From: a virus | Length of the DNA: 64,000 bases | Virus record (IMG/VR): IMGVR_UViG_3300044632_001319 | Direction: 5' to 3' (one strand) | Shown here: positions 1 to 64,000 of the stretch, one piece after another | Position numbering within the stretch: position 1 is the first letter of the stretch | How the letters are laid out: each line of letters opens with the position of its first letter | Notes under the pieces: generated by a model | The model's input: the letters and a program-made list of their open reading frames with translations, nothing else | The model's database searches: none | What the model was told of the DNA's origin: nothing | Made by a program: the position numbers and the translations under genes

Positions 1-149
1 ATGCTCTTGGAGTGAATAAAATAGTGAAAAATAATACAACAAATAATTCAATATTTGTTGGATCAACTAGGGATTTGCAAAATATAATCAATCAATCTCG
101 TAGTCAATTGAAAGCGATCAATTCGGAAGAAATAGAAAATGACAGCTAA
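1..149 (+). CDS. gp16: terminase small subunit, 3' end (partial)
   Basis: Frame 3 reads ...NNTTNNSIFVGSTRDLQNII...EIENDS*. The NNxxFVGST motif is typical of the gp16 C-terminus, and the ORF overlaps the gp17 start. Not in the ORF track. Confidence 0.8.
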   Translation, partial: ALGVNKIVKNNTTNNSIFVGSTRDLQNIINQSRSQLKAINSEEIENDS

Positions 150-1884
150 AAAAGATGGATACCTGGGAAATCCCAACCTAAAACCAGTAGGCGTACAACA
201 GCAATTTACACCAGAACAAGTTCAAGAATATATTAAATGCGTTAACGATCCAGCATACTTTGTTGAAAAATATGTAAAAATTGTTGCAGTAGATAAAGGT
301 CTTGTTCCATTTGAAATGTATGATTTTCAAAAAGATCTGATCACTCAGTTGCATTCTAACAGATTCGTAATTGGTAAATTGCCCAGACAGGTAGGTAAAA
401 CCACAACAGTAGGTGCTTATCTGTTACATTATGTTTTATTCAATCAGAACATGAACGTGGCAATTCTTGCAAATAAACAATCAACTGCTATTGAAATTCT
501 AGGAAGAATTAAAATGGCATATGAGTATTTGCCAAAATGGTTACAGCAGGGTGTAATTGAATGGAATAAAGGTTCAATCGTATTAGAAAACGGATCTAGG
601 ATCCTCGCTGCGGCAACCTCTTCATCTGCTATCCGTGGTGGTTCTTTCAATTGCATATTGTTAGACGAGTTTGCTCACATCCCTACGCAAATTGCAGAAG
701 AGTTCTTCACTTCAGTATATCCAACCATTACCTCGGGTCAATCCACGAAGATGTTCATAATTTCGACACCCAACGGATTGAATATGTTTTATTACTATTG
801 GAAGGGTGCAATCAATAAACAAAACGGTTATGTTCCATTTGAGGTACACTGGAGTCAAGTTCCAAAATATCCAGGTGGTCCTTTAAGAGATGATAAGTGG
901 AAGCAAGAGATGATTAGCAAGACTTCTGAGAAGCAATTCGAACAGGAGTTCGAATGTGACTTTTTAGGAAGTTCAAATACTCTGATTGCTCCATCAAAAC
1001 TTCATACACTAGTTTATAGTAAACCATTGATGAGAACTAAGGATGGAATGAGCATATATGAAGAACCAAAAAGAAAAAATTCAGAAGTTCCAAAATCACA
1101 AGATCATTTGTATTTTATAACATCCGATGTCGCAGAGGGACAGGGTAAAGACTATACAACCCTTACGGTTATCGATGTCACCCAGTTTCCATACAGGGTG
1201 GTCGCGACCTATAAAAACAATACAGTATCTCCATTATTATTTGCTTCCGTAATTAAAACAGTCGCAAAGAAATATAACAATGCACATGTGCTTATAGAAG
1301 TCAATAGCATTGGAATGGAAGTTGCAAACATATTGCATACTGACTTGGAATACGAGAATATCGTTAAAACTGCCATGATGGGTAGAAAAGGACAAATAAT
1401 AACAGAGGGGTATGGTCCTAACAAAAAGGTACAAATGGGTGTCAAGACTTCGGTCATGACCAAAAAAATAGGTTGTCAAGTTCTCAAAAACATGATTGAA
1501 GAAGATAAACTTATTGTCGAAGATGCCGACATTATTTCAGAATTTACAACCTTTATCTCGAAAAAACAAAGTTTTGAAGCAGAAGATGGTCATAATGATG
1601 ACTTAGTTATGTGTCTTGTGTTGTTTGCTTGGGCAACAAGACAACAATATTTTAAAAATCTAACAGACATGGATGTGCGTCTTGCCATGTATCAGCAAGA
1701 AATTGAAAACATAGAAGACGATATGTTGCCCTTTGGATACTTTACTGATGGATCTGACGATATAGAAGACGCAGAGGAAGATAAATATTGGACATCAGGT
1801 AAAGACCATTGGTTGATATTTGATAAACAAAACGTGCCTACTCCTTGGGATGATTTGATACCAAAAAAGTTTAAGCGTAAATAA
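139..1884 (+). CDS. gp17: terminase large subunit
   Basis: YLGNPNLK N-terminus, PRQVGKTT Walker A, LLDEFAH Walker B, nuclease HNDDLVM. Confidence 0.97.
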   Translation: MTAKKDGYLGNPNLKPVGVQQQFTPEQVQEYIKCVNDPAYFVEKYVKIVAVDKGLVPFEMYDFQKDLITQLHSNRFVIGKLPRQVGKTTTVGAYLLHYVLFNQNMNVAILANKQSTAIEILGRIKMAYEYLPKWLQQGVIEWNKGSIVLENGSRILAAATSSSAIRGGSFNCILLDEFAHIPTQIAEEFFTSVYPTITSGQSTKMFIISTPNGLNMFYYYWKGAINKQNGYVPFEVHWSQVPKYPGGPLRDDKWKQEMISKTSEKQFEQEFECDFLGSSNTLIAPSKLHTLVYSKPLMRTKDGMSIYEEPKRKNSEVPKSQDHLYFITSDVAEGQGKDYTTLTVIDVTQFPYRVVATYKNNTVSPLLFASVIKTVAKKYNNAHVLIEVNSIGMEVANILHTDLEYENIVKTAMMGRKGQIITEGYGPNKKVQMGVKTSVMTKKIGCQVLKNMIEEDKLIVEDADIISEFTTFISKKQSFEAEDGHNDDLVMCLVLFAWATRQQYFKNLTDMDVRLAMYQQEIENIEDDMLPFGYFTDGSDDIEDAEEDKYWTSGKDHWLIFDKQNVPTPWDDLIPKKFKRK

Positions 1885-1911
1885 AAATATACAGTTCACG
1901 AAAAAACTACA

Positions 1912-1919
1912 TATAAATA
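1912..1919 (+). promoter_or_regulatory. T4-type late promoter TATAAATA
   Basis: Exact T4 late consensus in the intergenic gap, upstream of an AGGAG RBS and gp18. Confidence 0.75.
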
Positions 1920-1944
1920 GCAATTTATTCCAAGGAGAGAAAAA

Positions 1945-3177
1945 ATGTCAAGACCTAATGTAATTTTTAGAATTAACGATGAATCTTTAGTTGTACCCAT
2001 AACTGAAGATTTCTCATCAGCAATAGGTGCAGTATACAACACAACAAACTTTTTAAAAGTATTAGCAGGAACCACCGCTGAACGGGACGCAGGGTATTTT
2101 TTCGTACCAAACGCATCTGATTGGTACTCTAGACTTACAGATTACATAACAGGTCTTGCTGGTGGGGTAACTGCTGTACAGGGAATCACAGAATATTCAG
2201 TAGGTTCGTGTGCAGCATCATATCTTAATGGAAACTATTCTGGTGGTGGAATCTCAGCAGGGTTTAGTGGTGAATGGTGGCCTGTAAATAACTTCCTGCA
2301 ATATGGTGCTGGTTGCTATGTAGGATTCGGCAGTGCAACTCCAGGCAATGAATTTGCACAATTAGGATTTGATGTGATATTCCAAGGTGGAACAACTCTT
2401 GGAAATTCAAACTACGGTACTGCTGTAACAACCATAGTCGATGAAAGATCAAGCGGAGATCAACCAGTAATTGGAATAGTTTATGCTCGTTCTACCACCT
2501 CAGCAATTGATACTAATGTTACAGGTGTAACATTTACCTCTGGTGCTAACAACTACAACTATGTCAAAGTTTATGGTGAAAAGATTCATCTTGACACAAC
2601 TGGGGCATATTCAATCGAAACCCCACTTGCAGCAGATGTTGCTGGATGCATTGCTCGTACCGACAGAGATTTCTATCCATGGTTCTCACCAGCAGGATCT
2701 CGTAGAGGTAGAATTTTAAATGTTCTTCGTCTTAAGAGATCACTAACAACTGCCGAACAAGACAATCTTTATGCAAACAGAATAAACCCAGTGGTAACAT
2801 TCCCTGGTGACGGAACTCTTCTTTACGGTGACAAGACGGCAGAATCTACTACAACTACTCTGTCCAGAATCAATGTTTCTAGACTATTCATGTACATTAA
2901 GAAATCACTAGCACCAGTTGCTCGTTCTATTCTTTTCGAGCAAAACGATGCAATCACTCGTTCAAGATTCAAGATTGCTGCTGAAGGATTCCTTGATCGT
3001 ATAGTGGGTCAAAGAGGAATAACCGAATACCGTGTCATTTGCGATAGCACAAATAACACACCAGAAGTGGTTGAGGCAAATTACTTTGTTGCTGATATTT
3101 TAATTAAACCAATTCCTTCAATCAATTATGTCAAGATAACACTAACTAATAAAGATCTTTCAGAACCAATTGGATAA
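1945..3177 (+). CDS. gp18: tail sheath protein (short form)
   Basis: PWFSPAG.RRG, LYANRINPV, GDKT, RINVSRLF, FEQND, DSTNNTP motifs; lies between gp17 and gp19. Confidence 0.93.
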   Translation: MSRPNVIFRINDESLVVPITEDFSSAIGAVYNTTNFLKVLAGTTAERDAGYFFVPNASDWYSRLTDYITGLAGGVTAVQGITEYSVGSCAASYLNGNYSGGGISAGFSGEWWPVNNFLQYGAGCYVGFGSATPGNEFAQLGFDVIFQGGTTLGNSNYGTAVTTIVDERSSGDQPVIGIVYARSTTSAIDTNVTGVTFTSGANNYNYVKVYGEKIHLDTTGAYSIETPLAADVAGCIARTDRDFYPWFSPAGSRRGRILNVLRLKRSLTTAEQDNLYANRINPVVTFPGDGTLLYGDKTAESTTTTLSRINVSRLFMYIKKSLAPVARSILFEQNDAITRSRFKIAAEGFLDRIVGQRGITEYRVICDSTNNTPEVVEANYFVADILIKPIPSINYVKITLTNKDLSEPIG

Positions 3178-3198
3178 ATAAAGGAGAAGAGGTTATAA

Positions 3199-3747
3199 AT
3201 GGCAACATTAAACGAGTTTAGATCTAATTTTTTTGGCGTTAGACCAAATAGATTTTTAATTGAAGCAACTTGGCCAAGTGGAGTCGCTTCACCAGATTTA
3301 AGTGACCTCAACATTTATGTAAAGGCAACAGATCTCCCAGGATCAACTATTGGTTCGATTCCAATCGCATGGCAAGGAAGAATAGTAAAGTTTTCTGGCG
3401 AAAGAGTTTATGCTGACTGGGCAATATCAGTATATGACTCAAGCATTCCTGCAAAGGATCTTCGTCTTGGATTTGAGAGATGGGTAGAGGCAATGGATGG
3501 TAGAAATACTCACCAAATCAATTATAACCTAACTTCAGATTGGGTTGTAAGATATAGTGATATTATACCAGGAACAAGCGTAAGCGCACTTCCAACTCAA
3601 CAACCAGATAACTTTAATAAGTCAATTAAGTTGAGAAATTGTTTCCCAACTGACATTGGACCAATCAGTCTAAATTATGATGCAGTCGATTCGTTCTCTG
3701 AATTTACAGTGCAACTAGCATACGATTTCTGGGAACCATATAACTAA
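3199..3747 (+). CDS. gp19: tail tube protein
   Basis: RPNRF, LPGSTIG, GRIVKFSGERVYADW, FPTDIGPISL, EFTVQLAYDFW. Confidence 0.92.
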   Translation: MATLNEFRSNFFGVRPNRFLIEATWPSGVASPDLSDLNIYVKATDLPGSTIGSIPIAWQGRIVKFSGERVYADWAISVYDSSIPAKDLRLGFERWVEAMDGRNTHQINYNLTSDWVVRYSDIIPGTSVSALPTQQPDNFNKSIKLRNCFPTDIGPISLNYDAVDSFSEFTVQLAYDFWEPYN

Positions 3748-3764
3748 GAAGGATTTAATACTCT

Positions 3765-5333
3765 ATGGCATGGGAACTTTTTGGATTTTCTATTGGTAAA
3801 AAGGCTGAGTTAAGTGATGCGGTTGGTCTTACTGGCGATAATCAACAAAATTTATCGTTCGTAGCACCAGAAAATTTTGATGGAACTCAGGTCATTGAAA
3901 CGGGAGGCTTTATGTCTTCCGTTTATGACTTTGGTGGTTCATTCATGGATGAGAATTCTCTCATCAAGCAATATCGAAGCATGTCGCTTTATCCAGAGGT
4001 TGACATGGCAATTGAGGATATTGTCACACAAGCAATTGTATTTGATACAGATGATCATTCCTTAAAAATAAAACTAGATAATGTAGATTTATCAGACAAT
4101 ATTAAATCTAAAATAAATTATGAATTTGATAAAATATTAAAACTTTTAGACTTCAAGAACAAAGGTTATGATATTTTTAGAAGATGGTATGTCGATGGTC
4201 GTCTTTATTTTCAAAATATTATCGATGTCGAACATCCAGAAAATGGTATAGTTGAACTACGAGCAATTGACCCCGTTCGTATTCGTAAAATTCGTAAAGT
4301 TCAAAAAGAAGTAAAAAGAGTTCAAAACACAACAATACCAGTAATCAAAAAGGTAGAAGAACACTACGTTTATACAGATTATGAAATTAATAACGTATCT
4401 TCTACAACCAGTGCTATGGGTGTTAAAATATCTCCAGATGCAGTCACTTATTGTCACTCTGGTTATATTGACCAAACATCAAAAAGAGTAGTTGGTCATT
4501 TACACAAGGCAATACGACCATTGAACATGCTTCGTCAGACAGAAGATGCAATGGTTGTCTATAGAATTGCGCGAGCACCAGAACGAAGAGTCTTTTATAT
4601 TGATGTTGGCAATCTTCCAAAGCAAAAAGCAGAAGAATACATCAAGAACTTAATGACTCGTTATCGTAATAAATTGACATATGATTCGTCTACTGGTGAG
4701 ATTAAAGACCAAAGAAACCATATGTCGATGCTTGAAGATTATTGGTTACCAAGAAGAGAGGGTGGTAAAGGTACAGAAATTAGCACCCTTCCTGGTGGTC
4801 AAAGTCTTGGAGAGATGGAAGACGTTGAATATTTGCTTCGAAAACTTTATAGAGCACTCAACGTTCCACTCACAAGAATGGAAGTTCAGACTGGGTTTAA
4901 CTTAGGAAGAACTGCTGAGATCACTAGAGATGAAGTCAAGTTCTACAAGTTCATCGAAAGACTACAAAATAGATTCTCGTACTTATTCTTGGATATTTTA
5001 AAGAAGCAATGCATTCTTCGGGGAATTCTCACACTTGATGACTGGAACAAGATTTATCAAGATATACAGATAGTCTATAGCAAAGATTCATATTTCAACG
5101 AACTTAAAGAAAATGAAATTATGCGTGAACGCATTGAAATGTTAAATACTGTTGGTGTTTATAACGGTGTATTCTTCTCTACAGACTATGTAAGAAGGAA
5201 AATACTGAAGCAAACCGATACAGAAATTGCTGAAATGGATATTGAGATAGAGAAAGATCGTCAGAAACAAATACAACAACAGTTGCAAATGCAAGCACTA
5301 GGACTTGGCGATGAGCAACAAGAACAAAAATAA
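3765..5333 (+). CDS. gp20: portal protein
   Basis: RRWYVDGR, YRIARAPERRVFYIDVGNLPK, EDYWLPRREGGKGTEISTLPGGQ. Confidence 0.97.
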   Translation: MAWELFGFSIGKKAELSDAVGLTGDNQQNLSFVAPENFDGTQVIETGGFMSSVYDFGGSFMDENSLIKQYRSMSLYPEVDMAIEDIVTQAIVFDTDDHSLKIKLDNVDLSDNIKSKINYEFDKILKLLDFKNKGYDIFRRWYVDGRLYFQNIIDVEHPENGIVELRAIDPVRIRKIRKVQKEVKRVQNTTIPVIKKVEEHYVYTDYEINNVSSTTSAMGVKISPDAVTYCHSGYIDQTSKRVVGHLHKAIRPLNMLRQTEDAMVVYRIARAPERRVFYIDVGNLPKQKAEEYIKNLMTRYRNKLTYDSSTGEIKDQRNHMSMLEDYWLPRREGGKGTEISTLPGGQSLGEMEDVEYLLRKLYRALNVPLTRMEVQTGFNLGRTAEITRDEVKFYKFIERLQNRFSYLFLDILKKQCILRGILTLDDWNKIYQDIQIVYSKDSYFNELKENEIMRERIEMLNTVGVYNGVFFSTDYVRRKILKQTDTEIAEMDIEIEKDRQKQIQQQLQMQALGLGDEQQEQK

Positions 5334-5356
5334 TACATATAAAATAGGAGATATAC

Positions 5357-5863
5357 ATGTCTAAGTCAAAGGAAATTTTAACAGCACTTCTTAAAGAAGA
5401 TTTACTAGAAGCAAAAAAATTAATTAATGATTCTTTACTAGAAAAACTAGGAAATGCTCTAGAGCAAAAGTTAGTTGATTTTGCTCCAACTGTTTTTGAG
5501 TCAGAAGCAGCAAGCGAAGGTTTAAAAGGCAAACAACATAAATTAGATGCCAATAAGAATGGCAAAATTGATGGTGAAGACTTTAAACTCCTAAAGAAGA
5601 AAAAGGCAAACGAAGATGTTGAAGAGTCAGATGAAGATATGAATTCTTTAGTAGAGGAATTCCAATCAGAACTCGCATCTTTAGTCCAAGAAATCCAAGA
5701 GGAAACTGGACAAGAACTTACAGAGGAAGAAATTGAAGAACTTGCAAACGAATACCTTGATGCCTTGTCTGAAGCAAAAGACGAAGACGAGGACGAGGAA
5801 GATGAAGACGAAGAGGATGATTGCGAGGATTGCAAGAAATCAAAGAAACATAAGAAGGACTAA
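5357..5863 (+). CDS. acidic prohead core protein (gp67/gp68-like) with EF-hand-like loop
   Basis: Sits between portal and protease; very acidic; contains DANKNGKIDGEDF. Confidence 0.6.
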   Translation: MSKSKEILTALLKEDLLEAKKLINDSLLEKLGNALEQKLVDFAPTVFESEAASEGLKGKQHKLDANKNGKIDGEDFKLLKKKKANEDVEESDEDMNSLVEEFQSELASLVQEIQEETGQELTEEEIEELANEYLDALSEAKDEDEDEEDEDEEDDCEDCKKSKKHKKD

Positions 5864-5866
5864 TAC

Positions 5867-6511
5867 ATGAAACTTATTACTGAAACCACTGAAAATGTAA
5901 AACCATTAATTGAGACTGCTAAGGGTGGTGCTAAAACTTATTACCTCACTGGGGTAATGATGGAAGCAAACGTGGTTAATCGTAATAAAAGAATGTACAA
6001 AGAAGGTGTTCTCAAGAAAGAAACTGGAAGATACATCAAGGAATATGTCAATAAAAATAGAGCTCTTGGAGAACTCAACCATCCAGATGGTCCCACTGTC
6101 AATTTAGACAGAGTGTCCCACATGGTAAGCAATCTTACCGAATCTGGAAATCAAATCATTGGTAAAATGAAAATTCTTGATACTCCAATGGGTAAAATCG
6201 TAAAGGCACTTATCGATGAAGGTGCTCAATTGGGTGTATCTTCCAGAGGCATGGGTTCGCTAAAGCAAGTGAATGGAATCAATGAAGTTCAAGAAGATTT
6301 CACACTTGCAGCAATTGATATTGTTGCTGATCCATCTGCTCCAAATGCATTCGTTAATGGTATTCTAGAAGGCAAGGAATGGATTTGGGATAACGGAATT
6401 TTAGTTGAAAAAGAAATATCTGATTATGAGAGAAAATTAAAATCAACTTCAAAGCGTAAGTTAGAAGAAAATGCAATTAATCTATTCTCTGATTTCCTAA
6501 GGCGTCTATGA
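5867..6511 (+). CDS. gp21: prohead protease
   Basis: MKLITE, ALGELNHP, GVSSRGMGSL, DIVADPSAPNAFV. Confidence 0.96.
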   Translation: MKLITETTENVKPLIETAKGGAKTYYLTGVMMEANVVNRNKRMYKEGVLKKETGRYIKEYVNKNRALGELNHPDGPTVNLDRVSHMVSNLTESGNQIIGKMKILDTPMGKIVKALIDEGAQLGVSSRGMGSLKQVNGINEVQEDFTLAAIDIVADPSAPNAFVNGILEGKEWIWDNGILVEKEISDYERKLKSTSKRKLEENAINLFSDFLRRL

Positions 6512-7026
6512 AAAATAAATCAGACAAGGAATTATACGAAGAAGTAGAATCCAAATTAAGGGATTCTATTCCTTCTATTGCACAAAATGTTCACTCATCT
6601 CTCAATGAAAGTTCAAATTTCATGAGAAAGATGGGTCTTTTTGCAGCAGAATATGCGCATAGAATAGTCGATGCGGCACACAAATTAAACCTGTCTGCTA
6701 ATATGGCATCAAAAAAGAATGCCTCTAGAATCAGAGATGAATTATTAACTTCTCATTATTCTGCTGAATTGGGAATGAAAAAGAATCACATTAACACCAT
6801 CTTAAATTTTTATCCACAAAACCATCCAGATAGAATATCACTTGAGGCAAAAATTAGAACAGTTGGTAGGGTAAATCCAATTATTGGATCCCTACAGAAA
6901 ACTTCTACAGCAACAATTGGAAATTATAAAGATAAGATCAATAAATCGTATAGTGTGCTGACTACCCCAATAACTCCAGCACAAATGGCAAATATATATC
7001 GTAATGCTCGTTCCAGAATACCTTAA
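6508..7026 (+). CDS. hypothetical protein
   Basis: 172 aa ORF with ATGA overlap on the gp21 stop; no recognisable motif. Confidence 0.6.
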   Translation: MKNKSDKELYEEVESKLRDSIPSIAQNVHSSLNESSNFMRKMGLFAAEYAHRIVDAAHKLNLSANMASKKNASRIRDELLTSHYSAELGMKKNHINTILNFYPQNHPDRISLEAKIRTVGRVNPIIGSLQKTSTATIGNYKDKINKSYSVLTTPITPAQMANIYRNARSRIP

Positions 7027-7087
7027 TTTTTTAAACGTCTAAATATTAAATATTCTAAATAGTTTTTAGAAAAAAGTGGAGAATCCA

Positions 7088-8119
7088 ATGGCAGAATCAA
7101 ACCCCTATGCAGACTACTCGTCAACCGATCTTTATAATGATGGAACAGGTAAAGGTGCAGTAATTGCTCCTCCTATATCAGATCCAAATGTTGCTGCAAC
7201 CAACCAATCAACCATTTCTGGTGCAGCAGCTGGTGGAAAGAAAAAGAAAAAAGAAGAAGCAAAAGAAAGCATTGACTACTTAGCAAGTCTATTTGACGGT
7301 GAAGAACTGTCAGAAGACTTTAAGTTCAAGGCAAAGACTATCTTTGAAGCAGCAATTGCAGAAAAGGTAGCAATAATTGAATCACACATCCTAGAAGCAG
7401 CAAAAGAAATTATCGAAGAGCAAGTAATCAACAATGGCAATAATCTTGTTGAGCAAGTTGATAGTTATCTTGATTACGTCATCTCAGAGTGGATGACTGA
7501 AAATAAAGTTGCTGTAGAGAGAGGTCTTCGCACAGAGATCGCAGAGAATTTCATCATGGGTCTAAAGAACCTGTTTGAGAATTCTTTCATCGATGTACCA
7601 CAAGAAAAATATAATGTTCTTGACGATCTCTTTGATGCAAACGAAGAACTTCAAGAGAACGTAAACAATCTAATCAAGCAAAATATGAACCTCAAGAATG
7701 AAATTAAAGCACATCTTTGTGCCGAAGCATTCATGGAGGAAACCGCTGGATTAGCAGCAACTCAAGTTGAAAAACTTGCTAAACTCTCAGAAGGACTCGA
7801 ATTTGAGACTGTAGATCAATACAAGCAAAAAGTTTCACTTCTTCGTGAGTCATACTTCTCAAGAAGACCACAACAAAGCGTAAGTGCTGCACCACAAGCA
7901 AATTATAATCCAACCCAAGTACCTCTAACCGAGGATACCCAAAGTGGTTCATTTGTTGGTGATTCAACCAGCAATGATCCACTCATGGAAAGCGTAATCA
8001 ATACAATTAGCATGTTACAAAGAAACAATCCAAAGGTTGAAAAAGTTCATCCAACTGAAAGAGCACAAAAACTTGCTAGTTTAATTAATCCCAATATCGT
8101 CAAGGACAATTACATTTGA
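7088..8119 (+). CDS. gp22: prohead scaffolding protein
   Basis: LSEDFKFKAKTIFEAA, VDSYLDYVISEWM.EN.VAVE.GLRTEIAE; ATG 7088 follows a GGAG RBS. Confidence 0.93.
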   Translation: MAESNPYADYSSTDLYNDGTGKGAVIAPPISDPNVAATNQSTISGAAAGGKKKKKEEAKESIDYLASLFDGEELSEDFKFKAKTIFEAAIAEKVAIIESHILEAAKEIIEEQVINNGNNLVEQVDSYLDYVISEWMTENKVAVERGLRTEIAENFIMGLKNLFENSFIDVPQEKYNVLDDLFDANEELQENVNNLIKQNMNLKNEIKAHLCAEAFMEETAGLAATQVEKLAKLSEGLEFETVDQYKQKVSLLRESYFSRRPQQSVSAAPQANYNPTQVPLTEDTQSGSFVGDSTSNDPLMESVINTISMLQRNNPKVEKVHPTERAQKLASLINPNIVKDNYI

Positions 8120-8166
8120 AAATGTAAATTTAATAAATAAATAAAGACTTAAGGAGAGAAAAATAA

Positions 8167-9660
8167 ATGTCACTCGATTTTAACAATAGTACACCATATG
8201 ACACACTCGTAGAGAAGTGGTCACCCGTTCTAGAACACGGAGATCTTCCATCAATTACTGACCTTCACAAGAAGCGCGTAACCGCAGTCCTTCTTGAGAA
8301 CCAAGTCAAGGCAATGAGAGAAGAAAGAGCATCACAAAACCTTTTCGAAAATACCATGGGACCAATCGGAATCGGTGGCAACTTTGCTGCTGGTCAAGTT
8401 GGTGCAGCAGGAAATTTCGCAGGTTATGATCCTGTTCTGATTTCACTCGTTCGCCGCGCAATGCCCAATGTCGTTGCATACGACATCGCAGGCGTTCAAC
8501 CCATGAGTGCTCCAACTGGACTCATCTTCGCAATGCGCGCACGTTATGGAAACGACAACAACGGATACACCCAAGGCGAAGAAGCACTCTTCGATGAACC
8601 ATGGTCCAAGTTCTCAGGTGTTTGCGGTGCATCTGGACCTGGTGCAGCAAATTACGCAGCAATTCTTTCTGGTTCAACACTCGGTATCTTCGGAAACAAT
8701 GCACTCGGTAATTTTGATGCAGCAACCAATGGTGCAACCTTTATTACTCGTCCTGATGTCTTCAGTCAGTTCCGTGGTATGCTTACCTCAACTGCTGAAA
8801 CTCTCGGTAAGAATACTGAAACAGCAGACTTCCGTGAAATGGCATTCAGCATTGAACGCGTTGCTGTACAAGCAAGATCACGCGCACTCAAAGCAGAATA
8901 CACCACAGAACTCGCACAAGATCTTCGTGCAGTACACGGACTTGATGCAGAGGCAGAACTTGCTAACATCCTCTCGGTTGAAATCATGAACGAAATCAAC
9001 CGCGAAATTCTTCGCGCAATGTACTATGTTGCTAAGACTGGTTGCCAAAACACCGATCTAGCTTCTAGAGTTGGTGGTGGATCAGGTGGTGTTTATGACC
9101 TTATTCTCGACTCAGACGGTCGTTGGTCAGCAGAACGCTTCCGTGGACTTATGTTCCAAATTGAACGCGAAGCAAACGCAATTGCTAAGGATACTCGTAG
9201 AGGCAAGGGTAACTTCATCGTATGCAGTGCAGACGTTGCTTCAGCACTCGCAATGGGTGGATTCCTCAACCTCTCACCAGCACTCAATGTAGACCTTCAA
9301 GTAGATGATACTGGTAACGTCTTCGCTGGTGTACTCAACAACAAGTTCAAAGTTTACATCGATCCCTTCATTGCAAACAATGTTAACTTCATCACTGTTG
9401 GATACAAGGGAACCTCACCATATGACGCAGGATTCTTCTACTGCCCATACGTTCCCCTCCAAATGGTACGCGCAGTCGGTCAAGACACCTTCCAACCAAA
9501 GATCGGATTTAAGACTCGTTACGGTCTAGTTGCAAATCCCTTCGCTGGTGGTCGTAGCAGCACCTTCGGTTCAGGCAAACCAGAAGACGGTCTAGAGGCA
9601 AGCACCAATGCTTACTACCGCCTCTTCGCAGTCAAGAATCTCCACGGAAACACCGTCTGA
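8167..9660 (+). CDS. gp23: major capsid protein
   Basis: DPVLISLVRR, GVQPMSAPTGLIFAMR, SRALKAEYT.ELAQDL, YCPYVPLQM, FQPKIGFKTRYG. Confidence 0.98.
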   Translation: MSLDFNNSTPYDTLVEKWSPVLEHGDLPSITDLHKKRVTAVLLENQVKAMREERASQNLFENTMGPIGIGGNFAAGQVGAAGNFAGYDPVLISLVRRAMPNVVAYDIAGVQPMSAPTGLIFAMRARYGNDNNGYTQGEEALFDEPWSKFSGVCGASGPGAANYAAILSGSTLGIFGNNALGNFDAATNGATFITRPDVFSQFRGMLTSTAETLGKNTETADFREMAFSIERVAVQARSRALKAEYTTELAQDLRAVHGLDAEAELANILSVEIMNEINREILRAMYYVAKTGCQNTDLASRVGGGSGGVYDLILDSDGRWSAERFRGLMFQIEREANAIAKDTRRGKGNFIVCSADVASALAMGGFLNLSPALNVDLQVDDTGNVFAGVLNNKFKVYIDPFIANNVNFITVGYKGTSPYDAGFFYCPYVPLQMVRAVGQDTFQPKIGFKTRYGLVANPFAGGRSSTFGSGKPEDGLEASTNAYYRLFAVKNLHGNTV

Positions 9661-9681
9661 TAGATTCGGATAAACCACACG

Positions 9682-9715
9682 AAACCCAGGGTTGAAAGAC
9701 CCTGGGTTTTCTTTT
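9682..9715 (+). terminator. rho-independent terminator after gp23
   Basis: AAACCCAGGGTT-GAAA-GACCCTGGGTTT hairpin followed by a T-rich tail. Confidence 0.9.
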
Positions 9716-9727
9716 ATACATATTGAT

Positions 9728-10318
9728 ATGCCAAACAACAACAAACAAATCATAAAGGATGAAGTTACTGAAAATGTTCTTCGTGATTTGCCTGGTGATT
9801 TTTTGTTTGATAATTTATTACAACCAGATACACACAATGTATTAACAAATAATAAATTTAGATTTGTCTTGACTCGTTGTCCAACGATGACATATTTCTG
9901 TCAAAGAGCAAACATTCCATCTTTAAGTTTTGGTACTTCGATACAATCAAATCCAACTGGTATTTCTATTCGTAGACCAGGAACCTCTTATGTTTACGAA
10001 GACTTACAAATTGGATTTTCTGTAGACGAAAATATGAAAAATTGGTTAGAAATACACAACTGGATAAAGGATCTTGGTATTTCATACGATTCTGCTACTG
10101 AAGTTCTTCGAGAATCGCAAAAGATTTCATCTGCATATGTTTTAGTCTTGAACAGTCAATATAGACCAATCTTGGCAGTAAAATATAGAAATGTTTATCC
10201 TACCTTTTTAAGTGCTATTGATTTTGATTCTTCAACCACCGATTCAGATACCGTGATTGCAACAGCAACATTTGCATATACCCATTACGAAATTGAAGTA
10301 TACACAAATAACCCTTAA
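9728..10318 (+). CDS. gp3: tail completion / tube terminator protein
   Basis: YFCQRANIP, YEDLQIGFSVDENMKNWLEIHNWI, YPTFLS; occupies the conserved gp23-gp3-uvsY-uvsW position. Confidence 0.85.
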   Translation: MPNNNKQIIKDEVTENVLRDLPGDFLFDNLLQPDTHNVLTNNKFRFVLTRCPTMTYFCQRANIPSLSFGTSIQSNPTGISIRRPGTSYVYEDLQIGFSVDENMKNWLEIHNWIKDLGISYDSATEVLRESQKISSAYVLVLNSQYRPILAVKYRNVYPTFLSAIDFDSSTTDSDTVIATATFAYTHYEIEVYTNNP

Positions 10319-10323
10319 TTATT

Positions 10324-10758
10324 ATGAATATCGATCAAATTAAAATACAAGCAGAACTAGACACAATAATCAATACAGACCACCTAGAAGAAGAAGCATC
10401 AAAAATACCACAGTTGCACAACAAATATCTGTGCATATTGATGGATGAAAAACTCATACTAGAAAGTTTAGAATCAAAATTAAAAATTCTCAAAAGAGAT
10501 AAATGGTTATACTACTCTGGCAGAATGTCAGATGAAGATCTCAAGAAAAGAGGATGGGAACAATTTGATCTGAACATTCTGAAGCAAGACCTGGATAGAT
10601 TCATTGAAAGCGATAGCGAAGTTATCACTCTTGCAAATAAAGTTTTTCTTCAAAAAGAAAAAGTAAATTACATCGAAGGTGTGGTAAAAGTAATTTCAAA
10701 TAAAATTTGGAGCATTCGATCATCGATTGAATGGATTAAGTTCACTCAAGGTTTATGA
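10324..10758 (+). CDS. uvsY: recombination mediator
   Basis: IPQLHNKYL, KWLYYSG, IEWIKF; synteny. Confidence 0.88.
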   Translation: MNIDQIKIQAELDTIINTDHLEEEASKIPQLHNKYLCILMDEKLILESLESKLKILKRDKWLYYSGRMSDEDLKKRGWEQFDLNILKQDLDRFIESDSEVITLANKVFLQKEKVNYIEGVVKVISNKIWSIRSSIEWIKFTQGL

Positions 10759-12218
10759 TAAAGATAAAACATGTAGATTCTGTTTATATTCAGATAGAGT
10801 GTGACAAAGGTATTGCTAAGGAACTTTCTTCATTCTTTACTTTTAGAGTTCCAAATTCTGAATACAATCCAGCATTCCGTAAGAAAAAATGGGATGGTAA
10901 GATTCGTTTATATAATATCATTACCAATAAAATATATGCTGGTTTGCTTCCTTATGTAATGACATTTGCATCTGAACGTGGATACAAAGTCGCATACGAG
11001 AGTTTACTCAAGAATGACGATCCACCAACACAATTTCCTAGAGTCTTCGCAGGAGGCAAGGAGATTCAACCACACGACTACCAGATCGAATCAGTCAAGC
11101 ACGCCATACAAAATCGTAGAGCACTTCTGATATCACCTACTGGTAGTGGCAAGAGTTTGATCATCTATATGATCATGCTGGAATTGTTGCAGAGAACACA
11201 GAATAAGATTCTCATTGTCGTGCCAACAACAGGACTAGTTACACAACTGAACTCTGATTTTCAAGACTACGCAAATTCAAAATCCATATCAAAACATATA
11301 CACTTAGTCTATGGTGGACAAGAAAAGAACACTGACTGTAGAGTAGTCATCTCAACATGGCAAAGTCTTCACACTCAGTCTGAAGAATATTTCAAGCAAT
11401 TTGATGCAATCATCGGTGATGAATCACATTTGTTTAAGGCAAAATCACTGATCAAGATAATGACCAAGTTGAAAAATTGCAATTATAGAATAGGAACGAC
11501 AGGAACGTTGGATGGTACACAGGTACACAGACTCGTACTAGAAGGTTTATTTGGAGCAGTACATCAAGTAACTACAACCAAGGAACTCATAGACAAGGAT
11601 GTCTTGGCAAAATTAAATATTGAATGTTTACTTTTGAGATATTCCGATGCAGATATTCAACAGATTAAAAGAGCAAAATATGTTGAAGAGATCGATTGGT
11701 TGGTTACCAATGAAAAAAGAAATAACTTCATCAGTAATTTAGCAAATAGTATTTCTGGAAATGTACTTGTGCTCTTCAATTTTGTTGAAAAGCACGGTGT
11801 TCCTTTGTTTCAAAAGATATCAAAGAACAATAAGAAAGATTGTTATCTTATTTGTGGAAAGACTGATATCGAGGAAAGAGAAGACATTCGTAAAATTGTA
11901 GATAAGCAAAACAATAGCATACTTGTTGCATCGTATGGTACATGCAGCACAGGCATCAATATCAAAAACATACATGCCATTATATTTGCTTCACCATCCA
12001 AATCAGTTATTCGTGTCTTGCAGTCAATTGGTAGAGGGTTGAGAAAGTCTGACACAAAGGATAGAGTAACAGTGTTTGATTTAGGTGATGATCTCAGTTA
12101 CCTCAAGTATCGCAATCATGCGTTGCGACATCTAGATGAGCGCACCAGCATATATACTAATGAACAGTTTACATTCAAGAAGACTAAAATCAAATTAGGA
12201 GATACGAATGAATCTTAA
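10755..12218 (+). CDS. uvsW: SF2 helicase
   Basis: SPTGSGKS, GDESH, GTTGT, QSIGRGLR. Confidence 0.95.
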   Translation: MIKIKHVDSVYIQIECDKGIAKELSSFFTFRVPNSEYNPAFRKKKWDGKIRLYNIITNKIYAGLLPYVMTFASERGYKVAYESLLKNDDPPTQFPRVFAGGKEIQPHDYQIESVKHAIQNRRALLISPTGSGKSLIIYMIMLELLQRTQNKILIVVPTTGLVTQLNSDFQDYANSKSISKHIHLVYGGQEKNTDCRVVISTWQSLHTQSEEYFKQFDAIIGDESHLFKAKSLIKIMTKLKNCNYRIGTTGTLDGTQVHRLVLEGLFGAVHQVTTTKELIDKDVLAKLNIECLLLRYSDADIQQIKRAKYVEEIDWLVTNEKRNNFISNLANSISGNVLVLFNFVEKHGVPLFQKISKNNKKDCYLICGKTDIEEREDIRKIVDKQNNSILVASYGTCSTGINIKNIHAIIFASPSKSVIRVLQSIGRGLRKSDTKDRVTVFDLGDDLSYLKYRNHALRHLDERTSIYTNEQFTFKKTKIKLGDTNES

Positions 12219-12906
12219 GATTCTTAAACTTAGAAGTGGTGAAGAGATTGCGTGTCAGGTTCTTGAAGAAAATGAAACATCCATGAAGGTCTTTCAACCC
12301 ATGTTGTTTAAGACATCATCTTCGTTGGATTTTATGGGCAGACACGTTGATATAACAACACTACATGATTGGTTAGTGAACACTGATGATAAAAATGTTG
12401 CAATACCAACAAATCATATTGCTTTTGTCAGTGTACCAAATAAAGAAACAACAAAACTTTACATATTGGAAAGCGAAAAGGAATTTGATCCAAAGAATTT
12501 CAAGACAAAGGTAAAGGAAACTCCATCTGAAGATATGTTATCAGATGCATTCCCTCTTACTGAAATGCTTGAGGATTTGATCAATAATTCATCTAATTTG
12601 ATGGATAATTATAAAGACCCACCAAAGAAATCAAAAAGAAAGAGGAAGGAAAAGAAACTACATCTTCCTCCAGATATGACTGATGAAAATGAATTAGATC
12701 GTCACATGATCATGATGCAAATGTACATTCCTGCTGAGAGCATCATGAATCTAATTACTTCTGGAGTATTAGATCCAAAGGTTCTTTTAAATATGATTGA
12801 TGAGATTAAAAAGCGTAATCGCTTTACTGGTGACGAGAAGGATAGGAAGGATTTTGGGAACACCTTCTCCGACTGGAATCCTGATCCCAATTCTACTGAT
12901 TACTAA
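12208..12906 (+). CDS. hypothetical protein (Sm-like N-terminus)
   Basis: KILKLRSGEEI N-terminus, typical of the gene between uvsW and gp55 in T4-like phages. Confidence 0.65.
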   Translation: MNLKILKLRSGEEIACQVLEENETSMKVFQPMLFKTSSSLDFMGRHVDITTLHDWLVNTDDKNVAIPTNHIAFVSVPNKETTKLYILESEKEFDPKNFKTKVKETPSEDMLSDAFPLTEMLEDLINNSSNLMDNYKDPPKKSKRKRKEKKLHLPPDMTDENELDRHMIMMQMYIPAESIMNLITSGVLDPKVLLNMIDEIKKRNRFTGDEKDRKDFGNTFSDWNPDPNSTDY

Positions 12907-12953
12907 TAGTATAATACAGTATTACTAGATCTCTTCTTCTTTCCCACACAAAG

Positions 12954-12983
12954 ATTATACACATGTCTTCAAAACGGTGTCAA
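12954..12983 (-). promoter_or_regulatory. sigma70-type promoter, antisense orientation
   Basis: Minus strand reads TTGACA-N18-TATAAT with both hexamers perfect. Confidence 0.6.
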
Positions 12984-13022
12984 GCCCCAAGTAAGGGTTT
13001 TTTGAAAAATCTTATAAACTAC

Positions 13023-13050
13023 TTGAAAAAACAATTGAGTATGCTATACT
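13023..13050 (+). promoter_or_regulatory. sigma70-type promoter for gp55
   Basis: TTGAAA-N16-TATACT with extended -10 TG (TGCTATACT). Confidence 0.65.
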
Positions 13051-13071
13051 TGATTCGTAGTGAGGATGAAC

Positions 13072-13632
13072 ATGAATCAAGAAGATGAAAAAGAAATAGA
13101 AGAAGAAGTAAAAACATTAAAACATTATATCAACAATGTTAAGTTTTGTGCTGCAATGACCGAGTGGAAAAAATTAGTAAAAGATGCAGAGGAATGTGGT
13201 GACAGACGACCACCAGTAACTGACTATATTGCAGAATCTTTTCTTAAGATTGCAGAACATTTATCACACAGACCAAATTTTATCAACTACCCATTTAAGG
13301 AAGATATGATTGGTGATGGGGTGGAAAATTGTCTTTTATATGCACACAATTTTGATCCAGAAAAATCATCAAATCCCTTTTCTTATTTTACCCAAATAAT
13401 TTATTATGCGTTTTTACGCAGAATAGAAAAGGAAAAGAAGCAAGCATTCATCAAATATAAGTGCTTACAGATGAAAGACATGGATGGTAAGTTTGTAGAG
13501 TGGATGAAGAAAGAATCAGATACTGCAACTTACAGCGAATTTCTACAGAAACACTTTTCACTCAGTGAAATGGATGTTGAAAAACTAGAACCAAAAGACA
13601 AAAAGAAAAGAAAGAAAAGGAAGCGAAAGTGA
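13072..13632 (+). CDS. gp55: late transcription sigma factor
   Basis: HYINN, LSHRPNFINY, MIGDGVENCL.Y..NFDPEKSSNPFSYFTQIIYYAFLRRI.KEKKQ. Confidence 0.96.
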   Translation: MNQEDEKEIEEEVKTLKHYINNVKFCAAMTEWKKLVKDAEECGDRRPPVTDYIAESFLKIAEHLSHRPNFINYPFKEDMIGDGVENCLLYAHNFDPEKSSNPFSYFTQIIYYAFLRRIEKEKKQAFIKYKCLQMKDMDGKFVEWMKKESDTATYSEFLQKHFSLSEMDVEKLEPKDKKKRKKRKRK

Positions 13633-14687
13633 AAATAGCATTTATATCCGATACCCACTTCGGAGTTCGTAATGATTCACCTTTTTTCCTAGAGAACGCT
13701 CTTACCTTTTTCGAAAAACAATTTTTTCCTTATCTAAAGGAAAACCAGATTCTCGACGTTATTCACCTTGGCGACTTTTTCGACCGAAGAAAGTTTGTTA
13801 ATTTCAACACTCTTTCTTCGGTTCGAAAGAGATTTATCAATTACATTGAGAATAATAATCTGAGAATGCACATAACTATTGGAAATCATGATACTTATTT
13901 TCGCAACACAAATGAATTGAATTCATTGAAGGAATTGTTGACGGAAAAGTATAAATCCATTATTCTTTATGAGAAACCATCGACAATCAAATTTGATGAC
14001 TTTTGTTTTGGGATAGTTCCTTGGATTACTAAGGAAAACGAACAAGATGTCTTGGATTTTCTCTCGACATGCCCTTGTCGAATGATTGGTGGTCATTTTG
14101 AAATTGCAGGATTCGAGGTTATCGCTGGAGTCAAGCACTCACATGGGTTTAGTGCATCGAACTTTAAACGTTTCGATAAAGTGTTATCTGGTCACTTCCA
14201 TATCAAGCAGTCACAAGGCAACATACATTATCTTGGCACACAATATCAGATGACTTTTTCTGATGTTTATTCTACCAAGGGGTTTCATGTCTACGATACT
14301 GAAAAGGATGTATTGGAATTCATACCAAATGAAAACAACATCTTTCATGTATTCACATATGACGACTCGACTCCTGATGAGGTAAAAAAGATTGCCAATT
14401 ATGTGAAAGAAACAAATCTAAAAAATGCATTTATTCGAATAACTGTAAGAAGCAAATCAAAGCAGGAAATCTTTGATAAATTCATTGATGCTTTGTGGAG
14501 CAAGGGAATCCAGGATCTTTCAATTAATGAAGATCCTCTAGAAAAATCATCAACTGTTGAATTCGATGAATCAGAGGATACAATAAGCATCATAAATCGT
14601 GAAGTGGATGCAATTGAAAGAGATATAGACAAGACTAAATTGAAGACGATCATTAAAGACTTATACATGGAAAGTCTCTCCATATGA
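13629..14687 (+). CDS. gp47: recombination endonuclease, Mre11/SbcD-like
   Basis: SDTHFG, LGDFFDRR, GNHD, SGHFH. Confidence 0.95.
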   Translation: MKIAFISDTHFGVRNDSPFFLENALTFFEKQFFPYLKENQILDVIHLGDFFDRRKFVNFNTLSSVRKRFINYIENNNLRMHITIGNHDTYFRNTNELNSLKELLTEKYKSIILYEKPSTIKFDDFCFGIVPWITKENEQDVLDFLSTCPCRMIGGHFEIAGFEVIAGVKHSHGFSASNFKRFDKVLSGHFHIKQSQGNIHYLGTQYQMTFSDVYSTKGFHVYDTEKDVLEFIPNENNIFHVFTYDDSTPDEVKKIANYVKETNLKNAFIRITVRSKSKQEIFDKFIDALWSKGIQDLSINEDPLEKSSTVEFDESEDTISIINREVDAIERDIDKTKLKTIIKDLYMESLSI

Positions 14688-16414
14688 TTAAATTTGAAAA
14701 AGTAAGATTTAAAAACTTTGGATCTTTCGGCAATACCTTTACCGAAATCGAACTAGACAAGAATAATACAACTTTAATTTGTGGTAACAATGGAAGTGGA
14801 AAGTCTTTTGCATTTCTAGACTCCATTACCTTTGCTTTGTTTGGTAAACCTTTTAGAAAAATAAACATACCACAACTGGTCAACTCAATCAATGAAAAGG
14901 GATGTCTAGTTGAAATTGAATTCTCAAAGGGTGCTGATAAGTTCATGGTTCGAAGAGGCATCGGTCCAAGAATATTTGAGATTTATAAAAACGGAACGAT
15001 AATTGATCAAGAAGCAAAGAGTCTTGATTATCAGGATATTCTTGAACAACAAATACTAAAGATGAACTATAAGACGTTCACTCAGGTTGTCATTCTCGGT
15101 AGTTCATCCTTTGTGCCATTCATGCAGTTGAGTGCAGCAGACCGACGATCAGTCATTGAAAATATTCTTGATATCAATATATTCAGCACCATGAATATCG
15201 TACTTAAGGGAAAGATTATTTCACTTAAGGAAACAATCAAGGAATTGAATTCTAAAATTGAATTGGAAAAGAGCAAGATATCAATTCAGAGAAATTATAT
15301 TTCAACTCTGGAAAAGAAGAACTCAGAAGAAGATGAAGATGTTTCCGATAGAATTAAAGAACTAGAGGATAAGATTCTTCATCATAATTACTCTCTTCTT
15401 TCTGAGAATCTTACTCTAAATGCTATAGAAACTGATATTCAATATCTTAAAAATGGCATCAAAGAATGTCAATCCAAATCAAAGAAATATAACTCTATAA
15501 TTTCTGAGTTTGGTGCAAATAAAAAGCAAAAGCAACAAGAGATTGTTTTCTTTAAAGAAAATTGCAAATGCCCAACCTGTAGTCAACCCATTGAAGAAAA
15601 GATGAAGAAGGAAAAAATCCTGACTACAAATTATGAAATTTCAAATATTGATGATCAGATCGAACATGTAAACAGTGCGTTAAAAGACAATACGCAGAAT
15701 GTTGAGATGTTGGAATTACAACTTGAAAGAGCATCAAAATCTCTGTCATATACAAATGGTGTCAACAGAGAGATTGAGATGCTTAAGAAAGAAATTGAAA
15801 GAATTAAATCATCAACTAAGAAATCCACGATTAAAAATAATATTGTGGATGAAAAGGAAAAACTAAAACTTCTTGAAGGTGGATTTGTAGCACTTGAAGA
15901 AGAACGCAATCTTCATTCCGAAGAATTAATGTATCATGAATTTGCCAACGAACTTCTTCGCGATGGTGGTGTGAAGACAAAGATTATAAAATATTATCTT
16001 CCACACATGAACAAGTACATCAATAAATTCTTATCTTCGATGGATTTCTTCGTGCAGTTCCATATGGATGAAGAATTCAATGAGCAGATCAAATCAAGAT
16101 ATCGCGATGAGTTTTCCTATATGAATTTTAGTGAAGGCGAGAAGATGCGTATAGATCTGGCATTGCTCCTTGCATGGCGTGAGGTAGCACGACTCAAGAA
16201 TAGTGTAAATTGTAATTTGCTTATTCTAGACGAGGTTTTTGATTCTTCACTTGATGGTGTCGGTATGGACGATCTCATGAAATTACTAAAGATCATAAGC
16301 GACAAAGCAAATGTATATGTGATCAGTCATAAAGCAGATCAATTGGTTGACAAATTTTCTACGATAATCTCTTTTGAGAAAAAGAATAATTTTAGTAGAA
16401 TGATAAATAACTGA
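14684..16414 (+). CDS. gp46: recombination ATPase, Rad50/SbcC-like
   Basis: GNNGSGKS, CPTC zinc hook, FSEGEKMRIDLA, LDEVFDSSLD. Confidence 0.96.
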   Translation: MIKFEKVRFKNFGSFGNTFTEIELDKNNTTLICGNNGSGKSFAFLDSITFALFGKPFRKINIPQLVNSINEKGCLVEIEFSKGADKFMVRRGIGPRIFEIYKNGTIIDQEAKSLDYQDILEQQILKMNYKTFTQVVILGSSSFVPFMQLSAADRRSVIENILDINIFSTMNIVLKGKIISLKETIKELNSKIELEKSKISIQRNYISTLEKKNSEEDEDVSDRIKELEDKILHHNYSLLSENLTLNAIETDIQYLKNGIKECQSKSKKYNSIISEFGANKKQKQQEIVFFKENCKCPTCSQPIEEKMKKEKILTTNYEISNIDDQIEHVNSALKDNTQNVEMLELQLERASKSLSYTNGVNREIEMLKKEIERIKSSTKKSTIKNNIVDEKEKLKLLEGGFVALEEERNLHSEELMYHEFANELLRDGGVKTKIIKYYLPHMNKYINKFLSSMDFFVQFHMDEEFNEQIKSRYRDEFSYMNFSEGEKMRIDLALLLAWREVARLKNSVNCNLLILDEVFDSSLDGVGMDDLMKLLKIISDKANVYVISHKADQLVDKFSTIISFEKKNNFSRMINN

Positions 16415-16415
16415 T

Positions 16416-16736
16416 ATGAAATCGACAGACAATTTAAACTTTAGAGGTAAGTTTAAACAATACGATCCCGATGGTAAACCATATTTGTACCGTATAGGTG
16501 ATTCTGTAGAATTCAATGGTAATGTTTATGTTGCTGTCAAACCCACTTCATCCAGAATTCCTGGAACTATGGAAGGTAAATCTTATTGGAGCGATCTGGG
16601 TGATAGCGATGGATTTTATATTTCAGAATTTACTCCACCGAATTCCTCAATAGGAGATAGATGGTATGTTCCATCTACAGGAATAATGTATACTAGAATA
16701 CAAGAAGAAAGTAACAAGATTTGGGTTGAATTATGA
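16416..16736 (+). CDS. hypothetical protein, carbohydrate-binding/virion-like motifs
   Basis: YRIGDSVEFNGNVYVA (CBM5/12-like) and GDRWY...WVEL; ATAAATA at 16403-16409. Confidence 0.55.
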   Translation: MKSTDNLNFRGKFKQYDPDGKPYLYRIGDSVEFNGNVYVAVKPTSSRIPGTMEGKSYWSDLGDSDGFYISEFTPPNSSIGDRWYVPSTGIMYTRIQEESNKIWVEL

Positions 16737-16751
16737 GCATGACATGGTATA

Positions 16752-16940
16752 ATGGAGATTGTAATGAAGCGTGACGATAAACATCAGGAAAAACCAAAAC
16801 CACCTAAACAATTAAAATCCGTAAATAAAAAAGAAAAAGATTCGGAAAAAACAAAGTCAAAGCAAAAATTAAAAAATCTTTGGCAAAATGGTTTTGATGA
16901 TGGGTACGATGATTTTGAGAACAATTTTCAGAAATTTTAA
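16752..16940 (+). CDS. small charged hypothetical protein
   Basis: Fills the gap before gp45; GGAG precedes the alternative ATG at 16764. Confidence 0.5.
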   Translation: MEIVMKRDDKHQEKPKPPKQLKSVNKKEKDSEKTKSKQKLKNLWQNGFDDGYDDFENNFQKF

Positions 16941-16942
16941 TT

Positions 16943-17626
16943 ATGAGCACTGTAACATTTTCTAAAAATACTCTAGCGATTCTTAAGAACTTTTCAAGTT
17001 TAAATTCAAATCTCCTGGTTAAACCAGGAAAGATAATCAAGACAATTACACCATCCAAGAATGGAATGGCAATTGCAACCGTTGACGAAACATTTGATGT
17101 TGAGTTTGGAATCTGGGATCTAAACAAGTTTCTGGGTGTTATCAGTCTTTTCAACAATCCATCATTTACTTTTGGTGAGAAGAGCGTGAAGATCAAGAAT
17201 GGTGGTAATTCTGTAGTGAATTATTACTATTCAGAACCAAGACTGCTTTCGGTTCCGACCAAAGATGTCATCATGCCAGCGGTCAATATATCCATTACAC
17301 TTACTGATAAGCAATTTTCTGAACTTCAGAAAGCAGCATCAGTAATGCAATTGCCCGATCTTTCATTCACAAATGATTCTGGTGACATTGTAGCAATGGT
17401 TTCGGATCTTGGAGATCCAACCAGCAATACATACAAGGTCGTGGTGTTTGAGGATTGGAAGGGTGAGTCTTTCTTGTTCAACTTCAAGATGGAAAACATC
17501 AAGATTCTCCCTGGAGATTATACCGTTAATTTTGCTAAGAACGTAGTGGGTGAATTTGTAAACAACAACATTTCACTCAAGTATTGGTTTGCCATGGAAG
17601 CGAACACTTCAAAGTATGGATCTTAA
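16943..17626 (+). CDS. gp45: sliding clamp
   Basis: ILKNFSSLNSNL, FGIWDLNKFL, FKMENIKILPGDY. Confidence 0.94.
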   Translation: MSTVTFSKNTLAILKNFSSLNSNLLVKPGKIIKTITPSKNGMAIATVDETFDVEFGIWDLNKFLGVISLFNNPSFTFGEKSVKIKNGGNSVVNYYYSEPRLLSVPTKDVIMPAVNISITLTDKQFSELQKAASVMQLPDLSFTNDSGDIVAMVSDLGDPTSNTYKVVVFEDWKGESFLFNFKMENIKILPGDYTVNFAKNVVGEFVNNNISLKYWFAMEANTSKYGS

Positions 17627-17631
17627 TTATT

Positions 17632-18576
17632 ATGAACCCTGACAATTTTTTGTGGGTCGAAAAGTATCGACCAAAGACCATCTCGGAGTGTGTTCTCCCC
17701 ATGTCGCTGAAGTCAACCTTCAGCGACATGGTTGCTAAAGGAGAACCACAGAATTTACTGTTTTCGGGTACTGCTGGTGTCGGTAAGACAACCGTTGCCA
17801 AGGCACTTTGTAACGAAATGGGTTGCGATTGGATATTGATCAACTGCTCTGAAGAGGGCAACATTGATACACTACGCACAAAGATTCGTCAATTTGCCAG
17901 TACAGTCTCCCTGAGTGGAGATGTTCGTAAGGTAGTGATCCTTGACGAGTTTGACTATTCAAATGCTAACAGCATTCAACCTGCTCTTCGTGGAGCGATT
18001 GAGGAGTTTGCAAATAATTGCAGATTTATTCTGACCTGTAATTACAAGTCAAGGATTATCGAACCGATACACTCCCGATGCACATGCATCGATTTTTCTC
18101 TACCAGTCAACGAGAAACCAGCAATTGCTGCTAAAATGATGGAGCGTTGTTGCCATATCTTGACACAGGAGGGAATCTCTTACGATAAAAAGATTTTAGG
18201 TCAACTGATTCTAAAGTATTTCCCAGATATGCGTAGAATCATCAATGAACTCCAACGATACGGGGTATCTGGAACCATTGATATTGGGATTCTAGCAAAT
18301 GTCAGTGACGTAGAGATCAAGAATCTCATGGGTGCTCTTAAGGCAAAGGACTTTGCCACTGTTCGTAAGTGGGCAGCATTGAATGCAGAGAACGCTCCAC
18401 AGGAACTTTACAGGAAACTCTACGATGCCCTGGGAGACTATCTGGAGAATCAGAGCATTCCAGAGGCAATCCAGATCATTGCAAAGTCCCAGTACCGATC
18501 TGCGTTCGTTGCTGATCAAGAGATTCAACTGATGGATTGCCTGATTCGCATTATGTTGATGTGCTCATTCAAATAA
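17632..18576 (+). CDS. gp44: clamp loader large subunit
   Basis: LWVEKYRP, GTAGVGKTT, ILDEFD, SRC; ATG 17632 preferred over the ORF-track start. Confidence 0.96.
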   Translation: MNPDNFLWVEKYRPKTISECVLPMSLKSTFSDMVAKGEPQNLLFSGTAGVGKTTVAKALCNEMGCDWILINCSEEGNIDTLRTKIRQFASTVSLSGDVRKVVILDEFDYSNANSIQPALRGAIEEFANNCRFILTCNYKSRIIEPIHSRCTCIDFSLPVNEKPAIAAKMMERCCHILTQEGISYDKKILGQLILKYFPDMRRIINELQRYGVSGTIDIGILANVSDVEIKNLMGALKAKDFATVRKWAALNAENAPQELYRKLYDALGDYLENQSIPEAIQIIAKSQYRSAFVADQEIQLMDCLIRIMLMCSFK

Positions 18577-18577
18577 T

Positions 18578-18949
18578 ATGCTTTCCGAATTCCTAAACTC
18601 AATCAACCAAACAAAGGAAAACCTCATAAAGAGTGACCCAAAACTCGAAAAGGAGTATATTCCTTACGTTACTAATAAGTGTTTTTCTTATTTTCCAGAA
18701 ACAATACTACATGCGTCCAAGATGAATGCTTGTGCTTTTCTGGATAAAAAGATACAATACGACTATTACCTGTATGCCTTGAGCAAGAAAAAGAGGTTTT
18801 CTAAGTGGGTAAAACCAGAAAAAGAGGAAAAGATAGCACTCATCAAAGAGGTTTACGGGTATTCTGACAGGCAAGCAAGAAATGTAGCAGACCTTCTAAA
18901 CCTAGAAGACCTCAAGCAACTAAGTCGAAAAGGTGGTCAAAAACGGTAA
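18578..18949 (+). CDS. gp62: clamp loader small subunit
   Basis: LNSINQTK, QYDYYL, KKKRFSKW, YGYS. Confidence 0.92.
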   Translation: MLSEFLNSINQTKENLIKSDPKLEKEYIPYVTNKCFSYFPETILHASKMNACAFLDKKIQYDYYLYALSKKKRFSKWVKPEKEEKIALIKEVYGYSDRQARNVADLLNLEDLKQLSRKGGQKR

Positions 18950-18985
18950 AACCCTAAATAATTTCTGTCAAAATGGGAGTATATT

Positions 18986-19384
18986 ATGACAGAAGATATT
19001 TTTGAAGGTTTGGGTGTAGAAGTAAAATTGAAGAAGGAAGAAGATTTCCTTAAAGTAAAGGAAACACTTACTCGCATAGGTGTGTCTTCCAAAACAGAAA
19101 AGAAACTTTACCAATCTTGCCATATTCTCCACAAACGTGGTAGATATGCAATCATGCATTTTAAGGAAATGTTTGTTTTAGATGGTCTAGACAGTGACAT
19201 GTCTACCGATGATTTGGGTAGAAGAAACACGATTGTAAAGTTATTGGTAGAGTGGGGATTGGTTGAAGTAGTAGATCGTACAAAATACGAACAACCACAA
19301 CTTTCGCTTGCAAGATTGAAAATTATTCCACACAAAGAAAAGTCAGAATGGACACTTGTACCAAAGTACCATATAGGAAAGTGA
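18986..19384 (+). CDS. regA: translational repressor
   Basis: DFLKVKETLTRIGV, LYQSCHILHKRGRY, HFKEMF.LDG, PKYHIG. Confidence 0.96.
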   Translation: MTEDIFEGLGVEVKLKKEEDFLKVKETLTRIGVSSKTEKKLYQSCHILHKRGRYAIMHFKEMFVLDGLDSDMSTDDLGRRNTIVKLLVEWGLVEVVDRTKYEQPQLSLARLKIIPHKEKSEWTLVPKYHIGK

Positions 19385-19411
19385 CATACATAATAGTGGA
19401 GAATTTACAAT

Positions 19412-20245
19412 ATGAAAAAAATGCAAGCAATTGGTGCTCCATTTACCATAGAACATTCATCTTGTTCAGATTTAAAACCAAAAGAATTTGATTGGACCCC
19501 CGATGACCACCCCATAAAGGTATTCATTGACGGTGCAATTGCATCTGGTATAAGTTACCAAAAAAAATTAGGAGAGAGAAAGATAGCATGGGTCTGCGAG
19601 TCCCGTGTTATCTTTCATTCCATGCATTTCCCAAGAGACATCTGGGAAAACAATATAGTCATGATTGCTTCATCTTTTGATCTTCTGTTCACATCAGAAA
19701 AATCAATGGTAGATAAACATCCCAACATCAGATACTGCCCAGCAGGAAGCAATCTGCCATGGATCAAAGAACAAGAAGTCTATCCCAAAACAAAAATGAC
19801 ATCACTGATTGCATCACCAAAAAAGTATGCATTTGGTCATGCACTTCGTCATTCATTGGCAGAAAAGTGGAAAGATAACGTAGATCTATATGGTGGTGTG
19901 ATGGGATCAAAGCGAGTCGGAAGCACCACATGGGATAAATTAGAAGCACTAAAAGATTATCGTTTTTCAATAATCATTGAGAATGATAAGTATGAAACAT
20001 ATTACACAGAAAAACTAACAGATTGTTTTGCAACAGGAACCATCCCTGTATATTGGGGTGCTCCTGACATTGAAACTCATTTCAATAAAGATGGTATCAT
20101 AACACTAACTGGTGACTTTGATATCAATTCTTTGACTGAAGAATTATACAACAGCAAATTGAATTCGGTTATAGATAACTTTAATCGTGTTAAAGGTCTA
20201 AGAATGGCAGATGATGAATTATTTGGACTAATCCGTGAAAACTGA
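19412..20245 (+). CDS. glycosyltransferase, GT10 (fucosyltransferase-like)
   Basis: YRFSIIIEN...YYTEKLTDCF.TGTIPVYWG alpha-1,3-FucT motif. Confidence 0.75.
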   Translation: MKKMQAIGAPFTIEHSSCSDLKPKEFDWTPDDHPIKVFIDGAIASGISYQKKLGERKIAWVCESRVIFHSMHFPRDIWENNIVMIASSFDLLFTSEKSMVDKHPNIRYCPAGSNLPWIKEQEVYPKTKMTSLIASPKKYAFGHALRHSLAEKWKDNVDLYGGVMGSKRVGSTTWDKLEALKDYRFSIIIENDKYETYYTEKLTDCFATGTIPVYWGAPDIETHFNKDGIITLTGDFDINSLTEELYNSKLNSVIDNFNRVKGLRMADDELFGLIREN

Positions 20246-20894
20246 AATTGTATCATTTTATTGCGATATTGATAATAGAACATATTACAGCGATCATTCT
20301 CGAAGATTGAGAATTAACTGTAATGAGAATAATATTCCTCACGACATCCGTGAATTGCCTTCGCGTGGCGAGTATAGATTGAATTGTTTGGCAAAACCCA
20401 AATTTATTCTTTCTATTCTGGAAGAGAAGAAAAAACCATTTGTCTGGATGGATGTCGATTCGATCATACATGCAGAACTTGATATTTTTGATCCTCTATC
20501 GGAATCAGTTGATATGGCATTTGCATATCAAAGTATCTTTCCTCATATAGATTATAGTTATCCAAAAGCATCTCCAATTCTTTTTACATACAAAGATATT
20601 GTCATAGAATTTGTAAAATACTGGATTGCCATGTGTGAAGAGAATGAACGCAATCAGAACCAAAGAAAGGTATTTGATCACGAAATATTAATGGAAAAAG
20701 TAATTCCTGTATTCTTTCCTAAGATGAAAGTTGCTGCGTTGGGAATGAATTATGCAATATGGCCTGGAAATCCTATCTCACCCGAGTTGAAACCTATGAT
20801 CACTATGGGTATTGCAGACGGACCATCCAAAGAAAAATCACTCAGGGAAATGGGATTGTCAGAGCATATGGTTAAATTTAACTTAGTGGGGTAA
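20235..20894 (+). CDS. GT-A nucleotide-diphospho-sugar transferase-like protein
   Basis: KPKFIL...WMDVD (DxD) and DHEIL motifs. Confidence 0.6.
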   Translation: MKTEIVSFYCDIDNRTYYSDHSRRLRINCNENNIPHDIRELPSRGEYRLNCLAKPKFILSILEEKKKPFVWMDVDSIIHAELDIFDPLSESVDMAFAYQSIFPHIDYSYPKASPILFTYKDIVIEFVKYWIAMCEENERNQNQRKVFDHEILMEKVIPVFFPKMKVAALGMNYAIWPGNPISPELKPMITMGIADGPSKEKSLREMGLSEHMVKFNLVG

Positions 20895-20899
20895 TAAAA

Positions 20900-22417
20900 A
20901 TGAATGCTACAATTTATAATGCTGATTATTTTGGTTTTGGTCCTATAGACTTAGATTTTCCATGTGAAATACATTTTACACGATTTGGAAATACTGATTC
21001 TGCGTTACATTTCAAATACAATAAATTAGAACCAGTTTATGATAACATTAATTTTACTAATAATAGTTCATTTAAAGTTTTTGTTTGTTCTAACGAACCT
21101 TCAACTTCTACTAATAGAGAAACAAATGTTAATATTATTACAAATTCTAATCAATATGATTTAATATTAACTTCTGAAGAAGAAATAATCAATAACTGTG
21201 ATAATGCTGTATTTTTTCCATATGGTGGAACTTGGTTAAATAAAAAGAAAGAAAATCATTTAGATTCGTTAGGTGTATTTGATGAATCACAAATACCAAT
21301 TCTTAATAAAGAATATAATGTATCTTTTTTATCAACATCACATCTAGGAAAAATAGGATACAATTTAAGATGTATGATTTGGAATCAAAGAAATAAAATT
21401 GAATTGAATACTAAATTTTATTCTAGTACAAGACATCCAACAAATACATTAAATTTTTCAAATACATTACATGATGGATTAATACCAAATGACGATAAAA
21501 TCAATTTGTTTAATTCTATGTTTAGTATTGCTGTAGAAAGTAGTTACGAAAAAAACTACTTTACAGAAAAACTAATTGATTGTTTGTTAACAAAAACAGT
21601 TCCTATTTATTGGGGATGTCCTAATATCAGTGATTTTTTCGATGATCGTGGAATTATATCGTTTAAAACATATGAAGAATTTTTAATAAAGATAAATTCT
21701 ATAAATGAAAAAACTTATAATGAAATGAAACCATATATTGATGCTAATTATGAAAAAGCAAAAGAATATGGTAGAGATTTATTTCACAGAGTAAAAGAAC
21801 AAATAATAAAATATAGAAATGAAAAATTATCTAAAACTGATATTTTATGGACAATAGGAATATTGACAGTTCCTGAAAGAAAAGATAAGTTATCAAGATT
21901 AATCAAAAAGATAGACGATCAAGTTCTAGTTAGCATTGCAAATAGAATTGAATTGATTATTGTTAGTGATGATAAAACTAGAACTGTTGGTGATAAAAGA
22001 AATGAAGTTTTGGACAAAGCAAATGGCAAATATGTATGTTTTATTGATGACGACGACTTGATATCACCAAATTACATTCCTAAAATTTTTAATAAATTGC
22101 ATAAAGAAATATATGATGGAATTGGATTTTGGGGTATGTACTATGTTTCAGAAAACCCTACAATGTTGTTCAATCATGCAAACATAAATAATGGACACTT
22201 CAAGAAAGATGGAAAGCAATATCGTCCATTAAATCATTTAAATCCAGTAAGAACTGAAATTGCAAAAGCAATTAGATTCCCTGATAAAAATTATGCTGAA
22301 GATTCGGATTATTGTGATCGTTTGTTGGAATCAGGTTTAGTGAAAAGTGAGTATAATTTTGATGAAGTCATGTACCATTACTTGTGGTCGCCACAAGAAA
22401 CATTAACACAAAAATGA
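20900..22417 (+). CDS. GT10 + GT2 fusion glycosyltransferase
   Basis: FSIAVE..NYFTEKLIDC..TVPIYWG, followed by GDKRN...GKYVCFIDDDD...AEDSDY. Confidence 0.75.
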   Translation: MNATIYNADYFGFGPIDLDFPCEIHFTRFGNTDSALHFKYNKLEPVYDNINFTNNSSFKVFVCSNEPSTSTNRETNVNIITNSNQYDLILTSEEEIINNCDNAVFFPYGGTWLNKKKENHLDSLGVFDESQIPILNKEYNVSFLSTSHLGKIGYNLRCMIWNQRNKIELNTKFYSSTRHPTNTLNFSNTLHDGLIPNDDKINLFNSMFSIAVESSYEKNYFTEKLIDCLLTKTVPIYWGCPNISDFFDDRGIISFKTYEEFLIKINSINEKTYNEMKPYIDANYEKAKEYGRDLFHRVKEQIIKYRNEKLSKTDILWTIGILTVPERKDKLSRLIKKIDDQVLVSIANRIELIIVSDDKTRTVGDKRNEVLDKANGKYVCFIDDDDLISPNYIPKIFNKLHKEIYDGIGFWGMYYVSENPTMLFNHANINNGHFKKDGKQYRPLNHLNPVRTEIAKAIRFPDKNYAEDSDYCDRLLESGLVKSEYNFDEVMYHYLWSPQETLTQK

Positions 22418-23151
22418 ATAAACTTTATATTAGACAATATGCTGGACTCGGAGATATTTTTTTTCTACAAAAACTAGTAAATAATTTTATAGATTTAGGT
22501 TATGATGAAATAATCTGGCCAGTTATTAAACATTATGAATATTTAAAAGAATATAATGAAAATGAAAAAATAAAGTATATTTCAATAGATTCTATGAGTG
22601 ATGAACTACAAAACTTGTATTTGCAGAATACAATTTCTAAAGTAAATGATACTAGTTTATATCTCCCAATAGATAAACTTTGTCATGTTGAAGGAAATTG
22701 TAATAATTTTATGGAACAAAAATATCATTCATTTCAGTTAAATTTTAATGATTGGCAAAAATATTGTAAATTTAAAAGATACCCAGAGCGAGAAAATAAA
22801 TGTAGAGAATATTTTGGCATCGATAAGGGGGATAAATTTATATTTGTTAATAATATTTTTGCTTCTCCTCCAGAAACTTATATTAGAGAGATGAATTATT
22901 CTACTAATTTTAAAATAGTTGAACACAAACTAGAGCATTTGAATATGTTTAAATTTTTTGATTTTTCATGGTTATTGGAAAATGCAGAAGAAATTCATAC
23001 TGTAGAAACTTCATTATGTTACTTGATTGAATGTTTAGATACAAAAGCTTCTTTGAATTTATATTCGAGAAAAATAAATGGATATAATCAATATTTAAAT
23101 TTTGATTATATTAAAAATATTTACAAAAAAGAATGGAATAAAATATTATGA
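22414..23151 (+). CDS. putative GT-B glycosyltransferase
   Basis: RQYAGLGDIFF N-terminus, LENAEEIHTVETS; island context. Confidence 0.5.
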   Translation: MNKLYIRQYAGLGDIFFLQKLVNNFIDLGYDEIIWPVIKHYEYLKEYNENEKIKYISIDSMSDELQNLYLQNTISKVNDTSLYLPIDKLCHVEGNCNNFMEQKYHSFQLNFNDWQKYCKFKRYPERENKCREYFGIDKGDKFIFVNNIFASPPETYIREMNYSTNFKIVEHKLEHLNMFKFFDFSWLLENAEEIHTVETSLCYLIECLDTKASLNLYSRKINGYNQYLNFDYIKNIYKKEWNKIL

Positions 23152-23519
23152 TGGTAGAAGTTTCAGTTGGTGAAGTAATTGATAAATATACTATTTTAGA
23201 AATCAAGGAAGAACATATTACAGATTCTTCCAAGTTAAGTAATATCAAAAAAGAAAAATTTATAATTCAAAAAGAACTTGAAAAGATGAATTATCTTAAT
23301 AAGTTTGCTTCTGAAATAGCAGAACTGAAAGATATTAATTCACATTTGTGGAAGATTGAAGATGACATCAGAATCAAAGAATCAAGATTAGAATTCGATG
23401 AAGAATTTATTGAACTTGCACGATCTGTCTATATGACAAATGATCGTAGATTTGCTGTCAAGAATCGAATTAATACGTTATCAAATTCAAATATTAAAGA
23501 AGAAAAGTCGTATTCTTAA
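23148..23519 (+). CDS. DUF6165-like protein
   Basis: VSVGEVIDKYTILEIK...LWKIEDDIR...LARSVY..ND.R...K..IN...EEKSY. Confidence 0.7.
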   Translation: MMVEVSVGEVIDKYTILEIKEEHITDSSKLSNIKKEKFIIQKELEKMNYLNKFASEIAELKDINSHLWKIEDDIRIKESRLEFDEEFIELARSVYMTNDRRFAVKNRINTLSNSNIKEEKSYS

Positions 23520-23536
23520 TACAATATGGATTCATT

Positions 23537-24184
23537 ATGCCCAATAATAGAGAAGAACATATAAATTATACGAGAAGAGAATGGGAAACTTGGTCAATTT
23601 TTAAATTTATTCTTGATAAATTGAATAATTTGAATATAAAGACTGTTGTTGATCTTGGAGCAAATGTTGGAGAAGTCTCTAATGTATTTTTTGAGAAGAT
23701 ACCATCAATAGAAAATTTATATCTGTTTGAACCACAAAATGATAATTTTAACTTTATCTTCGATAGATTTCAAAATAATTCAAAATTTAAATTATTTAAA
23801 TATGGAATTTATTATGGTAAGGAACAATCAAACTTGTATAGACAAGATTCAAATGTTGGTGGATACTCCGTAGAAAAAAATATAATAGAAGAATATGAGA
23901 CTGTAGATCTTAAACCTTTAGAATATTTTAATATTAAAAATATTGATTTTATAAAAATTGATATCGAAGGTGCTGAATATAATGTTTTGCAAAATTCAAC
24001 TATTTTGAAAGAAATTCCATATGTGCTGGTAGAAGCACATCCACATGGATTTGATTTGTCGATATTGAATAAAATAAATTTGCATCAATATTTTTTAAAT
24101 TATTTAACTGAACATCTTAATACACACGATTTGATTTATTGCGATTCTGTTCAATATCAATATTTTTTGGAGAAAAAGAAATGA
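23537..24184 (+). CDS. FkbM-family methyltransferase
   Basis: DLGANVG, FEP, IKIDIEGAEY. Confidence 0.85.
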   Translation: MPNNREEHINYTRREWETWSIFKFILDKLNNLNIKTVVDLGANVGEVSNVFFEKIPSIENLYLFEPQNDNFNFIFDRFQNNSKFKLFKYGIYYGKEQSNLYRQDSNVGGYSVEKNIIEEYETVDLKPLEYFNIKNIDFIKIDIEGAEYNVLQNSTILKEIPYVLVEAHPHGFDLSILNKINLHQYFLNYLTEHLNTHDLIYCDSVQYQYFLEKKK

Positions 24185-24963
24185 AAGTATTAGATATTGT
24201 TTTACAGGGCCCTATATGGAAAACTACAGTGGATACTGCAAAGTATTATCTGGAATTGCCATTTGTCAATAAAGTTATTATATCCACTTGGGATGATGAA
24301 CCCATTAATGAATATAATGAAAATGGTATAGAAGTTATAAAATCAAATAAACCTGTTAATGGAGTTGGTAATATGAATTACCAAATAGTTTCTTCGTTTG
24401 AAGGAATTAAAAAAACAGAGTCCAAACTTGTAGCAAAAATGAGATCTGATCAAATAATTCATAAAGACAGTATGAATTATCTTAACAATTTTATAACTGA
24501 TAATATAGATGATACTGATTTAATGTATTCTGATGGATCAAAAAGAAAAGGAAATGTATTTGTGATAGGAATGAATAAAATATTTCCATTCCATCCACAA
24601 GACCATATCTTTTGGGGATATAGGGAAGATGTTTATAGGGTGTTTGATATACCACTAAAACCAGCAAGGATGAAAAGAGACACGGCAGATTTCACAAAAG
24701 AAGTGCGATGTAACATTTATTTGGGAGCAATGTATTTTAAGCAGTTTTATCCAGAAGTGGAAAAGTATATTGATAATTTTGAAGATTATTTGGTAGACAA
24801 TCCAAAAAAGTTAGATGCTCTAATCCTGTCAGAAAAAACAAGAGATAAAGTTTTTAAAGTTCTTCCTAAATTTAGTATGTTTTGGGAGAAATATAAATGG
24901 GATGCATATCCATATTCTTGGTATGGGTCTATGGGTGAATACTATTATGAAGATTTAAAATGA
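24181..24963 (+). CDS. WavE-like lipopolysaccharide synthesis protein
   Basis: IVLQGP, VIISTW, QIVSSFEG, KMRSD, DHIFWG. Confidence 0.7.
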   Translation: MKVLDIVLQGPIWKTTVDTAKYYLELPFVNKVIISTWDDEPINEYNENGIEVIKSNKPVNGVGNMNYQIVSSFEGIKKTESKLVAKMRSDQIIHKDSMNYLNNFITDNIDDTDLMYSDGSKRKGNVFVIGMNKIFPFHPQDHIFWGYREDVYRVFDIPLKPARMKRDTADFTKEVRCNIYLGAMYFKQFYPEVEKYIDNFEDYLVDNPKKLDALILSEKTRDKVFKVLPKFSMFWEKYKWDAYPYSWYGSMGEYYYEDLK

Positions 24964-25691
24964 TTTCATTTAATGGTCACTCTGGATGCTCTATAAAGAT
25001 GTTATCGGATGGTATTGTCAGAAAAACATCATCCAATACTGATTATAACAGTAGATTACAAAATCAGATGTTAAAGCAAAAACAGTTTTATCATCCAGTT
25101 ATAAGGACAACGGATATAGTTGATTGTGGTTATAATTCAGATGGATTATTTTATTTTGATATGAAATATATTCGTGGTGTAAATCTATCGATATATTTTC
25201 AACAAAATACTTTAAATTCTTGCATGAAAATAATAGATTTGTTTTCTAGTTTTAATACTGAAAACCAAATTGATATTAGTGACGCAATTAATAAAAAAAT
25301 AAGAACTATTAATATTGATGAAGAATCATTGAAATTAATTACAGATCAAAGATGGACGGTATCTAGTGGATATTGTCATGGTGATTTGACATTCGAAAAT
25401 GTTCTGATAAATAGTGATGGTGTCTATCTTATAGATTTTTTAGATTCTTTTGTCGAATGTCCAATTATTGATGAATCTAAATTGTTGCAAGATTCTTTTT
25501 GTTATTGGTCATTTAAAAACAATATTCCAAAAAGAAAACTTATTACGGTTTGTGATAAGTTTGACACCAGACAACACTATTGTATGTTGTTGTTGCATTT
25601 ATTTAGAATAATACCATATGCAAATGCAGCAAAGAAAGAAAATTTATTATGTATGATAAATCGAGTGAAGACCAAAATAAACCAATTTTAA
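24960..25691 (+). CDS. APH/choline-kinase-like phosphotransferase
   Basis: GHSG loop, CHGDLTFEN, LIDF. Confidence 0.75.
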   Translation: MISFNGHSGCSIKMLSDGIVRKTSSNTDYNSRLQNQMLKQKQFYHPVIRTTDIVDCGYNSDGLFYFDMKYIRGVNLSIYFQQNTLNSCMKIIDLFSSFNTENQIDISDAINKKIRTINIDEESLKLITDQRWTVSSGYCHGDLTFENVLINSDGVYLIDFLDSFVECPIIDESKLLQDSFCYWSFKNNIPKRKLITVCDKFDTRQHYCMLLLHLFRIIPYANAAKKENLLCMINRVKTKINQF

Positions 25692-26719
25692 TAATACCAG
25701 CTGCTGGAAAGTCATCTAGATTTCAAAATATGAAACCAAAATGGATGCTTACACATCCATCTGGAAAATTAATGATTGAAAAAGTAGTAGAAGGATTATC
25801 TATTAATGATTATTCTATGATCTATTTTGTAGTTTTGAAAGAGCATTGTCAAAAATATGAGGCAGATGTAATATTGAAACAATGTTTTCATAACATATCA
25901 CATAAAGTGGTAATACTGGAAGAGTCTACAAACAGTAGTCCAGAAACTGTATATAATTGTTTAATAAAAGAAAATATTAGTGGATCAATAGTAGTAAAGG
26001 ATTGTGATTGTTTAGTATCATATAATAGTCCAAATATGACAAATTTTGTTGTTGGTATAGATGTCAATTCCACTATTAAAAATATTCAACAAAAATCATT
26101 TATATTAGTCAATCAAGACAATATTATACAAGAAATAGTAGAAAAGAAAATAGTTTCTGATAAGATTTGTCTTGGGGTGTATGGGATGAATTCTTATAAT
26201 TTTATAAAATCATTTTTTCGCTTGAATCAAACTATAGGAACAGAATTATATTTTAGTCATATAATTTCAGACATTATTGATACTGATAATAAAGTTTTTG
26301 TTGAGATAGATGCAACAGAATTTATAGATTGGGGAACTAAAGAAGAATGGTTTTCTTCGGCAAACCTTAAAAATACATATTTTGTAGACATTGATGGTGT
26401 CATGTTGGTAAATACTGGAAAATACGGAAGTAAAAATTGGTATAATACAATAGAACCTATAGAACAAAATATATCAACAATCAAACAGTTATCGGATGAA
26501 GGTCATGAAATTATTTTTGTAACTTCAAGACCTTTCGATGCACTTCAAAAATTTAAAGATCTATTGAAGAATAGAAATATAAAATATAAAACTATAATTG
26601 ATTCGTGTCTACATTCTAAACGAATCATCATTAATGATTTTGCAGCAAGTAATCCATTTCCAAGTTGCTTGGCAATAAATATTCCAAGAGATGAACTTAT
26701 TGAATCTTATTTGAGGTAA
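25649..26719 (+). CDS. nucleotidyltransferase-like + HAD-like fusion
   Basis: IIPAAGKSSRF...PKW, DCD, DWGT, then DIDG, TSR, IIND. Confidence 0.75.
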   Translation: MYDKSSEDQNKPILIIPAAGKSSRFQNMKPKWMLTHPSGKLMIEKVVEGLSINDYSMIYFVVLKEHCQKYEADVILKQCFHNISHKVVILEESTNSSPETVYNCLIKENISGSIVVKDCDCLVSYNSPNMTNFVVGIDVNSTIKNIQQKSFILVNQDNIIQEIVEKKIVSDKICLGVYGMNSYNFIKSFFRLNQTIGTELYFSHIISDIIDTDNKVFVEIDATEFIDWGTKEEWFSSANLKNTYFVDIDGVMLVNTGKYGSKNWYNTIEPIEQNISTIKQLSDEGHEIIFVTSRPFDALQKFKDLLKNRNIKYKTIIDSCLHSKRIIINDFAASNPFPSCLAINIPRDELIESYLR

Positions 26720-26721
26720 TT

Positions 26722-27717
26722 ATGAATATAATGGTCACAGGAGCAGCAGGTGGTATTGGATCTACTGTTTGTAATTCTTTAGATTTCCATGGTCATAAAT
26801 TGACTATGATTGATAATTTAGAATATGGTTATATAGAAAATATAAAATACAATAGACAATATGATAATTTTTACAAATATGATATTCGCGAATTGAATCC
26901 AAATAAGTTTCAACCAACCATAGAATATGATGCTATTTTGCATTTGGCAGCAATCACATCACTACCAGAATGTGAAAACAATGTTCAAAAAACTATTTCG
27001 GTCAATTTAGAGGGAACTGCTAATATTTTAGAATTTGCCAGAAAACGAAATATTCCTTATGTGTTTTTTACTAGCACCAGTGCTGTTTATGAAAATAATA
27101 AACAAGACACATTAGAGGAATCATATCCAGTATCTCCTAGACTTTGGTATTCTTTATCTAAAAAAATGTCTGAAGATTTGTGTGAATCGTATAGAAATAA
27201 TTATGGGATGACGATAACCACTGCTAGATTGTTTAATGTTTTTGGACCAAAACAGGATATGTATAGAAAAAATCCACCATTAATAAATTATCTTGTTAGG
27301 GAATTTATTAATAATAGACAACCTATTTTGCATTCAACTGGATTACAACGAAGAGATTATATAAACATTGATGATGTTATTGGATTTTTAAATTCTTGTT
27401 TGGTAAAACAACCAAATATGATTTTAAATGTTTGTACTGGTAAAACAATAACAGTTCGAGATATAGTTGATATTGTTAGAAAGACTTTAAATGTAAAAAT
27501 CGAACCAATATACAGAGATGCAACAATGTTGTGGGATTCATATCCAGAATTATTTTCTGGCAATTATTCTCTGTCGAAAGATGTGGTATTCAGTGAAACT
27601 AATAAAGTATGTAGAGGATCAAATCTTCTAGCACAACAAATACTCGGATGGAAACCTAGTATTGAGATCGATGAATCCATACAACAAACAGTCTTAAAAA
27701 TTAAGGATAATATATGA
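26722..27717 (+). CDS. NAD-dependent sugar epimerase/dehydratase
   Basis: VTGAAGGIG, HLAA, YSLSK, RLFNVFGP, RDYI. Confidence 0.9.
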   Translation: MNIMVTGAAGGIGSTVCNSLDFHGHKLTMIDNLEYGYIENIKYNRQYDNFYKYDIRELNPNKFQPTIEYDAILHLAAITSLPECENNVQKTISVNLEGTANILEFARKRNIPYVFFTSTSAVYENNKQDTLEESYPVSPRLWYSLSKKMSEDLCESYRNNYGMTITTARLFNVFGPKQDMYRKNPPLINYLVREFINNRQPILHSTGLQRRDYINIDDVIGFLNSCLVKQPNMILNVCTGKTITVRDIVDIVRKTLNVKIEPIYRDATMLWDSYPELFSGNYSLSKDVVFSETNKVCRGSNLLAQQILGWKPSIEIDESIQQTVLKIKDNI

Positions 27718-27780
27718 ACATTGATACTGTTGTATGGTTGATTATTCATCAAATTCTAGTCCAAATGCTGATGTTGTCTT

Positions 27781-27788
27781 TATAAATA
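27781..27788 (+). promoter_or_regulatory. T4-type late promoter TATAAATA
   Basis: Exact consensus, intergenic, upstream of an AAGGA RBS. Confidence 0.65.
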
Positions 27789-27808
27789 CAAGAAAGGAAT
27801 TATAGAAT

Positions 27809-28441
27809 ATGAATTTTAACCGTGATCATGGAACAGCGATTCCAAAAAATGATTTCAATCAAAATATTGATTGTGAAAGCATAAAGAATGTTAATACTAG
27901 AATTTTGGGTGGCGGTGCTTCTCAAAATTTTGTTGCATTTAAACTTCTAGAAAACTACATTGCATATGAAAAACCAGAATATGTAGTTGAAATTGGTTCA
28001 CAAAAAGGTGGTCTATCCGTATATCTTGGAACTATTGCATGTGTAGCTGAACAATTTTTATTTCACACATTTGATATCACCAAATCAGATTGGAATAATA
28101 GAGCTCATGAAGGTGCTGGACATTGGTTTGAAAAAATGGAATCAATCTGTCCATTTTGTAAATCATTCGAATCTGATATATTCTCAGAATATTCTTATAA
28201 TTTGATCTTTGAGAATATTAAAAAATATAAAACTTTAATTATATGTGATGGGGGAAATAAAGCTAAAGAAGTTTATATGTATTCTTCTTTACTTAAGAGT
28301 GGTGATATGATTATGGCGCATGATTTTGGACATGAAATTTTTGACCAAAATATCAATTATAACATATTACAACCACATGAACCATTTAATCAAAGATTTA
28401 TTGATAATAAGACTTTATTTAAAACATTTGTGAGAATATAA
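27809..28441 (+). CDS. class I SAM methyltransferase (CmcI/Methyltransf_24-like)
   Basis: VEIGSQKGG, ICDGG, LLKSGDMIMAHD. Confidence 0.7.
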   Translation: MNFNRDHGTAIPKNDFNQNIDCESIKNVNTRILGGGASQNFVAFKLLENYIAYEKPEYVVEIGSQKGGLSVYLGTIACVAEQFLFHTFDITKSDWNNRAHEGAGHWFEKMESICPFCKSFESDIFSEYSYNLIFENIKKYKTLIICDGGNKAKEVYMYSSLLKSGDMIMAHDFGHEIFDQNINYNILQPHEPFNQRFIDNKTLFKTFVRI

Positions 28442-29028
28442 TGAATATTGATTTTGAACTAAAAACCCATTGGTTGTGGGAACATATTTGGGGAAATACA
28501 AATCGACCAGATTGGAAAATGCCAAACATATTTTGTCATATTTTATTTAAATATGCTAATGATATTGGAAGATTGTCTAACATAAATCATGCAATTGAAA
28601 CTGGAACTTATGAGGGAAATAGTTCTATTTGTTTTTCTTATTTATTCGAAACGGTTGACACCATAGAAAAATATCCAGATCATAATCCGTATAAACACAA
28701 ATCATTAATTTCCATTCACAATGATATTAAAAATACAAATCCAAATATTAATTTTCATTATGGAAATAGTCCAGATCATATGAGAGAAATTTTTATTAAA
28801 AATCCAGATACTGATTATTTTATCCTATTAGATGCTCATACTGGCAGGGAATCTCCTGTCATGGAAGAGTTAAAATGTATAAAGGATTATAGTAATAGTA
28901 ATAATCATGTAATAATGATTGATGATTGTAATACAATTTCTGTAGATTATGATAAAGTTCTTGAAATAAATCCAAAATACAATATCATACATACTGGTAT
29001 TGGAAGTGACATAGTTTTAATTTATTGA
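28441..29028 (+). CDS. SAM methyltransferase-like protein
   Basis: IETGTYEG, GNSP, LLDAH, IMIDD. Confidence 0.6.
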   Translation: MNIDFELKTHWLWEHIWGNTNRPDWKMPNIFCHILFKYANDIGRLSNINHAIETGTYEGNSSICFSYLFETVDTIEKYPDHNPYKHKSLISIHNDIKNTNPNINFHYGNSPDHMREIFIKNPDTDYFILLDAHTGRESPVMEELKCIKDYSNSNNHVIMIDDCNTISVDYDKVLEINPKYNIIHTGIGSDIVLIY

Positions 29029-29038
29029 GGCAAATATT

Positions 29039-30058
29039 ATGAAAAAGATTCTTGTACTTGGCGGTGGTGGTTTTATCGGTTCTCATCTTGTAAAACGATT
29101 CAAGAGAGAAGGTCATTGGGTAAGAGTTGTTGATCTTAAATATCCAGAATTTTCAAAATCTCCAGCAGATGATTTTATCATAGGAGATTTGAGACTACAA
29201 CAAATTTGTGATAAGGCATTTGATATTCAGTTTGATGAAGTTTATCAACTAGCAGCAGATATGGGTGGTGCTGGTTATATTTTCACAGGAGAGCACGATG
29301 CTGATATCATGCATAATTCTGCTCTTATTAATTTAAATGTCGTAGAGCGATGCCATAAGACTAAAGTGGGAAAGGTTTTCTACTCGTCTTCGGCATGTAT
29401 GTATCCAGCATACAATCAAGAAGATCCTGACAACCCCAAATGCTCGGAGGAGTCTGCATATCCAGCAGCACCAGATAGCGAGTATGGTTGGGAAAAACTA
29501 TTCAGCGAAAGACTATATCTCGCATATGCTCGCAATCACGGAATGAGGGTTAGAATTGCTCGTTATCACAACATCTTTGGACCAGAAGGAACATGGCAGG
29601 GTGGAAAAGAAAAAGCACCAGCAGCAATGTGTAGAAAGGTAGCAGAAGCAAATAATAGTTCAATGATTGAGGTATGGGGAGATGGACAACAAACACGATC
29701 ATTCTTATACATCGATGACTGTATTGATGCTACAATTCGACTTATGAATTCAGATTGTACAGTTCCAGTTAATATTGGTTCTGAGGAAATGATCAAGATT
29801 AATGATCTGGCAGAAATGGCAATTGAAATATCTGGAAAAAATATTGATATTAAAAATGTAAAGGGACCAGTTGGGGTTCGTGGAAGAAATTCAGATAATA
29901 AATTATTTAATAGAATGGTTGGATCTCCAAATTATCGTTCACTTCGTGTTGGTATGGAAACAACCTATGATTGGATAGAAACACAAGTTTTAAATCGAAA
30001 TAAAAAAGAATATTGTAGTTCTGCTCAAATGGATGTAGAAGACCGTTTTCGTAGATGA
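29039..30058 (+). CDS. GDP-mannose 3,5-epimerase-like SDR
   Basis: GGGGFIGSH, LAADMGGAGYI, SSACMYP, YGWEK, GGKEKAPAAMCRK, VRGRNSDN. Confidence 0.85.
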   Translation: MKKILVLGGGGFIGSHLVKRFKREGHWVRVVDLKYPEFSKSPADDFIIGDLRLQQICDKAFDIQFDEVYQLAADMGGAGYIFTGEHDADIMHNSALINLNVVERCHKTKVGKVFYSSSACMYPAYNQEDPDNPKCSEESAYPAAPDSEYGWEKLFSERLYLAYARNHGMRVRIARYHNIFGPEGTWQGGKEKAPAAMCRKVAEANNSSMIEVWGDGQQTRSFLYIDDCIDATIRLMNSDCTVPVNIGSEEMIKINDLAEMAIEISGKNIDIKNVKGPVGVRGRNSDNKLFNRMVGSPNYRSLRVGMETTYDWIETQVLNRNKKEYCSSAQMDVEDRFRR

Positions 30059-30228
30059 AAAAGAATAATAAAATTTACTACTTGATTGGATATCTTGACG
30101 GGTATCCAATTATTTCTATACCAACCTATAAGAAACAATTCAATAGAAATAAATTAATAAAAAATTATTCTCTAGATAAAAATGTTAAATTTAAAATACA
30201 AACTAAAGATGTTTTTATTGGTTGGTAA
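30055..30228 (+). CDS. small hypothetical protein (57 aa)
   Basis: ATGA overlap with the upstream stop and fills the gap; below the ORF-track cutoff. Confidence 0.35.
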   Translation: MKKNNKIYYLIGYLDGYPIISIPTYKKQFNRNKLIKNYSLDKNVKFKIQTKDVFIGW

Positions 30229-30246
30229 ACTTATAAGGACTATAAT

Positions 30247-30852
30247 ATGACTTGGAAAAATTCACAAGGCGGATACTCACAATATGGAGAAGATTTAATC
30301 TTAAAAGAAATATTATCAGAAAATGGATATTTTTTAGAAATAGGTTCTTTTTGTCCATTTATATTTTCAAATACAAGATTTTTAGTGGATCGTGGATGGG
30401 GTGGATGCTATGTAGATGGATGTTCATTTGCTATTGGACGTTTTATTCAAGAATATAAAGATAATGACAAAATTAAAATTGTACAGGCACTCATAGGAGA
30501 TGCTGACAGATTTATCAAATTTTATAATAGTATTACTGATGCAATTTCGTCTACAGATATAAATCATGCTGATAAATGGAAAAAAAGTGGTTCTCAATTC
30601 AGAGAAGTCTATACTGTTATGATTAGTATGAATACATTACAAACTATTTTACCACCTGTTATTGATTTTATCAACATTGATGTTGAAGGACAAAGTGCTT
30701 ATCTTTCTACATTGATAAATTATGATCAATTACAAACTAAAGTTGTTTGTATAGAACATGATAATTCAATTGATATGATTAATTCTTATATGAGTAAATT
30801 TAATTTTACAGTTCATTATACAAATGCTACAAATATAATCTATAAGAGATAA
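30247..30852 (+). CDS. FkbM-family methyltransferase
   Basis: YSQYGED, LEIGS...SNT..L...GWGG, IDFINIDVEG. Confidence 0.82.
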   Translation: MTWKNSQGGYSQYGEDLILKEILSENGYFLEIGSFCPFIFSNTRFLVDRGWGGCYVDGCSFAIGRFIQEYKDNDKIKIVQALIGDADRFIKFYNSITDAISSTDINHADKWKKSGSQFREVYTVMISMNTLQTILPPVIDFINIDVEGQSAYLSTLINYDQLQTKVVCIEHDNSIDMINSYMSKFNFTVHYTNATNIIYKR

Positions 30853-30896
30853 AACTATTTTATAAATTAACCTAAATACAATAAAGGATTTATACA

Positions 30897-32108
30897 ATGA
30901 AACCAAAACTAACACTCTGCATGATCGTCAAGAATGAATCTCATATTATTCATGAGTGTCTTGAATCTATTTACAAGTATATTGATTATTGGGTAGTATC
31001 AGATACTGGTTCTACAGACGGAACACAAGACATCATAAGAAAGTTTTTTGAGTCAAAGGGAATTCCTGGCGAAATTCACCAAGACGAATGGAAAAACTTT
31101 GGACATAATCGCACGTTAGCATTAAATCATTGCCAAGGCAAAGCAGAATATGCGTGGATGATCGACGCAGATGATAAGGTAGAAGGAAATTTTAAGTTTC
31201 CAGAAAATCCAGATGGTGATGCATATGTTGTAAGAATGGGAAGAGAAGACTTTTCTTGGTGGAGAACCCAGATATTCAAGGTAGATTCTAAGTGGGAATA
31301 TCGTGGTGTTCTTCATGAATATCCATCATGCACGACAAACGATAAACCAGTATTGGTTAAAATCGAAGGAAAGTACAACATCAATGCGAGAACGCTTGGT
31401 GCAAGAAATGTTGGTATTACTGTCATTGAGAAGTACAAGAAAGATGCTGAACTCCTAGAGAAAGCATTGATTGATGAACCTACAAATACCAGATATCAGT
31501 TTTATCTTGCACAATCGTATTTTGATTCTCAGCAATGGGAAAAGGCAATTGAAGCATATATGAGAAGAGCACAATCTGGTGGATGGCCTGAGGAAGTTTA
31601 TTATTCATTGTATAGAATTGCAATTTGCCGTGCAATGTTAGATAGACCATGGTCGGAGATTCAAGCATCGTTTCTTGATGCATACAACTATCGACCAATT
31701 CGTGCAGAACCACTAATTCATATCGCACAAGCACTGAGAACAAAATTTGATCAACCAGCAGCAGCATTTGTTTTTGCTAGAATCGCAGCAGAAATACCAT
31801 TCCCAACAACTGAGATCTTGTTTGTTCCTGATCTGTTATATCGATTTACTGCTCTTGATGAATTGGGTGCTGTTGCTCATGCTGCTGGAAGACCAGAACT
31901 TGGATATCTTGCATGTAAAAAACTGCTAGAAGATGGTCGTGTTCCAGAGGAACACCTGACAAGAGTTCAAAATAATTACAAACATTACCAAACAATCATG
32001 CAGAAACTAGCAGAAGAGAAAATGAAGTTAGAAGCAGCAAGTACAAAAGTAGTCGATGTTATCAAAAAACCTAAAAAGTTTAAAGATAAAAAGAAATTAA
32101 AAAACTAA
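30897..32108 (+). CDS. GT2 glycosyltransferase with TPR region
   Basis: LCMIVKNE, DTGSTDGT, IDADD, GVLHE, RYQFYLAQSY, followed by TPR-like helices. Confidence 0.88.
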   Translation: MKPKLTLCMIVKNESHIIHECLESIYKYIDYWVVSDTGSTDGTQDIIRKFFESKGIPGEIHQDEWKNFGHNRTLALNHCQGKAEYAWMIDADDKVEGNFKFPENPDGDAYVVRMGREDFSWWRTQIFKVDSKWEYRGVLHEYPSCTTNDKPVLVKIEGKYNINARTLGARNVGITVIEKYKKDAELLEKALIDEPTNTRYQFYLAQSYFDSQQWEKAIEAYMRRAQSGGWPEEVYYSLYRIAICRAMLDRPWSEIQASFLDAYNYRPIRAEPLIHIAQALRTKFDQPAAAFVFARIAAEIPFPTTEILFVPDLLYRFTALDELGAVAHAAGRPELGYLACKKLLEDGRVPEEHLTRVQNNYKHYQTIMQKLAEEKMKLEAASTKVVDVIKKPKKFKDKKKLKN

Positions 32109-32116
32109 TATAAATA
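32109..32116 (+). promoter_or_regulatory. T4-type late promoter TATAAATA
   Basis: Exact consensus at the start of the tail-fibre block. Confidence 0.75.
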
Positions 32117-32132
32117 ATGCTATAGAGAAACT

Positions 32133-33461
32133 ATGGCATTTCCAATAGATCCAGTTCAAGGCGCCACACACGACAACAATGGTCGTGTGTGGTTATTTAA
32201 TGGGTATGGGTGGGAAAGATATGATCCTGCTGATGCAACCTCAGCTGAGGTTTATTCTATAAATGGAATTACTGGTGCTATCGGTTTGTCTGCTGGTCAA
32301 GATGTTTCTATATCGATAACAGGAAAAACATTCACCATTTCATCAGAAACGCTTTATGGTGTTTCTGGAAGTATTTACGCATCTAATCTGGCAACTGGTC
32401 TTTTGCACGGTGGAATCATAAGCATTAATGCTGGAAATACTGCAACATTCAACATAACTGCTGGTAGAGGACAAATACATGCTTCAGGGTCATCTTATAC
32501 TTTAGATCCAGTACCAACATTAAATTATGTGTCATGGCCTGGACAAACAGGTGTTGCGGTTACAAACTTAGCAACATCTGACACAACTTGGTTATATATT
32601 GATGGTTCTGGTACATTACAACAAAGAACAGAATATTATACAGATCAGCAGGTAGAAGAAACCATTATAATTGGTCAGTTGGTGCATCCATCTAGAACCT
32701 TTATAAATTTAGCAAGAACCAATCCAAATGTTGCTTATGCCACCGACAAGCAGTACGAGCAATTTATACGAGCATTCGGTCCAATTAAGATATCTGGTCA
32801 TACCATAAGCGCAAATGGTGCAAATTTAAAATTAAACAGATCTTCTGGTAAGGCATTTAGTCTTGGAAGAAATTGGATCAATGATAGTGACGATCCGAGT
32901 GTAGTTTCAGATAATGCTTATACCGATTGTATATTTTTTAGATATTATAGAGGTGCTACTGCTGGTACGTTCGTAACTGTCCCAAACCAAACAGTAATAG
33001 ATCCAACACATTATGATAATGGTTCTGGTACATTACAATCAGTTCCTGGTGGTAAATACACCATTCAAAGAATATTTTATTATCCAAACACACCAACGTT
33101 ACTTGGTGTTTATTATGGAAGAACTACTTATATCAGTATTGCAGAAGCAGCAGCAAATATCAATCTAGAAGAATTTAGCGAGATTGAAAACACAAAAACA
33201 AATGCTGTATTTGCTGCATATTTAATAGTTAAAGGCAATGCAACAAGTCTTCTGAATACATCAGATGCTCTTATAATACAAGCGGGAAGTTTTAGAAGCA
33301 CTTCTAGTGGTGGTGGTTCGGTATCTCTAACATTAGATGATTTGACAGATGTTATTATAACTGGAGCATGTGGTAATGATGTTTTATATTATGATTCAAC
33401 TGCTAATTCGTGGATAAATAAATCAGTAAATGCATTAACCATCGATGGTGGATTATACTAG
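32133..33461 (+). CDS. virion structural / tail fibre protein
   Basis: MAFP..P..G...NGRVW.FNG..W start, SINGITGAI motif, LDDLTDV, C-terminal IDGGLY. Confidence 0.65.
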   Translation: MAFPIDPVQGATHDNNGRVWLFNGYGWERYDPADATSAEVYSINGITGAIGLSAGQDVSISITGKTFTISSETLYGVSGSIYASNLATGLLHGGIISINAGNTATFNITAGRGQIHASGSSYTLDPVPTLNYVSWPGQTGVAVTNLATSDTTWLYIDGSGTLQQRTEYYTDQQVEETIIIGQLVHPSRTFINLARTNPNVAYATDKQYEQFIRAFGPIKISGHTISANGANLKLNRSSGKAFSLGRNWINDSDDPSVVSDNAYTDCIFFRYYRGATAGTFVTVPNQTVIDPTHYDNGSGTLQSVPGGKYTIQRIFYYPNTPTLLGVYYGRTTYISIAEAAANINLEEFSEIENTKTNAVFAAYLIVKGNATSLLNTSDALIIQAGSFRSTSSGGGSVSLTLDDLTDVIITGACGNDVLYYDSTANSWINKSVNALTIDGGLY

Positions 33462-33470
33462 GAGATTTCA

Positions 33471-33899
33471 ATGTCAGCAGCAAGATACGACATATATGCA
33501 GAACAAGGAACCACGTTTAAGTTATACTTCAATTGGAAGTTAAATGGTGTACCAGTTAATCTATCTGGTTATAGTGGCGATTTTCAAGTTAGAAGATCTT
33601 TAAAAGATGAAAAAGCATTATTATATGTCACCACAAATGGTGTAACTGGTGGCGGAATTACTGGAGACTTTACTCCTGGAGTAAATGGAGTTCTTGGTGT
33701 TGGTGGAATAAGTTTCAATACTTCTATTAATGGAACTGGTGAAACTGGTGGTATATTGTTTAAAATTGATGATGCCACAATGACTAGAGTAATTCCAGGT
33801 AAGCATTTTTATGATTTTAAAATCAAAAACACATCAGGCGATGTTAAGAGACTCATAGAAGGCACATTTGACATTTCAAAACAAATAACAAGAATTTAA
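33471..33899 (+). CDS. virion structural protein (fibre attachment-like)
   Basis: [20 protein letters not shown]...RLIEG motifs common in phage tail genes. Confidence 0.6.
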
Positions 33900-33900
33900 A

Positions 33901-36029
<2,129 letters not shown>

Positions 36030-36030
<1 letters not shown>

Positions 36031-37175
36031 TGGCATTAACAAACGGATTCCAATTACCATTCGGTATACAACCAGTAAACCCACTGCCAGTAGACAGTTG
36101 GTCTGGTCCGTATACTGGTGGCACTATTGCCGAAGCACTTACAGCAGCAAATACTTCTATTCCAAGTGCAATTCGTTTTCAATCAATGGAAGTTCGTATT
36201 ATTGTTGGTGGTGAGTCATACAAGTATTGGTATCGCGATGGAATTACCGACTCTAATCTTGTAGAGTTTGCTTCCACTTCTTCTGGAATTTCTGGACCTT
36301 ATGTTTCAAAAATAAATGGATTTACTGGTGGTATTACATTTGCTGGTGGAACTGGAATAGGATTAACTTATTTAAACAATATTTTTACCTATTCAAATAC
36401 TGGTGTGCTTTCTGTTACTGGAACTGGTGGATTAACTGCAAGTCCAACCACTGGTGTAGGAAATGTCAGTGTATCTCTCGAACCAGGTTACAAATTATTA
36501 AGATCATACCCTGATGTTACTGCTTTAAACAATTCACCAAACCCACAGGATGGTGATCTAGCATGGGTCGTTAATGATGGAAATGGTTTTGGTGGATATT
36601 ATTATTATACTACTGCATTAAGTCCAAATGCATGGGTTAAGATGTCTTTATTATCTAATGCCTTTCTAGGAGATGTAAATCTAGATGGAACAGTTGATGG
36701 TGTTGACTTAGCAGTTATTTTGAACAGTTGGGGAATTCTTGGAACAAATCCGAGTTTAAATTTTGGTGTTAGTGATGGTATAGCTGGAGCATTTAAAGTT
36801 TATGCTTATGGTGCGACACTAGGCAAAAAGGCAGATATATTAAGAATTGCTACAGATAGTGCTCTTTCGACCGTAAGTATAAATTCAGAAACATTGACAA
36901 TTGATGCGTATACTTCCATATATGGGGATGGAACTACTTCACTAGAACTTATAAACGGTGGATTAAAATTTTCTGATGGAACTACCCAAGGAACAGCACC
37001 CCAACTAAAAACTATAAATGGATGTACTGGTAATATTGGAATAACTGGAACCCCAAACGAGGTTGAAATTACCACAAGTTGCCCATCTATTCAAATAGGA
37101 CTGCCCAATGATGTCGTAATATCGGGTTCTTTAAGGGTAAACGGAAGCATATATATAGATGGCGGAACTTTTTAA
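36030..37175 (+). CDS. virion fibre protein with dockerin-like motif
   Basis: INGFTGGI / INGCTGNI fibre motifs, GDVNLDGTVDGVDLAVILNSWG, C-terminal IDGGTF. Confidence 0.65.
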
Positions 37176-37197
37176 AGGAATTATAAAGGAATTATAA

Positions 37198-38865
37198 ATG
37201 TCAACTATTAAAATTAAAAGAACAAGTGGGTCTACCACTCCAACAGGACTTACCTTTGGTGAACTTGCGTATGTCCAAGGTATCAAATCAATCTATATCG
37301 GTCAGACTGCGGGTGATCCTGCACTTCGAATAGGTGCTGAAGTTGACACATCTACCGCACTGGGAACCAGTGATAATAAAATTCCATCACAGAATGCAGT
37401 AAAAACATATGTGGATTCTATTGTAACTGGCGGTGCTGGTCTTGTAACTGACATAAATGGTGTTACTGGTGCTGTACAACTAGTTGCTGGAACTGGTATT
37501 TTTATAGCATCTGCTGCTGGTAAAAACATCAATATTAGTAACAGTGGTGTACAGAGTCTCACTGGAACTTCCAATCAAATTTCTGTAAGTGGATCTACTG
37601 GTGCTGTCACTCTTTCTCTTCCATCCACTGTAACTGTTCCTGGTTCATTGAATGTCACCACAGACCTTACAGTCACTGGTAATCTTACGGTAAATGGTAC
37701 ATCAACCACAGTCAATAGCAATACTATGACTGTTGACGATCCAATTATAGTTCTTGGTACATCTGGTGGTGTTCCAATTTCAGCATCTGATGGTGGTAAA
37801 TCAAGAGGTGTGGCATTTACTTATTATGATGATGGAAACACAATAGGTAAAACTGGATTTTTTGGATTCAGAATTCCTGGTCAAGGTGCGGTTTTTGGAG
37901 CATACGAACGTGTAAATATTTTAAATGATGCAACACAGGCTGGATCTACTCTTGCCATGATTGAAACTTATGGATTAAGCGTAAGAGCTAATCAAAATGT
38001 TAACACTCTTGGGAATCATGTATTTTCATCACTTTCAACTACAAATAATAAACAAGTTATCTTCGAAGATCATACTGGTTATGTTCTAATTCCAAATACA
38101 CTAGGAACTTCTGGTTATATTATTAAGTCGAATGGTGGAACATCACAACCAACATGGATTGACGCAAGTGCAGCTGGATTTACTGCATATGCCGCGACTC
38201 GTCTGACACCTGGAGCTACGATTGCTCTTTCTGGTGATGTTACCGCAACTGGAGTTACCTTTGACGGTAGTGGAAATATAACACTTACCACAACCATAGC
38301 TGCAAACTCGGTTGCACTTGGCACTGATACAACTGGTGATTACGTTGCCGCAGTTGCTGTATCTGGAATAGGACTTTCAGTTGCTGGTTCTGGAGAGAAT
38401 GCAACTTATACAGTTACGTCTGGAGCAACATCAAACAACGTTGTCTCTCAAATAGTTGCAAGAGATGCATCTGGTAATTTCTCTGCTGGAACAATTACCG
38501 CAGCACTTACTGGAAATGCTTCAACAGCATCAACCCTACAGACAGCAAGATCAATTGGACTTACTGGAGATGTAAGTGGATCTGCATCATTCAACGGATC
38601 TGCTGACATTAATATCACCGCGACCATAGCAGCAAATTCTGTTGCTCTTGGAACTGATACGACTGGAAATTATGTTGCAACTCTATCTACCTCCAGCACT
38701 GGTCTTACAGTAGCAAATTCTGGAGCAGAGTCTGCCGCTGTCACTGTAAACTTTGCCACTATAACTAGCGGTCTAAATATGGGAACATTTAGTTTTGCTT
38801 CTGGAGAATTCACTAATAGTAGTGGTACTATATCTCTTGGAACGGTTGATGGTGGATCTTATTAA
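37198..38865 (+). CDS. tail fibre protein
   Basis: IKIKR..G...P..LTFGELA N-terminus, GNLTVNGT.TTVNS, duplicated TIAANSVALGTDTTG, C-terminal VDGGSY. Confidence 0.75.
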   Translation: MSTIKIKRTSGSTTPTGLTFGELAYVQGIKSIYIGQTAGDPALRIGAEVDTSTALGTSDNKIPSQNAVKTYVDSIVTGGAGLVTDINGVTGAVQLVAGTGIFIASAAGKNINISNSGVQSLTGTSNQISVSGSTGAVTLSLPSTVTVPGSLNVTTDLTVTGNLTVNGTSTTVNSNTMTVDDPIIVLGTSGGVPISASDGGKSRGVAFTYYDDGNTIGKTGFFGFRIPGQGAVFGAYERVNILNDATQAGSTLAMIETYGLSVRANQNVNTLGNHVFSSLSTTNNKQVIFEDHTGYVLIPNTLGTSGYIIKSNGGTSQPTWIDASAAGFTAYAATRLTPGATIALSGDVTATGVTFDGSGNITLTTTIAANSVALGTDTTGDYVAAVAVSGIGLSVAGSGENATYTVTSGATSNNVVSQIVARDASGNFSAGTITAALTGNASTASTLQTARSIGLTGDVSGSASFNGSADINITATIAANSVALGTDTTGNYVATLSTSSTGLTVANSGAESAAVTVNFATITSGLNMGTFSFASGEFTNSSGTISLGTVDGGSY

Positions 38866-38883
38866 TTAATATAAAGGTAAATT

Positions 38884-39309
38884 ATGAATACTGTGAATTA
38901 TCAAGAAACGATTGTTATTCCAACACTTCAAAAGAAACTTCAAGAATTGCAGATAAACAATCTGTTTCTGGAAGTTTCTTTATTGGTTGAACAGGCAAAA
39001 ACAAAAGACATTGAAAATTATTACAAAAATCAAATTGGTCATGTTGATTCCATAAAAAATGAACTAGATCAAAAAAATAATAGAATAACTGAATTAAAGA
39101 CTCAAATCAGTTTAATTAATTCTGAAAACACCAGTAAAGATGCATTGATTCAAAAGTTAGAAAATGATTTGAAACGAGAAACGAGTGTTCGTGAAAGTAT
39201 TCATACTGAATATAACACTTTAAAGGGAAAGCACGATGTATTGGCAGCACAAGTCGAAGCATATCAAACTTCTATAAATAATAAGAAGACTAAAGATAAG
39301 CAAGCATAA
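38884..39309 (+). CDS. coiled-coil protein (possible fibre chaperone)
   Basis: Heptad-rich and located between fibre genes. Confidence 0.55.
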   Translation: MNTVNYQETIVIPTLQKKLQELQINNLFLEVSLLVEQAKTKDIENYYKNQIGHVDSIKNELDQKNNRITELKTQISLINSENTSKDALIQKLENDLKRETSVRESIHTEYNTLKGKHDVLAAQVEAYQTSINNKKTKDKQA

Positions 39310-39311
39310 TC

Positions 39312-40256
39312 ATGGCAAAAATTAAGATCAAGAACTCAGTAACAGCAGGATCTGCTCCATCTGGATTATCCTTTGGTGAAATGGCTGTTAACATTACTGA
39401 TAAAAAGATCTTTATTGGAAATGCTGTAGAGGGTGTAGTTACTTTACACGATCAGAATAATGTAGTTACTAGTATAGATGGTTCTACTGGTGCTATTCTA
39501 GGTGTTGCATATACACAAGCAGCAAATGTCTTTACATCGCTTCAAAGTTTTAATAATGGAATTTCAGCATCTGCTGGTTCTTCATTCAATAGTGCCACTG
39601 TTTTTATCTCAAATCTGACAGCAAATGTTGATCCATTACATGTCCAGCATTCTTCTACTGGTGCTTTGAAAGTATCAACATCTGGTCAGGCAAGAGCTGG
39701 TGCTATTAAACTTGGAAATTCAACAACTTCAACATTTAATACATTTATCAATAATAGTGATGGTACTCTAACCTTCTACAACGGAATCAGTTCTACTGGT
39801 TCCAACATGATAAACTTCAATACCACCACAATGAATATATCACCCACAATCGCGGGTGCAACATTCAGTGCATTGATAACATCTACTTCTGGTATTTCTG
39901 CATCTGGTGGTATTACAACTGCTTCATATCTTTATGCTGAAAATGGATTTAGAGTTGGTTCTGGAGCAATCAATTCACGAACTGGAACAACATACACTTT
40001 GCTCTCGACAGACAATGGTGAGATTATAGTTTGGAATACAAGTTCAGCAGGAACCTTGACCATTCCATCTGGTCTTCCTGTTGGATTCAATGCCACTTTG
40101 ATTCAAACAGGAACTGCTGCAATTGGCATCACTGGGTCTGGAACAACACTCAATAGTTTTGAAAACAAACTAAATACAGCAGGACAACATGCTGCGGTAA
40201 GTATCATTTCCTACAGCAGCAATGTATTCAATGTTGCTGGAGGACTAACAGGATGA
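39312..40256 (+). CDS. tail fibre protein
   Basis: IKIKNS..G..P..LSFGEMAVN N-terminus; TYTL..TDNG...LTIP.GLPVGF C-terminal domain. Confidence 0.72.
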   Translation: MAKIKIKNSVTAGSAPSGLSFGEMAVNITDKKIFIGNAVEGVVTLHDQNNVVTSIDGSTGAILGVAYTQAANVFTSLQSFNNGISASAGSSFNSATVFISNLTANVDPLHVQHSSTGALKVSTSGQARAGAIKLGNSTTSTFNTFINNSDGTLTFYNGISSTGSNMINFNTTTMNISPTIAGATFSALITSTSGISASGGITTASYLYAENGFRVGSGAINSRTGTTYTLLSTDNGEIIVWNTSSAGTLTIPSGLPVGFNATLIQTGTAAIGITGSGTTLNSFENKLNTAGQHAAVSIISYSSNVFNVAGGLTG

Positions 40257-43200
40257 TAATTCCAAGCTTCAAGGCTGGTATCTTAACTTTCATCAGGAAA
40301 ATTGTTGCTGCTATTCCAACAAATGGAAAATTGTTTATTTGGGGAAACAATAATGCTGGTCAAGTGGGAAATTCTACAACTGGGGTTGTGCCTGCTCAAA
40401 ATGTTTCTTCTCCTGTCCAAGTTGGAACTGCCACAGATTGGAATGTGGTTTCTTTTGGTAACGGTCATATTTTAGCAACAAAAACAGGAGGTAGTCTCTG
40501 GTCTTGGGGTTATGGAGGCTTCGGTCAATTGGGTTCTGGTACTACTACCAGCCTTTCATCTCCTGTCCAAGTTGGATCAGGTACGGATTGGGCAAGCGTT
40601 TCTGCTGGTGGAAGAGCATCATTTGCAATAAAAACCAATGGAACTCTTTGGGCGTGGGGTAGAAATACCTATGGTCAATTGGGTCTTGGCAATACTACCA
40701 GCCGTTCATCTCCTGTCCAAGTTGGAACAGGTACGGATTGGGCAAGCGTTTTTGTTGGAGAATATCATACAATTGCTTTAAAAACTACTGGAACTCTTTG
40801 GGGATGGGGTAGAAATAATGCTGGTCAATTGGGTCTTGGTGATACCACCAACCGATCATCTCCTGTCCAAGTTGGAACAGATACGAATTGGAGTAAAGTT
40901 TCATCTGGAAGACAACATACACTTGCTGTAAAATCAAATGGAACTCTTTGGGCATGGGGAAATAATGGTTATGGTCGTCTTGGACTCCGTGATACTAACA
41001 ACCGATCATCTCCTGTCCAAGTTGGAACAGATACGAATTGGTCGATTGTAGATGCAGGATACACTCACAGCCACGCAATAAGAACCACTGGAACTCTTTG
41101 GAGTTTTGGTGCTAATGTGCTAAGAGGTGAACTTGGAGTTGGAGATCAAGTAAATAGATCATCTCCTGTTCAAGTGGGAGCGAACACCGATTGGATAAAT
41201 GTTGGTGCTGGAAGGAATGCATCAATAGCAAGAAGATCAAATAAAACTCTTTGGGCATGGGGTTCAAGTGCATATGGTCTGTTGGTGTTTGAAAATGGAA
41301 GAGCATACAATTTACGCATAAGCAAACCAACACTAATATCAAATGATACATGGTCTTCTTTTACAGCAAAACGAGATCATACTTTTGGAATTAAGACTAC
41401 AGGAACTCTTTGGGCATGGGGAAAGAACTTTAGTGGGGTATTGGGAACTGGAAATGAAGTAAATCAGTCTTCTCCTGTCCAAATAGGCTCTGGTACGGAT
41501 TGGTCTTCTATTGGTTCTGCTGCAACAACAGACAGATTCACTGTTGCAATAAAAACTAATGGTTCTCTTTGGACTTGGGGATTAGGTACATATGGAAGAC
41601 TTGGTTCAGGTAACAATAATAGTAGATCATCTCCTGTTCAAGTGGGAACAGATACGAATTGGGCAAGCACTTCTTCTAGTCCATATCATACACTTGCTGT
41701 AAAAACAAATGGAACTCTATGGGCATGGGGAAGAGGTGCACATGGACAATTAGGGAATGATAGTTTTGTTACAAGGTCATCACCAGTACAGATAGGAAGT
41801 GATAGCAATTGGGCAAGCGTTTCTGCTGGTGGTCTAGCAACTAATGATGCTCAATCATTTGCAGTAAAAACCACTGGAACTCTTTGGGCATGGGGGAATA
41901 ATAATTATGGAAAACTTGGTTTAGGAACGCTTGCCCGTGATCGTACTAGTTCTCCTGTCCAAGTGGGAACAGATACGAATTGGTCTTTGGTAGGAGGAAA
42001 TGCGGGATTTGGAGGCTCAACAATAGCAGTGAAAACTACTGGAACACTTTGGGTTTGGGGAAGAAATAATAGTTATCATTTAGGTCTTATCTATAGTTAT
42101 GTATCACGGTTCTCTCCTACTCAACAGGGAACAGACAGTAATTGGGCTACGGCTTCAATGGGATATCTTGTTGCATCTGCAATAAGAACCACTGGAACTC
42201 TTTGGACATGGGGTAGTGGATCATATGGTTCTTTGGGAAATGGCACTGCTGTCACAGTATCATCTCCTGTTCAAGTGGGAACACAAACCGATTGGTCGAA
42301 AGTATCTGCTGCAAACAGAAATTGTGCGGCAATAAAAACCACTGGAACTCTTTGGACATGGGGTAGAAATACCTATGGTCAATTGGGTCTTGGCAATACT
42401 ACCAGCCGTTCATCTCCTGTCCAAGTTGGAACAGGTACTGATTGGGCTAGTGTATCTTGCGGCATTAGTAGTCATGTTTGTGCAGTTAAGACTGGAGGAA
42501 CCCTGTGGGCATGGGGTAGAAATAATTTTGGTCAATTGGGTCTTGGTGATACCACCAACCGATCATCTCCTGTTCAAGTGGGAACAGGTACGGATTGGGC
42601 TAGTGTTAACTGTAACTATGCCAGTACATTGGCAATAAAAACCAATGGAACTCTTTGGGCATGGGGACTAAATGCTCAATACCAATTGGGTCTTGGTAAT
42701 ACCACCAACCGATCATCTCCTGTTCAAGTGGGAACAGATACTAATTGGAGTAAAGTTTCCTCTGCAAGATTCCATACAATTGGGTTAAAAACCACAGGAA
42801 CCCTGTGGGCATGGGGAAGAAATACTGGCGGTGAATTGGGTCTTGGTAATGTTAGTAACCGATCTGCACCAACGCAAATTGGATCTAAAACAGACTGGAG
42901 CAATATTGGTGTTGGAACTAGTGCATCTTTTGGAATAAACACTTCAGGAAAACTTTATGCTTTTGGTTTGAATTCTGGTTACGGAAGATTAGGAATACAA
43001 ACTTTTAATTATTACAATTCACCCAAACAAGTAGGAACTGCTACAGATTGGTCAAGTGTATCAACTGCTGGAAATTCCACGATGGCTAGGAAAACCACTG
43101 GAACCCTGTGGGGGTGGGGTAGGAATAATAATGGTCAATTGGGTCTTGGTGATGCCACCACTCGATCATCTCCTGTTCAAGTGGGAACAGGTACTGATTG

Positions 43201-43558
43201 GAGTAAAGTTTCAATCGGAAGATATGACACAAAAGCAATTAAAACTGGTGGAACTCTTTGGGCATGGGGATTTAATTCATACGGTGGATTGGGTACTAGT
43301 GATACCACCAACCGATCATCTCCTGTTCAAGTGGGAAGTGCTACGAATTGGAACGACATAAGTAGTGCGTATAATCACAACATGGCAAAAAATACATCTA
43401 ATTTGTTGTATGGTATGGGAAGAAACGGATTTTCCGAAATTATTAGATTTACAAACCATGTATCTTCTCCTGTCCAAGTTGGCACATCTTCAAATTGGAG
43501 CACCGTGGTTATTTCTAGAGGTGCGGGAGATAATTGTGCTGCAATAGAAACTACATAG
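40253..43558 (+). CDS. RCC1/BLIP-II repeat beta-propeller protein
   Basis: About 20 repeats of GTLWAWG.N..GQLGLG....RSSPVQVGT.TDW. Confidence 0.92.
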   Translation: MIIPSFKAGILTFIRKIVAAIPTNGKLFIWGNNNAGQVGNSTTGVVPAQNVSSPVQVGTATDWNVVSFGNGHILATKTGGSLWSWGYGGFGQLGSGTTTSLSSPVQVGSGTDWASVSAGGRASFAIKTNGTLWAWGRNTYGQLGLGNTTSRSSPVQVGTGTDWASVFVGEYHTIALKTTGTLWGWGRNNAGQLGLGDTTNRSSPVQVGTDTNWSKVSSGRQHTLAVKSNGTLWAWGNNGYGRLGLRDTNNRSSPVQVGTDTNWSIVDAGYTHSHAIRTTGTLWSFGANVLRGELGVGDQVNRSSPVQVGANTDWINVGAGRNASIARRSNKTLWAWGSSAYGLLVFENGRAYNLRISKPTLISNDTWSSFTAKRDHTFGIKTTGTLWAWGKNFSGVLGTGNEVNQSSPVQIGSGTDWSSIGSAATTDRFTVAIKTNGSLWTWGLGTYGRLGSGNNNSRSSPVQVGTDTNWASTSSSPYHTLAVKTNGTLWAWGRGAHGQLGNDSFVTRSSPVQIGSDSNWASVSAGGLATNDAQSFAVKTTGTLWAWGNNNYGKLGLGTLARDRTSSPVQVGTDTNWSLVGGNAGFGGSTIAVKTTGTLWVWGRNNSYHLGLIYSYVSRFSPTQQGTDSNWATASMGYLVASAIRTTGTLWTWGSGSYGSLGNGTAVTVSSPVQVGTQTDWSKVSAANRNCAAIKTTGTLWTWGRNTYGQLGLGNTTSRSSPVQVGTGTDWASVSCGISSHVCAVKTGGTLWAWGRNNFGQLGLGDTTNRSSPVQVGTGTDWASVNCNYASTLAIKTNGTLWAWGLNAQYQLGLGNTTNRSSPVQVGTDTNWSKVSSARFHTIGLKTTGTLWAWGRNTGGELGLGNVSNRSAPTQIGSKTDWSNIGVGTSASFGINTSGKLYAFGLNSGYGRLGIQTFNYYNSPKQVGTATDWSSVSTAGNSTMARKTTGTLWGWGRNNNGQLGLGDATTRSSPVQVGTGTDWSKVSIGRYDTKAIKTGGTLWAWGFNSYGGLGTSDTTNRSSPVQVGSATNWNDISSAYNHNMAKNTSNLLYGMGRNGFSEIIRFTNHVSSPVQVGTSSNWSTVVISRGAGDNCAAIETT
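40655..42438 (+). repeat. identical 80-bp direct repeat (40655-40734 and 42359-42438) within RCC1 repeats
   Basis: tggggtagaaatacctatggtcaattgggtcttggc...gttggaacaggtac occurs twice exactly. Confidence 0.85.
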
Positions 43559-43582
43559 TTATATGACAAGGAGTTTTATATT

Positions 43583-45373
43583 ATGATTTATTTTCTCAGT
43601 GGTCTTCCCCGTAGTGGTTCAACCGTTCTCTCTTCCCTTCTTAATCAGCACCCTCAAGTCCATTCAACACCAACAAGCGGTCTTATAGACATTCTTGGCT
43701 CTGTATGCACAACATGGGAAAGTTCACCAACCACTGTTGCACAGGGTGGAGAGAAGGAAGAAGCCTATCGTATGCTTCGATCCGTCATTGATGCAAAGTA
43801 TAAGGATGTGAAGAAATCAGTAATCATTGACAAGAGCAGGGGATGGGTGAATCCACAGATAATGGAAACAATGACAAAGGTTCTTGGTCATCATCCAAAG
43901 ATTATAGCAACCGTTCGATCTACTGCCGACTGTGCTGCATCATTTGTAAGAGTTGCAAAACCAAACGATGTTTCAGAGTTTCTTCGCTCTTCGCAATTGA
44001 TTCAACATCTCAAATCATCATATGCTGAACTGAAAAATGGATATGACTCTGCGCCAAATAATATATTATTCATTGACTATGATGATCTTATTCAGTCTCC
44101 ACAGGAACAACTGAATCTAATTCATAAGTTTCTTGGACTTGATCCATTTGAATATGATTTTGGAAATATCGACACAAAGGTTGTGGCAGAAAAAGATGAT
44201 GCAGCATGGGGAATTCCAAATCTTCATACGATATCACCACGATTAGGATATCAACATAATCAAGATTCAAGAAAAATTCTAGCACAGCACTTCGACAGTT
44301 ACGACCAACCAAAATTCTGGAAGGGAGAGGTTCGTGACTATAAGAAAAAAAAGATCGACCACTCCGTTGCACTTTCGATGAAAGGTGAGTTTGGGGAGTC
44401 ATATAAACTTCTTTGTGAAGCACAGAAGGAGAATCCTCTATGTAACAAGATTGCCTTCAACATGGGTTGGTATGCCTTGCGTCAGGGAAGATTACAAGAG
44501 GGAATGGAGGGTTTGGCTAGGGGTCGATATGAGAACTGTTTTGGCAATCCAAGACCACCAGTACCAACACCAATGTGGGATGGGAAGAGTATGGGAACAA
44601 TCCTATATTACCTTGAAGGTGGAATAGGAGATCAGATTCATGCTTTAAAATACATCAAAGACATGAATAGACGAGGATGTGATATTATTGTTGCTTGTTC
44701 TGCTGAATTGTTTCCGATTGTTAAATGCTGCATAGGTGTAAAGATGATTATAGAACACTCCGCTGCTGGTGGTGTATACCATGATTTTTGGGTTCCAGCC
44801 ATGTCAGTTCTCATACCGTTGGGTTATGAATATAAAGATATTAATGGTTCTCCTTATATTCCAAAAACAAATAGCCCAAAGAACAAGCGACCCGTGATAG
44901 GAGTTCGTTGGCAGGGAAATCCAAAGTTCGAACATGAGCAAAATCGTAGATTTCCACTGAAGTCTTTCTTTGATGCTCTAAAGAATATTGATGCTGATTT
45001 TATTTGTTTACAAAGAGATGCTGGAGAGGAAGATTGTCCAGAATTCATCAAGAAAGTTCCCCTAAATAATTGGGAACAAACACGAGATGCTATATCTGGC
45101 TGCGATCTTGTGATATCATCATGCACCAGTGTTGCACATCTTGCAGGAGCAATGGGAGTTCCAACATGGATAATTGTTCCTGTCTTGAACTATTACATAT
45201 GGTCTGTGCCTGGTGACAAATCACCTTACTATGATTCAGTAAAGTTGTTCAGGCAAAAAAAGTTTGGATGTTGGAAGCATCCTATATCGGAGTTGAAGAA
45301 AAATTTAGAGGGTCAGTTTGGAATTGTAAAGAAATCAAAATGGAGTAAACTATGCCAAAGCATATTAGGGTAG
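43583..45373 (+). CDS. sulfotransferase + TPR-like + GT9-like fusion
   Basis: SGLPRSGST PAPS loop and DKSRGW; then EGGIGDQI, WQGNP, DLVISSCTSVAHLAGAMG.PTW. Confidence 0.82.
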   Translation: MIYFLSGLPRSGSTVLSSLLNQHPQVHSTPTSGLIDILGSVCTTWESSPTTVAQGGEKEEAYRMLRSVIDAKYKDVKKSVIIDKSRGWVNPQIMETMTKVLGHHPKIIATVRSTADCAASFVRVAKPNDVSEFLRSSQLIQHLKSSYAELKNGYDSAPNNILFIDYDDLIQSPQEQLNLIHKFLGLDPFEYDFGNIDTKVVAEKDDAAWGIPNLHTISPRLGYQHNQDSRKILAQHFDSYDQPKFWKGEVRDYKKKKIDHSVALSMKGEFGESYKLLCEAQKENPLCNKIAFNMGWYALRQGRLQEGMEGLARGRYENCFGNPRPPVPTPMWDGKSMGTILYYLEGGIGDQIHALKYIKDMNRRGCDIIVACSAELFPIVKCCIGVKMIIEHSAAGGVYHDFWVPAMSVLIPLGYEYKDINGSPYIPKTNSPKNKRPVIGVRWQGNPKFEHEQNRRFPLKSFFDALKNIDADFICLQRDAGEEDCPEFIKKVPLNNWEQTRDAISGCDLVISSCTSVAHLAGAMGVPTWIIVPVLNYYIWSVPGDKSPYYDSVKLFRQKKFGCWKHPISELKKNLEGQFGIVKKSKWSKLCQSILG

Positions 45374-45759
45374 AAAACGATGAAGTAGTGGAATGTCTTG
45401 ATTATCTTCCAGAGAATGCAACTGGTGATTGGAGAGATGCTATAGAAATTGAGCCTACTCTTATTGCTGGAAGGCAAATAACAGGAGCACATTCCTTTGA
45501 TCTTACAAAAACTCCTGTTGAAATTGTATGGTCTGTTATAGATTTGACAATTGAAGATCGCAAATCTATGTTGCTACAACAATTGAATTCAGACTCCTAT
45601 GAAATAGTACATGATGAATTAATAAAGGAGTTTCAAGGTGAGAGTTCTGACTTCGCTCTTGTGCAGGGAGCAATCTCGGCATATAGAAGCAAAAGAACAG
45701 AAATTGAAAATCTCACAACTCACGAAGAGATAGATGCTTTTATTTCAACAAACGGATAA
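45352..45759 (+). CDS. hypothetical protein (fibre assembly-like)
   Basis: 135 aa ORF with GGAG RBS and C-terminal IENLTTHEEIDA. Confidence 0.55.
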   Translation: MPKHIRVENDEVVECLDYLPENATGDWRDAIEIEPTLIAGRQITGAHSFDLTKTPVEIVWSVIDLTIEDRKSMLLQQLNSDSYEIVHDELIKEFQGESSDFALVQGAISAYRSKRTEIENLTTHEEIDAFISTNG

Positions 45760-45762
45760 AAT

Positions 45763-47142
45763 ATGAGAATCGTGTTTTCAATTATTCATAATGGACTTCA
45801 TCATCTTCATCACAACACACAATACGAAAATATACTTAAATCATGCGACAAATGGATAGTTGTCGAAGGTGCATCACGCTCAAACGGCAGTACCAAATGG
45901 TGTAACGAGTTTCCAGATGATCTTCACCTCAATGGAGGAAGTATTGATGGAACACGGGAGTTTCTTCAATTTCTATCCAAAGAAACGGATAAGTTGATCT
46001 ATATTCCTTCGAATGGATTTTGGCAATCTAAAGATCATCAAGTCAACAGAGCCATAGAAGAAGTTAAGAAAATCACAAATCGTTGCTGGCTATGGGAAAT
46101 CGATATAGACGAGCAATGGGAATTAGAACAAATGGACGCTGCTGAAAAAGAGTTGTTTGACAGCGGTTCGAAGGCAGGATGTTTCCGCGCTCAATGCTTT
46201 ATTGGAAGGAATCTTCGTGCGATAGGAGATTGGGGGGAGGCATATACCAGTGGGTATATTCGTTTATGGAAGTGGGAAGGTGAGAAGTTTATCTGCCACG
46301 AACCACCGATCATAGAGGGGCAGATGGGCATAGAGCCAAGGATGCTCTCTCAGGTATTCCGACACTACAATTACTACTTTGATAAAGATGTAATATTCAA
46401 GGATAAGTGGTATGGTGGTCACGAAAAAATTTACGAAAGATGGAAACTTATCAATTCACTTGATAAAAGATTCTTTCCAATGCACATATCAAATCTGATA
46501 TCTGGTCCGTGGGGAAGATCTAATAGTTCCATCATTTATGTTGAACCACCACATCCTAAAAAACTAGTACAAATTGGAGCAAACAAGGGTTATGATCATG
46601 TTTTTGAAAAAGTAAAGAATCGAAAATATGAATGCTTGTTAGTGGAACCAAATCCATATTCGCTCGAACATCTGCGGGAATGCTACGCTGATTTTGATAA
46701 CTGTCATTTTGACGAATGTGCAATAACCACATACGATGGTAAAATAGAAATGCATTTTAACGATATCGACTCTGGGGATTCATCACATAGCTCAATTTTG
46801 CTAGATCATGTTGTTAAGCATAATAACAAACTATCCAATATAACAAGTCAGAATGTTTCGTGCATGAAGCTAGAGACGTTGCTGGAAAAGTATGGATGGC
46901 ACACCAGCGAGATTGATTGGCTGTATATTGACGCAGAAGGTCATGATTGTGATATAATACTTTCAGTTGATTTCAGTAAGTTAAATATAAAGAACATATT
47001 CTTTGAGACGGTTCATTCTGACGGTGTTTTTACTCAGGGTAATAAACTTCAGAAGACAATCAAATACCTAAACTCATTTAATTATCTAATGAACTTTAAG
47101 CATATTACAGACAATTCGAATCTTGCTTTTACTAGACTATGA
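45763..47142 (+). CDS. GT-A-like domain + FkbM methyltransferase fusion
   Basis: VVEGA, SIDGT, IDIDEQW; then QIGANKG, VEP, IDAEGHD. Confidence 0.72.
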   Translation: MRIVFSIIHNGLHHLHHNTQYENILKSCDKWIVVEGASRSNGSTKWCNEFPDDLHLNGGSIDGTREFLQFLSKETDKLIYIPSNGFWQSKDHQVNRAIEEVKKITNRCWLWEIDIDEQWELEQMDAAEKELFDSGSKAGCFRAQCFIGRNLRAIGDWGEAYTSGYIRLWKWEGEKFICHEPPIIEGQMGIEPRMLSQVFRHYNYYFDKDVIFKDKWYGGHEKIYERWKLINSLDKRFFPMHISNLISGPWGRSNSSIIYVEPPHPKKLVQIGANKGYDHVFEKVKNRKYECLLVEPNPYSLEHLRECYADFDNCHFDECAITTYDGKIEMHFNDIDSGDSSHSSILLDHVVKHNNKLSNITSQNVSCMKLETLLEKYGWHTSEIDWLYIDAEGHDCDIILSVDFSKLNIKNIFFETVHSDGVFTQGNKLQKTIKYLNSFNYLMNFKHITDNSNLAFTRL

Positions 47143-47873
47143 AAGACATTCTTGTTATTGGTGATGCTTGTCGTGATATATTCGTATATTGCGACTCAAA
47201 CAGATTGTGTCCAGATGTACCCGTTCCAGTATTGAATGTCCTGGACTCAACGGAAAATCCTGGTATGGCAAAAAATGTGCAGAGGAATATTATTTCTCTA
47301 GGATATTCGTGTGATGCTATTGTGAATAAGAATTGGTACAATGTCACCAAGACAAGATACGTTCACAAGAAAAGCAATCATACTTTTTTTCGAGTTGATT
47401 CGGTGGAAGGCAAAGAGTCCATTAACATAAAGGAATTATCATACTCCTATAAAATCATCGTGATATCTGATTATGACAAGGGATTCATCTCTGAATATGA
47501 TATTGAAACCATCTGTGCAAATCACGATACGGTGTTTTTAGATACCAAGAAAAAACTTGGATCCTGGGCAAATAATGCAAAGTATATAAAGATCAACGAC
47601 ACGGAGTTTAGAAATTCATATGATGCAATCACACCTACCATGAAGAATAAGATAATTCATACTTTGGGTAGCAATGGATGTGAATATAGAGATAAACATT
47701 ATCCAGTGAATAAAGTAGATGTCCAGGATGTTTCTGGTGCTGGTGATACTTTTTTAGCAGGATTAGTTGTTGAATATTTCAAAACAAGTGATATAGTATC
47801 ATCCATTGAATTTGCAAACAAGTGTGCATCCAATGTTGTCAAGTATCGTGGAGTATCGGTCCCACAATTATGA
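47139..47873 (+). CDS. hldA: heptose-7-phosphate kinase (HldE domain I-like, PfkB family)
   Basis: VIGD..RD, RLCPDVPVPV, GMAKNV, SDYDKG, DVSGAGDTF. Confidence 0.85.
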   Translation: MKDILVIGDACRDIFVYCDSNRLCPDVPVPVLNVLDSTENPGMAKNVQRNIISLGYSCDAIVNKNWYNVTKTRYVHKKSNHTFFRVDSVEGKESINIKELSYSYKIIVISDYDKGFISEYDIETICANHDTVFLDTKKKLGSWANNAKYIKINDTEFRNSYDAITPTMKNKIIHTLGSNGCEYRDKHYPVNKVDVQDVSGAGDTFLAGLVVEYFKTSDIVSSIEFANKCASNVVKYRGVSVPQL

Positions 47874-48268
47874 AGACTGTTTTCACTAATGGTGTTTTTG
47901 ATATAATTCATAGGGGTCATGTGGAACTTCTTGAGTTTTGCAAGACACAAGGAGACTATCTTATCGTTGCTATAGATTCCGATGAAAGAGTCAAGAAGAC
48001 AAAAGGAATGAGTAGACCAATCAACACTGTCGAGGATAGGAAGAAGATACTACAATCCATAAGATTTGTAGACGAAGTGGTAGTATTCAACACACACGAA
48101 GAATTGAAAGAGTTTCATGCTTTATTGAAACCCGATGTTGTGGTGAAAGGTTCAGATTGGAATTTAGATTTCATACGTCAGACTGATGCAATATGTGATA
48201 ATTCTAAATTAATTTTATTTAATAGACTTGAAAACTATTCATCTACTAGTATAATAGAAAGATTATGA
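47870..48268 (+). CDS. hldC: heptose-1-phosphate nucleotidyltransferase (HldE domain II-like)
   Basis: VFTNGVFDIIHRGH, KG..RPIN, VKGSDW, YSSTSII. Confidence 0.85.
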   Translation: MKTVFTNGVFDIIHRGHVELLEFCKTQGDYLIVAIDSDERVKKTKGMSRPINTVEDRKKILQSIRFVDEVVVFNTHEELKEFHALLKPDVVVKGSDWNLDFIRQTDAICDNSKLILFNRLENYSSTSIIERL

Positions 48269-49131
48269 TATTAGTAACTGGTTCTTCTGGGTTTATAGGA
48301 AGCAGAATGCTTCTTTATCTCAATTCTATTGGAATTGAAGATATTATCCTATGTGATTTTCAAGAAAATTCTTATCGTTACAACAATAAAGCAAAATATT
48401 TCAAGTCTTATGATGTGCTTGATGATGACTTGTTCAATCAGGAAATCACATCAGTTTTTCATTTTGGAGCAATATCAGATACGCTAGAAACCAACATCGA
48501 TGTAATACAAAAATATAATATCGATTTTACCAAAAAGTTATCTAATTTTTGCCGAACAAAGAAACTTCCATTGTTTTTTGCATCTACTGCTGCAATATAT
48601 GGAAATGGATCTGGTCCATTGAATCTCTATGCCATGTCCAAGTTAGTGTCAGAAAAAGACATCTCCGATCATGGTGTTTGTTTTCGGTTGTTCAATGTCT
48701 ATGGTCCGAATGAATATCATAAAAGAGATATGGCATCTGTGATGTTCAAATGGTTCAACCAATTGAAGGATGGTGAAAGACTCCATATCTTCGCGAACTC
48801 TCACACATACAATAGAGATTTTATCTACGTCGATGATGTTTGTCGAGTATTTTTCAATGCATATAAGAATCCAATTCCTGGGGTGTATGACTTGGGATCT
48901 GGAATTCAATCGTCGTTTGATGACGTAGCAGATAAATGCATTGCTGCATTTGGTGCAGGGTCCAAGATTGAAATTGCAATGCCAGAAAAGTTGAAGAAGC
49001 AATATCAGACAAATACAATTGCTGATATCGGCAAGGCAATGGATAATGGATGGATAGATACTACTGAGACATTGGTTAGTGGAATAAATATTTATTATGA
49101 GAAACTAAAAAATGAAACCAAAAATAGTTGA
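48265..49131 (+). CDS. hldD: ADP-L-glycero-D-manno-heptose 6-epimerase-like
   Basis: VTGSSGFIGS, HFGAISDT, PLNLYAMSK, FNVYGPNEYHK..MASV, RDFIYVDDV, YQ..T.AD. Confidence 0.85.
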   Translation: MILVTGSSGFIGSRMLLYLNSIGIEDIILCDFQENSYRYNNKAKYFKSYDVLDDDLFNQEITSVFHFGAISDTLETNIDVIQKYNIDFTKKLSNFCRTKKLPLFFASTAAIYGNGSGPLNLYAMSKLVSEKDISDHGVCFRLFNVYGPNEYHKRDMASVMFKWFNQLKDGERLHIFANSHTYNRDFIYVDDVCRVFFNAYKNPIPGVYDLGSGIQSSFDDVADKCIAAFGAGSKIEIAMPEKLKKQYQTNTIADIGKAMDNGWIDTTETLVSGINIYYEKLKNETKNS

Positions 49132-49459
49132 AAAGACATGGGGTCGTGAAATTGTATTCGCAAATAACCCAAAGTATTGTGGTAAATTGCTGGTGTTTGA
49201 TTGTGGGAAACATTCGAGTCTTCATTATCATCTGATGAAAGATGAAAGCTGGTATATCCAAAGTGGCAAAATCGAATTGCATTGGATTGAACCAGTAAAC
49301 GCAACTAAACACATTGAGGTGCTTGGTGCTGGAGAAGTGATTCATCTCGCTCCAGGATATCCACACCAAGTACATGCTCTAGAGGATACGATAATTTTTG
49401 AAGTTTCTACGCAACATTTTGATGCAGACACATATAGAATAGAACCATCATCCAAATGA
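49112..49459 (+). CDS. cupin (sugar isomerase-like)
   Basis: VEKTWGRE, YCGKLL, SLHYH..KDES, EVST.HFD.D.YR. Confidence 0.75.
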   Translation: MKPKIVEKTWGREIVFANNPKYCGKLLVFDCGKHSSLHYHLMKDESWYIQSGKIELHWIEPVNATKHIEVLGAGEVIHLAPGYPHQVHALEDTIIFEVSTQHFDADTYRIEPSSK

Positions 49460-50265
49460 GATATGCAATAGATATAGATAATACGCTTGTAAAAACCAAC
49501 GGATCTGATTACAGTAACTCAGTTCCGATTCAAAGTATGATCGATCGTGTAAATAGATTATATGATGATGGAAACACAGTTTATCTTTTTACTGCGCGCG
49601 GATCTGCTTCTGGTAAAGATCATTCGCAACTTACACATGATCAGATGAAAAGATTCGGAGTAAAGTACGATAAGATAATATTTGGAAAACCAGATGTCGA
49701 TCTTTTTATAGACGATAAGGCATTATCAGTAAAGGAATGGAATCGTAAAATGATTTTAAAAATATACAAAATTTATCCAGATGTGCCAGATGTAAAATAC
49801 GGAACAAAGAATTCCGCGTGTTTCGACATCGCAGCACATTTTCATTATCAGCATTCGTTCAAGACATTTTCCAAAGATAATAAAGAAATAATAGTTCTTG
49901 GTTCTCAAGACGAAAATGGTCGAGGATATATTGACGTACCATCTGAGTGGAGAATACTTGTTCCGACTGGAATAATTCTCGACATTCCAGAACAGCATTG
50001 TGTAAAGATCTATCCTCGCTCTGGTCTTTCCACAAAGAAAGGATTGAATCTCATTAATTGTGTTGGTATAATCGACTCAGATTATGTCGAACAACTGATG
50101 ATTCCAGTCTATAATAATTCTCAAGAACGTCTACGAATTTATTCTGGTGATCGCATAGCACAAGGTGAATTGGTTTACCAACCCCAGGCAGATCTTTCAT
50201 ACATAAATGAAAGACCATCTCGTAAAAGTGATCGTGATGGCGGGTTTGGATCTACAGGTGTATAA
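49456..50265 (+). CDS. dut: HAD phosphatase fused to trimeric dUTPase
   Basis: DIDNT, TARG, GKP, IDDK; then PTG, PRSGL, GIIDSDY, GDRIAQ, R.GGFGSTG. Confidence 0.85.
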   Translation: MRYAIDIDNTLVKTNGSDYSNSVPIQSMIDRVNRLYDDGNTVYLFTARGSASGKDHSQLTHDQMKRFGVKYDKIIFGKPDVDLFIDDKALSVKEWNRKMILKIYKIYPDVPDVKYGTKNSACFDIAAHFHYQHSFKTFSKDNKEIIVLGSQDENGRGYIDVPSEWRILVPTGIILDIPEQHCVKIYPRSGLSTKKGLNLINCVGIIDSDYVEQLMIPVYNNSQERLRIYSGDRIAQGELVYQPQADLSYINERPSRKSDRDGGFGSTGV

Positions 50266-51602
50266 TGAACAAAACAAAAATTGATGATGTGGTAGACTTC
50301 CTCAAGAAGTTTGCTGGTGATGACGGTATTCCAGTTATTAATGGAACCGATTGGGAAGAGATGAATAATCTCTTTAAGAAAGAAGAAATTAAAGAGGGAA
50401 TGGCAGAATATGTTTTAAAGTATTCTGTTTTATTTCCTTTTAGACATATTCCAATCGAAGATGTAGAAAAGAAATTTAAAGAACTTCGTGCTGCTCCACA
50501 TATGGAGTTCATTATGCGTGATGCTGGAACTGTTACTGAAAAATACACTGATTACAAATATCCATACTCAACACATGGTAAGTTTGTAATCTCTTATGGT
50601 CATTATTTTAATGACATCAGTAATTATTATCAGCAACGAAATCGCTATGACTGTGGTTCACATGGATTTGTTTCTCCAAATGAATACTGGTATTCTCCAG
50701 ATCTGCTTAAGAAGATGAACTGGACTTTCTGGAGAATGGAAGACCGTGGAATCAATCATGGAAAGATTCGCGGATCCTTCAGACTTGGGGCATATGTTGC
50801 TACACAATTCAAACCACAGGTAGCAAAGACCATCTTTGATTTTGTACAATCAAAGGTTAAGACCAGAAAGTTTTCTATTCTTGACTTCAGCATGGGGTGG
50901 GGTGATCGTCTTGCTGGATTCTATGCGTCAAGAGCAACGCACTATCTTGGAACAGATCCAAATCCAAGTGTGTTCCGAGTATACAAGGACCAATGTATCG
51001 CGTATGAGAAGATAATCTCTGGCAGAGATCCAATTATTACAGACTTTCAAAAGGAAGTAAACGGTCACATCTATGATGCGTTTAGATGCATTGGAGCATC
51101 AGGCAAAGAAATAATTGTATACAATGCTCCTGCTGAAGATATACTGGATGTTATCAAAGCAAACAAATATGATTGTATCTTTACATCACCACCATACTTC
51201 TCAACAGAATTGTATGATGAGGGTGGAGATGACTGGAAGCAATCATGGTTCCGTTATTCGGAGTATGATAAGTGGTGGAATAAGTTTTACTCACCAGTTA
51301 TGAAAGCATGTTTCGAATCATTGGAAGATCACGGATCGATGATGATCAATATCATGGATCCTCATGTGTATGGTAAACGATACAATACATGTGATCAGAT
51401 GGTAGATTACATCAAGGGTCTTGGTGGAGTGTTCGACGGGCAGATTGGTATGAGAATCAAGCAACGACCAAAGAACATTGATTCTGCTGAACTTAAGAAA
51501 TATCTTGTCACAACTTTTATTGAAAACATTTGGTGTTTTTCAAAGAATGGATTTGACTTATCTCCAGGATTTGCTACACTAGAGGGACTGTTCGGAGACT
51601 AA
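50265..51602 (+). CDS. DNA amino-methyltransferase-like protein
   Basis: LDFSMGWGDRL (motif I) and FTSPPYF (motif IV). Confidence 0.78.
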   Translation: MNKTKIDDVVDFLKKFAGDDGIPVINGTDWEEMNNLFKKEEIKEGMAEYVLKYSVLFPFRHIPIEDVEKKFKELRAAPHMEFIMRDAGTVTEKYTDYKYPYSTHGKFVISYGHYFNDISNYYQQRNRYDCGSHGFVSPNEYWYSPDLLKKMNWTFWRMEDRGINHGKIRGSFRLGAYVATQFKPQVAKTIFDFVQSKVKTRKFSILDFSMGWGDRLAGFYASRATHYLGTDPNPSVFRVYKDQCIAYEKIISGRDPIITDFQKEVNGHIYDAFRCIGASGKEIIVYNAPAEDILDVIKANKYDCIFTSPPYFSTELYDEGGDDWKQSWFRYSEYDKWWNKFYSPVMKACFESLEDHGSMMINIMDPHVYGKRYNTCDQMVDYIKGLGGVFDGQIGMRIKQRPKNIDSAELKKYLVTTFIENIWCFSKNGFDLSPGFATLEGLFGD

Positions 51603-51603
51603 T

Positions 51604-51918
51604 ATGACCAAGGATGAACTTTTTAAATTACACGAAGAAATGTCTGCCGCTGCGCTTCTTCTCATGAAGAAAAAGAATGCAGATTATGCTGGTGGGGTGT
51701 CTGATCCCTTTGCTAATTTTCGACGCGCTGAAGCGTTAGGTGTTTGTTCTACTGAGCAAGCATTTCTTGTCAGGATGACTGATAAGATGTCTCGTCTTTC
51801 TTCCTTTGCAAAGAAAGGCACATTAGCAGTAGAAGATGAATCTGTACACGATACACTTCTTGATCTGATCAACTATTCGGTTCTTCTTTCCGCCTACATC
51901 AAGTCAAACGTAAAATGA
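51604..51918 (+). CDS. DUF1599 / nucleotide-modification-associated (MazG-like) protein
   Basis: KKNADY, DPFANF, RMTDKMSRL, DESVHDTLLDLINY. Confidence 0.75.
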   Translation: MTKDELFKLHEEMSAAALLLMKKKNADYAGGVSDPFANFRRAEALGVCSTEQAFLVRMTDKMSRLSSFAKKGTLAVEDESVHDTLLDLINYSVLLSAYIKSNVK

Positions 51919-53393
51919 ATTTTTACACAAACGTTTTTTATAATTTTGATTCCATTCTTTATGCTGAGAAAGAGAATGGTGTAACAAAATACAGAAGTCA
52001 AAAATATGTTCCAAAGGTTTATCTCCCATCTAAAAAGAAAACTGATATTGTTTCGATTCATGGTGAATCTCTGGCAGAAATGACATTTGATTCATATCAA
52101 TCCTACAAGGAATTCAATGACAAGTATTCTGATGTTCCTGGGTTTGAAATTCATGGTGACATCCAAACAGAATATCAATTTATTAATTCCAAGTATGGTA
52201 CTGATGTACAATACGATTTTTCTAAAATCGATGTAATGTACATAGATATCGAAACGACCTCGGAAAATGGTTGGCCTTCGATTGAGGATCCCCGTGAAAA
52301 AATCAATGTGATTACTCTGCTGTCAACGAGAACAGGAAGAGCGACTTTCTGTCTTGGAAAAGTAAAGTTGGCAGATATGTCTCGTATATACGAATACGAT
52401 GACGAAGAAGAAATGCTCACGGCATTTCTTGATTATTTTGCAGCAAATTATCCTGATGTTGTTTCGGGATGGAATATACGATTCTTCGATTTCCCATATC
52501 TCATCAGAAGAATCAAGCATTTGATGGGATTCAAAGCAGCAAAGAAACTTTCTCCATGGGGAATCGTCAAGGAGAAGTTTATTACTAGGAATGGAAACGA
52601 AGAACTGATGTATGACATAATCGGCATTTCTATGCTTGATTATTATGAAGTCTACAAGACATTCACATACACGAATCAGGAATCATATTCATTGAATCAT
52701 ATTTCTTATGTAGAACTGGGTGAGAAAAAACTTGGTTATGAAGAGTATGAAAGTTTGACTGAATTCTATCGCAAGGACTTTTCTAAGTTTGTTCAGTATA
52801 ACATTCGAGATGTTGAACTTGTTCAGAAGTTGGAAGAGAAACTAAAATTAATTGAACTGGCAATTGCTCTGGCATATTCAGCAGGAGTAAATTATCAGGA
52901 TGTCTTCTCCCAAGTTCGTACATGGGATGTAATCATTTACAACACACTTAGCAACAAAGGAATTGCAATTCCACCAAAGAAAAAGGGAAGAAAAGACGAG
53001 CAATATGCTGGTGGTTATGTAAAAGAACCACAAGTAGGTATGCACAAGTGGGTAGTATCCTTTGACTTGAATTCACTGTATCCGCATCTCATCATGCAGT
53101 ACAATATCTCACCAGAAACAATCACAAAGGAAAGTGTTCGTGGTGTGGTATCACCCGAAGGCGTACTAAAAAGAGGTTCAGTGACAATGGGTGTTCTTGA
53201 AGATAACAAGAAGAGAAATGTATCAACTGCTGCTAATGGAACTACCTATAGAAAAGATGTGCGTGGATTCTTGCCAGAACTTATGGATCAAATGTATAAA
53301 GATCGTAAAATGTTCAAGAACAAAATGATTGATGCCAAAAAGAATCTGGAAGATATCAACGCAGAAATGAAGCGAAGGGGCTTGACAAAGTAA
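51915..53393 (+). CDS. gp43A: DNA polymerase B, N-terminal part (exonuclease + motif A)
   Basis: DIET, GWNIRFFD, YNIRDV, SFDLNSLYPH; ends in the first fingers helix. Confidence 0.95.
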   Translation: MNFYTNVFYNFDSILYAEKENGVTKYRSQKYVPKVYLPSKKKTDIVSIHGESLAEMTFDSYQSYKEFNDKYSDVPGFEIHGDIQTEYQFINSKYGTDVQYDFSKIDVMYIDIETTSENGWPSIEDPREKINVITLLSTRTGRATFCLGKVKLADMSRIYEYDDEEEMLTAFLDYFAANYPDVVSGWNIRFFDFPYLIRRIKHLMGFKAAKKLSPWGIVKEKFITRNGNEELMYDIIGISMLDYYEVYKTFTYTNQESYSLNHISYVELGEKKLGYEEYESLTEFYRKDFSKFVQYNIRDVELVQKLEEKLKLIELAIALAYSAGVNYQDVFSQVRTWDVIIYNTLSNKGIAIPPKKKGRKDEQYAGGYVKEPQVGMHKWVVSFDLNSLYPHLIMQYNISPETITKESVRGVVSPEGVLKRGSVTMGVLEDNKKRNVSTAANGTTYRKDVRGFLPELMDQMYKDRKMFKNKMIDAKKNLEDINAEMKRRGLTK

Positions 53394-53409
53394 AGTTTAA
53401 TGGTATACT
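53382..53409 (+). promoter_or_regulatory. sigma70-type promoter (probably leaderless)
   Basis: TTGACA-N16-TATACT with TG extension; ATG follows after a 6-nt gap. Confidence 0.75.
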
Positions 53410-53415
53410 ATACCT

Positions 53416-53955
53416 ATGGAAACGAGGAACGTGATTGACCACTACCATTATTGGAAGCATGAAGCGATCATCGCAGACCTTGATGCAAAGCGGAATAATT
53501 TTACCGTTGTTTGTAGCAATCTTTATAATGACTTCAATATTGCTACAGTTATTCGTAACGCGAATGCGTTTCTTTCTAAGCAAGTAATCCTTTATGGAGC
53601 AAAGCAGTATGATCGCCGTGGCACTGTAGGCACACATCATTACACACATTTCAAGCACGCCAAGACCTTTGTTGAACTGGAAGATCAGATCAAGATAATT
53701 CGTGGATCTTACGGAACAGTCAAAGTAATTGGCATAGATAATGTGCCAGGTGCTACGGCAATTGACGAGTTTGTATGGGACTCAAATACACATTATGTTC
53801 TAGCGTTTGGTCAGGAACAAGTTGGTCTACCCGCAGAAATCCTTGACATCTGCGACCAAGTATTGTACATTAAACAGTATGGAAGTGTCAGGAGTCTGAA
53901 TGTAGGAACCGCGAGTGGTATCGCAATGTACGCACTCGCAAGTAATGTGTTTTAA
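53416..53955 (+). CDS. SpoU/TrmH-family RNA 2'-O-methyltransferase
   Basis: N..NIATVIRNANAF, FGQEQVGL, I.QYGSVRSLNVGTASGIAMY SPOUT motifs. Confidence 0.9.
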   Translation: METRNVIDHYHYWKHEAIIADLDAKRNNFTVVCSNLYNDFNIATVIRNANAFLSKQVILYGAKQYDRRGTVGTHHYTHFKHAKTFVELEDQIKIIRGSYGTVKVIGIDNVPGATAIDEFVWDSNTHYVLAFGQEQVGLPAEILDICDQVLYIKQYGSVRSLNVGTASGIAMYALASNVF

Positions 53956-54026
53956 TATCCCGTGGTGAAACGGTATCACAGGAGACTTTGGTTCTCTTTT
54001 TCCTAGTTCGAATCTAGGCGGGGTAG
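53956..54026 (+). tRNA. tRNA-Gln(TTG)
   Basis: TATCCCG/CGGGGTA acceptor, GGAGA-CTTTGGT-TCTCT anticodon arm, TTCGAAT T-loop; no encoded CCA. Confidence 0.92.
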
Positions 54027-54029
54027 TTC

Positions 54030-54113
54030 GGGATTGTGGCGGAACAGGCAGACGCAACAGACTTAAAATCTGTCGATCAATTGATCGTGTGGGTTCGATT
54101 CCCACCATTCCCA
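54030..54113 (+). tRNA. tRNA-Leu(TAA)
   Basis: ACAGA-CTTAAAA-TCTGT anticodon arm, long variable arm, GTGGG-TTCGATT-CCCAC, discriminator A. Confidence 0.93.
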
Positions 54114-54117
54114 TTAC

Positions 54118-54199
54118 ACCAATGTGGCGGAACTGGCAGACGCGGTGGATTCAAAATCCATTGCCTTATGGCATGTGGGTTCGATTCCCACCTTTGGTA
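54118..54199 (+). tRNA. tRNA-Leu(CAA)
   Basis: GTGGA-TTCAAAA-TCCAT anticodon arm, variable arm, T arm, discriminator A. Confidence 0.92.
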
Positions 54200-54219
54200 T
54201 TATGAAACTAGAAGACACA

Positions 54220-54852
54220 ATGAAGACACTAATCGCAACAGCATTTATCGCAACGGCAGCACACGCAAATCTCACACTCACATTTGAGGATCTGCCTGAG
54301 CCTACAGTACCTTCCTCAAACGTTGAGTTCGTGGTTGCAAGTCCTATCGGAGATTACCAAGGATTTCAGTTCTTGAGCAATCTCGTCGTTCCTGCATCGA
54401 ATCCCGAATGGCAACCATTCTCAGGACGATGGGCATACTACGACATCAAGGATGTGGACTTCGGCGGCTACGACGATGGGCTCGTCGGTGACCGTGCGCT
54501 ATTCACCCCCTATGGGTCGGACGCTGCCAATGGGTTTAGAATCAGTCGAGACGAACTTTGGAGGTTTGTCGGTGCGGACATCACCGCTGCATGGATTGAC
54601 CTTGACTTGACTCTCACAGGATATCGGGATGGTTCGGTTGTATGGAGCCGCACTCTGTCGATCCCTTCTATGGTGAGAACAAGGCTAGAGTTCGATGAAG
54701 TAGCCATTGATACCTTGAAGATCTCAGGGTTTTCTCCTAACTCGCCCATCAACCATTTCATCCTCGACAATTTCTCTTACGAGATCGTTCCCACACCATC
54801 GGCACTTGCTCTGCTTGCGGTTGCTGGTGTGATCCGAAGGCGGCGACGATAA
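54220..54852 (+). CDS. PEP-CTERM-type exported surface protein
   Basis: Signal peptide MKTLIATAFIATAAHA, LTFEDL start, C-terminal VPTPSALALLAVAGVIRRRRR. Confidence 0.85.
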   Translation: MKTLIATAFIATAAHANLTLTFEDLPEPTVPSSNVEFVVASPIGDYQGFQFLSNLVVPASNPEWQPFSGRWAYYDIKDVDFGGYDDGLVGDRALFTPYGSDAANGFRISRDELWRFVGADITAAWIDLDLTLTGYRDGSVVWSRTLSIPSMVRTRLEFDEVAIDTLKISGFSPNSPINHFILDNFSYEIVPTPSALALLAVAGVIRRRRR

Positions 54853-55097
54853 TGTACGGAATCATTACTGAAACAAACCAATTTGTGTCAGATAACCTAG
54901 TAGACTCTTCGGGAGAACCCCGCAAGGGTCTTCTTGTTTTTAAGAAGAAATCAAATGCGGTAACGGAAGCAGAAAGTCTAAACGAAATTCGCAAGAGAAT
55001 GAAAATATCTCACTGCTATTCTGTCCAAAAGGCAACACCCGAGGATGTTCCAGAGTGTGGTATTATTTTAGATGGGTCATGGAAACAAAACTTATAA
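54852..55097 (+). CDS. hypothetical protein
   Basis: 81 aa ORF with TAATG coupling to the upstream gene. Confidence 0.55.
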   Translation: MYGIITETNQFVSDNLVDSSGEPRKGLLVFKKKSNAVTEAESLNEIRKRMKISHCYSVQKATPEDVPECGIILDGSWKQNL

Positions 55098-55100
55098 ATA
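55093..55100 (+). promoter_or_regulatory. T4-type late promoter TATAAATA
   Basis: Exact consensus 18 nt before ATG 55119. Confidence 0.7.
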
Positions 55101-55118
55101 AACCAGAGGGACAAACTT

Positions 55119-55478
55119 ATGGAATGTATTACTAAATTATTAACGCTTCAGAATCAACTTCGTATTCATCATTGGCAAACCCCATCCTATGCCGAGCACA
55201 AGGCATTAGGTAAAGCCTACGAGGGATTAGACGATCTTATCGATACCTTTGTCGAAACATACATGGGAAAGTATGGAAAAGATACTGAGCAACACAGAGG
55301 CATTGAACTTAAGGGATACGAAACTGCACATCCAATGCCAGTTATAAAATATTTTGAAGATTATTTGACCAACGAACTTCCATCCGATTTGTCAGAAGAG
55401 GATACAGATCTTTTGAATATTCGAGATGAAATGCTAGGTTTACTCAATCAGACAAAGTATCTGTTGACACTTCATTGA
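55119..55478 (+). CDS. ferritin/Dps-like protein (DUF5856-like)
   Basis: HHWQT.SYAEHKAL...Y..L..LID.FVE.YMGKYG...DLLNIRDEM....NQTKYLLTL. Confidence 0.78.
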   Translation: MECITKLLTLQNQLRIHHWQTPSYAEHKALGKAYEGLDDLIDTFVETYMGKYGKDTEQHRGIELKGYETAHPMPVIKYFEDYLTNELPSDLSEEDTDLLNIRDEMLGLLNQTKYLLTLH

Positions 55479-55491
55479 TTTGTGATATACT
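55464..55491 (+). promoter_or_regulatory. sigma70-type promoter for gp43B (probably leaderless)
   Basis: TTGACA-N16-TATACT with TG extension; ATG follows after a 6-nt gap. Confidence 0.75.
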
Positions 55492-55497
55492 TTTATT

Positions 55498-56643
55498 ATG
55501 GATTTGAAATCTCTTTCTAATGATGAATTGTTGAAACTTAAAAGACAAGCAGAACTTGATATTTCCAAATATCATAACTTTCAGTTGGTTCGTAAGATTC
55601 AATTGAACTCTGCTTACGGTGCAATAGGCAACCAATATTTCAGATATTATTCAACTGAACTCGCAGAGGCAATCACTCTGTCGGGTCAGTTGTCTATTCA
55701 ATGGATTGGTCAGGAATTGAATAAGTATCTGAATAAAGTAGTAAAGACAGAAGATGTTGATTATGTAATTTCCTCAGATACAGATTCGGTCTATCTTCGA
55801 TTGGATGTGTTGGTGGAGAAAGCATTCCCAAACAAGGGAATGGTTGATGGCAAACCTGTCCCTCCTCCCGATACCAAGAATGTAGTGAACTTTCTTGATA
55901 AGTCAGCAGAAGAATTGCTTCTTCCGTTCATCGACAAGAAGTTTAAGGAACTTGCCGATCTTACAAATGCCTATGAAAATAAAATGCAGATGGGTCGAGA
56001 GGTTATTGCTGACAAGGGAATTTGGACTGCGAAGAAAAGATACATGTTGAATGTGTGGGATTCTGAAGGTGTACGATATGCAGAACCCAAACTCAAGATC
56101 ATGGGCATTGAAACAACTCGCTCATCGACTCCCGAATTTGTTCGCAAGCATTTGAAGACTGCGATCAATATTACAATGAATGGGACCGAAAGCGATATGG
56201 TTGACTTTGTTGAGAAATGTCGTCAGGAATTTTATTCCTTGCCCCCAGAGGATATTGCATTTCCCCGAAGCGTCAATGGCATGGACAAATATGCGGATCG
56301 GGAATCGATTTATAAAAAATCAACACCAATCGCTGTCAAAGGTGCTTTGATCTATAATCATTATCTCAATCAATTTAAGATCAGCAAGAAATATCGCAAT
56401 ATCCGAGAAGGTGACAAAATTAAATTTCTTATGCTCAAGAAACCAAATCCTCTTGGTGGATCAATAGGAGAAGATCAAGTAATTTCATTTCCTAATGTTC
56501 TTCCAAAGGAATTTAAACTTGAAGGATATATTGATTTTAAAACTCAGTTTGAGAAATCATTTATTGATCCATTGACTGCCATCCTAGATACTATTGGTTG
56601 GTCAACAGAGAAGAAAAATACACTAGAAAATTTATTCGGTTGA
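55498..56643 (+). CDS. gp43B: DNA polymerase B, C-terminal part (motifs B, C, thumb)
   Basis: [42 protein letters not shown], clamp-binding TLENLFG. Confidence 0.95.
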
Positions 56644-56653
56644 AAGGAATATT

Positions 56654-57703
56654 ATGAGTGACTTTTTATCATCGATGGTTAAATCATCAGGAAACAAATA
56701 TGCATCATTGGTTAGTGACGGTCTTGAAGGATCAGATGTCAGTGGATTTGTAGACACTGGAACTTATCTTCTCAACGGATTGCTGAGTGGAAGTATCTAT
56801 TCTGGAATGCCTGGTAACAAAATCCTTGCACTTGCTGGGGAATCTTCTACAGGTAAAACTTACTTTACTCTATCTATTGTATCCAAGTTTCTAAGAGACA
56901 ATCCAGAAGCAGTTGTTCTGTACTTTGATTCAGAGCAAGCAGTCACTTCTGAGATGTTCAAGAATCGTGGCATCGATCCAAAGCGAATTGCAGTATTTCC
57001 TGTATCGACTGTAGAAGAGTTTCGTCATCAGGCAATCACGATTGTTGATAAGTATCTTGAACTTCCAAAGGATGATCGTAAACCAACTATGATTGTTCTT
57101 GATTCTCTTGGTATGTTGTCAACATCCAAAGAGATGAACGATACTGCCGAAGGCAAGGAAACGCGAGATATGACTCGCGCACAAATTGTGAAGTCAACTT
57201 TCCGTGTACTTACAGTCAAACTTGGCATCGCAAAGATTCCAATGATCATGACGAATCATACTTATCAAGTCGTTGGTGCTTATGTCCCAATGTCTGAGAT
57301 GGGTGGTGGTACAGGTCTTAAGTATGCAGCATCAACTATTGTTTATCTTTCGAAGAAGAAAGATAAGAATTCCGATGGTGAAGTTGTTGGTAACATTGTT
57401 CATTGTAAACTTTACAAGGGTAGGTTTACCAAGGAAAATAAACAAATCGATGTTCGTCTAAATTATGACACTGGTCTTGATCCATATTATGGTCTTGTAG
57501 AAATTGCTGTAAATGCTGGTATATTTAAGAAAAATTCAACACGAATTGAATTGCCAGATGGAAGTAAAGTATTTGAAAAGACCATCTATGATAATCCTGA
57601 AAAGTATTTTACCAAGGATGTTCTTGATCTGATCGACAAGGCAGTGTATACTGAGTTTAGTTACGGCGCAGACTCTGTAACTAACGAGGATGAAAATGAC
57701 TGA
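56654..57703 (+). CDS. uvsX: RecA-like recombinase
   Basis: [37 protein letters not shown]. Confidence 0.95.
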
Positions 57704-59081
57704 TGTTGAAAAACTAATTCTTCACAATCTACTTAAAAACGAAACGTATTCTAGAAAAGTCACTCCCTTTATCAAAAGGGAGTATTTTCATGATCGTAGT
57801 GTTCGTTTTGTATATGAAACTATTAATGACTTTATAATCAAATACAACAATCTTCCCACAAAGGAAGCGTTGTATATTCTTCTGGATAAAAACAAAAGCA
57901 TAACTCAAGAGGAGATGAAGCGTGTCGTTGGTATCGTTGAGCAAATCTCGAACAATCAAGAATTATGTGATGCGGAATGGTTGCTCAACGAGACAGAAAA
58001 TTTCTGTAAAGACAAAGCGGTTTACAATGCCATTATGGAGTCGATTCAGATTATCGATGGCAAGACCCAGCAGTCTCAAGGATCTATTCCAGATATTTTG
58101 TCAAAGGCACTAGCAGTCTCCTTCGACGTTCATATCGGTCATGACTATATCGAAGACTACAATGAGCGATATGATTTCTATCATGCAAAGGAAAAGCGAA
58201 TCGCATTTGATCTTGACTTCTTCAATCAAATCACGAATGGTGGAACACCAACAAAAACATTGAACATTGTCATGGCAGGGACTGGAGTTGGTAAATCTTT
58301 GTTCCTATGTCACCATGCAGCAAATTGTTTGAAGCAAAATCAAAATGTTCTTTACATAACATGTGAAATGGCAGAGGAAAGAATTGCTGAGAGAATAGAT
58401 GCAAATCTATTGGATGTGAGTCTAGATAATCTTCGTGAACTTCCTAAGAGTGTATATGAAAGCAAGATGAAGACTCTAGGTTCGGGTGTTCGTGGTAAGT
58501 TAATTATCAAGGAATATCCAACAGCAACTGCAAATGTCAATCATTTTAGATTTCTTCTTGATGAATTGAATCTCAAGAGAAAATTCAAACCAGATGTGAT
58601 CTTTGTGGATTATTTGAACATTTGTGCTTCTGCTAGACTTAAGAGTGGCAATAATGTAAATTCATACACATATGTAAAGTCCATAGCAGAAGAACTAAGA
58701 GGTCTTGCAGTCGAGTATGGTGTTCCTTTGTTCAGTGCAACACAGACTACACGATCTGGATATTCCAGCACCGATGTTGGTCTTGAAGATACATCTGAGT
58801 CATTCGGTCTTCCTGCAACTGCTGACTTTATGATTGCTTTGATTTCTACTGAAGAACTAGCAGAAGCAAATCAAATCATGGTAAAGCAATTGAAGAATCG
58901 CTATAATGACACTGCAACAAATCGTAAATTTATTCTAGGAATCAATCGTTCCAAGATGAAAGTTTTCGATATCAAGAAAGAAGATGCATCTATTATTCCT
59001 GCTTCAAACAAGCAGATTCAGATGACTGCTTCTAGCAAATCATTCACAAAGGCAAATGATATAGATACCTGGAAATTCTAA
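57690..59081 (+). CDS. gp41: replicative helicase
   Basis: [39 protein letters not shown]. Confidence 0.96.
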
Positions 59082-60076
59082 TGTCGCTTTATATCGATAA
59101 GAAATATGTAAATCTAGTATCTACTTCCCTTGAGAAGTTTAAATGGAAGAAGGTAAATCTTGCTAACTGCCGTTGTCCGTTGTGTGGGGATTCCGAAACA
59201 AATAAAAACAAAGCGAGAGGTTATTTTTTCAGCAATAATGATAACTATTTTTATAAGTGTCATAATTGTGGGATTTCATATAACATTTATAAGTTTCTTG
59301 AAATAATTTCTCCTTCCTTGTTCAAGCAATATTGTTTGGAAACATTTACAGACAAGGATATCAAATTTGTAAATGAAGAAGAACCAATTGCACATAGCAA
59401 ACCAAGACCAGATACACTCATATCTTCATATAAAATAATAGATTCTTTATCGAATGATCATAAGGCAATTCAATTTCTAGAATCTAGAAAGATACCAAAG
59501 AATCAGTGGGGTAAATTTGCATATACAGAACATTTTAGTAAATTTGCCAAAGAGATAAGTGCTGATTATGATCTAATTGATGATGAAAGAATGTTGATAC
59601 TCATACACGATGAGCACAATAAACTCATTGGTGTTCAAGGTAGATCATTTGGAAATGTAAAACCAAAGTACATCACCCTCAAGACTGATGAAAAGATTAA
59701 GTTGGTTTATGGATTGAATCGAATCGATAAAAGCAAACCAATTTTTGTTGTAGAAGGGCCTATAGATAGCATGTTCTTGAACAATTCAATTGCTTGTCTT
59801 GGGATAGGAAACTTCATAGAAGTCAGAAAAATGTTTCCAAATGAAGATCTAATTTTTATAGTAGATAATGAACCTAGAAGTAGAACAGTTGCATTGACCA
59901 TGAAAACACTAATTGAGAATAATGAAAAAATTTGTATTTTTCCAAGCAGTGTAAAAGAAAAAGATATAAATGATATGGTGTTGCAAGGAATTGATGTACA
60001 TGGTATGATTAGTGAAAGCGTGTATCGGGGACCATCTGCTATGATGGCATATAATGCTTGGAGGAAATGCACATGA
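59081..60076 (+). CDS. gp61: DNA primase
   Basis: CPLCGDS...CHNC zinc finger, QGRS, VEGPIDS, DNEPR, KDINDM. Confidence 0.95.
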   Translation: MSLYIDKKYVNLVSTSLEKFKWKKVNLANCRCPLCGDSETNKNKARGYFFSNNDNYFYKCHNCGISYNIYKFLEIISPSLFKQYCLETFTDKDIKFVNEEEPIAHSKPRPDTLISSYKIIDSLSNDHKAIQFLESRKIPKNQWGKFAYTEHFSKFAKEISADYDLIDDERMLILIHDEHNKLIGVQGRSFGNVKPKYITLKTDEKIKLVYGLNRIDKSKPIFVVEGPIDSMFLNNSIACLGIGNFIEVRKMFPNEDLIFIVDNEPRSRTVALTMKTLIENNEKICIFPSSVKEKDINDMVLQGIDVHGMISESVYRGPSAMMAYNAWRKCT

Positions 60077-60597
60077 ACATATCTAAAGATGACTTTTTGT
60101 TACTTACTGGACTTGCAGAATTTCATTTTAAATTCAGTGAGTATGTCCGCGAGAATAATGAAGAAATGTTTTTTCGCGCAATCGATTATGCACAAACATT
60201 TACAAATGTGCAAGGAATAAAATTCGATTACTGGCACGAAGATAATAAGAGATTCCTTCAAGAACTTTACGATATCATTCGTAAGCGTCAAACTAATTTT
60301 GATAAACTCGCAAGTAAACTTGGCAAGGAAGAAGCAACAAAGGTTTGGATATCTAAAAAGAAAACAACCAATGAAGATCCTCTTGGCATGAAGAATTATT
60401 TTTCTAATTTTGTAAGACATGCTAGGGAATTGGATTATGATGCTTTTGATATGCAAGATTGGATCAACTTTGTAAAAATAGCAAAGAATATAAAAAATGA
60501 TCCAAAGTTCATAGAGTTTAGCATCGGTCAGATCAAAAGAGTATTGGGTGAAGATTCTGAACTAATTAAGGAATTTGATGATGAAACAAAAAATTAA
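60073..60597 (+). CDS. hypothetical protein
   Basis: ATGA overlap with primase and a GAGG RBS. Confidence 0.6.
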   Translation: MNISKDDFLLLTGLAEFHFKFSEYVRENNEEMFFRAIDYAQTFTNVQGIKFDYWHEDNKRFLQELYDIIRKRQTNFDKLASKLGKEEATKVWISKKKTTNEDPLGMKNYFSNFVRHARELDYDAFDMQDWINFVKIAKNIKNDPKFIEFSIGQIKRVLGEDSELIKEFDDETKN

Positions 60598-61285
60598 TGT
60601 ACTTGATGCTGGATTTGTTGAACTCGTAGAGTGCATGGGTTCGGATCTGACTGTGGTCAATGCTGCAAGAGTTTCTTTCAACAAAGAAGCAACTTGGCAA
60701 ACTGATCAAAAAGGAAACAAGATTCTTTCTGATAAGGATTTCAAACTCATTCGTTATCTTGCTGATCATGAGCATTGGACTCCCTTTGCTCATCCACAAA
60801 TTACATTGAGAATCAAAGCACCCATTTCTATTCGTACACAACTTTTCAAACATAAAGTTGGATTTGTCGAGAATGAAATTTCTCGTCGTTATGTTTCTTA
60901 TGAACCAGATCTTTATTTCCCGTACTTTCGCGGCAAACCTACAACTGGTGCAAAGCAAGGTTCTGAAGACTTCATTACGGATATCAGACTGAAAGAAGAG
61001 ATTGATCGGAAGTATCGTGAAGCAGCAGAAAAGTGTGTTGAAATTTATGATGAACTATTGGCATCAGGAGTAGCACCAGAACAAGCACGATTTGTTCTAC
61101 CACAAGGTGTATATACAGAGTGGTGGTGGACTGGTTCATTGTCTGCATATGCGCGAGTATATACACAAAGAATTAACCCACACGCGCAGTGGGAAGTGCG
61201 TGAATATGCCAAAGCAATTGGTGAGATCATTGAACCTCTTTTCCCAGAATCTTGGTTAGCACTCACTCGTAATACGAATACATAA
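60581..61285 (+). CDS. thyX: flavin-dependent thymidylate synthase
   Basis: VVNAARVSF, HWTPF, KH...NEISRRY, APEQARFVLP, HAQWEVR. Confidence 0.95.
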   Translation: MKQKINVLDAGFVELVECMGSDLTVVNAARVSFNKEATWQTDQKGNKILSDKDFKLIRYLADHEHWTPFAHPQITLRIKAPISIRTQLFKHKVGFVENEISRRYVSYEPDLYFPYFRGKPTTGAKQGSEDFITDIRLKEEIDRKYREAAEKCVEIYDELLASGVAPEQARFVLPQGVYTEWWWTGSLSAYARVYTQRINPHAQWEVREYAKAIGEIIEPLFPESWLALTRNTNT

Positions 61286-61313
61286 GAATGCCCTTTTGGG
61301 AACAGGAGTTACT

Positions 61314-63233
61314 ATGAAAGAATTACCATCGGATTATCAAAAATTTATTCACACATCACGATACGCTCGTTGGATTGAAAAAGAAAAACGACGAGAGACA
61401 TGGGGTGAGACAGTAAAGCGTTATTTTGATTTCTTTGAGACACACCTCAAGGAACACAACAATTATACGATTCCACAAGAACTAAGAGCAGAACTTGAGA
61501 ATGCTGTTCTCAATCTTGAAATCATGCCAAGCATGAGAGCATTGATGACTGCTGGAGAGGCACTTCGTCGTGACAACACAGCAGGATATAATTGCTCGTA
61601 TGTAGCAATCAATCGTGTTCGTGCTTTCGATGAAATACTATATATTTTGATGTGTGGTACAGGTGTTGGTTTCTCGGTGGAGAGACAATATGTTGAAAAA
61701 CTTCCTACAATTGCTGAAAACTTCTCTGCTAGTGATACCACTATCATTGTGGAAGATAGCAAGGCTGGTTGGGCTAAGGCTTACAAAGAACTTGTCTCCT
61801 TACTCATTGGAGGTCAAATACCAAAATGGGATATATCAAAAATTCGTCCTGCTGGGGCTCGTCTCAAAACTTTCGGTGGCAGAGCAAGCGGACCAAGACC
61901 TCTGGAAGACCTGTTTAAGTTCACCGTTGATACTTTTAAGAGAGCATCGGGGAGAAAACTCACAAGTATCGAATGCCATGATATCGTCTGTAAAATTGCA
62001 GAAATTGTGGTGGTGGGAGGAGTCCGTAGATCTGCTCTTATTAGCCTATCCAATCTTACAGACGAAAGAATGCGAGATGCCAAATCTGGTGCATGGTGGA
62101 ATGAAAATCCGCAAAGAGCACTCGCAAACAATTCCGTTGCGTACAAGGAAAAACCAGAAATAGGAGTGTTCATGGATGAGTGGGTTTCGCTATATAAATC
62201 AAAAAGTGGAGAACGTGGTATTTTTAATCGCGATGCTTGTAGGAAGACTGTCGCTAAACTTGGAGATCGCCGTGACTCGTCTTATGAGTTTGGTACAAAT
62301 CCTTGCTCTGAGATTATTCTACGCGACCGTGAATTTTGCAACCTTACTGAAGTTGTAGTTCGTCCAGGTGATGGTCTAGCATCTCTTCGTCGTAAGGTTC
62401 GTCTTGCTGCTATTCTTGGAACTTGGCAAGCATCACTAACTCACTTCCCATATCTTTCTTCTGAATGGAAGAAGAACTGTGAAGAGGAAGCATTGCTAGG
62501 ACTCTCACTCACTGGTATTCTAGACAACCAAATGATGCGTTCGGTTGGCGATCTTCCAAACACCTTGGAGGTTCTGAAGCAAGAAGCAATTACAACCAAT
62601 GAAGTTTGGGCAAAAACTATTGGTATTAATCCAGCAGCAGCAATCACTTGCATCAAACCATCGGGTACAGTCTCACAACTAACTGATGCAGCATCTGGTA
62701 TTCATGCTCGTCACAATAATTATTACATCCGCACGGTTCGTGCTGATCGTAAGGATCCTCTGTGCCAAATGATGATTGATATGGGATTCCCTGCGGAACC
62801 TTGTGTAATGAAACCAGACCACACAATGGTCTTCTCATTCCCAATGAAAGCAGAGGGATCAATTACTCGTAACGACATGACTGCAATTGAGCATCTAGAG
62901 TTATGGTTAACATATCAGAGACACTGGTGTGAACACAAACCATCAATCACTGTCACCGTCAAGGAACACGAATGGATGGAGGTCGGAGCATTTGTTTACA
63001 AGCACTTTGATGAAATCAGTGGCATCTCATTCCTTCCCCACAGCGATCACTCATATCGTCAAGCACCTTACCAAGACTGCACTAAAGAAGAATATGAAGC
63101 AGCATATATACAGATGCCAAAGAATGTAGACTGGACTCTACTTTCTAAATATGAGAAAGAAGATAAGACTGTAGGAGCACAAACCTTTGCCTGTAGTGGC
63201 GATAAATGTGAACTTGTAGATCTTACTACATAA
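61314..63233 (+). CDS. nrdJ: class II (B12-dependent) ribonucleotide reductase
   Basis: PSMRAL, YNC, GGVRRSA, GTNPCSEI, TCIKPSGTVS, C-terminal ACSGDKCE; no beta-subunit gene adjacent. Confidence 0.92.
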   Translation: MKELPSDYQKFIHTSRYARWIEKEKRRETWGETVKRYFDFFETHLKEHNNYTIPQELRAELENAVLNLEIMPSMRALMTAGEALRRDNTAGYNCSYVAINRVRAFDEILYILMCGTGVGFSVERQYVEKLPTIAENFSASDTTIIVEDSKAGWAKAYKELVSLLIGGQIPKWDISKIRPAGARLKTFGGRASGPRPLEDLFKFTVDTFKRASGRKLTSIECHDIVCKIAEIVVVGGVRRSALISLSNLTDERMRDAKSGAWWNENPQRALANNSVAYKEKPEIGVFMDEWVSLYKSKSGERGIFNRDACRKTVAKLGDRRDSSYEFGTNPCSEIILRDREFCNLTEVVVRPGDGLASLRRKVRLAAILGTWQASLTHFPYLSSEWKKNCEEEALLGLSLTGILDNQMMRSVGDLPNTLEVLKQEAITTNEVWAKTIGINPAAAITCIKPSGTVSQLTDAASGIHARHNNYYIRTVRADRKDPLCQMMIDMGFPAEPCVMKPDHTMVFSFPMKAEGSITRNDMTAIEHLELWLTYQRHWCEHKPSITVTVKEHEWMEVGAFVYKHFDEISGISFLPHSDHSYRQAPYQDCTKEEYEAAYIQMPKNVDWTLLSKYEKEDKTVGAQTFACSGDKCELVDLTT

Positions 63234-63267
63234 TAAGTACCCCACTTGAGATAGCATCTCAGGTCCG

Positions 63268-63308
63268 ACAACCCCCCTACCCCCCGTCTATGGGGGGTTG
63301 TTTCTTTT
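63268..63308 (+). terminator. rho-independent terminator after nrdJ
   Basis: ACAACCCCCC / GGGGGGTTGT stem followed by TTCTTTT. Confidence 0.8.
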
Positions 63309-63315
63309 ATAAATA
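63308..63315 (+). promoter_or_regulatory. T4-type late promoter TATAAATA
   Basis: Exact consensus followed by an AGGAG RBS and ATG 63333. Confidence 0.78.
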
Positions 63316-63332
63316 CTGGTAGGAGACATCAT

Positions 63333-64000
63333 ATGAAAAGTATTATAGCAACGGCAGCATCTTTTTTATTGATGGTTAGTTCAAGTTTTGGTCAGACTAA
63401 TCCTGATGCAAAGATTAATCTGATTCTAGAATCACCAGAAACAACAGTTTCTGTTGGAGAAACATTTGAAGTTCCAATTTTAATGGCAGCAGCAACAGAA
63501 CCACAAAGATATATTGTATCTGATATAATCTTTGGTTGGGATCAAACAAAACTTGAGTTTCTTGGTATAAGTCACGTTGGTTCGCATCCAAATATTTGGG
63601 TTCCCCCAAGTGGTATGCCATGCCCCGCTGGTTATCAAAATTGTGCTGGTATTGGTACTGACTACACACAGATCAATGAAGCAATTCCACCCGCAGATGG
63701 TAATGGACTCTACTACGGATATGGTGCTCTTGGATATGTGTTTATAGTGAATCAACAACCCATTCAAATTGTTCGTTTACAATTTAAAGTTTTAGAATCA
63801 TTTGTTCAAACCGAAGTTAAGGTTCTTCCAGAATACAATACTGTTATCGAAAACAAAACAGTAATCTATGGAAGCAATATTCCAGGATTATCTGTTCTTG
63901 GTACAATAACCGATGCAGTCATCTTTGGAACTCCCGCACCCGCTGGAGATTTTAACGGAGATGGTGTAGTTGGATCTGAAGATATGGCAGCATTACTGGG
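63333..64000 (+). CDS. secreted cohesin-like + dockerin-like protein (3' truncated)
   Basis: Open to the window end and absent from the ORF track: MKSIIATAASFLLMVSSSFG (signal), TVSVGETFEVPI...FGWDQTKLEF...LQFKVL (cohesin-like), GDFNGDGVVGSEDMAALL (dockerin-like). Confidence 0.75.
   Translation, partial: MKSIIATAASFLLMVSSSFGQTNPDAKINLILESPETTVSVGETFEVPILMAAATEPQRYIVSDIIFGWDQTKLEFLGISHVGSHPNIWVPPSGMPCPAGYQNCAGIGTDYTQINEAIPPADGNGLYYGYGALGYVFIVNQQPIQIVRLQFKVLESFVQTEVKVLPEYNTVIENKTVIYGSNIPGLSVLGTITDAVIFGTPAPAGDFNGDGVVGSEDMAALL

Follow-up and report, generated by a model that had tools for sequence, protein, structure and literature searches.

The lake-water virus examined here is a T4-like phage in which heptose genes and putative fibre-decoration genes lie directly 3' of the tail-fibre genes. 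The window, that is, the whole 64-kb stretch of DNA that was analysed, had originally been predicted to encode a heptosylation and sulfation system acting on Ser/Thr-rich fibres or on host LPS.

Organization of the locus

All listed genes are on the + strand in a single block, with intergenic gaps of at most 24 nt and, mostly, overlaps of 1 to 22 nt. The predicted run of genes and its domain assignments were confirmed, and the genes from RCC1 through HAD were all present and contiguous. The span first given, 40253-49750, was correct in its genes but not in its end, because the last fusion gene stops at 50265. In addition, a conserved 135-aa gene (s135) at 45352-45759 had been left out of the gene list. 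Comparative analysis divided the block into two independent modules, A (40253-45759) and B (47139-49776), with a GT-A/FkbM fusion gene between them.

The ATG at 39312 is preceded, at a distance of 32 nt, by a T4-type late-promoter-like site, TATAAATA (39273-39280, + strand). Six matches to this motif occur in the window; each lies on the + strand and just 5' of a gene start, and their count by itself is no higher than expected by chance. From 39312 on, the late-promoter-like site is combined with tight translational coupling of the genes. The first of these (39312-40256, + strand) encodes a Ser/Thr-rich protein (314 aa) that belongs to no known family; the stop codon overlaps the RCC1 start (ATGA), and the gene is kept 5' of RCC1 in the related loci L003 and L006.

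The RCC1 protein and the fusion enzyme of module A

The RCC1 gene (40253-43558, + strand) encodes a protein of 1101 aa, which matched PF25390 (982 bits, 19 RCC1 repeats) and phrog_4219. The protein comprises 21 blades forming three seven-bladed propellers in tandem, and a motif of the S-S-P-V-Q-V/I-G type recurs in 19 RCC1 blades at a spacing of about 50 residues. Proteins of phrog_4219 were detected by mass spectrometry in purified virions of coliphage W70 (PMC11370258). As a member of a PHROG whose RCC1 proteins are part of the virion in that phage, the RCC1 protein is a candidate virion- or fibre-associated protein, and it is also a candidate acceptor.

The next gene (43583-45373, + strand) encodes a 596-aa fusion of a sulfotransferase, a helical repeat and a GT9-fold domain. 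Its structure was taken from an AF2 model (pLDDT 88.9), and Z scores were obtained by fold comparison. The nearest solved folds were those of protein-tyrosine sulfotransferases and of ADP-heptose transferases, including the protein heptosyltransferase TibC. The sulfotransferase domain (residues 1-252; 43583-44338, + strand) matched PF13469 with 61.5 bits, the Sulfotransfer_3 match spanning residues 4-187. TPST1/2 gave the best structural match (Z 18.1-18.8 over 237 aligned residues), and carbohydrate sulfotransferases scored about 4 Z units lower. Identity to TPST1/2 is 13-16%, and the domain retains the PAPS 5'-phosphosulfate loop together with the 3'-phosphate Arg/Ser; the loop GxPRSGST, R112 and S120 are nearly invariant. 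In the HMM alignment no Glu falls where TPST has its catalytic Glu, and the acceptor could equally be a sugar. No PAPS-synthesis gene was found within the 64-kb window. In distant loci, the cassette has beside it a homologue of APS kinase with 30% identity to E. coli CysC, which supports real sulfation chemistry.

The linker (residues 257-317; 44351-44533, + strand) forms four TPR-like helices in the AF2 model, and stand-alone homologues encoded by S-SRM01 and by a Manatee Spring phage carry the annotation 'TPR protein'. The C-terminal domain (residues 338-580; 44594-45322, + strand) proved to be of the GT-B type in the AF2 model, with GT9 as the closest fold, as had been proposed. Its matches were WaaC (Z 16.6; rmsd 3.2, 228 residues aligned), WaaF (16.2), 3tov (15.8) and TibC (15.1), and E-G-G-x-G-D is invariant after strand 1. 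A profile search gave no match of this domain to Pfam Glyco_transf_9. The sole sequence-level alignment, with WaaC by hhalign, was weak (probability 1%) and placed a nearly invariant Cys at the position of WaaC D261.

The autotransporter heptosyltransferases TibC and AAH, which modify TibA and AIDA-I and belong to the BAHT family, share the GT9-related GT-B fold with the phage enzyme and resemble it in the proposed logic, namely the transfer of heptose from ADP-heptose, the donor of TibC, to Ser of a repetitive, beta-rich adhesin encoded next door (PMC4358343). However, the phage enzyme lacks the N-terminal beta-barrel and the CxxC-type iron finger, and begins instead with the sulfotransferase and helical repeats. 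Furthermore, its putative substrate is a beta-propeller, whereas that of BAHT enzymes is a beta-helix. The fusion enzyme is outside the BAHT family.

The first 22 nt of the s135 gene (45352-45759, + strand) lie within the fusion gene, which s135 follows in 21 of 28 viral loci. Structure matches in the Atlas were PF16778 Phage_tail_APC (TM 0.60) and DUF4376 (TM 0.69), and the modelled likeness to tail-assembly chaperones provides leads only. The GT-A/FkbM fusion gene (45763-47142, + strand; 459 aa) encodes a GT-A (GT2-like) glycosyltransferase domain (45763-46512, + strand) with an invariant D-x-D-E at residues 114-117; the fold of residues 1-250 matched ThuS (Z 14.2) and heparosan synthase (13.4). 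This is followed by a FkbM-family SAM methyltransferase domain (46555-47139, + strand; PF05050, 57.6 bits; TIGR01444), whose fold matches were 2py6 and COMT.

A predicted ADP-heptose route in module B

Module B begins with a short PfkB kinase of 244 aa resembling HldE domain I (47139-47873, + strand; phrog_8133), whose relatives occur in 421 viral contigs. Its best family was TIGR02198 (107 bits; cut-off 345). It is 25% identical to the E. coli protein, keeps PVPV and D-V-S-G-A-G-D, has about 26 residues deleted relative to E. coli, and is about 70 residues shorter than its counterpart in the bacterial pathway. The HldE domain II-like nucleotidyltransferase (47870-48268, + strand) most likely begins with the ATG at 47870, which overlaps the stop codon of the kinase gene as ATGA. 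It matched TIGR02199 best (128 bits; cut-off 181.5), keeps HxGH and is 39% identical to residues 341-471 of E. coli HldE. The HldD-like SDR epimerase (48265-49131, + strand) matched TIGR02197 (219 bits; cut-off 274.6) and is 34% identical to E. coli HldD over its full length, with GxxGxxG, YxxxK and the HK equivalent of K178 aligned. All three enzymes thus score under the NCBIfam equivalog cut-offs, and their catalytic motifs are kept. They are predicted to be a heptose-7-phosphate 1-kinase, a heptose-1-phosphate adenylyltransferase and a C6 epimerase. The best-family assignments and motifs support the original view that the phage makes a sugar nucleotide of the ADP-heptose type, which it very probably does.

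As had been noted, no GmhA or GmhB homologue was detected in the window (BLAST, 64 kb, E > 0.3), nor was a SIS GmhA found in the complete genomes of S-SM2 and P-TIM68. A 115-aa cupin (T4-GC 307; 49112-49459, + strand), mis-annotated elsewhere as 'cysteine dioxygenase', stands where the bacterial pathway has the SIS-fold GmhA. Among 3502 representatives of its family, the cupin was found fused to full HldE (P0335; NF008454, 410 bits), to HldE-I (P0307; 328 bits), to HldE-II (P0298 and P0341) and to an EcbF/BcbF-type HAD of the subfamily present here (P0242), several of these fusions being singleton clusters in which gene-call mergers are possible. Members matched Lyx_isomer (28/42) and MannoseP_isomer (27/42), and the family profile matched D-lyxose isomerase 2y0o (7.8e-6). 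From this likeness to mannose/lyxose isomerases, the cupin is most likely a sedoheptulose-7-phosphate isomerase substituting for GmhA.

The GmhB slot is occupied by a capless HAD phosphatase domain (residues 1-107; 49456-49776, + strand), which matched TIGR01689 EcbF-BcbF (3.6e-8), HAD-IIIA (5.8e-4) and phrog_1238, with the DxDxT, T, K and DD motifs visible. It is predicted from these matches to be the heptose-1,7-bisphosphate 7-phosphatase. The cupin fusions lend independent support to both substitutions, which had first been guessed. The HAD domain is not a stand-alone gene, however, but the N-terminal part of a 269-aa fusion with a dUTPase (49852-50262, + strand; PF00692, 63.8 bits; TIGR00576, 92.9 bits). 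This fusion is kept in three related contigs (L004-L006), and L003 has separate genes. The dUTPase domain belongs to the replication module and is outside the sugar pathway.

Module B would then suffice on its own to make ADP-L-glycero-beta-D-manno-heptose, or a close isomer of it, in five steps that equal those of the bacterial pathway in number and order (GmhA, HldE or HldA+HldC, GmhB, HldD). The cupin would convert sedoheptulose-7-P to D-glycero-D-manno-heptose-7-P, the kinase would form the 1,7-bisphosphate, the HAD would remove the 7-phosphate, the HldE-II-like enzyme would adenylylate the product, and the HldD-like SDR would epimerise C6. The same five families form the 'LPS gene' set T4-GC 304, 305, 306, 307 and 308 of the cyanomyoviruses P-SSM2, S-SM2, S-SSM7 and P-TIM68 (Sullivan et al. 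2010, PMC3037559). Module B is 33-61% identical to the S-SM2 set, function being predicted in both, and the cyanomyovirus cupin and HAD bear the same misleading labels, 'cysteine dioxygenase' and 'phosphoheptose isomerase'. In contrast to the cyanomyovirus set, that of the window stands behind the RCC1/sulfotransferase-GT9 cassette, which is absent from those cyanophages, and lacks the alcohol-dehydrogenase-like and transketolase-like genes 5' of the kinase. Most phages have both genes with the kinase, so that the product made by most of them may be something other than plain heptose. The transketolase-like gene adjoins the kinase in 61 of 80 loci, which in itself speaks for the proposed pathway.

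Distribution of the modules and the putative target

About 35 phage contigs from various lineages, SU10-adaptor-type contigs among them, carry the module A set (RCC1, then a TPR-GT9-like gene with or without the sulfotransferase, then a small protein), in every case in the fibre region or among virion genes. The GT9-like gene has RCC1 as its neighbour in 27 of the 28 viral loci, in 7 of the 9 MAG contigs, and in BUCT-ZZ01 and S-SRM01; the constant partner of the GT9-like enzyme is the RCC1 gene and not, as had been supposed, Ser/Thr-rich fibres in general. In the cultured cyanophage S-SRM01 the halves of the enzyme are separate genes, each 3' of its own RCC1 gene (gp337 before the TPR-GT9-like gene, gp344 before a stand-alone sulfotransferase). 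On the other hand, the GT9-like enzyme and the heptose genes need not occur together: heptose genes accompany the fusion in only 4 of 28 viral loci and one MAG contig, and the fusion is present in only 6 of 80 kinase loci. The five heptose genes themselves are syntenic in many phages. The two modules occur together only in this lineage and in one other contig, L048, where the cassette and the nucleotidyltransferase, cupin and kinase genes co-occur independently in another order. Among complete genomes, those of S-SM2 and P-TIM68 encode the heptose module and no GT9-like protein, and those of S-SRM01 and BUCT-ZZ01 show the reverse, a GT9-like gene but no heptose module. Since the modules are distributed independently, either the GT9-like enzyme does not in general need heptose as its donor, or hosts supply it. 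Because complete isolate genomes carry either A or B, heptose as the donor of the GT9-like enzyme and the acceptor (RCC1, the host envelope or another) are treated here as putative.

From the observed folds, motifs, gene linkage and domain fusions we infer all substrates, the donor of the GT9-like domain and the RCC1 acceptor, perhaps its repeated S-S-P loop. Our preferred reading, to which we give a probability of about 0.45, is that two modules lie side by side in the fibre region, B being an ADP-heptose route and A an RCC1-modifying fibre-accessory cassette. Given the propeller/sulfotransferase-GT pair and the ADP-heptose pathway directly behind the tail-fibre genes, the phage probably decorates its own attachment proteins, the predicted target. 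The RCC1 propeller protein would be on or with the virion, and the fusion enzyme would be its dedicated cytoplasmic modifier, in which the helical repeats hold the protein substrate, the GT9-fold domain adds a sugar (in this phage most plausibly heptose from the adjacent module) and the TPST-like domain adds sulfate from host PAPS. The chaperone-like s135 would be the last member of the cassette, and the GT-A/FkbM fusion may add and O-methylate a further sugar. Mycobacteriophages reportedly modify proteins of their own virions with phage-encoded glycosyltransferases (Freeman et al. 2023, as cited in PMC12801897 and PMC12619734). This is a precedent in which enzymes, sugars, hosts and target proteins differ, and neither heptose nor sulfate is known from it.

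Both transferase fusions and the heptose pathway might instead change the host's LPS core, or some other glycan of its surface, in the course of infection, blocking superinfection or preventing re-adsorption of progeny to debris; the adjacent RCC1 protein would then be a receptor-binding protein whose receptor is masked. We consider this somewhat unlikely. Characterised GT9 enzymes other than BAHT act on the LPS inner core, WaaC and WaaF were the top GT-B matches, and LPS-type GT25 and GT32 transferases lie beside the cassette in distant loci. Helical repeats fused to GT-B are nevertheless the usual layout of protein glycosyltransferases (OGT, FlmG), and the sulfotransferase domain is closest to the protein-tyrosine enzymes. 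Moreover, in S-SRM01 each half of the enzyme has an RCC1 paralogue of its own as partner, the fusion-enzyme gene is coupled to one for a chaperone-like protein, and the apparent late-operon placement leaves little time for export of modified LPS. Published readings favour host LPS modification, both for the cyanophage 'LPS genes' (PMC3037559) and for glycosyltransferases of the pelagimyophage host-recognition cluster (PMC7029224).

It is unlikely that the modules are unlinked neighbours in a hypervariable fibre region, with heptose feeding the GT-A/FkbM fusion or glycosyltransferases elsewhere (e.g. the 19-32 kb island) and the GT9-like domain using another, host-supplied donor. The double dissociation in complete genomes and metagenomic loci favours such an accident, as does the GT-A domain, which accompanies the heptose module in this lineage alone and lies directly 5' of the kinase. 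The Cys at WaaC D261 also hints, through a weak alignment, at a changed sugar pocket. Against this, every characterised GT9-fold heptosyltransferase uses ADP-heptose, to our knowledge, and L048 provides a second, rearranged co-occurrence. The hosts of the other phages may also supply ADP-heptose; a Synechococcus elongatus control genome gave GT9 and rfaE-like matches.

Glycosylation of phage DNA bases by the sugar nucleotide is highly improbable. Phage GT-B enzymes that glycosylate DNA exist as a precedent, the genes are neighbours of the replication module, one polypeptide combines the HAD with a dUTPase, and a DNA-methylase-like (PF01555-like) and a DUF1599 (PF07659) protein are encoded 3' of this fusion. 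However, no hydroxymethylase gene was found in the window, ThyX and the complete dUTPase point to ordinary thymidine, and the fusion is resolved into separate genes in L003. In addition, the cyanophage module lies in glycan islands far from replication genes, and the enzymes travel with RCC1 and fibre genes.

The RCC1 propeller protein, the fusion enzyme and s135

The run of genes that the original prediction placed directly after the fibre genes was confirmed, with corrections concerning a 135-aa gene (s135) and the fusion of the HAD phosphatase to a dUTPase. The gene at 40253-43558 (plus strand) encodes a 1101-aa protein of the RCC1/RLD type, with Pfam RCC1 repeats that make seven-bladed propellers at a repeat period of approximately 50 residues (PF25390, 982 bits in 7 stretches; PF00415, 19 repeats). 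This protein, which belongs to phrog_4219, folds as three propellers and carries an S-S-P-V-Q-V/I-G-type motif on 19 blades, every ~50 residues; the motif is also kept in its single-propeller relatives.

The fusion enzyme (596 aa; 43583-45373, plus strand) has a Pfam sulfotransferase match at residues 4-187, which passed PF13469 with 61.5 bits against a cut-off of 27. An AlphaFold model was built from 30 homologues (pLDDT 88.9). The closest structures to residues 1-252 of this model were protein-tyrosine sulfotransferases (TPST; Z 18.1-18.8), followed by the CurM sulfotransferase (16.3) and heparan 3-O-sulfotransferases (14.6). Residues G7, P9, R10, S11, G12, S13, T14, R112 and S120 were at least 90% conserved and aligned with the motifs of TPST and CurM (5'-PSB loop and 3'-PB Arg/Ser). 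Residues 257-317 form helical repeats, and residues 338-580 form a GT-B domain whose best matches all belonged to family GT9, namely WaaC (Z 16.6), WaaF (16.2), 3tov (15.8) and TibC (15.1). The claim that the C-terminal domain is of the GT-B type was thus borne out by the fold. The first GT-B strand is followed by an E-G-G-x-G-D motif that was invariant in the 30 sequences, and because the structural alignment begins with model residue 338 at WaaC residue 1, D350 would by that offset fall at position 13, that of the catalytic Asp D13 of WaaC. At the sequence level, the GT9 model PF01075 gave no match at E ≤ 0.01 in the fusion enzyme or in its homologues from the cultured cyanophages S-SRM01 and BUCT-ZZ01, and a profile of the fusion enzyme retrieved only sulfotransferases from the PDB sequences. 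Alignment with E. coli WaaC by hhalign gave a 38-column local match with a probability of 1%, too weak for residue-level claims, in which C514 lies opposite WaaC D261. TibC-type enzymes (TibC/AAH, BAHT) are defined by an N-terminal beta-barrel and a four-Cys iron finger (PMC4358343), whereas the fusion enzyme has neither: the model shows the sulfotransferase and helices, not a beta-barrel, upstream of the GT-B domain, and no CxxC pair was present in residues 338-596.

The s135 gene (45352-45759, plus strand), absent from the original prediction, overlaps the fusion-enzyme gene by 22 nt, and the only annotated look-alikes of its product were tail-assembly chaperone families (TM 0.60-0.69). A complex prediction with the third RCC1 propeller, the TPR-GT9 part and s135 scored 0.13 against a mark of 0.32, a value that speaks neither for nor against binding. 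The gene at 45763-47142 (plus strand) encodes one protein that unites an FkbM methyltransferase with a GT-A (GT2-like) domain in which a DxDE motif is invariant. The FkbM domain was above the cut-offs (PF05050, 57.6 bits; TIGR01444, 45.1 bits) and matched the fold of 2py6; a profile of the whole alignment retrieved nothing from the PDB sequences, so that a fold search was needed.

A predicted ADP-heptose route

The heptose module (47139-49459, plus strand) encodes a short HldE-I-like kinase, an HldE-II-like nucleotidyltransferase, an HldD-like epimerase and a 115-aa cupin. TIGR02198 (HldE domain I) led all other families for the kinase by 20 orders of magnitude, but its score of 107 bits falls short of the cut-off (345); the kinase retains PVPV and GAGD and lacks a 26-residue segment. 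The nucleotidyltransferase, which probably starts at ATG 47870, scored 128 bits with TIGR02199 (cut-off, 181.5), shares 39% identity with E. coli HldE domain II and keeps HxGH. The epimerase scored 219 bits against a cut-off of 274.6 and showed 34% identity with E. coli HldD from end to end, with YxxxK and an HK aligned with E. coli K178, the second catalytic Lys of HldD. All three enzymes are therefore below the curated cut-offs, which is a caveat on any pathway assignment.

As had been claimed, neither GmhA nor a canonical GmhB was found: comparison of the 64-kb window with the E. coli proteins gave no homologue of GmhA and no significant similarity to GmhB. SIS-fold GmhA (PF13580) was likewise not matched in the complete S-SM2 or P-TIM68 genomes, nor in two related contigs. 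The cupin is a candidate for the isomerase step. The isomerases of mannose-6-phosphate and of lyxose convert between a ketose and an aldose of manno or lyxo configuration, and GmhA does likewise on a seven-carbon substrate. Lyx_isomer (D-lyxose isomerase; 28 of 42) and MannoseP_isomer (mannose-6-phosphate isomerase C-terminal domain; 27 of 42) were the specific families most frequently matched by relatives of the cupin, in which H38, H40, E45 and H85 are conserved, and the family profile reached solved lyxose isomerases (2y0o, 7.8e-6). The window cupin itself, compared with PF01050 and PF07385, scored 20.4 bits with Lyx_isomer, just under the cut-off of 20.8. Among the 3502 representatives of the cupin family at 50% identity, the cupin is joined to a complete HldE (P0335; NF008454, 410 bits), to HldE-I (P0307; TIGR02198, 328 bits), to HldE-II (P0298 and P0341) and to an EcbF/BcbF-type HAD (P0242, with four members on several contigs); a caveat is that several of these fusions are singleton clusters. 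The small HAD of the window is an EcbF/BcbF-like small phosphatase (TIGR01689, 3.6e-8). The proposal that the cupin acts as an isomerase and the HAD in place of GmhB thus gained support from the fusions and the isomerase-family matches. The PHROG names "cysteine dioxygenase" for the cupin and "phosphoheptose isomerase" for the HAD were rejected, because the relatives of the former match Lyx_isomer and MannoseP_isomer and the latter belongs to the EcbF/BcbF-like phosphatases.

Judged from homology, the five genes probably constitute a complete ADP-heptose route, because of the cupin fusions, the isomerase likeness and the lack of a SIS-type GmhA in the window, S-SM2 and P-TIM68. This would be a non-orthologous displacement of GmhA and GmhB by a PMI-like cupin and a capless HAD, and in cellular genomes such a displacement is also found joined to HldE. 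As a phage gene set, the core heptose genes were already known, having been named as co-occurring "LPS genes" of unknown function by Sullivan et al. (2010) (T4-GC 304, 305, 307 and 308, with 306; PMC3037559). What is new here is the evidence for the cupin and HAD as substitutes; none of the papers returned by a literature search named a cupin alongside GmhA or ADP-heptose.

The HAD belongs to a 269-aa fusion protein (49456-50265, plus strand), which begins with a capless HAD at residues 1-107, closest to the EcbF/BcbF capsule phosphatase family, and continues as a complete dUTPase whose five of five motifs look intact. The HAD phosphatase of the original prediction therefore exists, but as one protein with the dUTPase. 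This fusion is real, because it recurs in three related contigs (L004 and L005, 306 aa each; L006, 272 aa); in locus L003 the HAD and dUTPase are encoded separately, with several genes between them. The fusion looks like a junction of the sugar module with the replication module.

Distribution and possible role of the two modules

The architecture of the fusion enzyme is shared by more than 1000 metagenomic relatives, and by none from a cultured phage. At the 28 loci counted from IMG/VR, the RCC1 gene adjoined the enzyme gene in 27 and the 135-aa gene followed it in 21, and heptose genes were present in only four, those of the closest relatives. Conversely, with the heptose module tracked by its kinase, because the cupin alignment was too diverse to yield a pattern for scanning, the short kinase was found in 421 viral contigs. 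In the best 80 of these 421, it was accompanied by a zinc-type alcohol-dehydrogenase-like gene (69), a transketolase-like gene (61), the nucleotidyltransferase (53), the epimerase (53), the cupin (46), the HAD (43) and the RCC1/fusion cassette (6). Among complete genomes, S-SM2 and P-TIM68 have heptose genes and no GT9-like gene, and S-SRM01 and BUCT-ZZ01 have a GT9-like gene and no heptose genes. The cassette and the heptose genes are two modules, not one. The sole constant partner of the GT9-like enzyme is the RCC1 propeller gene in the fibre region. The RCC1/sulfotransferase-TPR-GT9/chaperone-like cassette is a mobile unit, which is a new point.

Most of the other fusion-enzyme loci come from a different kind of phage, with an SU10-type adaptor, a virion structural protein and an endolysin. 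Just downstream of the cassette, these loci encode a GT25 and a GT32 transferase, and between the genes of the two lies that of a P-loop kinase, an APS-kinase homologue 30% identical to E. coli CysC (L009:14135-14893, L016:12847-13278, L015 and L027). It may possibly, judging by homology, supply the phage with PAPS. A long form of 252 aa joins it to an NMN-adenylyltransferase-like domain, and c15 of these loci was rejected as a full PAPS synthase because only its N-terminal half resembles APS kinase, the C-terminal half looking like an NMN-adenylyltransferase-type fold.

A search for the TPR-GT9 part in MAG contigs gave only nine, from unrelated phyla, with phage-like content and the same RCC1 pairing. 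These are probably mis-binned phage DNA and therefore point neither to a host nor to a cellular context of homologues. They were assigned to Bdellovibrionaceae, Saccharibacteria, Phycisphaerales, Betaproteobacteria and Methylobacter (L047-L055). One of them (L048) has the cassette with a nucleotidyltransferase, cupin and kinase in another gene order, and L054 (JALHMX010000003.1; 187,562 bp) may be a near-complete phage genome.

In cultured cyanophages, the enzyme halves occur apart, not fused. In BUCT-ZZ01, a tail fibre gene is followed by a gene for an RCC1-like protein (annotated BNR; 40% identity with the window RCC1 protein) and a TPR-GT9-like gene. In S-SRM01, RCC1 gp337 precedes TPR-GT9-like gp338 and RCC1 gp344 precedes sulfotransferase gp345, both pairs lying behind baseplate and long-fibre genes. 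The GT9-like enzyme, with or without a sulfotransferase, is thus tied to RCC1 genes across phage lineages. S-SRM01, which has no kinase or nucleotidyltransferase, also contains a 192-aa ORF as long as GmhA with a weak partial SIS_2 match (W03:195331-195444, L034; 18 bits, E 3.4e-4).

The fusion enzyme would modify the propeller protein of its own cassette, because protein glycosyltransferases usually have helical repeats fused to a GT-B domain, the solved structures nearest to each of the two catalytic domains include protein-modifying enzymes, the gene for the chaperone-like s135 is translationally coupled to the enzyme gene, and each S-SRM01 half-enzyme comes after its own RCC1 paralogue. 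The same is suggested by the detection of phrog_4219 RCC1 proteins by mass spectrometry in purified coliphage W70 virions (PMC11370258). TibC acts on repeats in its substrate TibA (PMC4358343), and by analogy the repeated S-S-P loop suggests itself as a putative acceptor. The heptose pathway next door would be the natural donor source in the window phage, and sulfation would be real chemistry because an APS kinase is present in the distant loci. Taken together, and with a probability of roughly one in four, a single chain with TPST-like, helical-repeat and GT9-fold parts in several aquatic phage lineages would heptosylate and sulfate the S-S-P loop on each RCC1 blade to give a sulfated glyco-propeller adhesin, the phage ADP-heptose pathway, with a cupin for GmhA, serving where the host lacks the sugar.

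Since 2010, T4-like phages from oceans and lakes have been known to carry glycan genes in their fibre regions, and these have been treated as possible "stuffer" or host-LPS modifiers. Remodelling of the host envelope is the published reading of such islands (PMC3037559, PMC7029224), and the LPS-type transferases nearby fit it. The two modules may also be functionally unlinked; of the original interpretation, the GT-B fold and a predicted ADP-heptose route were retained, but the heptose genes are not an obligate partner of the GT9-like enzyme. There is little to support DNA glycosylation, as ThyX and dUTPase are present, no hydroxymethylase was seen in the window, and the HAD and dUTPase are not joined in L003. 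The occurrence of the cassette in cultured cyanophages, with its enzyme halves apart, is also a new point and makes modification of the propeller a testable hypothesis, and Synechococcus elongatus PCC 7942, the host of BUCT-ZZ01, can be manipulated genetically. Heptose or sulfate on the RCC1 proteins, if borne out, would in either case be a first for a phage particle and would bear on host range, adsorption and the recognition of environmental phages; a glyco-propeller would be a previously unknown kind of virion adhesin.

The kinase loci also differ from the window in their neighbours. In 61-69 of the 80 loci (L057-L136) and in S-SM2 (L001:5976-9010), alcohol-dehydrogenase-like and "transketolase central region" genes were seen 5' of the kinase, often beside a third gene of 270 aa; the window has none of the three. 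The usual phage product of such loci may be a modified or extended heptose, and the dehydrogenase and transketolase neighbours suggest that many phages make a more elaborate product, a further caveat on the predicted route.

Genomic setting and putative promoters

The window derives from an uncultured T4-like myovirus, with structural genes (terminase, sheath, portal and a gp23-like head protein) and replication and nucleotide genes (UvsW, gp46, clamp and clamp loader, split family-B polymerase, UvsX, gp41, primase, ThyX and RNR). Upstream of the cassette are genes for a tail-fibre protein (PHROG; 32133), a collagen-repeat protein (33901) and a 555-aa protein (37198), which has a domain common to annotated tail fibres of BUCT-ZZ01 and S-SRM01. 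From 38884 to 53393, all genes are on the plus strand, with gaps of at most 24 nt and overlaps of 1-22 nt at most junctions. The T4-type late-promoter-like sequence TATAAATA was found 32 nt upstream of ATG 39312 (match at 39273). It occurs six times in the window (1912, 27781, 32109, 39273, 55093 and 63308), always on the plus strand and 20-35 nt upstream of the starts of the sheath, 27809, tail fibre, 39312, DUF5856 and 63333 genes; this placement fits T4-type late promoters, although six copies equal the chance expectation. Scans of the window for sigma-70 promoters and terminators gave results not above the shuffled expectation.

Between the dUTPase and polymerase genes (50265-51918) are encoded a 445-aa protein, whose C-terminal part only weakly resembles N6/N4 DNA methylases (PF01555, 30.5 bits), and a DUF1599 "nucleotide modification associated" protein. 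Two ORFs (51915-53393 and 55498-56643), approximately 2.1 kb apart, make up the split gene of the family-B DNA polymerase, and between them lie a SPOUT methylase gene (53416-53955), an ORF without an assigned family (54124-54852) and the DUF5856 gene (55119-55478).

Follow-up and report, generated by a model that had tools for sequence, protein, structure and literature searches.

In the 64-kb window, by which we mean the whole stretch of DNA analysed here, from an uncultured T4-like phage, an RNA methyltransferase gene and three tRNA genes form a compact cassette on the plus strand. The overall explanation to which we lean, with a confidence only just past even, is that a TrmH-type enzyme of an uncharacterised subfamily would be co-transcribed with these tRNAs and would stabilise them. 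The TrmH-like SPOUT (SpoU-class) RNA 2'-O-ribose methyltransferase is encoded at 53416..53955 (179 amino acids), and its match to Pfam PF00588 (SpoU_methylase; E 3.8e-23, 82.6 bits for a cut-off of 29.7) covers profile positions 2-142 of 142. Its TAA stop codon occupies 53953-53955 and the next base is base 1 of tRNA-Gln(UUG) (53956..54026), behind which tRNA-Leu(UAA) (54030..54113) and tRNA-Leu(CAA) (54118..54199) follow on the same strand after spacers of only 3 and 4 nt. ARAGORN calls exactly these three tRNA genes in the window, with the anticodons that had been read from the sequence earlier, and they score 53, 56.4 and 53.4 bits, respectively, with the Rfam model RF00005, whose gathering score is 29. 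The glutamine tRNA has a U1-A72 pair and G73, both leucine tRNAs have a long variable arm and one U-U mismatch in the acceptor stem, and none of the three encodes its CCA end. G18-G19 can be read in all three D-loops, as the earlier note had stated, a feature so nearly universal in tRNAs that it says little.

The methylase gene is preceded by a predicted sigma70-type (early) promoter at 53382..53409 on the plus strand (TTGACA-16-TG-n-TATACT, 11/12 matches including the upstream TG), whose -10 element ends 6 nt from the ATG, and these 6 nt hold no Shine-Dalgarno sequence. Given this spacing, the methylase mRNA is likely to be leaderless. Such promoter sites by themselves are in no excess here (15 found, 15.1 expected in shuffles), and the combination of this promoter type with an ATG occurs in the window only at 53382..53409 and at 55464..55491. 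When a strict site was required (TTGAC-N17-19-TAYAMT, ending 5-8 nt 5' of the ATG), it was found to be kept in 38 of 51 related loci, representing 23 of 30 distinct upstream sequences, and it is retained also in loci with a different upstream gene. The single unit of promoter, methylase and tRNAs proposed in the earlier note is thus real, as judged from the PF00588 match, the three ARAGORN tRNAs, the conserved promoter and the abutting stop codon. The proposal that the tRNAs serve codons heavily used by the phage also holds: CAA makes up 76% of its glutamine codons and TTA plus TTG 41% of its leucine codons, with a GC3 of 27% and a GC content of 36%, so that decoding of CAA, UUA and UUG by the three tRNAs fits the codon use of an AT-rich phage.

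Sequence comparison places the methylase-tRNA cassette between the two parts of the gp43 DNA polymerase, at the fingertip split known for this enzyme and within a hypervariable island. The N-terminal part of gp43 (51915..53393, plus strand, 492 amino acids) comprises the exonuclease, the start of the palm and the first finger helix; it matches Pfam DNA_pol_B_exo1 (E 1.8e-26) and positions 21-145 of the DNA_pol_B profile, and aligns along its entire length, with 46% identity, to the 491-residue product of the first gp43 CDS of Synechococcus phage ACG-2014f, with which it shares the end ...AEMKRRG(L/V). The C-terminal part (55498..56643, plus strand, 381 amino acids), with the second finger helix (K-x3-NSxYG), the palm and the thumb, takes up DNA_pol_B from profile position 145 and shows 51% identity to the second ACG-2014f gp43 CDS. 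Together the two ORFs amount to an intact family-B polymerase broken between two finger helices and collinear with the ACG-2014f pair. The nearest polymerases are those of cyanomyophages, at 46-48% amino-acid identity, and a megablast search with 20 kb of the window gave no match among 50,697 phage records. That the cassette lies inside the split polymerase gene had been missed in the earlier note.

The same finger-tip cut with foreign DNA in between is reported for T4-related phages (Petrov et al. 2006, 2010, as cited in PMC3061061), and the bicistronic examples given in PMC3061061 include Aeromonas phages 25, 31, 44RR and 65 and Acinetobacter phage 133. The junction in the study phage is identical to that of the ACG-2014f split, whose gap holds two small ORFs in about 370 bp, whereas in the study phage and in at least 23 relatives with a completely sequenced gap, the gap holds the methylase-tRNA unit and variable cargo of 0.35-5.8 kb. 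The tRNA region of phage T4, with the segB homing endonuclease, is likewise a tRNA cluster with small ORFs and homing endonuclease genes. It does not lie inside gene 43, and to our knowledge it carries no tRNA-modifying methyltransferase.

Three further ORFs, all on the plus strand, make up the island cargo behind the tRNAs. The first (54220..54852, about 53% GC) encodes a putative secreted protein, its start resembling a signal peptide and its tail a PEP-CTERM, for which only weak NCBIfam matches were obtained, to PEP-CTERM (E 0.012) and MYXO-CTERM models; its gene is present in some close relatives and absent in others. Since all of its 55 homologues are metagenomic, and the one examined lies in another phage-like contig, this PEP-CTERM-like protein is no usable host marker. 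It is followed by an 81-residue ORF (54852..55097), found in the same place in many relatives with 42-88% identity and without a Pfam, NCBIfam or PHROG match, and by a DUF5856 protein of 119 amino acids (55119..55478; PF19174, E 5.4e-21; phrog_858, E 3.4e-20). The second predicted sigma70-type promoter (55464..55491, plus strand, TTGACA-16-TG-n-TATACT) ends 6 nt short of the ATG at which the C-terminal polymerase part starts; it is retained in some relatives and has a Shine-Dalgarno-led start in its place in others. Across the relatives the gp43 gap is an insertion hot spot: its cargo varies and HNH endonuclease genes occur in it, and two relatives (L015 and L137) have HNH endonuclease ORFs between tRNA-Gln and tRNA-Leu. 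A search for repeats on either side, as expected of a mobile cassette, returned only the two leucine tRNAs, which repeat each other; the two similar promoters were rejected as a repeat pair in this search.

In regard to the enzyme itself, profile searches indicate that it is TrmH-type and nearest to the four solved Gm18 enzymes. These were the top four matches of the family profile among PDB sequences, at 75-86 bits (E. coli TrmH 7edc, 2.4e-23; Aquifex 1zjr, 3.4e-23; Thermus 1v2x, 7.4e-21; human TARBP1 of the eukaryotic Trm3/TARBP1 group, 2ha8, 7.5e-20), which upholds the TrmH-like assignment made earlier; the alignment extends into the TrmH N-terminal helix, and the next best were AviRb (62 bits), RlmB (59), TrmL (at most 51) and TrmJ (34). 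The phage enzyme has in common with the Gm18 enzymes the SPOUT fold, motifs 1-3, the catalytic Asn/Arg/Glu/Ser/Asn set, a short helix on the N-terminal side of the knot domain, and a size of about 180-230 amino acids. However, identity to them is only about 20-24%, the phage enzyme has no C-terminal extension, and it is phage-borne and putatively co-transcribed with tRNA genes. It also shows motifs of its own subfamily, namely an N-terminal RN-x-x-D-x-Y-x-x-W, a D-R-R-G-x-V-G-T-x-x-Y and an RSLN where TrmH has QSLN. Its residues N41, R47, E134, S160 and N162 align with N35, R41, E124, S150 and N152 of Thermus TrmH, which we take to be the catalytic residues of motifs 1-3; all five are invariant in a close alignment of 18 sequences, and in a wider one of 33 sequences this still holds for N41, R47 and E134, with S160 and N162 conserved in 90% or more.

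No curated equivalog cut-off is reached by the phage enzyme, which scores 40.9 bits with the TrmH model NF008295 (cut-off 227), and on these comparisons we assign it to an uncharacterised TrmH-related subfamily; PHROGs gave no family for it at E <= 0.001. The earlier note had pointed to TrmL, which acts at position 34 of leucine tRNAs, and to TrmJ, which acts at position 32 of tRNA-Gln, and neither comparison holds up. The NCBIfam TrmL model gives 26.6 bits for a cut-off of 190.6, with a match confined to residues 112-173, about the C-terminal 60, in the half that binds SAM, and the TrmJ model TIGR00050 gives 27.2 bits for a cut-off of 167. TrmL (YibK/CspR) shares the SPOUT fold but is a minimal domain of about 155 amino acids, unlike the phage enzyme, whose N-terminal extension of 28 residues is conserved and aligns with TrmH. 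At the other end, the phage enzyme terminates 7 residues past the last SPOUT helix and so lacks the C-terminal tRNA-binding extension of TrmJ.

By fold matching, the AF2 model of the methylase (pLDDT 85, pTM 0.84) has the alpha/beta knot fold. Foldseek returned 123 PDB matches at E <= 0.001, all of those listed being SPOUT enzymes, with TrmH 1zjr in first place, the rRNA methyltransferase AviRb (1x7p) in second and TrmH 1v2x in third, at a TM of about 0.7 to TrmH. The rRNA enzymes AviRb, YsgA and RlmB take ranks from 2nd to 8th, so close behind TrmH that the substrate cannot be told from the fold by itself. This leads to the alternative that the target is not tRNA, but host rRNA (as for RlmB, AviRb and TsnR) or phage tmRNA or mRNA, in which case the proximity to tRNAs would come from early genes sharing one hot spot behind a strong promoter. 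We consider this unlikely, even though the variable cargo and HNH endonuclease genes of the polymerase gap are what such a hot spot would contain and the RlmB NCBIfam model gave the highest score with the single sequence (46.2 bits, cut-off 160, above the TrmH model), over profile positions 73-237 only. The N-terminal L30e-like RNA-binding domain of the RlmB/AviRb/TsnR class is missing, there being no room for it in 179 amino acids that hold a SPOUT domain and a short TrmH-like helix, and the diverse family profile was taken to favour the Gm18 enzymes by more than 20 bits, a margin to be read beside the 62 bits of AviRb as next best and the 75-86 bits of the Gm18 enzymes.

The conservation of gene order among relatives also speaks against a target other than tRNA. 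Of the 77 related loci that were informative (75 on viral contigs and 2 on small MAG contigs), 75 have a tRNA no more than 600 nt from the methylase, so that the linkage suggested for other phages is indeed found. Two methylase-bearing contigs from 'Bacteroidota' MAGs have the look of phage tRNA arrays that were binned there. Two unrelated genomic contexts show the linkage, one being the polymerase gap and the other large arrays of tRNAs, and in the gap the methylase-tRNA pair persists while other cargo comes and goes. The methylase stop codon abuts tRNA-Gln in 28 loci; in the array-type relatives the ORF begins 8-9 nt past tRNA-Ile(UAU), or 31 nt past it in three loci, and in the majority it ends 15 nt before tRNA-Glu(UUC). 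The methylase ORF of relatives is squeezed between two tRNAs. The tRNA sets differ widely, with arrays of up to 18 tRNAs and seven species as immediate neighbours of the methylase (Gln, Leu-UAA, Leu-CAA, Asp, Ile-UAU, Glu and Gly). Among complete polymerase gaps, L014 has the methylase with a Gln tRNA only, L012 with a Leu-UAA tRNA only, and L046 with Asp, Asn, Thr, Gly and Tyr tRNAs and neither Leu nor Gln. Such variable sets argue against a specificity of the TrmL or TrmJ style, which was rejected on the model scores and on these neighbours. With the pairing kept whatever the tRNAs are, the enzyme is most likely a general tRNA-hardening enzyme and not one specific for leucine or glutamine tRNAs.

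Outside the T4-like phages there are members of the subfamily that lack such neighbours. A tblastn search of 50,697 phage records detected the methylase in only 5, none of them T4-like, which shows that T4-like phages in culture have tRNAs but not this enzyme. The 'tRNA-methyltransferase' of the Rhodococcus phages NiceHouse and Trina (Trinavirus) belongs to the same subfamily, with 33-34% identity over 96% of the length, N-terminus included; unlike the study phage, however, these phages have actinobacterial hosts, are not T4-like and have no tRNA gene within 5 kb. Chromosomal homologues in Thermoleophilia (Actinomycetota) MAGs show 46-50% identity with the N-terminal motif covered, which partly bears out the earlier suggestion that the N-terminus resembles an actinobacterial subfamily, members being present on Patescibacteria chromosomes as well; in neither group are tRNA genes adjacent. 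Since the cellular and Rhodococcus phage members stand apart from tRNAs, the linkage in the T4-like phages could reflect shared early expression in an insertion hot spot. One Thermoleophilia genome encodes four SpoU proteins, three of them long and RlmB/TsnR-like and the fourth a member of this subfamily, which by sequence is the only tRNA-type SpoU candidate in that genome; the best NCBIfam match of the Thermoleophilia orthologue is TrmH, at 66.4 bits. In two small Patescibacteria genomes the subfamily member is one of only two SpoU proteins. We found no published description of a phage TrmH/SpoU enzyme inside a tRNA cluster in the literature covered, which was incomplete.

Taken as a tRNA-stabilising enzyme, the methylase would be made early in infection from its sigma70-type promoter, as the first gene of a single primary transcript that would continue through tRNA-Gln(UUG), tRNA-Leu(UAA) and tRNA-Leu(CAA). 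Because the methylase stop codon abuts tRNA-Gln, a cut by RNase P at the 5' end of this tRNA would release the methylase mRNA exactly at its stop codon. That the enzyme acts on tRNA is, in our judgement, quite probable. It would methylate the ribose at a position common to all tRNAs, for which our best guess, as good as an even chance, is G18 in the D-loop, as with TrmH. The targets would be the phage's own tRNAs and perhaps those of the host too; methylation may stiffen the elbow between the D-loop and the T-loop and so render the RNA more stable during infection, and the phage tRNAs themselves would supply the decoding of CAA, UUA and UUG.

The same chemistry could instead play a part in conflict, where the 2'-O-methyl group would armour phage tRNAs against a tRNA-cleaving defence, or mark the phage's own tRNAs as distinct from degraded host ones. 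This too we regard as improbable, although 2'-O-methylation is established to block transesterifying RNases at the modified nucleotide and the enzyme is delivered together with the tRNAs and, as its promoter predicts, early. The cassette yielded no nuclease, no immunity gene and no partner related to defence, and the occurrence of cellular orthologues in Patescibacteria with small genomes suggests a housekeeping role. Known anticodon nucleases, moreover, cut the anticodon loop, far from G18, and Gm18 in the D-loop would not protect that loop. Phage tRNAs have themselves been proposed, in PMC10264068, to counter defences that target tRNA. The boldest version, which we treat as a long shot, is that a widespread, uncultured T4-like lineage has its own tRNA-hardening system, the enzyme always arriving on one precursor RNA with phage tRNAs. 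Processing of the tRNAs would excise its message free of UTRs, and the methyl mark would let the phage tRNAs survive, be the danger a tRNA-directed defence of the host or an assault by the phage itself on the host's tRNAs; if true, this would amount to self/non-self discrimination of tRNA through modification, the counterpart of DNA methylation in restriction-modification. Finally, a TrmL- or TrmJ-like methylation of the anticodon loop (34 of Leu-UAA and Leu-CAA, or 32 of Gln) in exactly the three co-encoded tRNAs, which would tune wobble decoding or block anticodon nucleases, strikes us as most improbable in view of the model and profile scores, the N-terminal extension and the variable tRNA sets, even though the two adjoining leucine isoacceptors are the known substrates of E. 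coli TrmL, the B. subtilis CspR-tRNA-Leu complex 9j5p is among the fold matches, the Gln/Leu/Leu trio recurs in the closest relatives and position 32 of tRNA-Gln is a C.

Why phages carry tRNA genes is debated: the tRNAs may serve codon supply, replace a host pool that has been degraded, or allow escape from tRNA-cleaving defences. The presence of a tRNA-type modification enzyme on a tRNA transcription unit, in many uncultured phages and in two architectures, suggests that the modification state of tRNAs matters to these phages, beyond their supply. Our data also present the gp43 gap as a cargo site able to hold a phage's tRNA island, and the layout lends itself, as a simple case provided by nature, to testing leaderless translation and the processing of bacterial mRNAs punctuated by tRNAs. 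A single assay would annotate a large family, with members in phages, Thermoleophilia and Patescibacteria.

The promoter, methylase gene and three abutting tRNA genes that the earlier note had described are all borne out by ARAGORN, Rfam, Pfam and the sequence itself. A TTGACA-16-TG-n-TATACT promoter site (53382-53409) has its -10 element ending 6 nt 5′ of the methylase ATG, with no Shine-Dalgarno in between, and the 179-aa ORF (53416-53955; Pfam SpoU_methylase, E 3.8e-23) lies directly 5′ of the tRNAs, the very next base after its TAA stop being nucleotide 1 of tRNA-Gln(TTG) (53956-54026). This is followed by tRNA-Leu(TAA) (54030-54113) and tRNA-Leu(CAA) (54118-54199), all three scoring 53-56 bits in Rfam and being the only tRNA genes that ARAGORN reports in the 64-kb window. 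Each Leu tRNA shows a single U-U acceptor-stem mismatch (5:68 and 6:67; window 54030-54199), and none of the three encodes CCA, so that a CCA-adding enzyme is needed. The whole phage is 36% GC, with 27% GC at third codon positions, and no close cultured relative was found for it. CAA makes up 76% of its Gln codons and UUA plus UUG 41% of its Leu codons; the methylase gene uses them in 3/7 and 1/11 cases, respectively, a small sample that fits an early gene read ahead of the build-up of phage tRNAs.

The setting of this cassette, overlooked in the earlier note, is the gap between the two halves of a T4 gp43-type family-B DNA polymerase. The first half (51915-53393) carries the exonuclease domain and Pfam DNA_pol_B positions 21-145, the second (55498-56643) continues DNA_pol_B from position 145 on, and the break falls at the finger tip, leaving a gap of 2.1 kb. 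Other T4-related phages have finger-tip gp43 splits too (Petrov et al. 2006 and 2010, summarised in PMC3061061), and Synechococcus phage ACG-2014f, with two annotated gp43 CDS, is broken at exactly the same residue as our phage, so that the split as such has precedent. Besides the methylase and tRNAs, the gap holds an ORF of 53% GC (54220-54852), in a phage genome of 36% GC, for a secreted protein with a PEP-CTERM-like tail, an 81-aa ORF (54852-55097) and a DUF5856 protein (55119-55478). The first of these products has a signal-peptide-like start and a P-T-P/hydrophobic/Arg-rich tail, matches PEP-CTERM models weakly (E 0.012) and has 55 homologues, all metagenomic, the one inspected sitting in another phage-like contig (L142). 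The gap is a hypervariable island, its cargo differing even between contigs with 100% identical methylases. In some close relatives, tRNA-Gln and the Leu tRNAs are separated by HNH homing-endonuclease ORFs (L015 5604-6374, L137 3656-4351, and L001 and L002 between tRNA-Gln and tRNA-Leu; Pfam HNH, E about 2e-6), recalling segB of the T4 tRNA region.

Promoters followed immediately by an ATG (TTGAC-N-TAYAMT, then ATG within 4-9 nt) occur only twice in the window, at 53382-53418 for the methylase and 55464-55500 for the polymerase C-part, that is, at both ends of the island, and the mRNAs of both genes would be leaderless. The polymerase C-part of some relatives starts behind a Shine-Dalgarno sequence instead. 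For the methylase, a strict TTGAC-N17-19-TAYAMT site ending 5-8 nt before the ATG is present in 38/51 loci (23/30 distinct upstream sequences), and it is kept even where the DNA further upstream differs.

The linkage of methylase and tRNAs extends to other phages. Scanning IMG/VR yielded 80 loci with a methylase 60-100% identical to the window copy, whose neighbours were mapped by tRNA scans and tblastn of the flanking genes. Of the 77 loci that were informative (on 75 viral and two MAG contigs), 75 have a tRNA within 600 nt of the methylase; these loci are mutually related rather than independent samples. Two architectures were found. In the polymerase-gap type (L001-L052) the polymerase N-part is followed by the methylase, by tRNAs with variable cargo and then by the polymerase C-part, with a span of 0.35-5.8 kb from methylase to C-part. 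The tRNA set may be Gln alone (L014), Leu-UAA alone (L012), Gln with Leu-UAA, Gln with both Leu tRNAs, a group of six to eight (L047, L048, L050) or, in L046, Asp, Asn, Thr, Gly and Tyr without Leu or Gln. In the array type (L053-L080, L083 and L084) the methylase lies away from the polymerase, within tRNA arrays with as many as 18 members. In loci with tRNA-Ile(UAU) immediately upstream, 8-9 nt separate it from the ORF (31 nt in three of them), and most of these loci have tRNA-Glu(UUC) 15 nt downstream; both short spacings occur in L055, L057, L059-L063, L065, L066, L068 and L075 (methylase near locus position 6001 in loci with a full flank), and L074 has the same upstream spacing with tRNA-Glu 310 nt downstream. 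A methylase gene punctuated by tRNAs in this way resembles mitochondrial transcripts. The pairing persists through changes of neighbour, tRNA set and genomic site, while the other cargo varies.

L083 (JBEGUW010000083.1) and L084 (DKPV01000026.1) come from Bacteroidota and Flavobacteriales MAGs, where they are small contigs with the methylase inside phage-style tRNA arrays (L083 has 15 tRNAs and one tmRNA). Both are probably phage DNA that was binned with these MAGs, and as a hint of the host they carry little weight at best. Within the relatives' arrays, ARAGORN also called permuted (two-piece) tmRNA genes overlapping the end of tRNA-Gly(UCC) (L060 8626-8939, L063 9622-9936, L065 7074-7388, L068 9965-10279 and L083 6520-6839), with short tags (ANELAMAA, AAPMAMAA). 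It further called tRNA-Ser with anticodon ACT in many arrays (L055 8243-8328, L057 8735-8820, L060 9718-9806 and others) and tRNA-Asn with ATT in one (L051 4926-4999). Bacteria and their phages do not usually have such A34 anticodons, and these calls could be errors or genuine oddities.

As a single sequence, the methylase scores 46 bits with the NCBIfam model for RlmB, 41 for TrmH and 27 each for TrmJ and TrmL, the TrmL match spanning its C-terminal third only, and reaches none of the equivalog cut-offs. A family profile of 33 diverse members, searched against PDB sequences, places four Gm18 enzymes on top (E. coli, Aquifex and Thermus TrmH and human TARBP1; 75-86 bits), followed after a gap by AviRb (62), RlmB (59), TrmL (51 or less) and TrmJ (34), with alignments extending into the TrmH N-terminal helix; a closer profile gives the same order. 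The AF2 model is confident (pLDDT 85), and Foldseek ranks Aquifex TrmH first and Thermus TrmH third, with rRNA enzymes near them (AviRb second). Residues N41, R47, E134, S160 and N162, aligned with Thermus N35, R41, E124, S150 and N152, never vary in the close alignment; across the wider set the first three are again invariant, and at least 90% of the sequences retain S160 and N162. Two further conserved motifs, RN..D.Y..W at the N-terminus and a loop with DRRG.VGT..Y, are particular to the subfamily. From these comparisons we would call the methylase TrmH-like, without filing it as a TrmH equivalog.

HMMER recovers 501 clusters at E <= 1e-10 from 1.84 billion cluster representatives, and viral sequences make up about 90-100% of the nearest ESM Atlas clusters. 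The species-representative genomes with copies are those of Thermoleophilia (Actinomycetota; 46-50% identity), where the contigs are long and chromosomal, and of Patescibacteria (labelled Paceibacteria or Saccharibacteria; 34-42%), and with one exception no chromosomal copy has an adjacent same-strand tRNA gene. One Thermoleophilia genome encodes four SpoU proteins, of which only this subfamily's is not long and RlmB/TsnR-like; two Patescibacteria genomes encode two each, one being of this subfamily. In a quick tree, the polymerase-gap copies form a single clade (SH-aLRT 90) that arises within the array-type phage copies, and the Thermoleophilia clade (L085-L096, L106) falls in a well-supported group with T4-like phage copies, Patescibacteria standing apart. 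This grouping suggests gene exchange between phages and Thermoleophilia, for which we draw no direction. Rhodococcus phages NiceHouse and Trina encode a homologue of 33-34% identity that is annotated 'tRNA-methyltransferase'; it has no tRNA gene within 5 kb.

With tRNA sets this variable, and Gm18 as the product of all the nearest characterised enzymes, general tRNA ribose methylation, probably at G18, is the most economical reading, although substrate, position and benefit to the phage are inferences. A role in conflict, as armour or a self-mark for the tRNAs, would be compatible with this chemistry but is less likely. An rRNA or other target, with tRNA proximity due only to a shared hot spot, is weakened, given that the methylase lacks an N-terminal RNA-binding domain and that the pairing recurs in a second, independent genomic setting. 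The TrmL/TrmJ-type specificity raised in the earlier note is disfavoured by scores, domain layout and variable tRNA neighbours.

Proteins of this kind already carry the automatic JGI name 'tRNA G18 (ribose-2'-O)-methylase SpoU', and the gp43 split is known too; in the literature searched we found no description of a conserved methylase-tRNA transcription unit in T4-like phages, of its UTR-less layout or of its residence in the gp43 gap. We propose that methylase and tRNAs would be made early, from one promoter and as one precursor RNA, with a methylase mRNA that is probably leaderless and that RNase P cleavage at tRNA-Gln would end at the stop codon. In the array-type relatives, where tRNAs bracket the ORF, tRNA processing alone would free a nearly UTR-free message. 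The enzyme would then carry out general tRNA ribose methylation, probably at G18, on the phage tRNAs and possibly on host tRNAs too, and the tRNAs would supply decoding of CAA and of UUA plus UUG.

Follow-up and report, generated by a model that had tools for sequence, protein, structure and literature searches.

What does a phage do with an exported protein that carries, in a single small polypeptide, both a cohesin-like domain and a dockerin? The question is raised by the last gene of the window, by which we mean the whole 64,000-nucleotide stretch of DNA analyzed here (IMG/VR record IMGVR_UViG_3300044632_001319), and the source of this DNA is a T4-like freshwater phage. Cohesin–dockerin pairs are among the strongest protein connectors known and are familiar from cellulosomes and a few toxin complexes; certain bacteria, Planctomycetota in particular, attach proteins to their surface with them. 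The initial annotation of the locus described a late-expressed, secreted, cohesin-like and dockerin-like protein, tied it to a dockerin-like motif in a fibre gene and to a PEP-CTERM gene elsewhere in the window, and suggested that the phage may exploit a surface network of its host. Taking sequence and modelled structure together, we argue that the gene product is probably a 256-residue, non-catalytic adaptor in which a signal peptide for Sec export is followed by a divergent cohesin and a Ca-type dockerin with two repeats, and we weigh what such an adaptor might accomplish at the surface of an infected cell. The features on which the argument draws are collected in Table 1.

The reading frame (ORF 63333–63998, + strand) begins at the ATG at 63333, stays open up to the window edge and encodes 222 amino acids within the window; the gene itself extends approximately 103 nt past the window end. 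A protein search returned P0023, a 162-residue product that is identical to residues 95–222 of the window protein and then continues through a second dockerin repeat to a stop, and that supplies the contig's own C-terminus for the window-edge gene. Because P0023 overlaps and completes the 222-residue fragment, the full protein comprises 256 residues. Immediately upstream lies a ribonucleotide reductase gene (61296–63233), closed by a terminator-like hairpin; terminator-like sites number four, against 0.2 expected in shuffled sequences. Between this hairpin and the start codon, the cohesin–dockerin gene has its own predicted T4-type late promoter, TATAAATA, which we take, as established T4 knowledge, to be the late promoter consensus. 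T4-type late promoters have a −10 element but no −35 element and lie shortly before the start codon, and this is the arrangement found here. By count alone TATAAATA shows no excess over chance in the window (6 seen, 5.7 expected). All six copies lie on the + strand, 24–39 nt ahead of an ATG from which a frame of 119–442 residues starts, a placement that, judged from the sequence, is non-random and matches that of T4-type late promoters. Among homologues, (A)GGAG is kept in all seven aligned upstream regions, and the entire ensemble of hairpin, TATAAATA and Shine–Dalgarno sequence is conserved upstream of the genes in contigs L004 and L005, the two closest homologues with intergenic DNA. TATAAATA is absent upstream of the homologues in L002 and L006–L008, and in L002 the cohesin–dockerin gene overlaps a nuclease gene. 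The late promoter motif, the AGGAG and the ATG at 63333 opening a frame to the window edge, all claimed initially, are present.

Table 1. Features of the cohesin–dockerin gene and of the two other loci discussed, in window coordinates.
Feature	Position	Strand	Basis or remark
Terminator-like hairpin (ACCCCCCG/TGGGGGGT) and T-run	63279..63308 (hairpin 63279-63298)	+	Closes ribonucleotide reductase gene
TATAAATA, T4-type late promoter consensus (predicted)	63308..63315	+	25 nt before ATG 63333
Shine–Dalgarno AGGAG	63321..63325	+	7 nt before ATG 63333
Signal peptide, residues 1-20, predicted cleavage between SFG and QT	63333..63392	+	Hydropathy, -3/-1 rule
Cohesin-fold domain, residues 21-202, nine-strand beta sandwich (predicted)	63393..63938	+	Predicted structure, fold search
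Insertion of ~45 residues between strands 4 and 5	63573..63707	+	Alignments, models
First dockerin repeat, Ca loop D-x-N-x-D-G...D and helix start	63945..64000	+	Translation; GDFNGDGVVGSEDMAALL
Single dockerin-type repeat (GDVNLDGTVDGVDLAVILNSWG) in fibre-block ORF 36030-37175	36666..36737	+	Dockerin_1, family HMM
PEP-CTERM-type exported protein, signal peptide and tail IVPTPSALALLAVAGVIRRRRR	54220..54852	+	Motif is a PTP variant

The protein is probably exported. Its N-terminus starts with MK, continues into a hydrophobic core at residues 3–14 (mean Kyte–Doolittle 2.3) and ends in SSSFG ahead of QT; judged by inspection, this is the n/h/c layout with small −3/−1 residues of a Sec (SPase I) signal peptide, as initially annotated. 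An equivalent layout is seen in every full-length family member aligned, mostly with A-x-A followed by Q at the cleavage site. The segment was modelled as a lone helix, and no lipobox Cys is present in the N-terminus of the cohesin–dockerin protein. Further into the chain, a Cys in the insertion is nearly invariant and is accompanied by a second Cys close by in most aligned family members, a conserved pair that fits an oxidising, extracytoplasmic location.

Is the domain that follows truly a cohesin? The three cohesin-like strands singled out at the outset (VSVGETFEVPI, WDQTKLEF and LQFKV) are all present, and the assignment was pursued with two structural models: one of the window fragment, built from a 32-sequence family alignment (pLDDT 70.9), and one of the full-length homologue P0001 (L002), which is 74% identical and was modelled from a 73-sequence alignment including distant cellular relatives (pLDDT 92.3, pTM 0.81). 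In a Foldseek search of the PDB with the window model, the first ~45 matches were almost all cohesins, at E-values of 1e-6 to 1e-4. A Foldseek-independent fold scan with VIA-align, covering 48,161 chains, placed cohesins as the top 17 matches and 20 of the top 21 for the window model (Z 13.0–9.1), and as all of the first 20 for the P0001 model, where types I, II and III are represented (Z 14.9–10.4). The superpositions of the latter model extend over whole modules, with rmsd values mostly of 2.3–3.3 Å over 133–151 residues and outliers at 4.2 Å (4ums) and 15.1 Å (3kcp); against 6kgc_A, 138 of 144 residues align at 2.3 Å (Z 14.9). Pilin and Ig-like domains, which rank after the cohesins as a fold class, reach a Z of 9.4 or less with the P0001 model. 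Cohesin modules are flattened, nine-stranded beta-sandwiches of jelly-roll topology and ~140 residues; the predicted structure agrees with this pattern, so that the beta-sandwich on which the initial reading had staked its cohesin is recovered by both fold searches, and we regard the N-domain as a true, if divergent, cohesin fold on the strength of these models.

Sequence profiles yield a sparser picture. Pfam Cohesin (PF00963) has no match above its gathering score in either the window fragment or the full-length phage homologues, and the 222-residue fragment matches no model in Pfam, PHROGs or NCBIfam. Searches of PDB sequences with profiles A2 and A3 retrieved only dockerins and EF-hands and no cohesin, and a fold search of BFVD returned no informative viral neighbour. 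Across the wider superfamily, 8 of 81 members match Pfam Cohesin at E ≤ 0.1 (best 1.1e-4), through which the superfamily appears to bridge the N-domain to Pfam Cohesin by sequence. The HMM search that had been proposed as a check thus gave a divided answer, positive for Dockerin_1 in full-length homologues and negative for Cohesin in fragment and homologues alike. Cohesins bind dockerins with high affinity and in a Ca-dependent manner on their 8-3-6-5 sheet; the invariant residues of the phage domain were assigned to strands 3, 5, 6 and 8 by strand order alone.

The most distinctive element of the domain is the insertion between strands 4 and 5, which classical cohesins lack. It holds the most conserved motif of the superfamily, NE..PP.DG.GLY, which in the phage family reads NE..PP.DG.GLYYGYG and is joined by GSHP.IW and the Cys pair. 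At N115, E116, P120, D122 and G123 conservation is complete or almost complete even among sequences of 21–30% identity, and the pLDDT of the insertion, low with a shallow alignment, rises to 71–91 with a deep one. Since the most conserved motif of the superfamily resides in an element absent from classical cohesins, the ligand of the domain may not be a dockerin.

The C-terminal tail is a dockerin. The Ca loop GDFNGDGVVGSEDMAALL, noted from the outset as dockerin-like, is present, and P0023 supplies the second repeat, which runs through GNWG to YDLDGDGVVGAGDLAILVSNWS; both Ca loops are intact, their positions 1, 3 and 5 being D or N and their position 12 D. The tail therefore comprises the two tandem repeats of a type I dockerin, each an EF-hand-like Ca loop and helix of ~22 residues. 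Pfam Dockerin_1 (PF00404), whose cut-off is 22.9 bits, scores full-length homologues at 29.4 and 33.6 bits, and in five related contigs with the gene the scores are 32–41 bits, all above the cut-off; the fragment has no such match because the window edge halves its dockerin. In the P0001 model, the tail forms helices at 213–221 and 243–251 and superimposes on the NagH dockerin (2ozn_B) with a Z of 8.9 and an rmsd of 1.7 Å over 53 residues at 30% identity. It is not, by profile, a GC-type dockerin: against NCBIfam NF041540 the L008 homologue scores 14.1 bits where 29 are needed, and the other homologues give no match. The phage proteins end in NWS or NWG without a terminal GPC, and many cellular homologues end in the WGPC type. 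Both the failure with NF041540 and the missing GPC count against assuming that the phage dockerin fits host cohesins.

The family to which the protein belongs comprises ~31 clusters at 90% identity, of 225–282 residues, found only in viral or metagenome contigs; eight IMG/VR contigs carry homologues. Cluster members are annotated solely as 'hypothetical protein'. Nearly all clusters share the architecture of a signal-peptide-like N-terminus, a ~180-residue domain and a dockerin, and no longer fused forms of 390–2000 residues were found. The gene is under strong purifying selection, with dN/dS values of 0.07–0.14 between homologues where dS is unsaturated. Its GC content of 0.38 is like that of the phage (~0.36–0.40), and homologous phage genes reach 0.53. 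The neighbours vary: in the window the gene follows that for ribonucleotide reductase, L002 has a nuclease and a tubulin-family gene beside it, and L008 a barrel-like ORF. GenBank phages gave no match to the last 3 kb of the window (megablast) or to the protein (tblastn), and the phage-family alignment A1 found no close relative among 185,579 species genomes. In a FastTree phylogeny of 203 N-domains, sequences of the phage type group in a single 35-row clade (local support 95), whose nearest neighbours are metagenome proteins, at least one of them in an IMG/VR contig; the named Planctomycetota loci fall outside a 67-row clade (support 99) that includes the phage clade. When a phage-only profile was run against 300 other genomes of Planctomycetota, none matched at E ≤ 1e-5, and on this result we reject the idea that the gene was captured recently from a planctomycete among those sampled. 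The lack of close relatives in genomes, the separate clade and the phage-like GC content together point to an old, phage-adapted lineage rather than a recent capture.

More distant relatives, by comparison, are cellular. An N-domain-only profile run with HMMER against 1.84 billion representatives retrieved 159 proteins at E ≤ 1e-3, and those not of the phage type are GC-rich, exported-type proteins in which a homologous N-domain is followed by one of three continuations: a two-repeat dockerin ending in WGPC (with an NF041540 match in 21 of 81 superfamily members), a PEP-CTERM-type tail, or a long stretch of MopE repeats accompanied by a further Pfam Cohesin and a dockerin-like C-terminus. GC-type dockerins and PEP-CTERM tails both serve as surface anchors. 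That the same N-domain occurs with varying tails suggests that the tail is an interchangeable anchor and that the cohesin-like domain does the work. Scanning genomes with the cellular subset located 33 loci, 30 of them in Planctomycetota (including Phycisphaerae, Planctomycetales and Isosphaeraceae) and one in Anaerolineae. The view that an L..WG-style dockerin together with a cohesin-like domain is typical of planctomycete exported proteins is well borne out by these 30 of 33 loci and the NF041540 matches.

In five Planctomycetota genomes the small cohesin–dockerin gene adjoins a gene for a protein of 985–1463 residues. Pfam Cohesin lies above its cut-off in one of these large proteins and below threshold in three; in the large protein of G009 the Pfam scan found no Cohesin, and the genome scan gave only a weak match. 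HYR is present in four of the five, and one has a Dockerin_1 match. A 'planctosome' has been proposed for freshwater Phycisphaerae, including a 'planctosome adaptor' architecture (Andrei et al., 2019; PMC6461901), to which, as far as sequence can tell, the pairing of a small gene with a large Cohesin(+HYR) neighbour corresponds. In each of three of the five genomes, 146 or more ORFs match the profile's dockerin portion, and cohesin matches number 1–5 per genome; with so many dockerin-matching ORFs, potential ligands would be numerous. These relationships would make Planctomycetota a plausible host phylum. The sampled Planctomycetota loci, however, have a GC content of 0.61–0.67, far above that of the phage, and the phage clade does not nest among the Planctomycetota sequences.

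Two other genes in the window bear on the proposed surface network. The fibre-block ORF is the only one besides the target gene to match the family's dockerin HMM (E 1.2e-5), and its repeat has the same L..WG signature as the cohesin–dockerin protein. The dockerin motif claimed for the fibre is therefore present as one repeat; it is single, and at 17.9 bits with Dockerin_1 it falls below the cut-off of 22.9. Fibre homologues in other phages share the N-terminal ~80 residues and not the repeat. Ten related contigs, including one that is 89% complete, do not bear out the expectation that fibre motif and cohesin–dockerin gene would travel together: the five with that fibre N-terminus, the 89% complete one among them, have no cohesin–dockerin gene, and the five with the cohesin–dockerin gene have no second dockerin. 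As nine of the ten are fragments, this absence weakens the fibre link and does not refute it. The PEP-CTERM gene fared better. A PEP-CTERM-type gene is indeed present, with a GC content of ~0.47–0.50 against ~0.36 around it, and contig L004 carries a 43%-identical homologue with the same signal-peptide start and tail ~10 kb from its cohesin–dockerin gene; L002 has a tail-only match. Its occurrence both here and in L004 suggests that proteins directed to the surface-sorting machinery of the host are a recurrent feature of these phages. An HMM search of the window detected no second cohesin-like domain, the PEP-CTERM-type protein included.

What, then, might the protein do? We favor, at about even chances of being right, the reading that the phage has its own version of a surface adaptor of the host, which is exported late and plugs into the host's cohesin–dockerin network. 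According to this scheme, the host Sec system would export the protein late in infection, its dockerin would bind host scaffold proteins that bear cohesins, and its own cohesin could take up surface proteins of the host that end in dockerins, or other molecules of the phage protein. The phage would thereby insert into, cap or re-wire the cohesin–dockerin display of its host, and the likeliest pay-off would be an altered surface of the infected cell, for example by masking a receptor or by keeping progeny and superinfecting phage off infected cells and debris. Receptor masking, superinfection exclusion and progeny release as the actual benefits are speculation. Against the adaptor reading stand the position of the phage clade outside the named Planctomycetota sequences, the absence of matches to the phage-only profile in 300 genomes, the mismatch with the GC-type dockerin model, the gap in GC content and the placement of the best-conserved motif in the insertion. 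It is also conceivable, albeit unlikely, that the N-domain is a lectin or carbohydrate-binding module, anchored by the dockerin and binding host exopolysaccharide or cell-wall glycan through its aromatic-rich insertion, for instance in modifying capsule or EPS at lysis. W69, N115, E116, P120, D122, G123 and the tyrosines of GLYYGYG, all in or beside the insertion that classical cohesins lack, would suit such a role, as would the absence of a Pfam Cohesin match in the phage family, the fact that beta-sandwiches of similar size are common in CBMs, and the frequency of PEP-CTERM tails at the ends of cellular homologues, considering that PEP-CTERM tails go with exosortase/EPS systems. However, the structural neighbours are by a clear margin cohesins and not CBMs, and in cellular genomes the domain is either fused to proteins with Pfam Cohesin and dockerin or encoded beside them. 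The joint presence of cohesin and dockerin in one small polypeptide without any other domain, and their conservation together in nearly all family clusters, also invite the idea of a self-assembling coat, in which the cohesin of one copy binds the dockerin of the next so that head-to-tail chains or a meshwork would cover or surround the infected cell. Proteins of Archaeoglobus fulgidus with both modules reportedly bind their own kind, and the cohesin 2xdh from that organism is a structural neighbour (Z 12.8). We nonetheless judge a coat to be quite improbable: in cellular homologues the dockerin is replaced by a PEP-CTERM tail, which speaks for the tail as an anchor and not as the partner of the head, and the pTM of the monomer model is uninformative on contacts between chains.

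The remaining explanations look outside the host network or away from function altogether. A pairing of the secreted cohesin with the fibre repeat, as a superinfection decoy or as a soluble adaptor between the fibre and a host cohesin, draws on the shared signature of that repeat and on the lack of any further dockerin-type segment in the window. It is very doubtful, given that the repeat is solitary, scores below the Pfam cut-off and sits in a variable part of the fibre that homologues do not keep, that co-occurrence fails in either direction, and that virions assemble in the cytoplasm, from which the cohesin–dockerin protein is predicted to be exported. In a combined form, the phage would operate a two-part system of its own atop that of the host, its protein coating host scaffolds and also recognizing the fibre repeat, so as either to block superinfection by acting as a decoy or to form a soluble bridge between virions and host cohesins; this we likewise consider rather improbable. 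Finally, the gene could be a passenger 'moron' without a role in infection, recently acquired from a bacterium, a view to which the differing gene neighbourhoods and the self-contained terminator and promoter cassette would lend themselves. It is hardly credible, because purifying selection of this strength contradicts a neutral passenger, the phage-type sequences are monophyletic and come from contigs in which the GC of the gene ranges from 0.38 to 0.53, and the GC content fits the phage and not a donor, of which the species genomes offered no close relative.

If the adaptor reading is correct and the phage protein binds host modules, several consequences would follow. The large 'dockerin secretome' would really be displayed through cohesins, the gene could serve as a marker for assigning hosts to a phage group without a cultured host, and a new phage route to re-wiring the host surface would come into view. 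For protein engineering, the cohesin–dockerin pair itself would offer a connector that is compact and orthogonal. Should a two-part system with the fibre prove true, it would represent a new principle of adsorption or exclusion and a direct handle on the proposed 'planctosome' surface system. Cohesin–dockerin modules, non-cellulosomal ones included, are already well known; in the literature searched, we found no description of a phage-encoded, stand-alone, exported cohesin–dockerin protein, and the unreported element is thus the conserved phage protein of this predicted kind, with what appears from sequence and models to be a divergent cohesin subtype.

How does the phage protein compare with systems already described? 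The closest relatives in design are the Planctomycetota proteins that consist of signal peptide, cohesin-like domain and GC-type dockerin (NF041540, 'GC-type dockerin domain-anchored protein'; 'planctosome'), which share its three-part architecture at ~240–280 residues, a homologous N-domain (HMMER E-values down to 1e-16 against single genomes), the NE..PP.DG.GLY motif and the L..WG of the dockerin. The phage clade is nevertheless separate from them, at ~21–35% identity, with a longer insertion that bears the Cys pair and a dockerin that is devoid of GPC and fails NF041540. Moreover, the phage gene stands alone, without a large Cohesin+HYR neighbour. Clostridial type I pairs of the cellulosome offer close matches in fold (6kgc, CaCohA2, Z 14.9; 1ohz, C. 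thermocellum, Z 12.7; rmsd 2.3–2.5 Å over 134–138 residues), and their dockerins, like that of the phage, have two Ca loops with a helix after each. They differ from the phage protein in sequence (10–17% identity), in the 45-residue insertion and in the lack of a Pfam Cohesin match in the phage family, and clostridial cellulosomes further include enzyme or CBM cargo and a scaffoldin that the phage protein does without. For the proposed action at the cell surface, T5 Llp and T4 Imm and Sp come to mind, phage-encoded lipoproteins or membrane proteins that are mostly early and act on surface receptors or entry; the analogy is functional only, in export by host machinery and action at the surface, with no common sequence or fold. 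The non-cellulosomal cohesins and dockerins of A. fulgidus (2xdh) and C. perfringens (NagH/NagJ; 2ozn, 2vo8, 2w1n) illustrate how these modules serve as general protein–protein connectors outside cellulose degradation. The similarity extends to both halves of the phage protein, as 2vo8 is a structural neighbour of its cohesin (Z 14.8) and 2ozn_B the dockerin with which its tail shares nearly a third of its residues. Whereas the archaeal and clostridial modules sit in archaeal proteins or in large enzymes, the phage has theirs in a protein that is small, stand-alone and viral.

Base composition differs considerably among the phages that carry the cohesin-dockerin family: its homologous genes have GC values between 0.38 in the window and 0.53 in the related phage loci L005 and L006 (L002, L004 and L008 being the others compared). 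The gene also sits in a different neighbourhood in each phage examined. At L002, the cohesin-dockerin gene overlaps at its start with a staphylococcal-nuclease homologue, itself preceded by a protein of 923 aa that contains a gp25 baseplate-wedge domain, and is directly followed by a gene for a tubulin/FtsZ-family GTPase. This last gene could encode a phage cytoskeleton protein of the PhuZ/TubZ kind, in a T4-like freshwater phage. At L008, on a 92-kb phage contig, the homologue is immediately preceded by a barrel-like ORF that has no Pfam match. In the window itself, the phage fibre region carries an RCC1-repeat protein and then a sulfotransferase.

Features of the window and of the related viral loci
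Feature	Locus	Coordinates	Strand	Remarks
1101-aa protein, nearly all RCC1 repeats	window	40253-43558	+	PF25390, 982 bits; 19 RCC1 stretches
Sulfotransferase	window	43583-45373	+	PF13469
923-aa protein with gp25 baseplate-wedge domain	L002	6842-9613	+	
Staphylococcal-nuclease homologue	L002	9552-10004	+	PF00565
Tubulin/FtsZ-family GTPase	L002	10767-11954	+	PF00091, 46.5 bits
ORF with signal peptide and terminal Phe	L008	8873-9628	+	outer-membrane beta-barrel-like look
Homologue of the window's PEP-CTERM-type protein	L065	1492-2118	-	same contig as L004
446-aa protein, P0055 type (20 cluster members)	L064	4001-5338	+	IMG/VR contig, 26 kb

The phage of L004 also encodes a homologue of the window's exported PEP-CTERM-type protein, about 10 kb from its cohesin-dockerin gene; its signal-peptide start, MKTLIATAFI, is identical to that of the window protein, and its tail reads VVPAPSALALLAVAGAVGRRRRSK. 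On a further viral contig, the 446-aa protein of L064 contains two stretches that match the profile of the cohesin-like N-domain, the better being C-terminal, and is without a dockerin; phages may make wider use of the cohesin-like fold.

Among the distant cellular relatives, five Planctomycetota genomes (G006-G010; loci L051-L055) share a conserved gene pair, in which a protein of 985-1463 aa, matching Pfam Cohesin in four of the five and HYR likewise in four, adjoins a small protein composed of a signal peptide, a cohesin-like domain and a dockerin. In three of these genomes, at least 146 ORFs each bear the GC-type dockerin tail, and the gene pair appears to be the locus that anchors a very large dockerin secretome.
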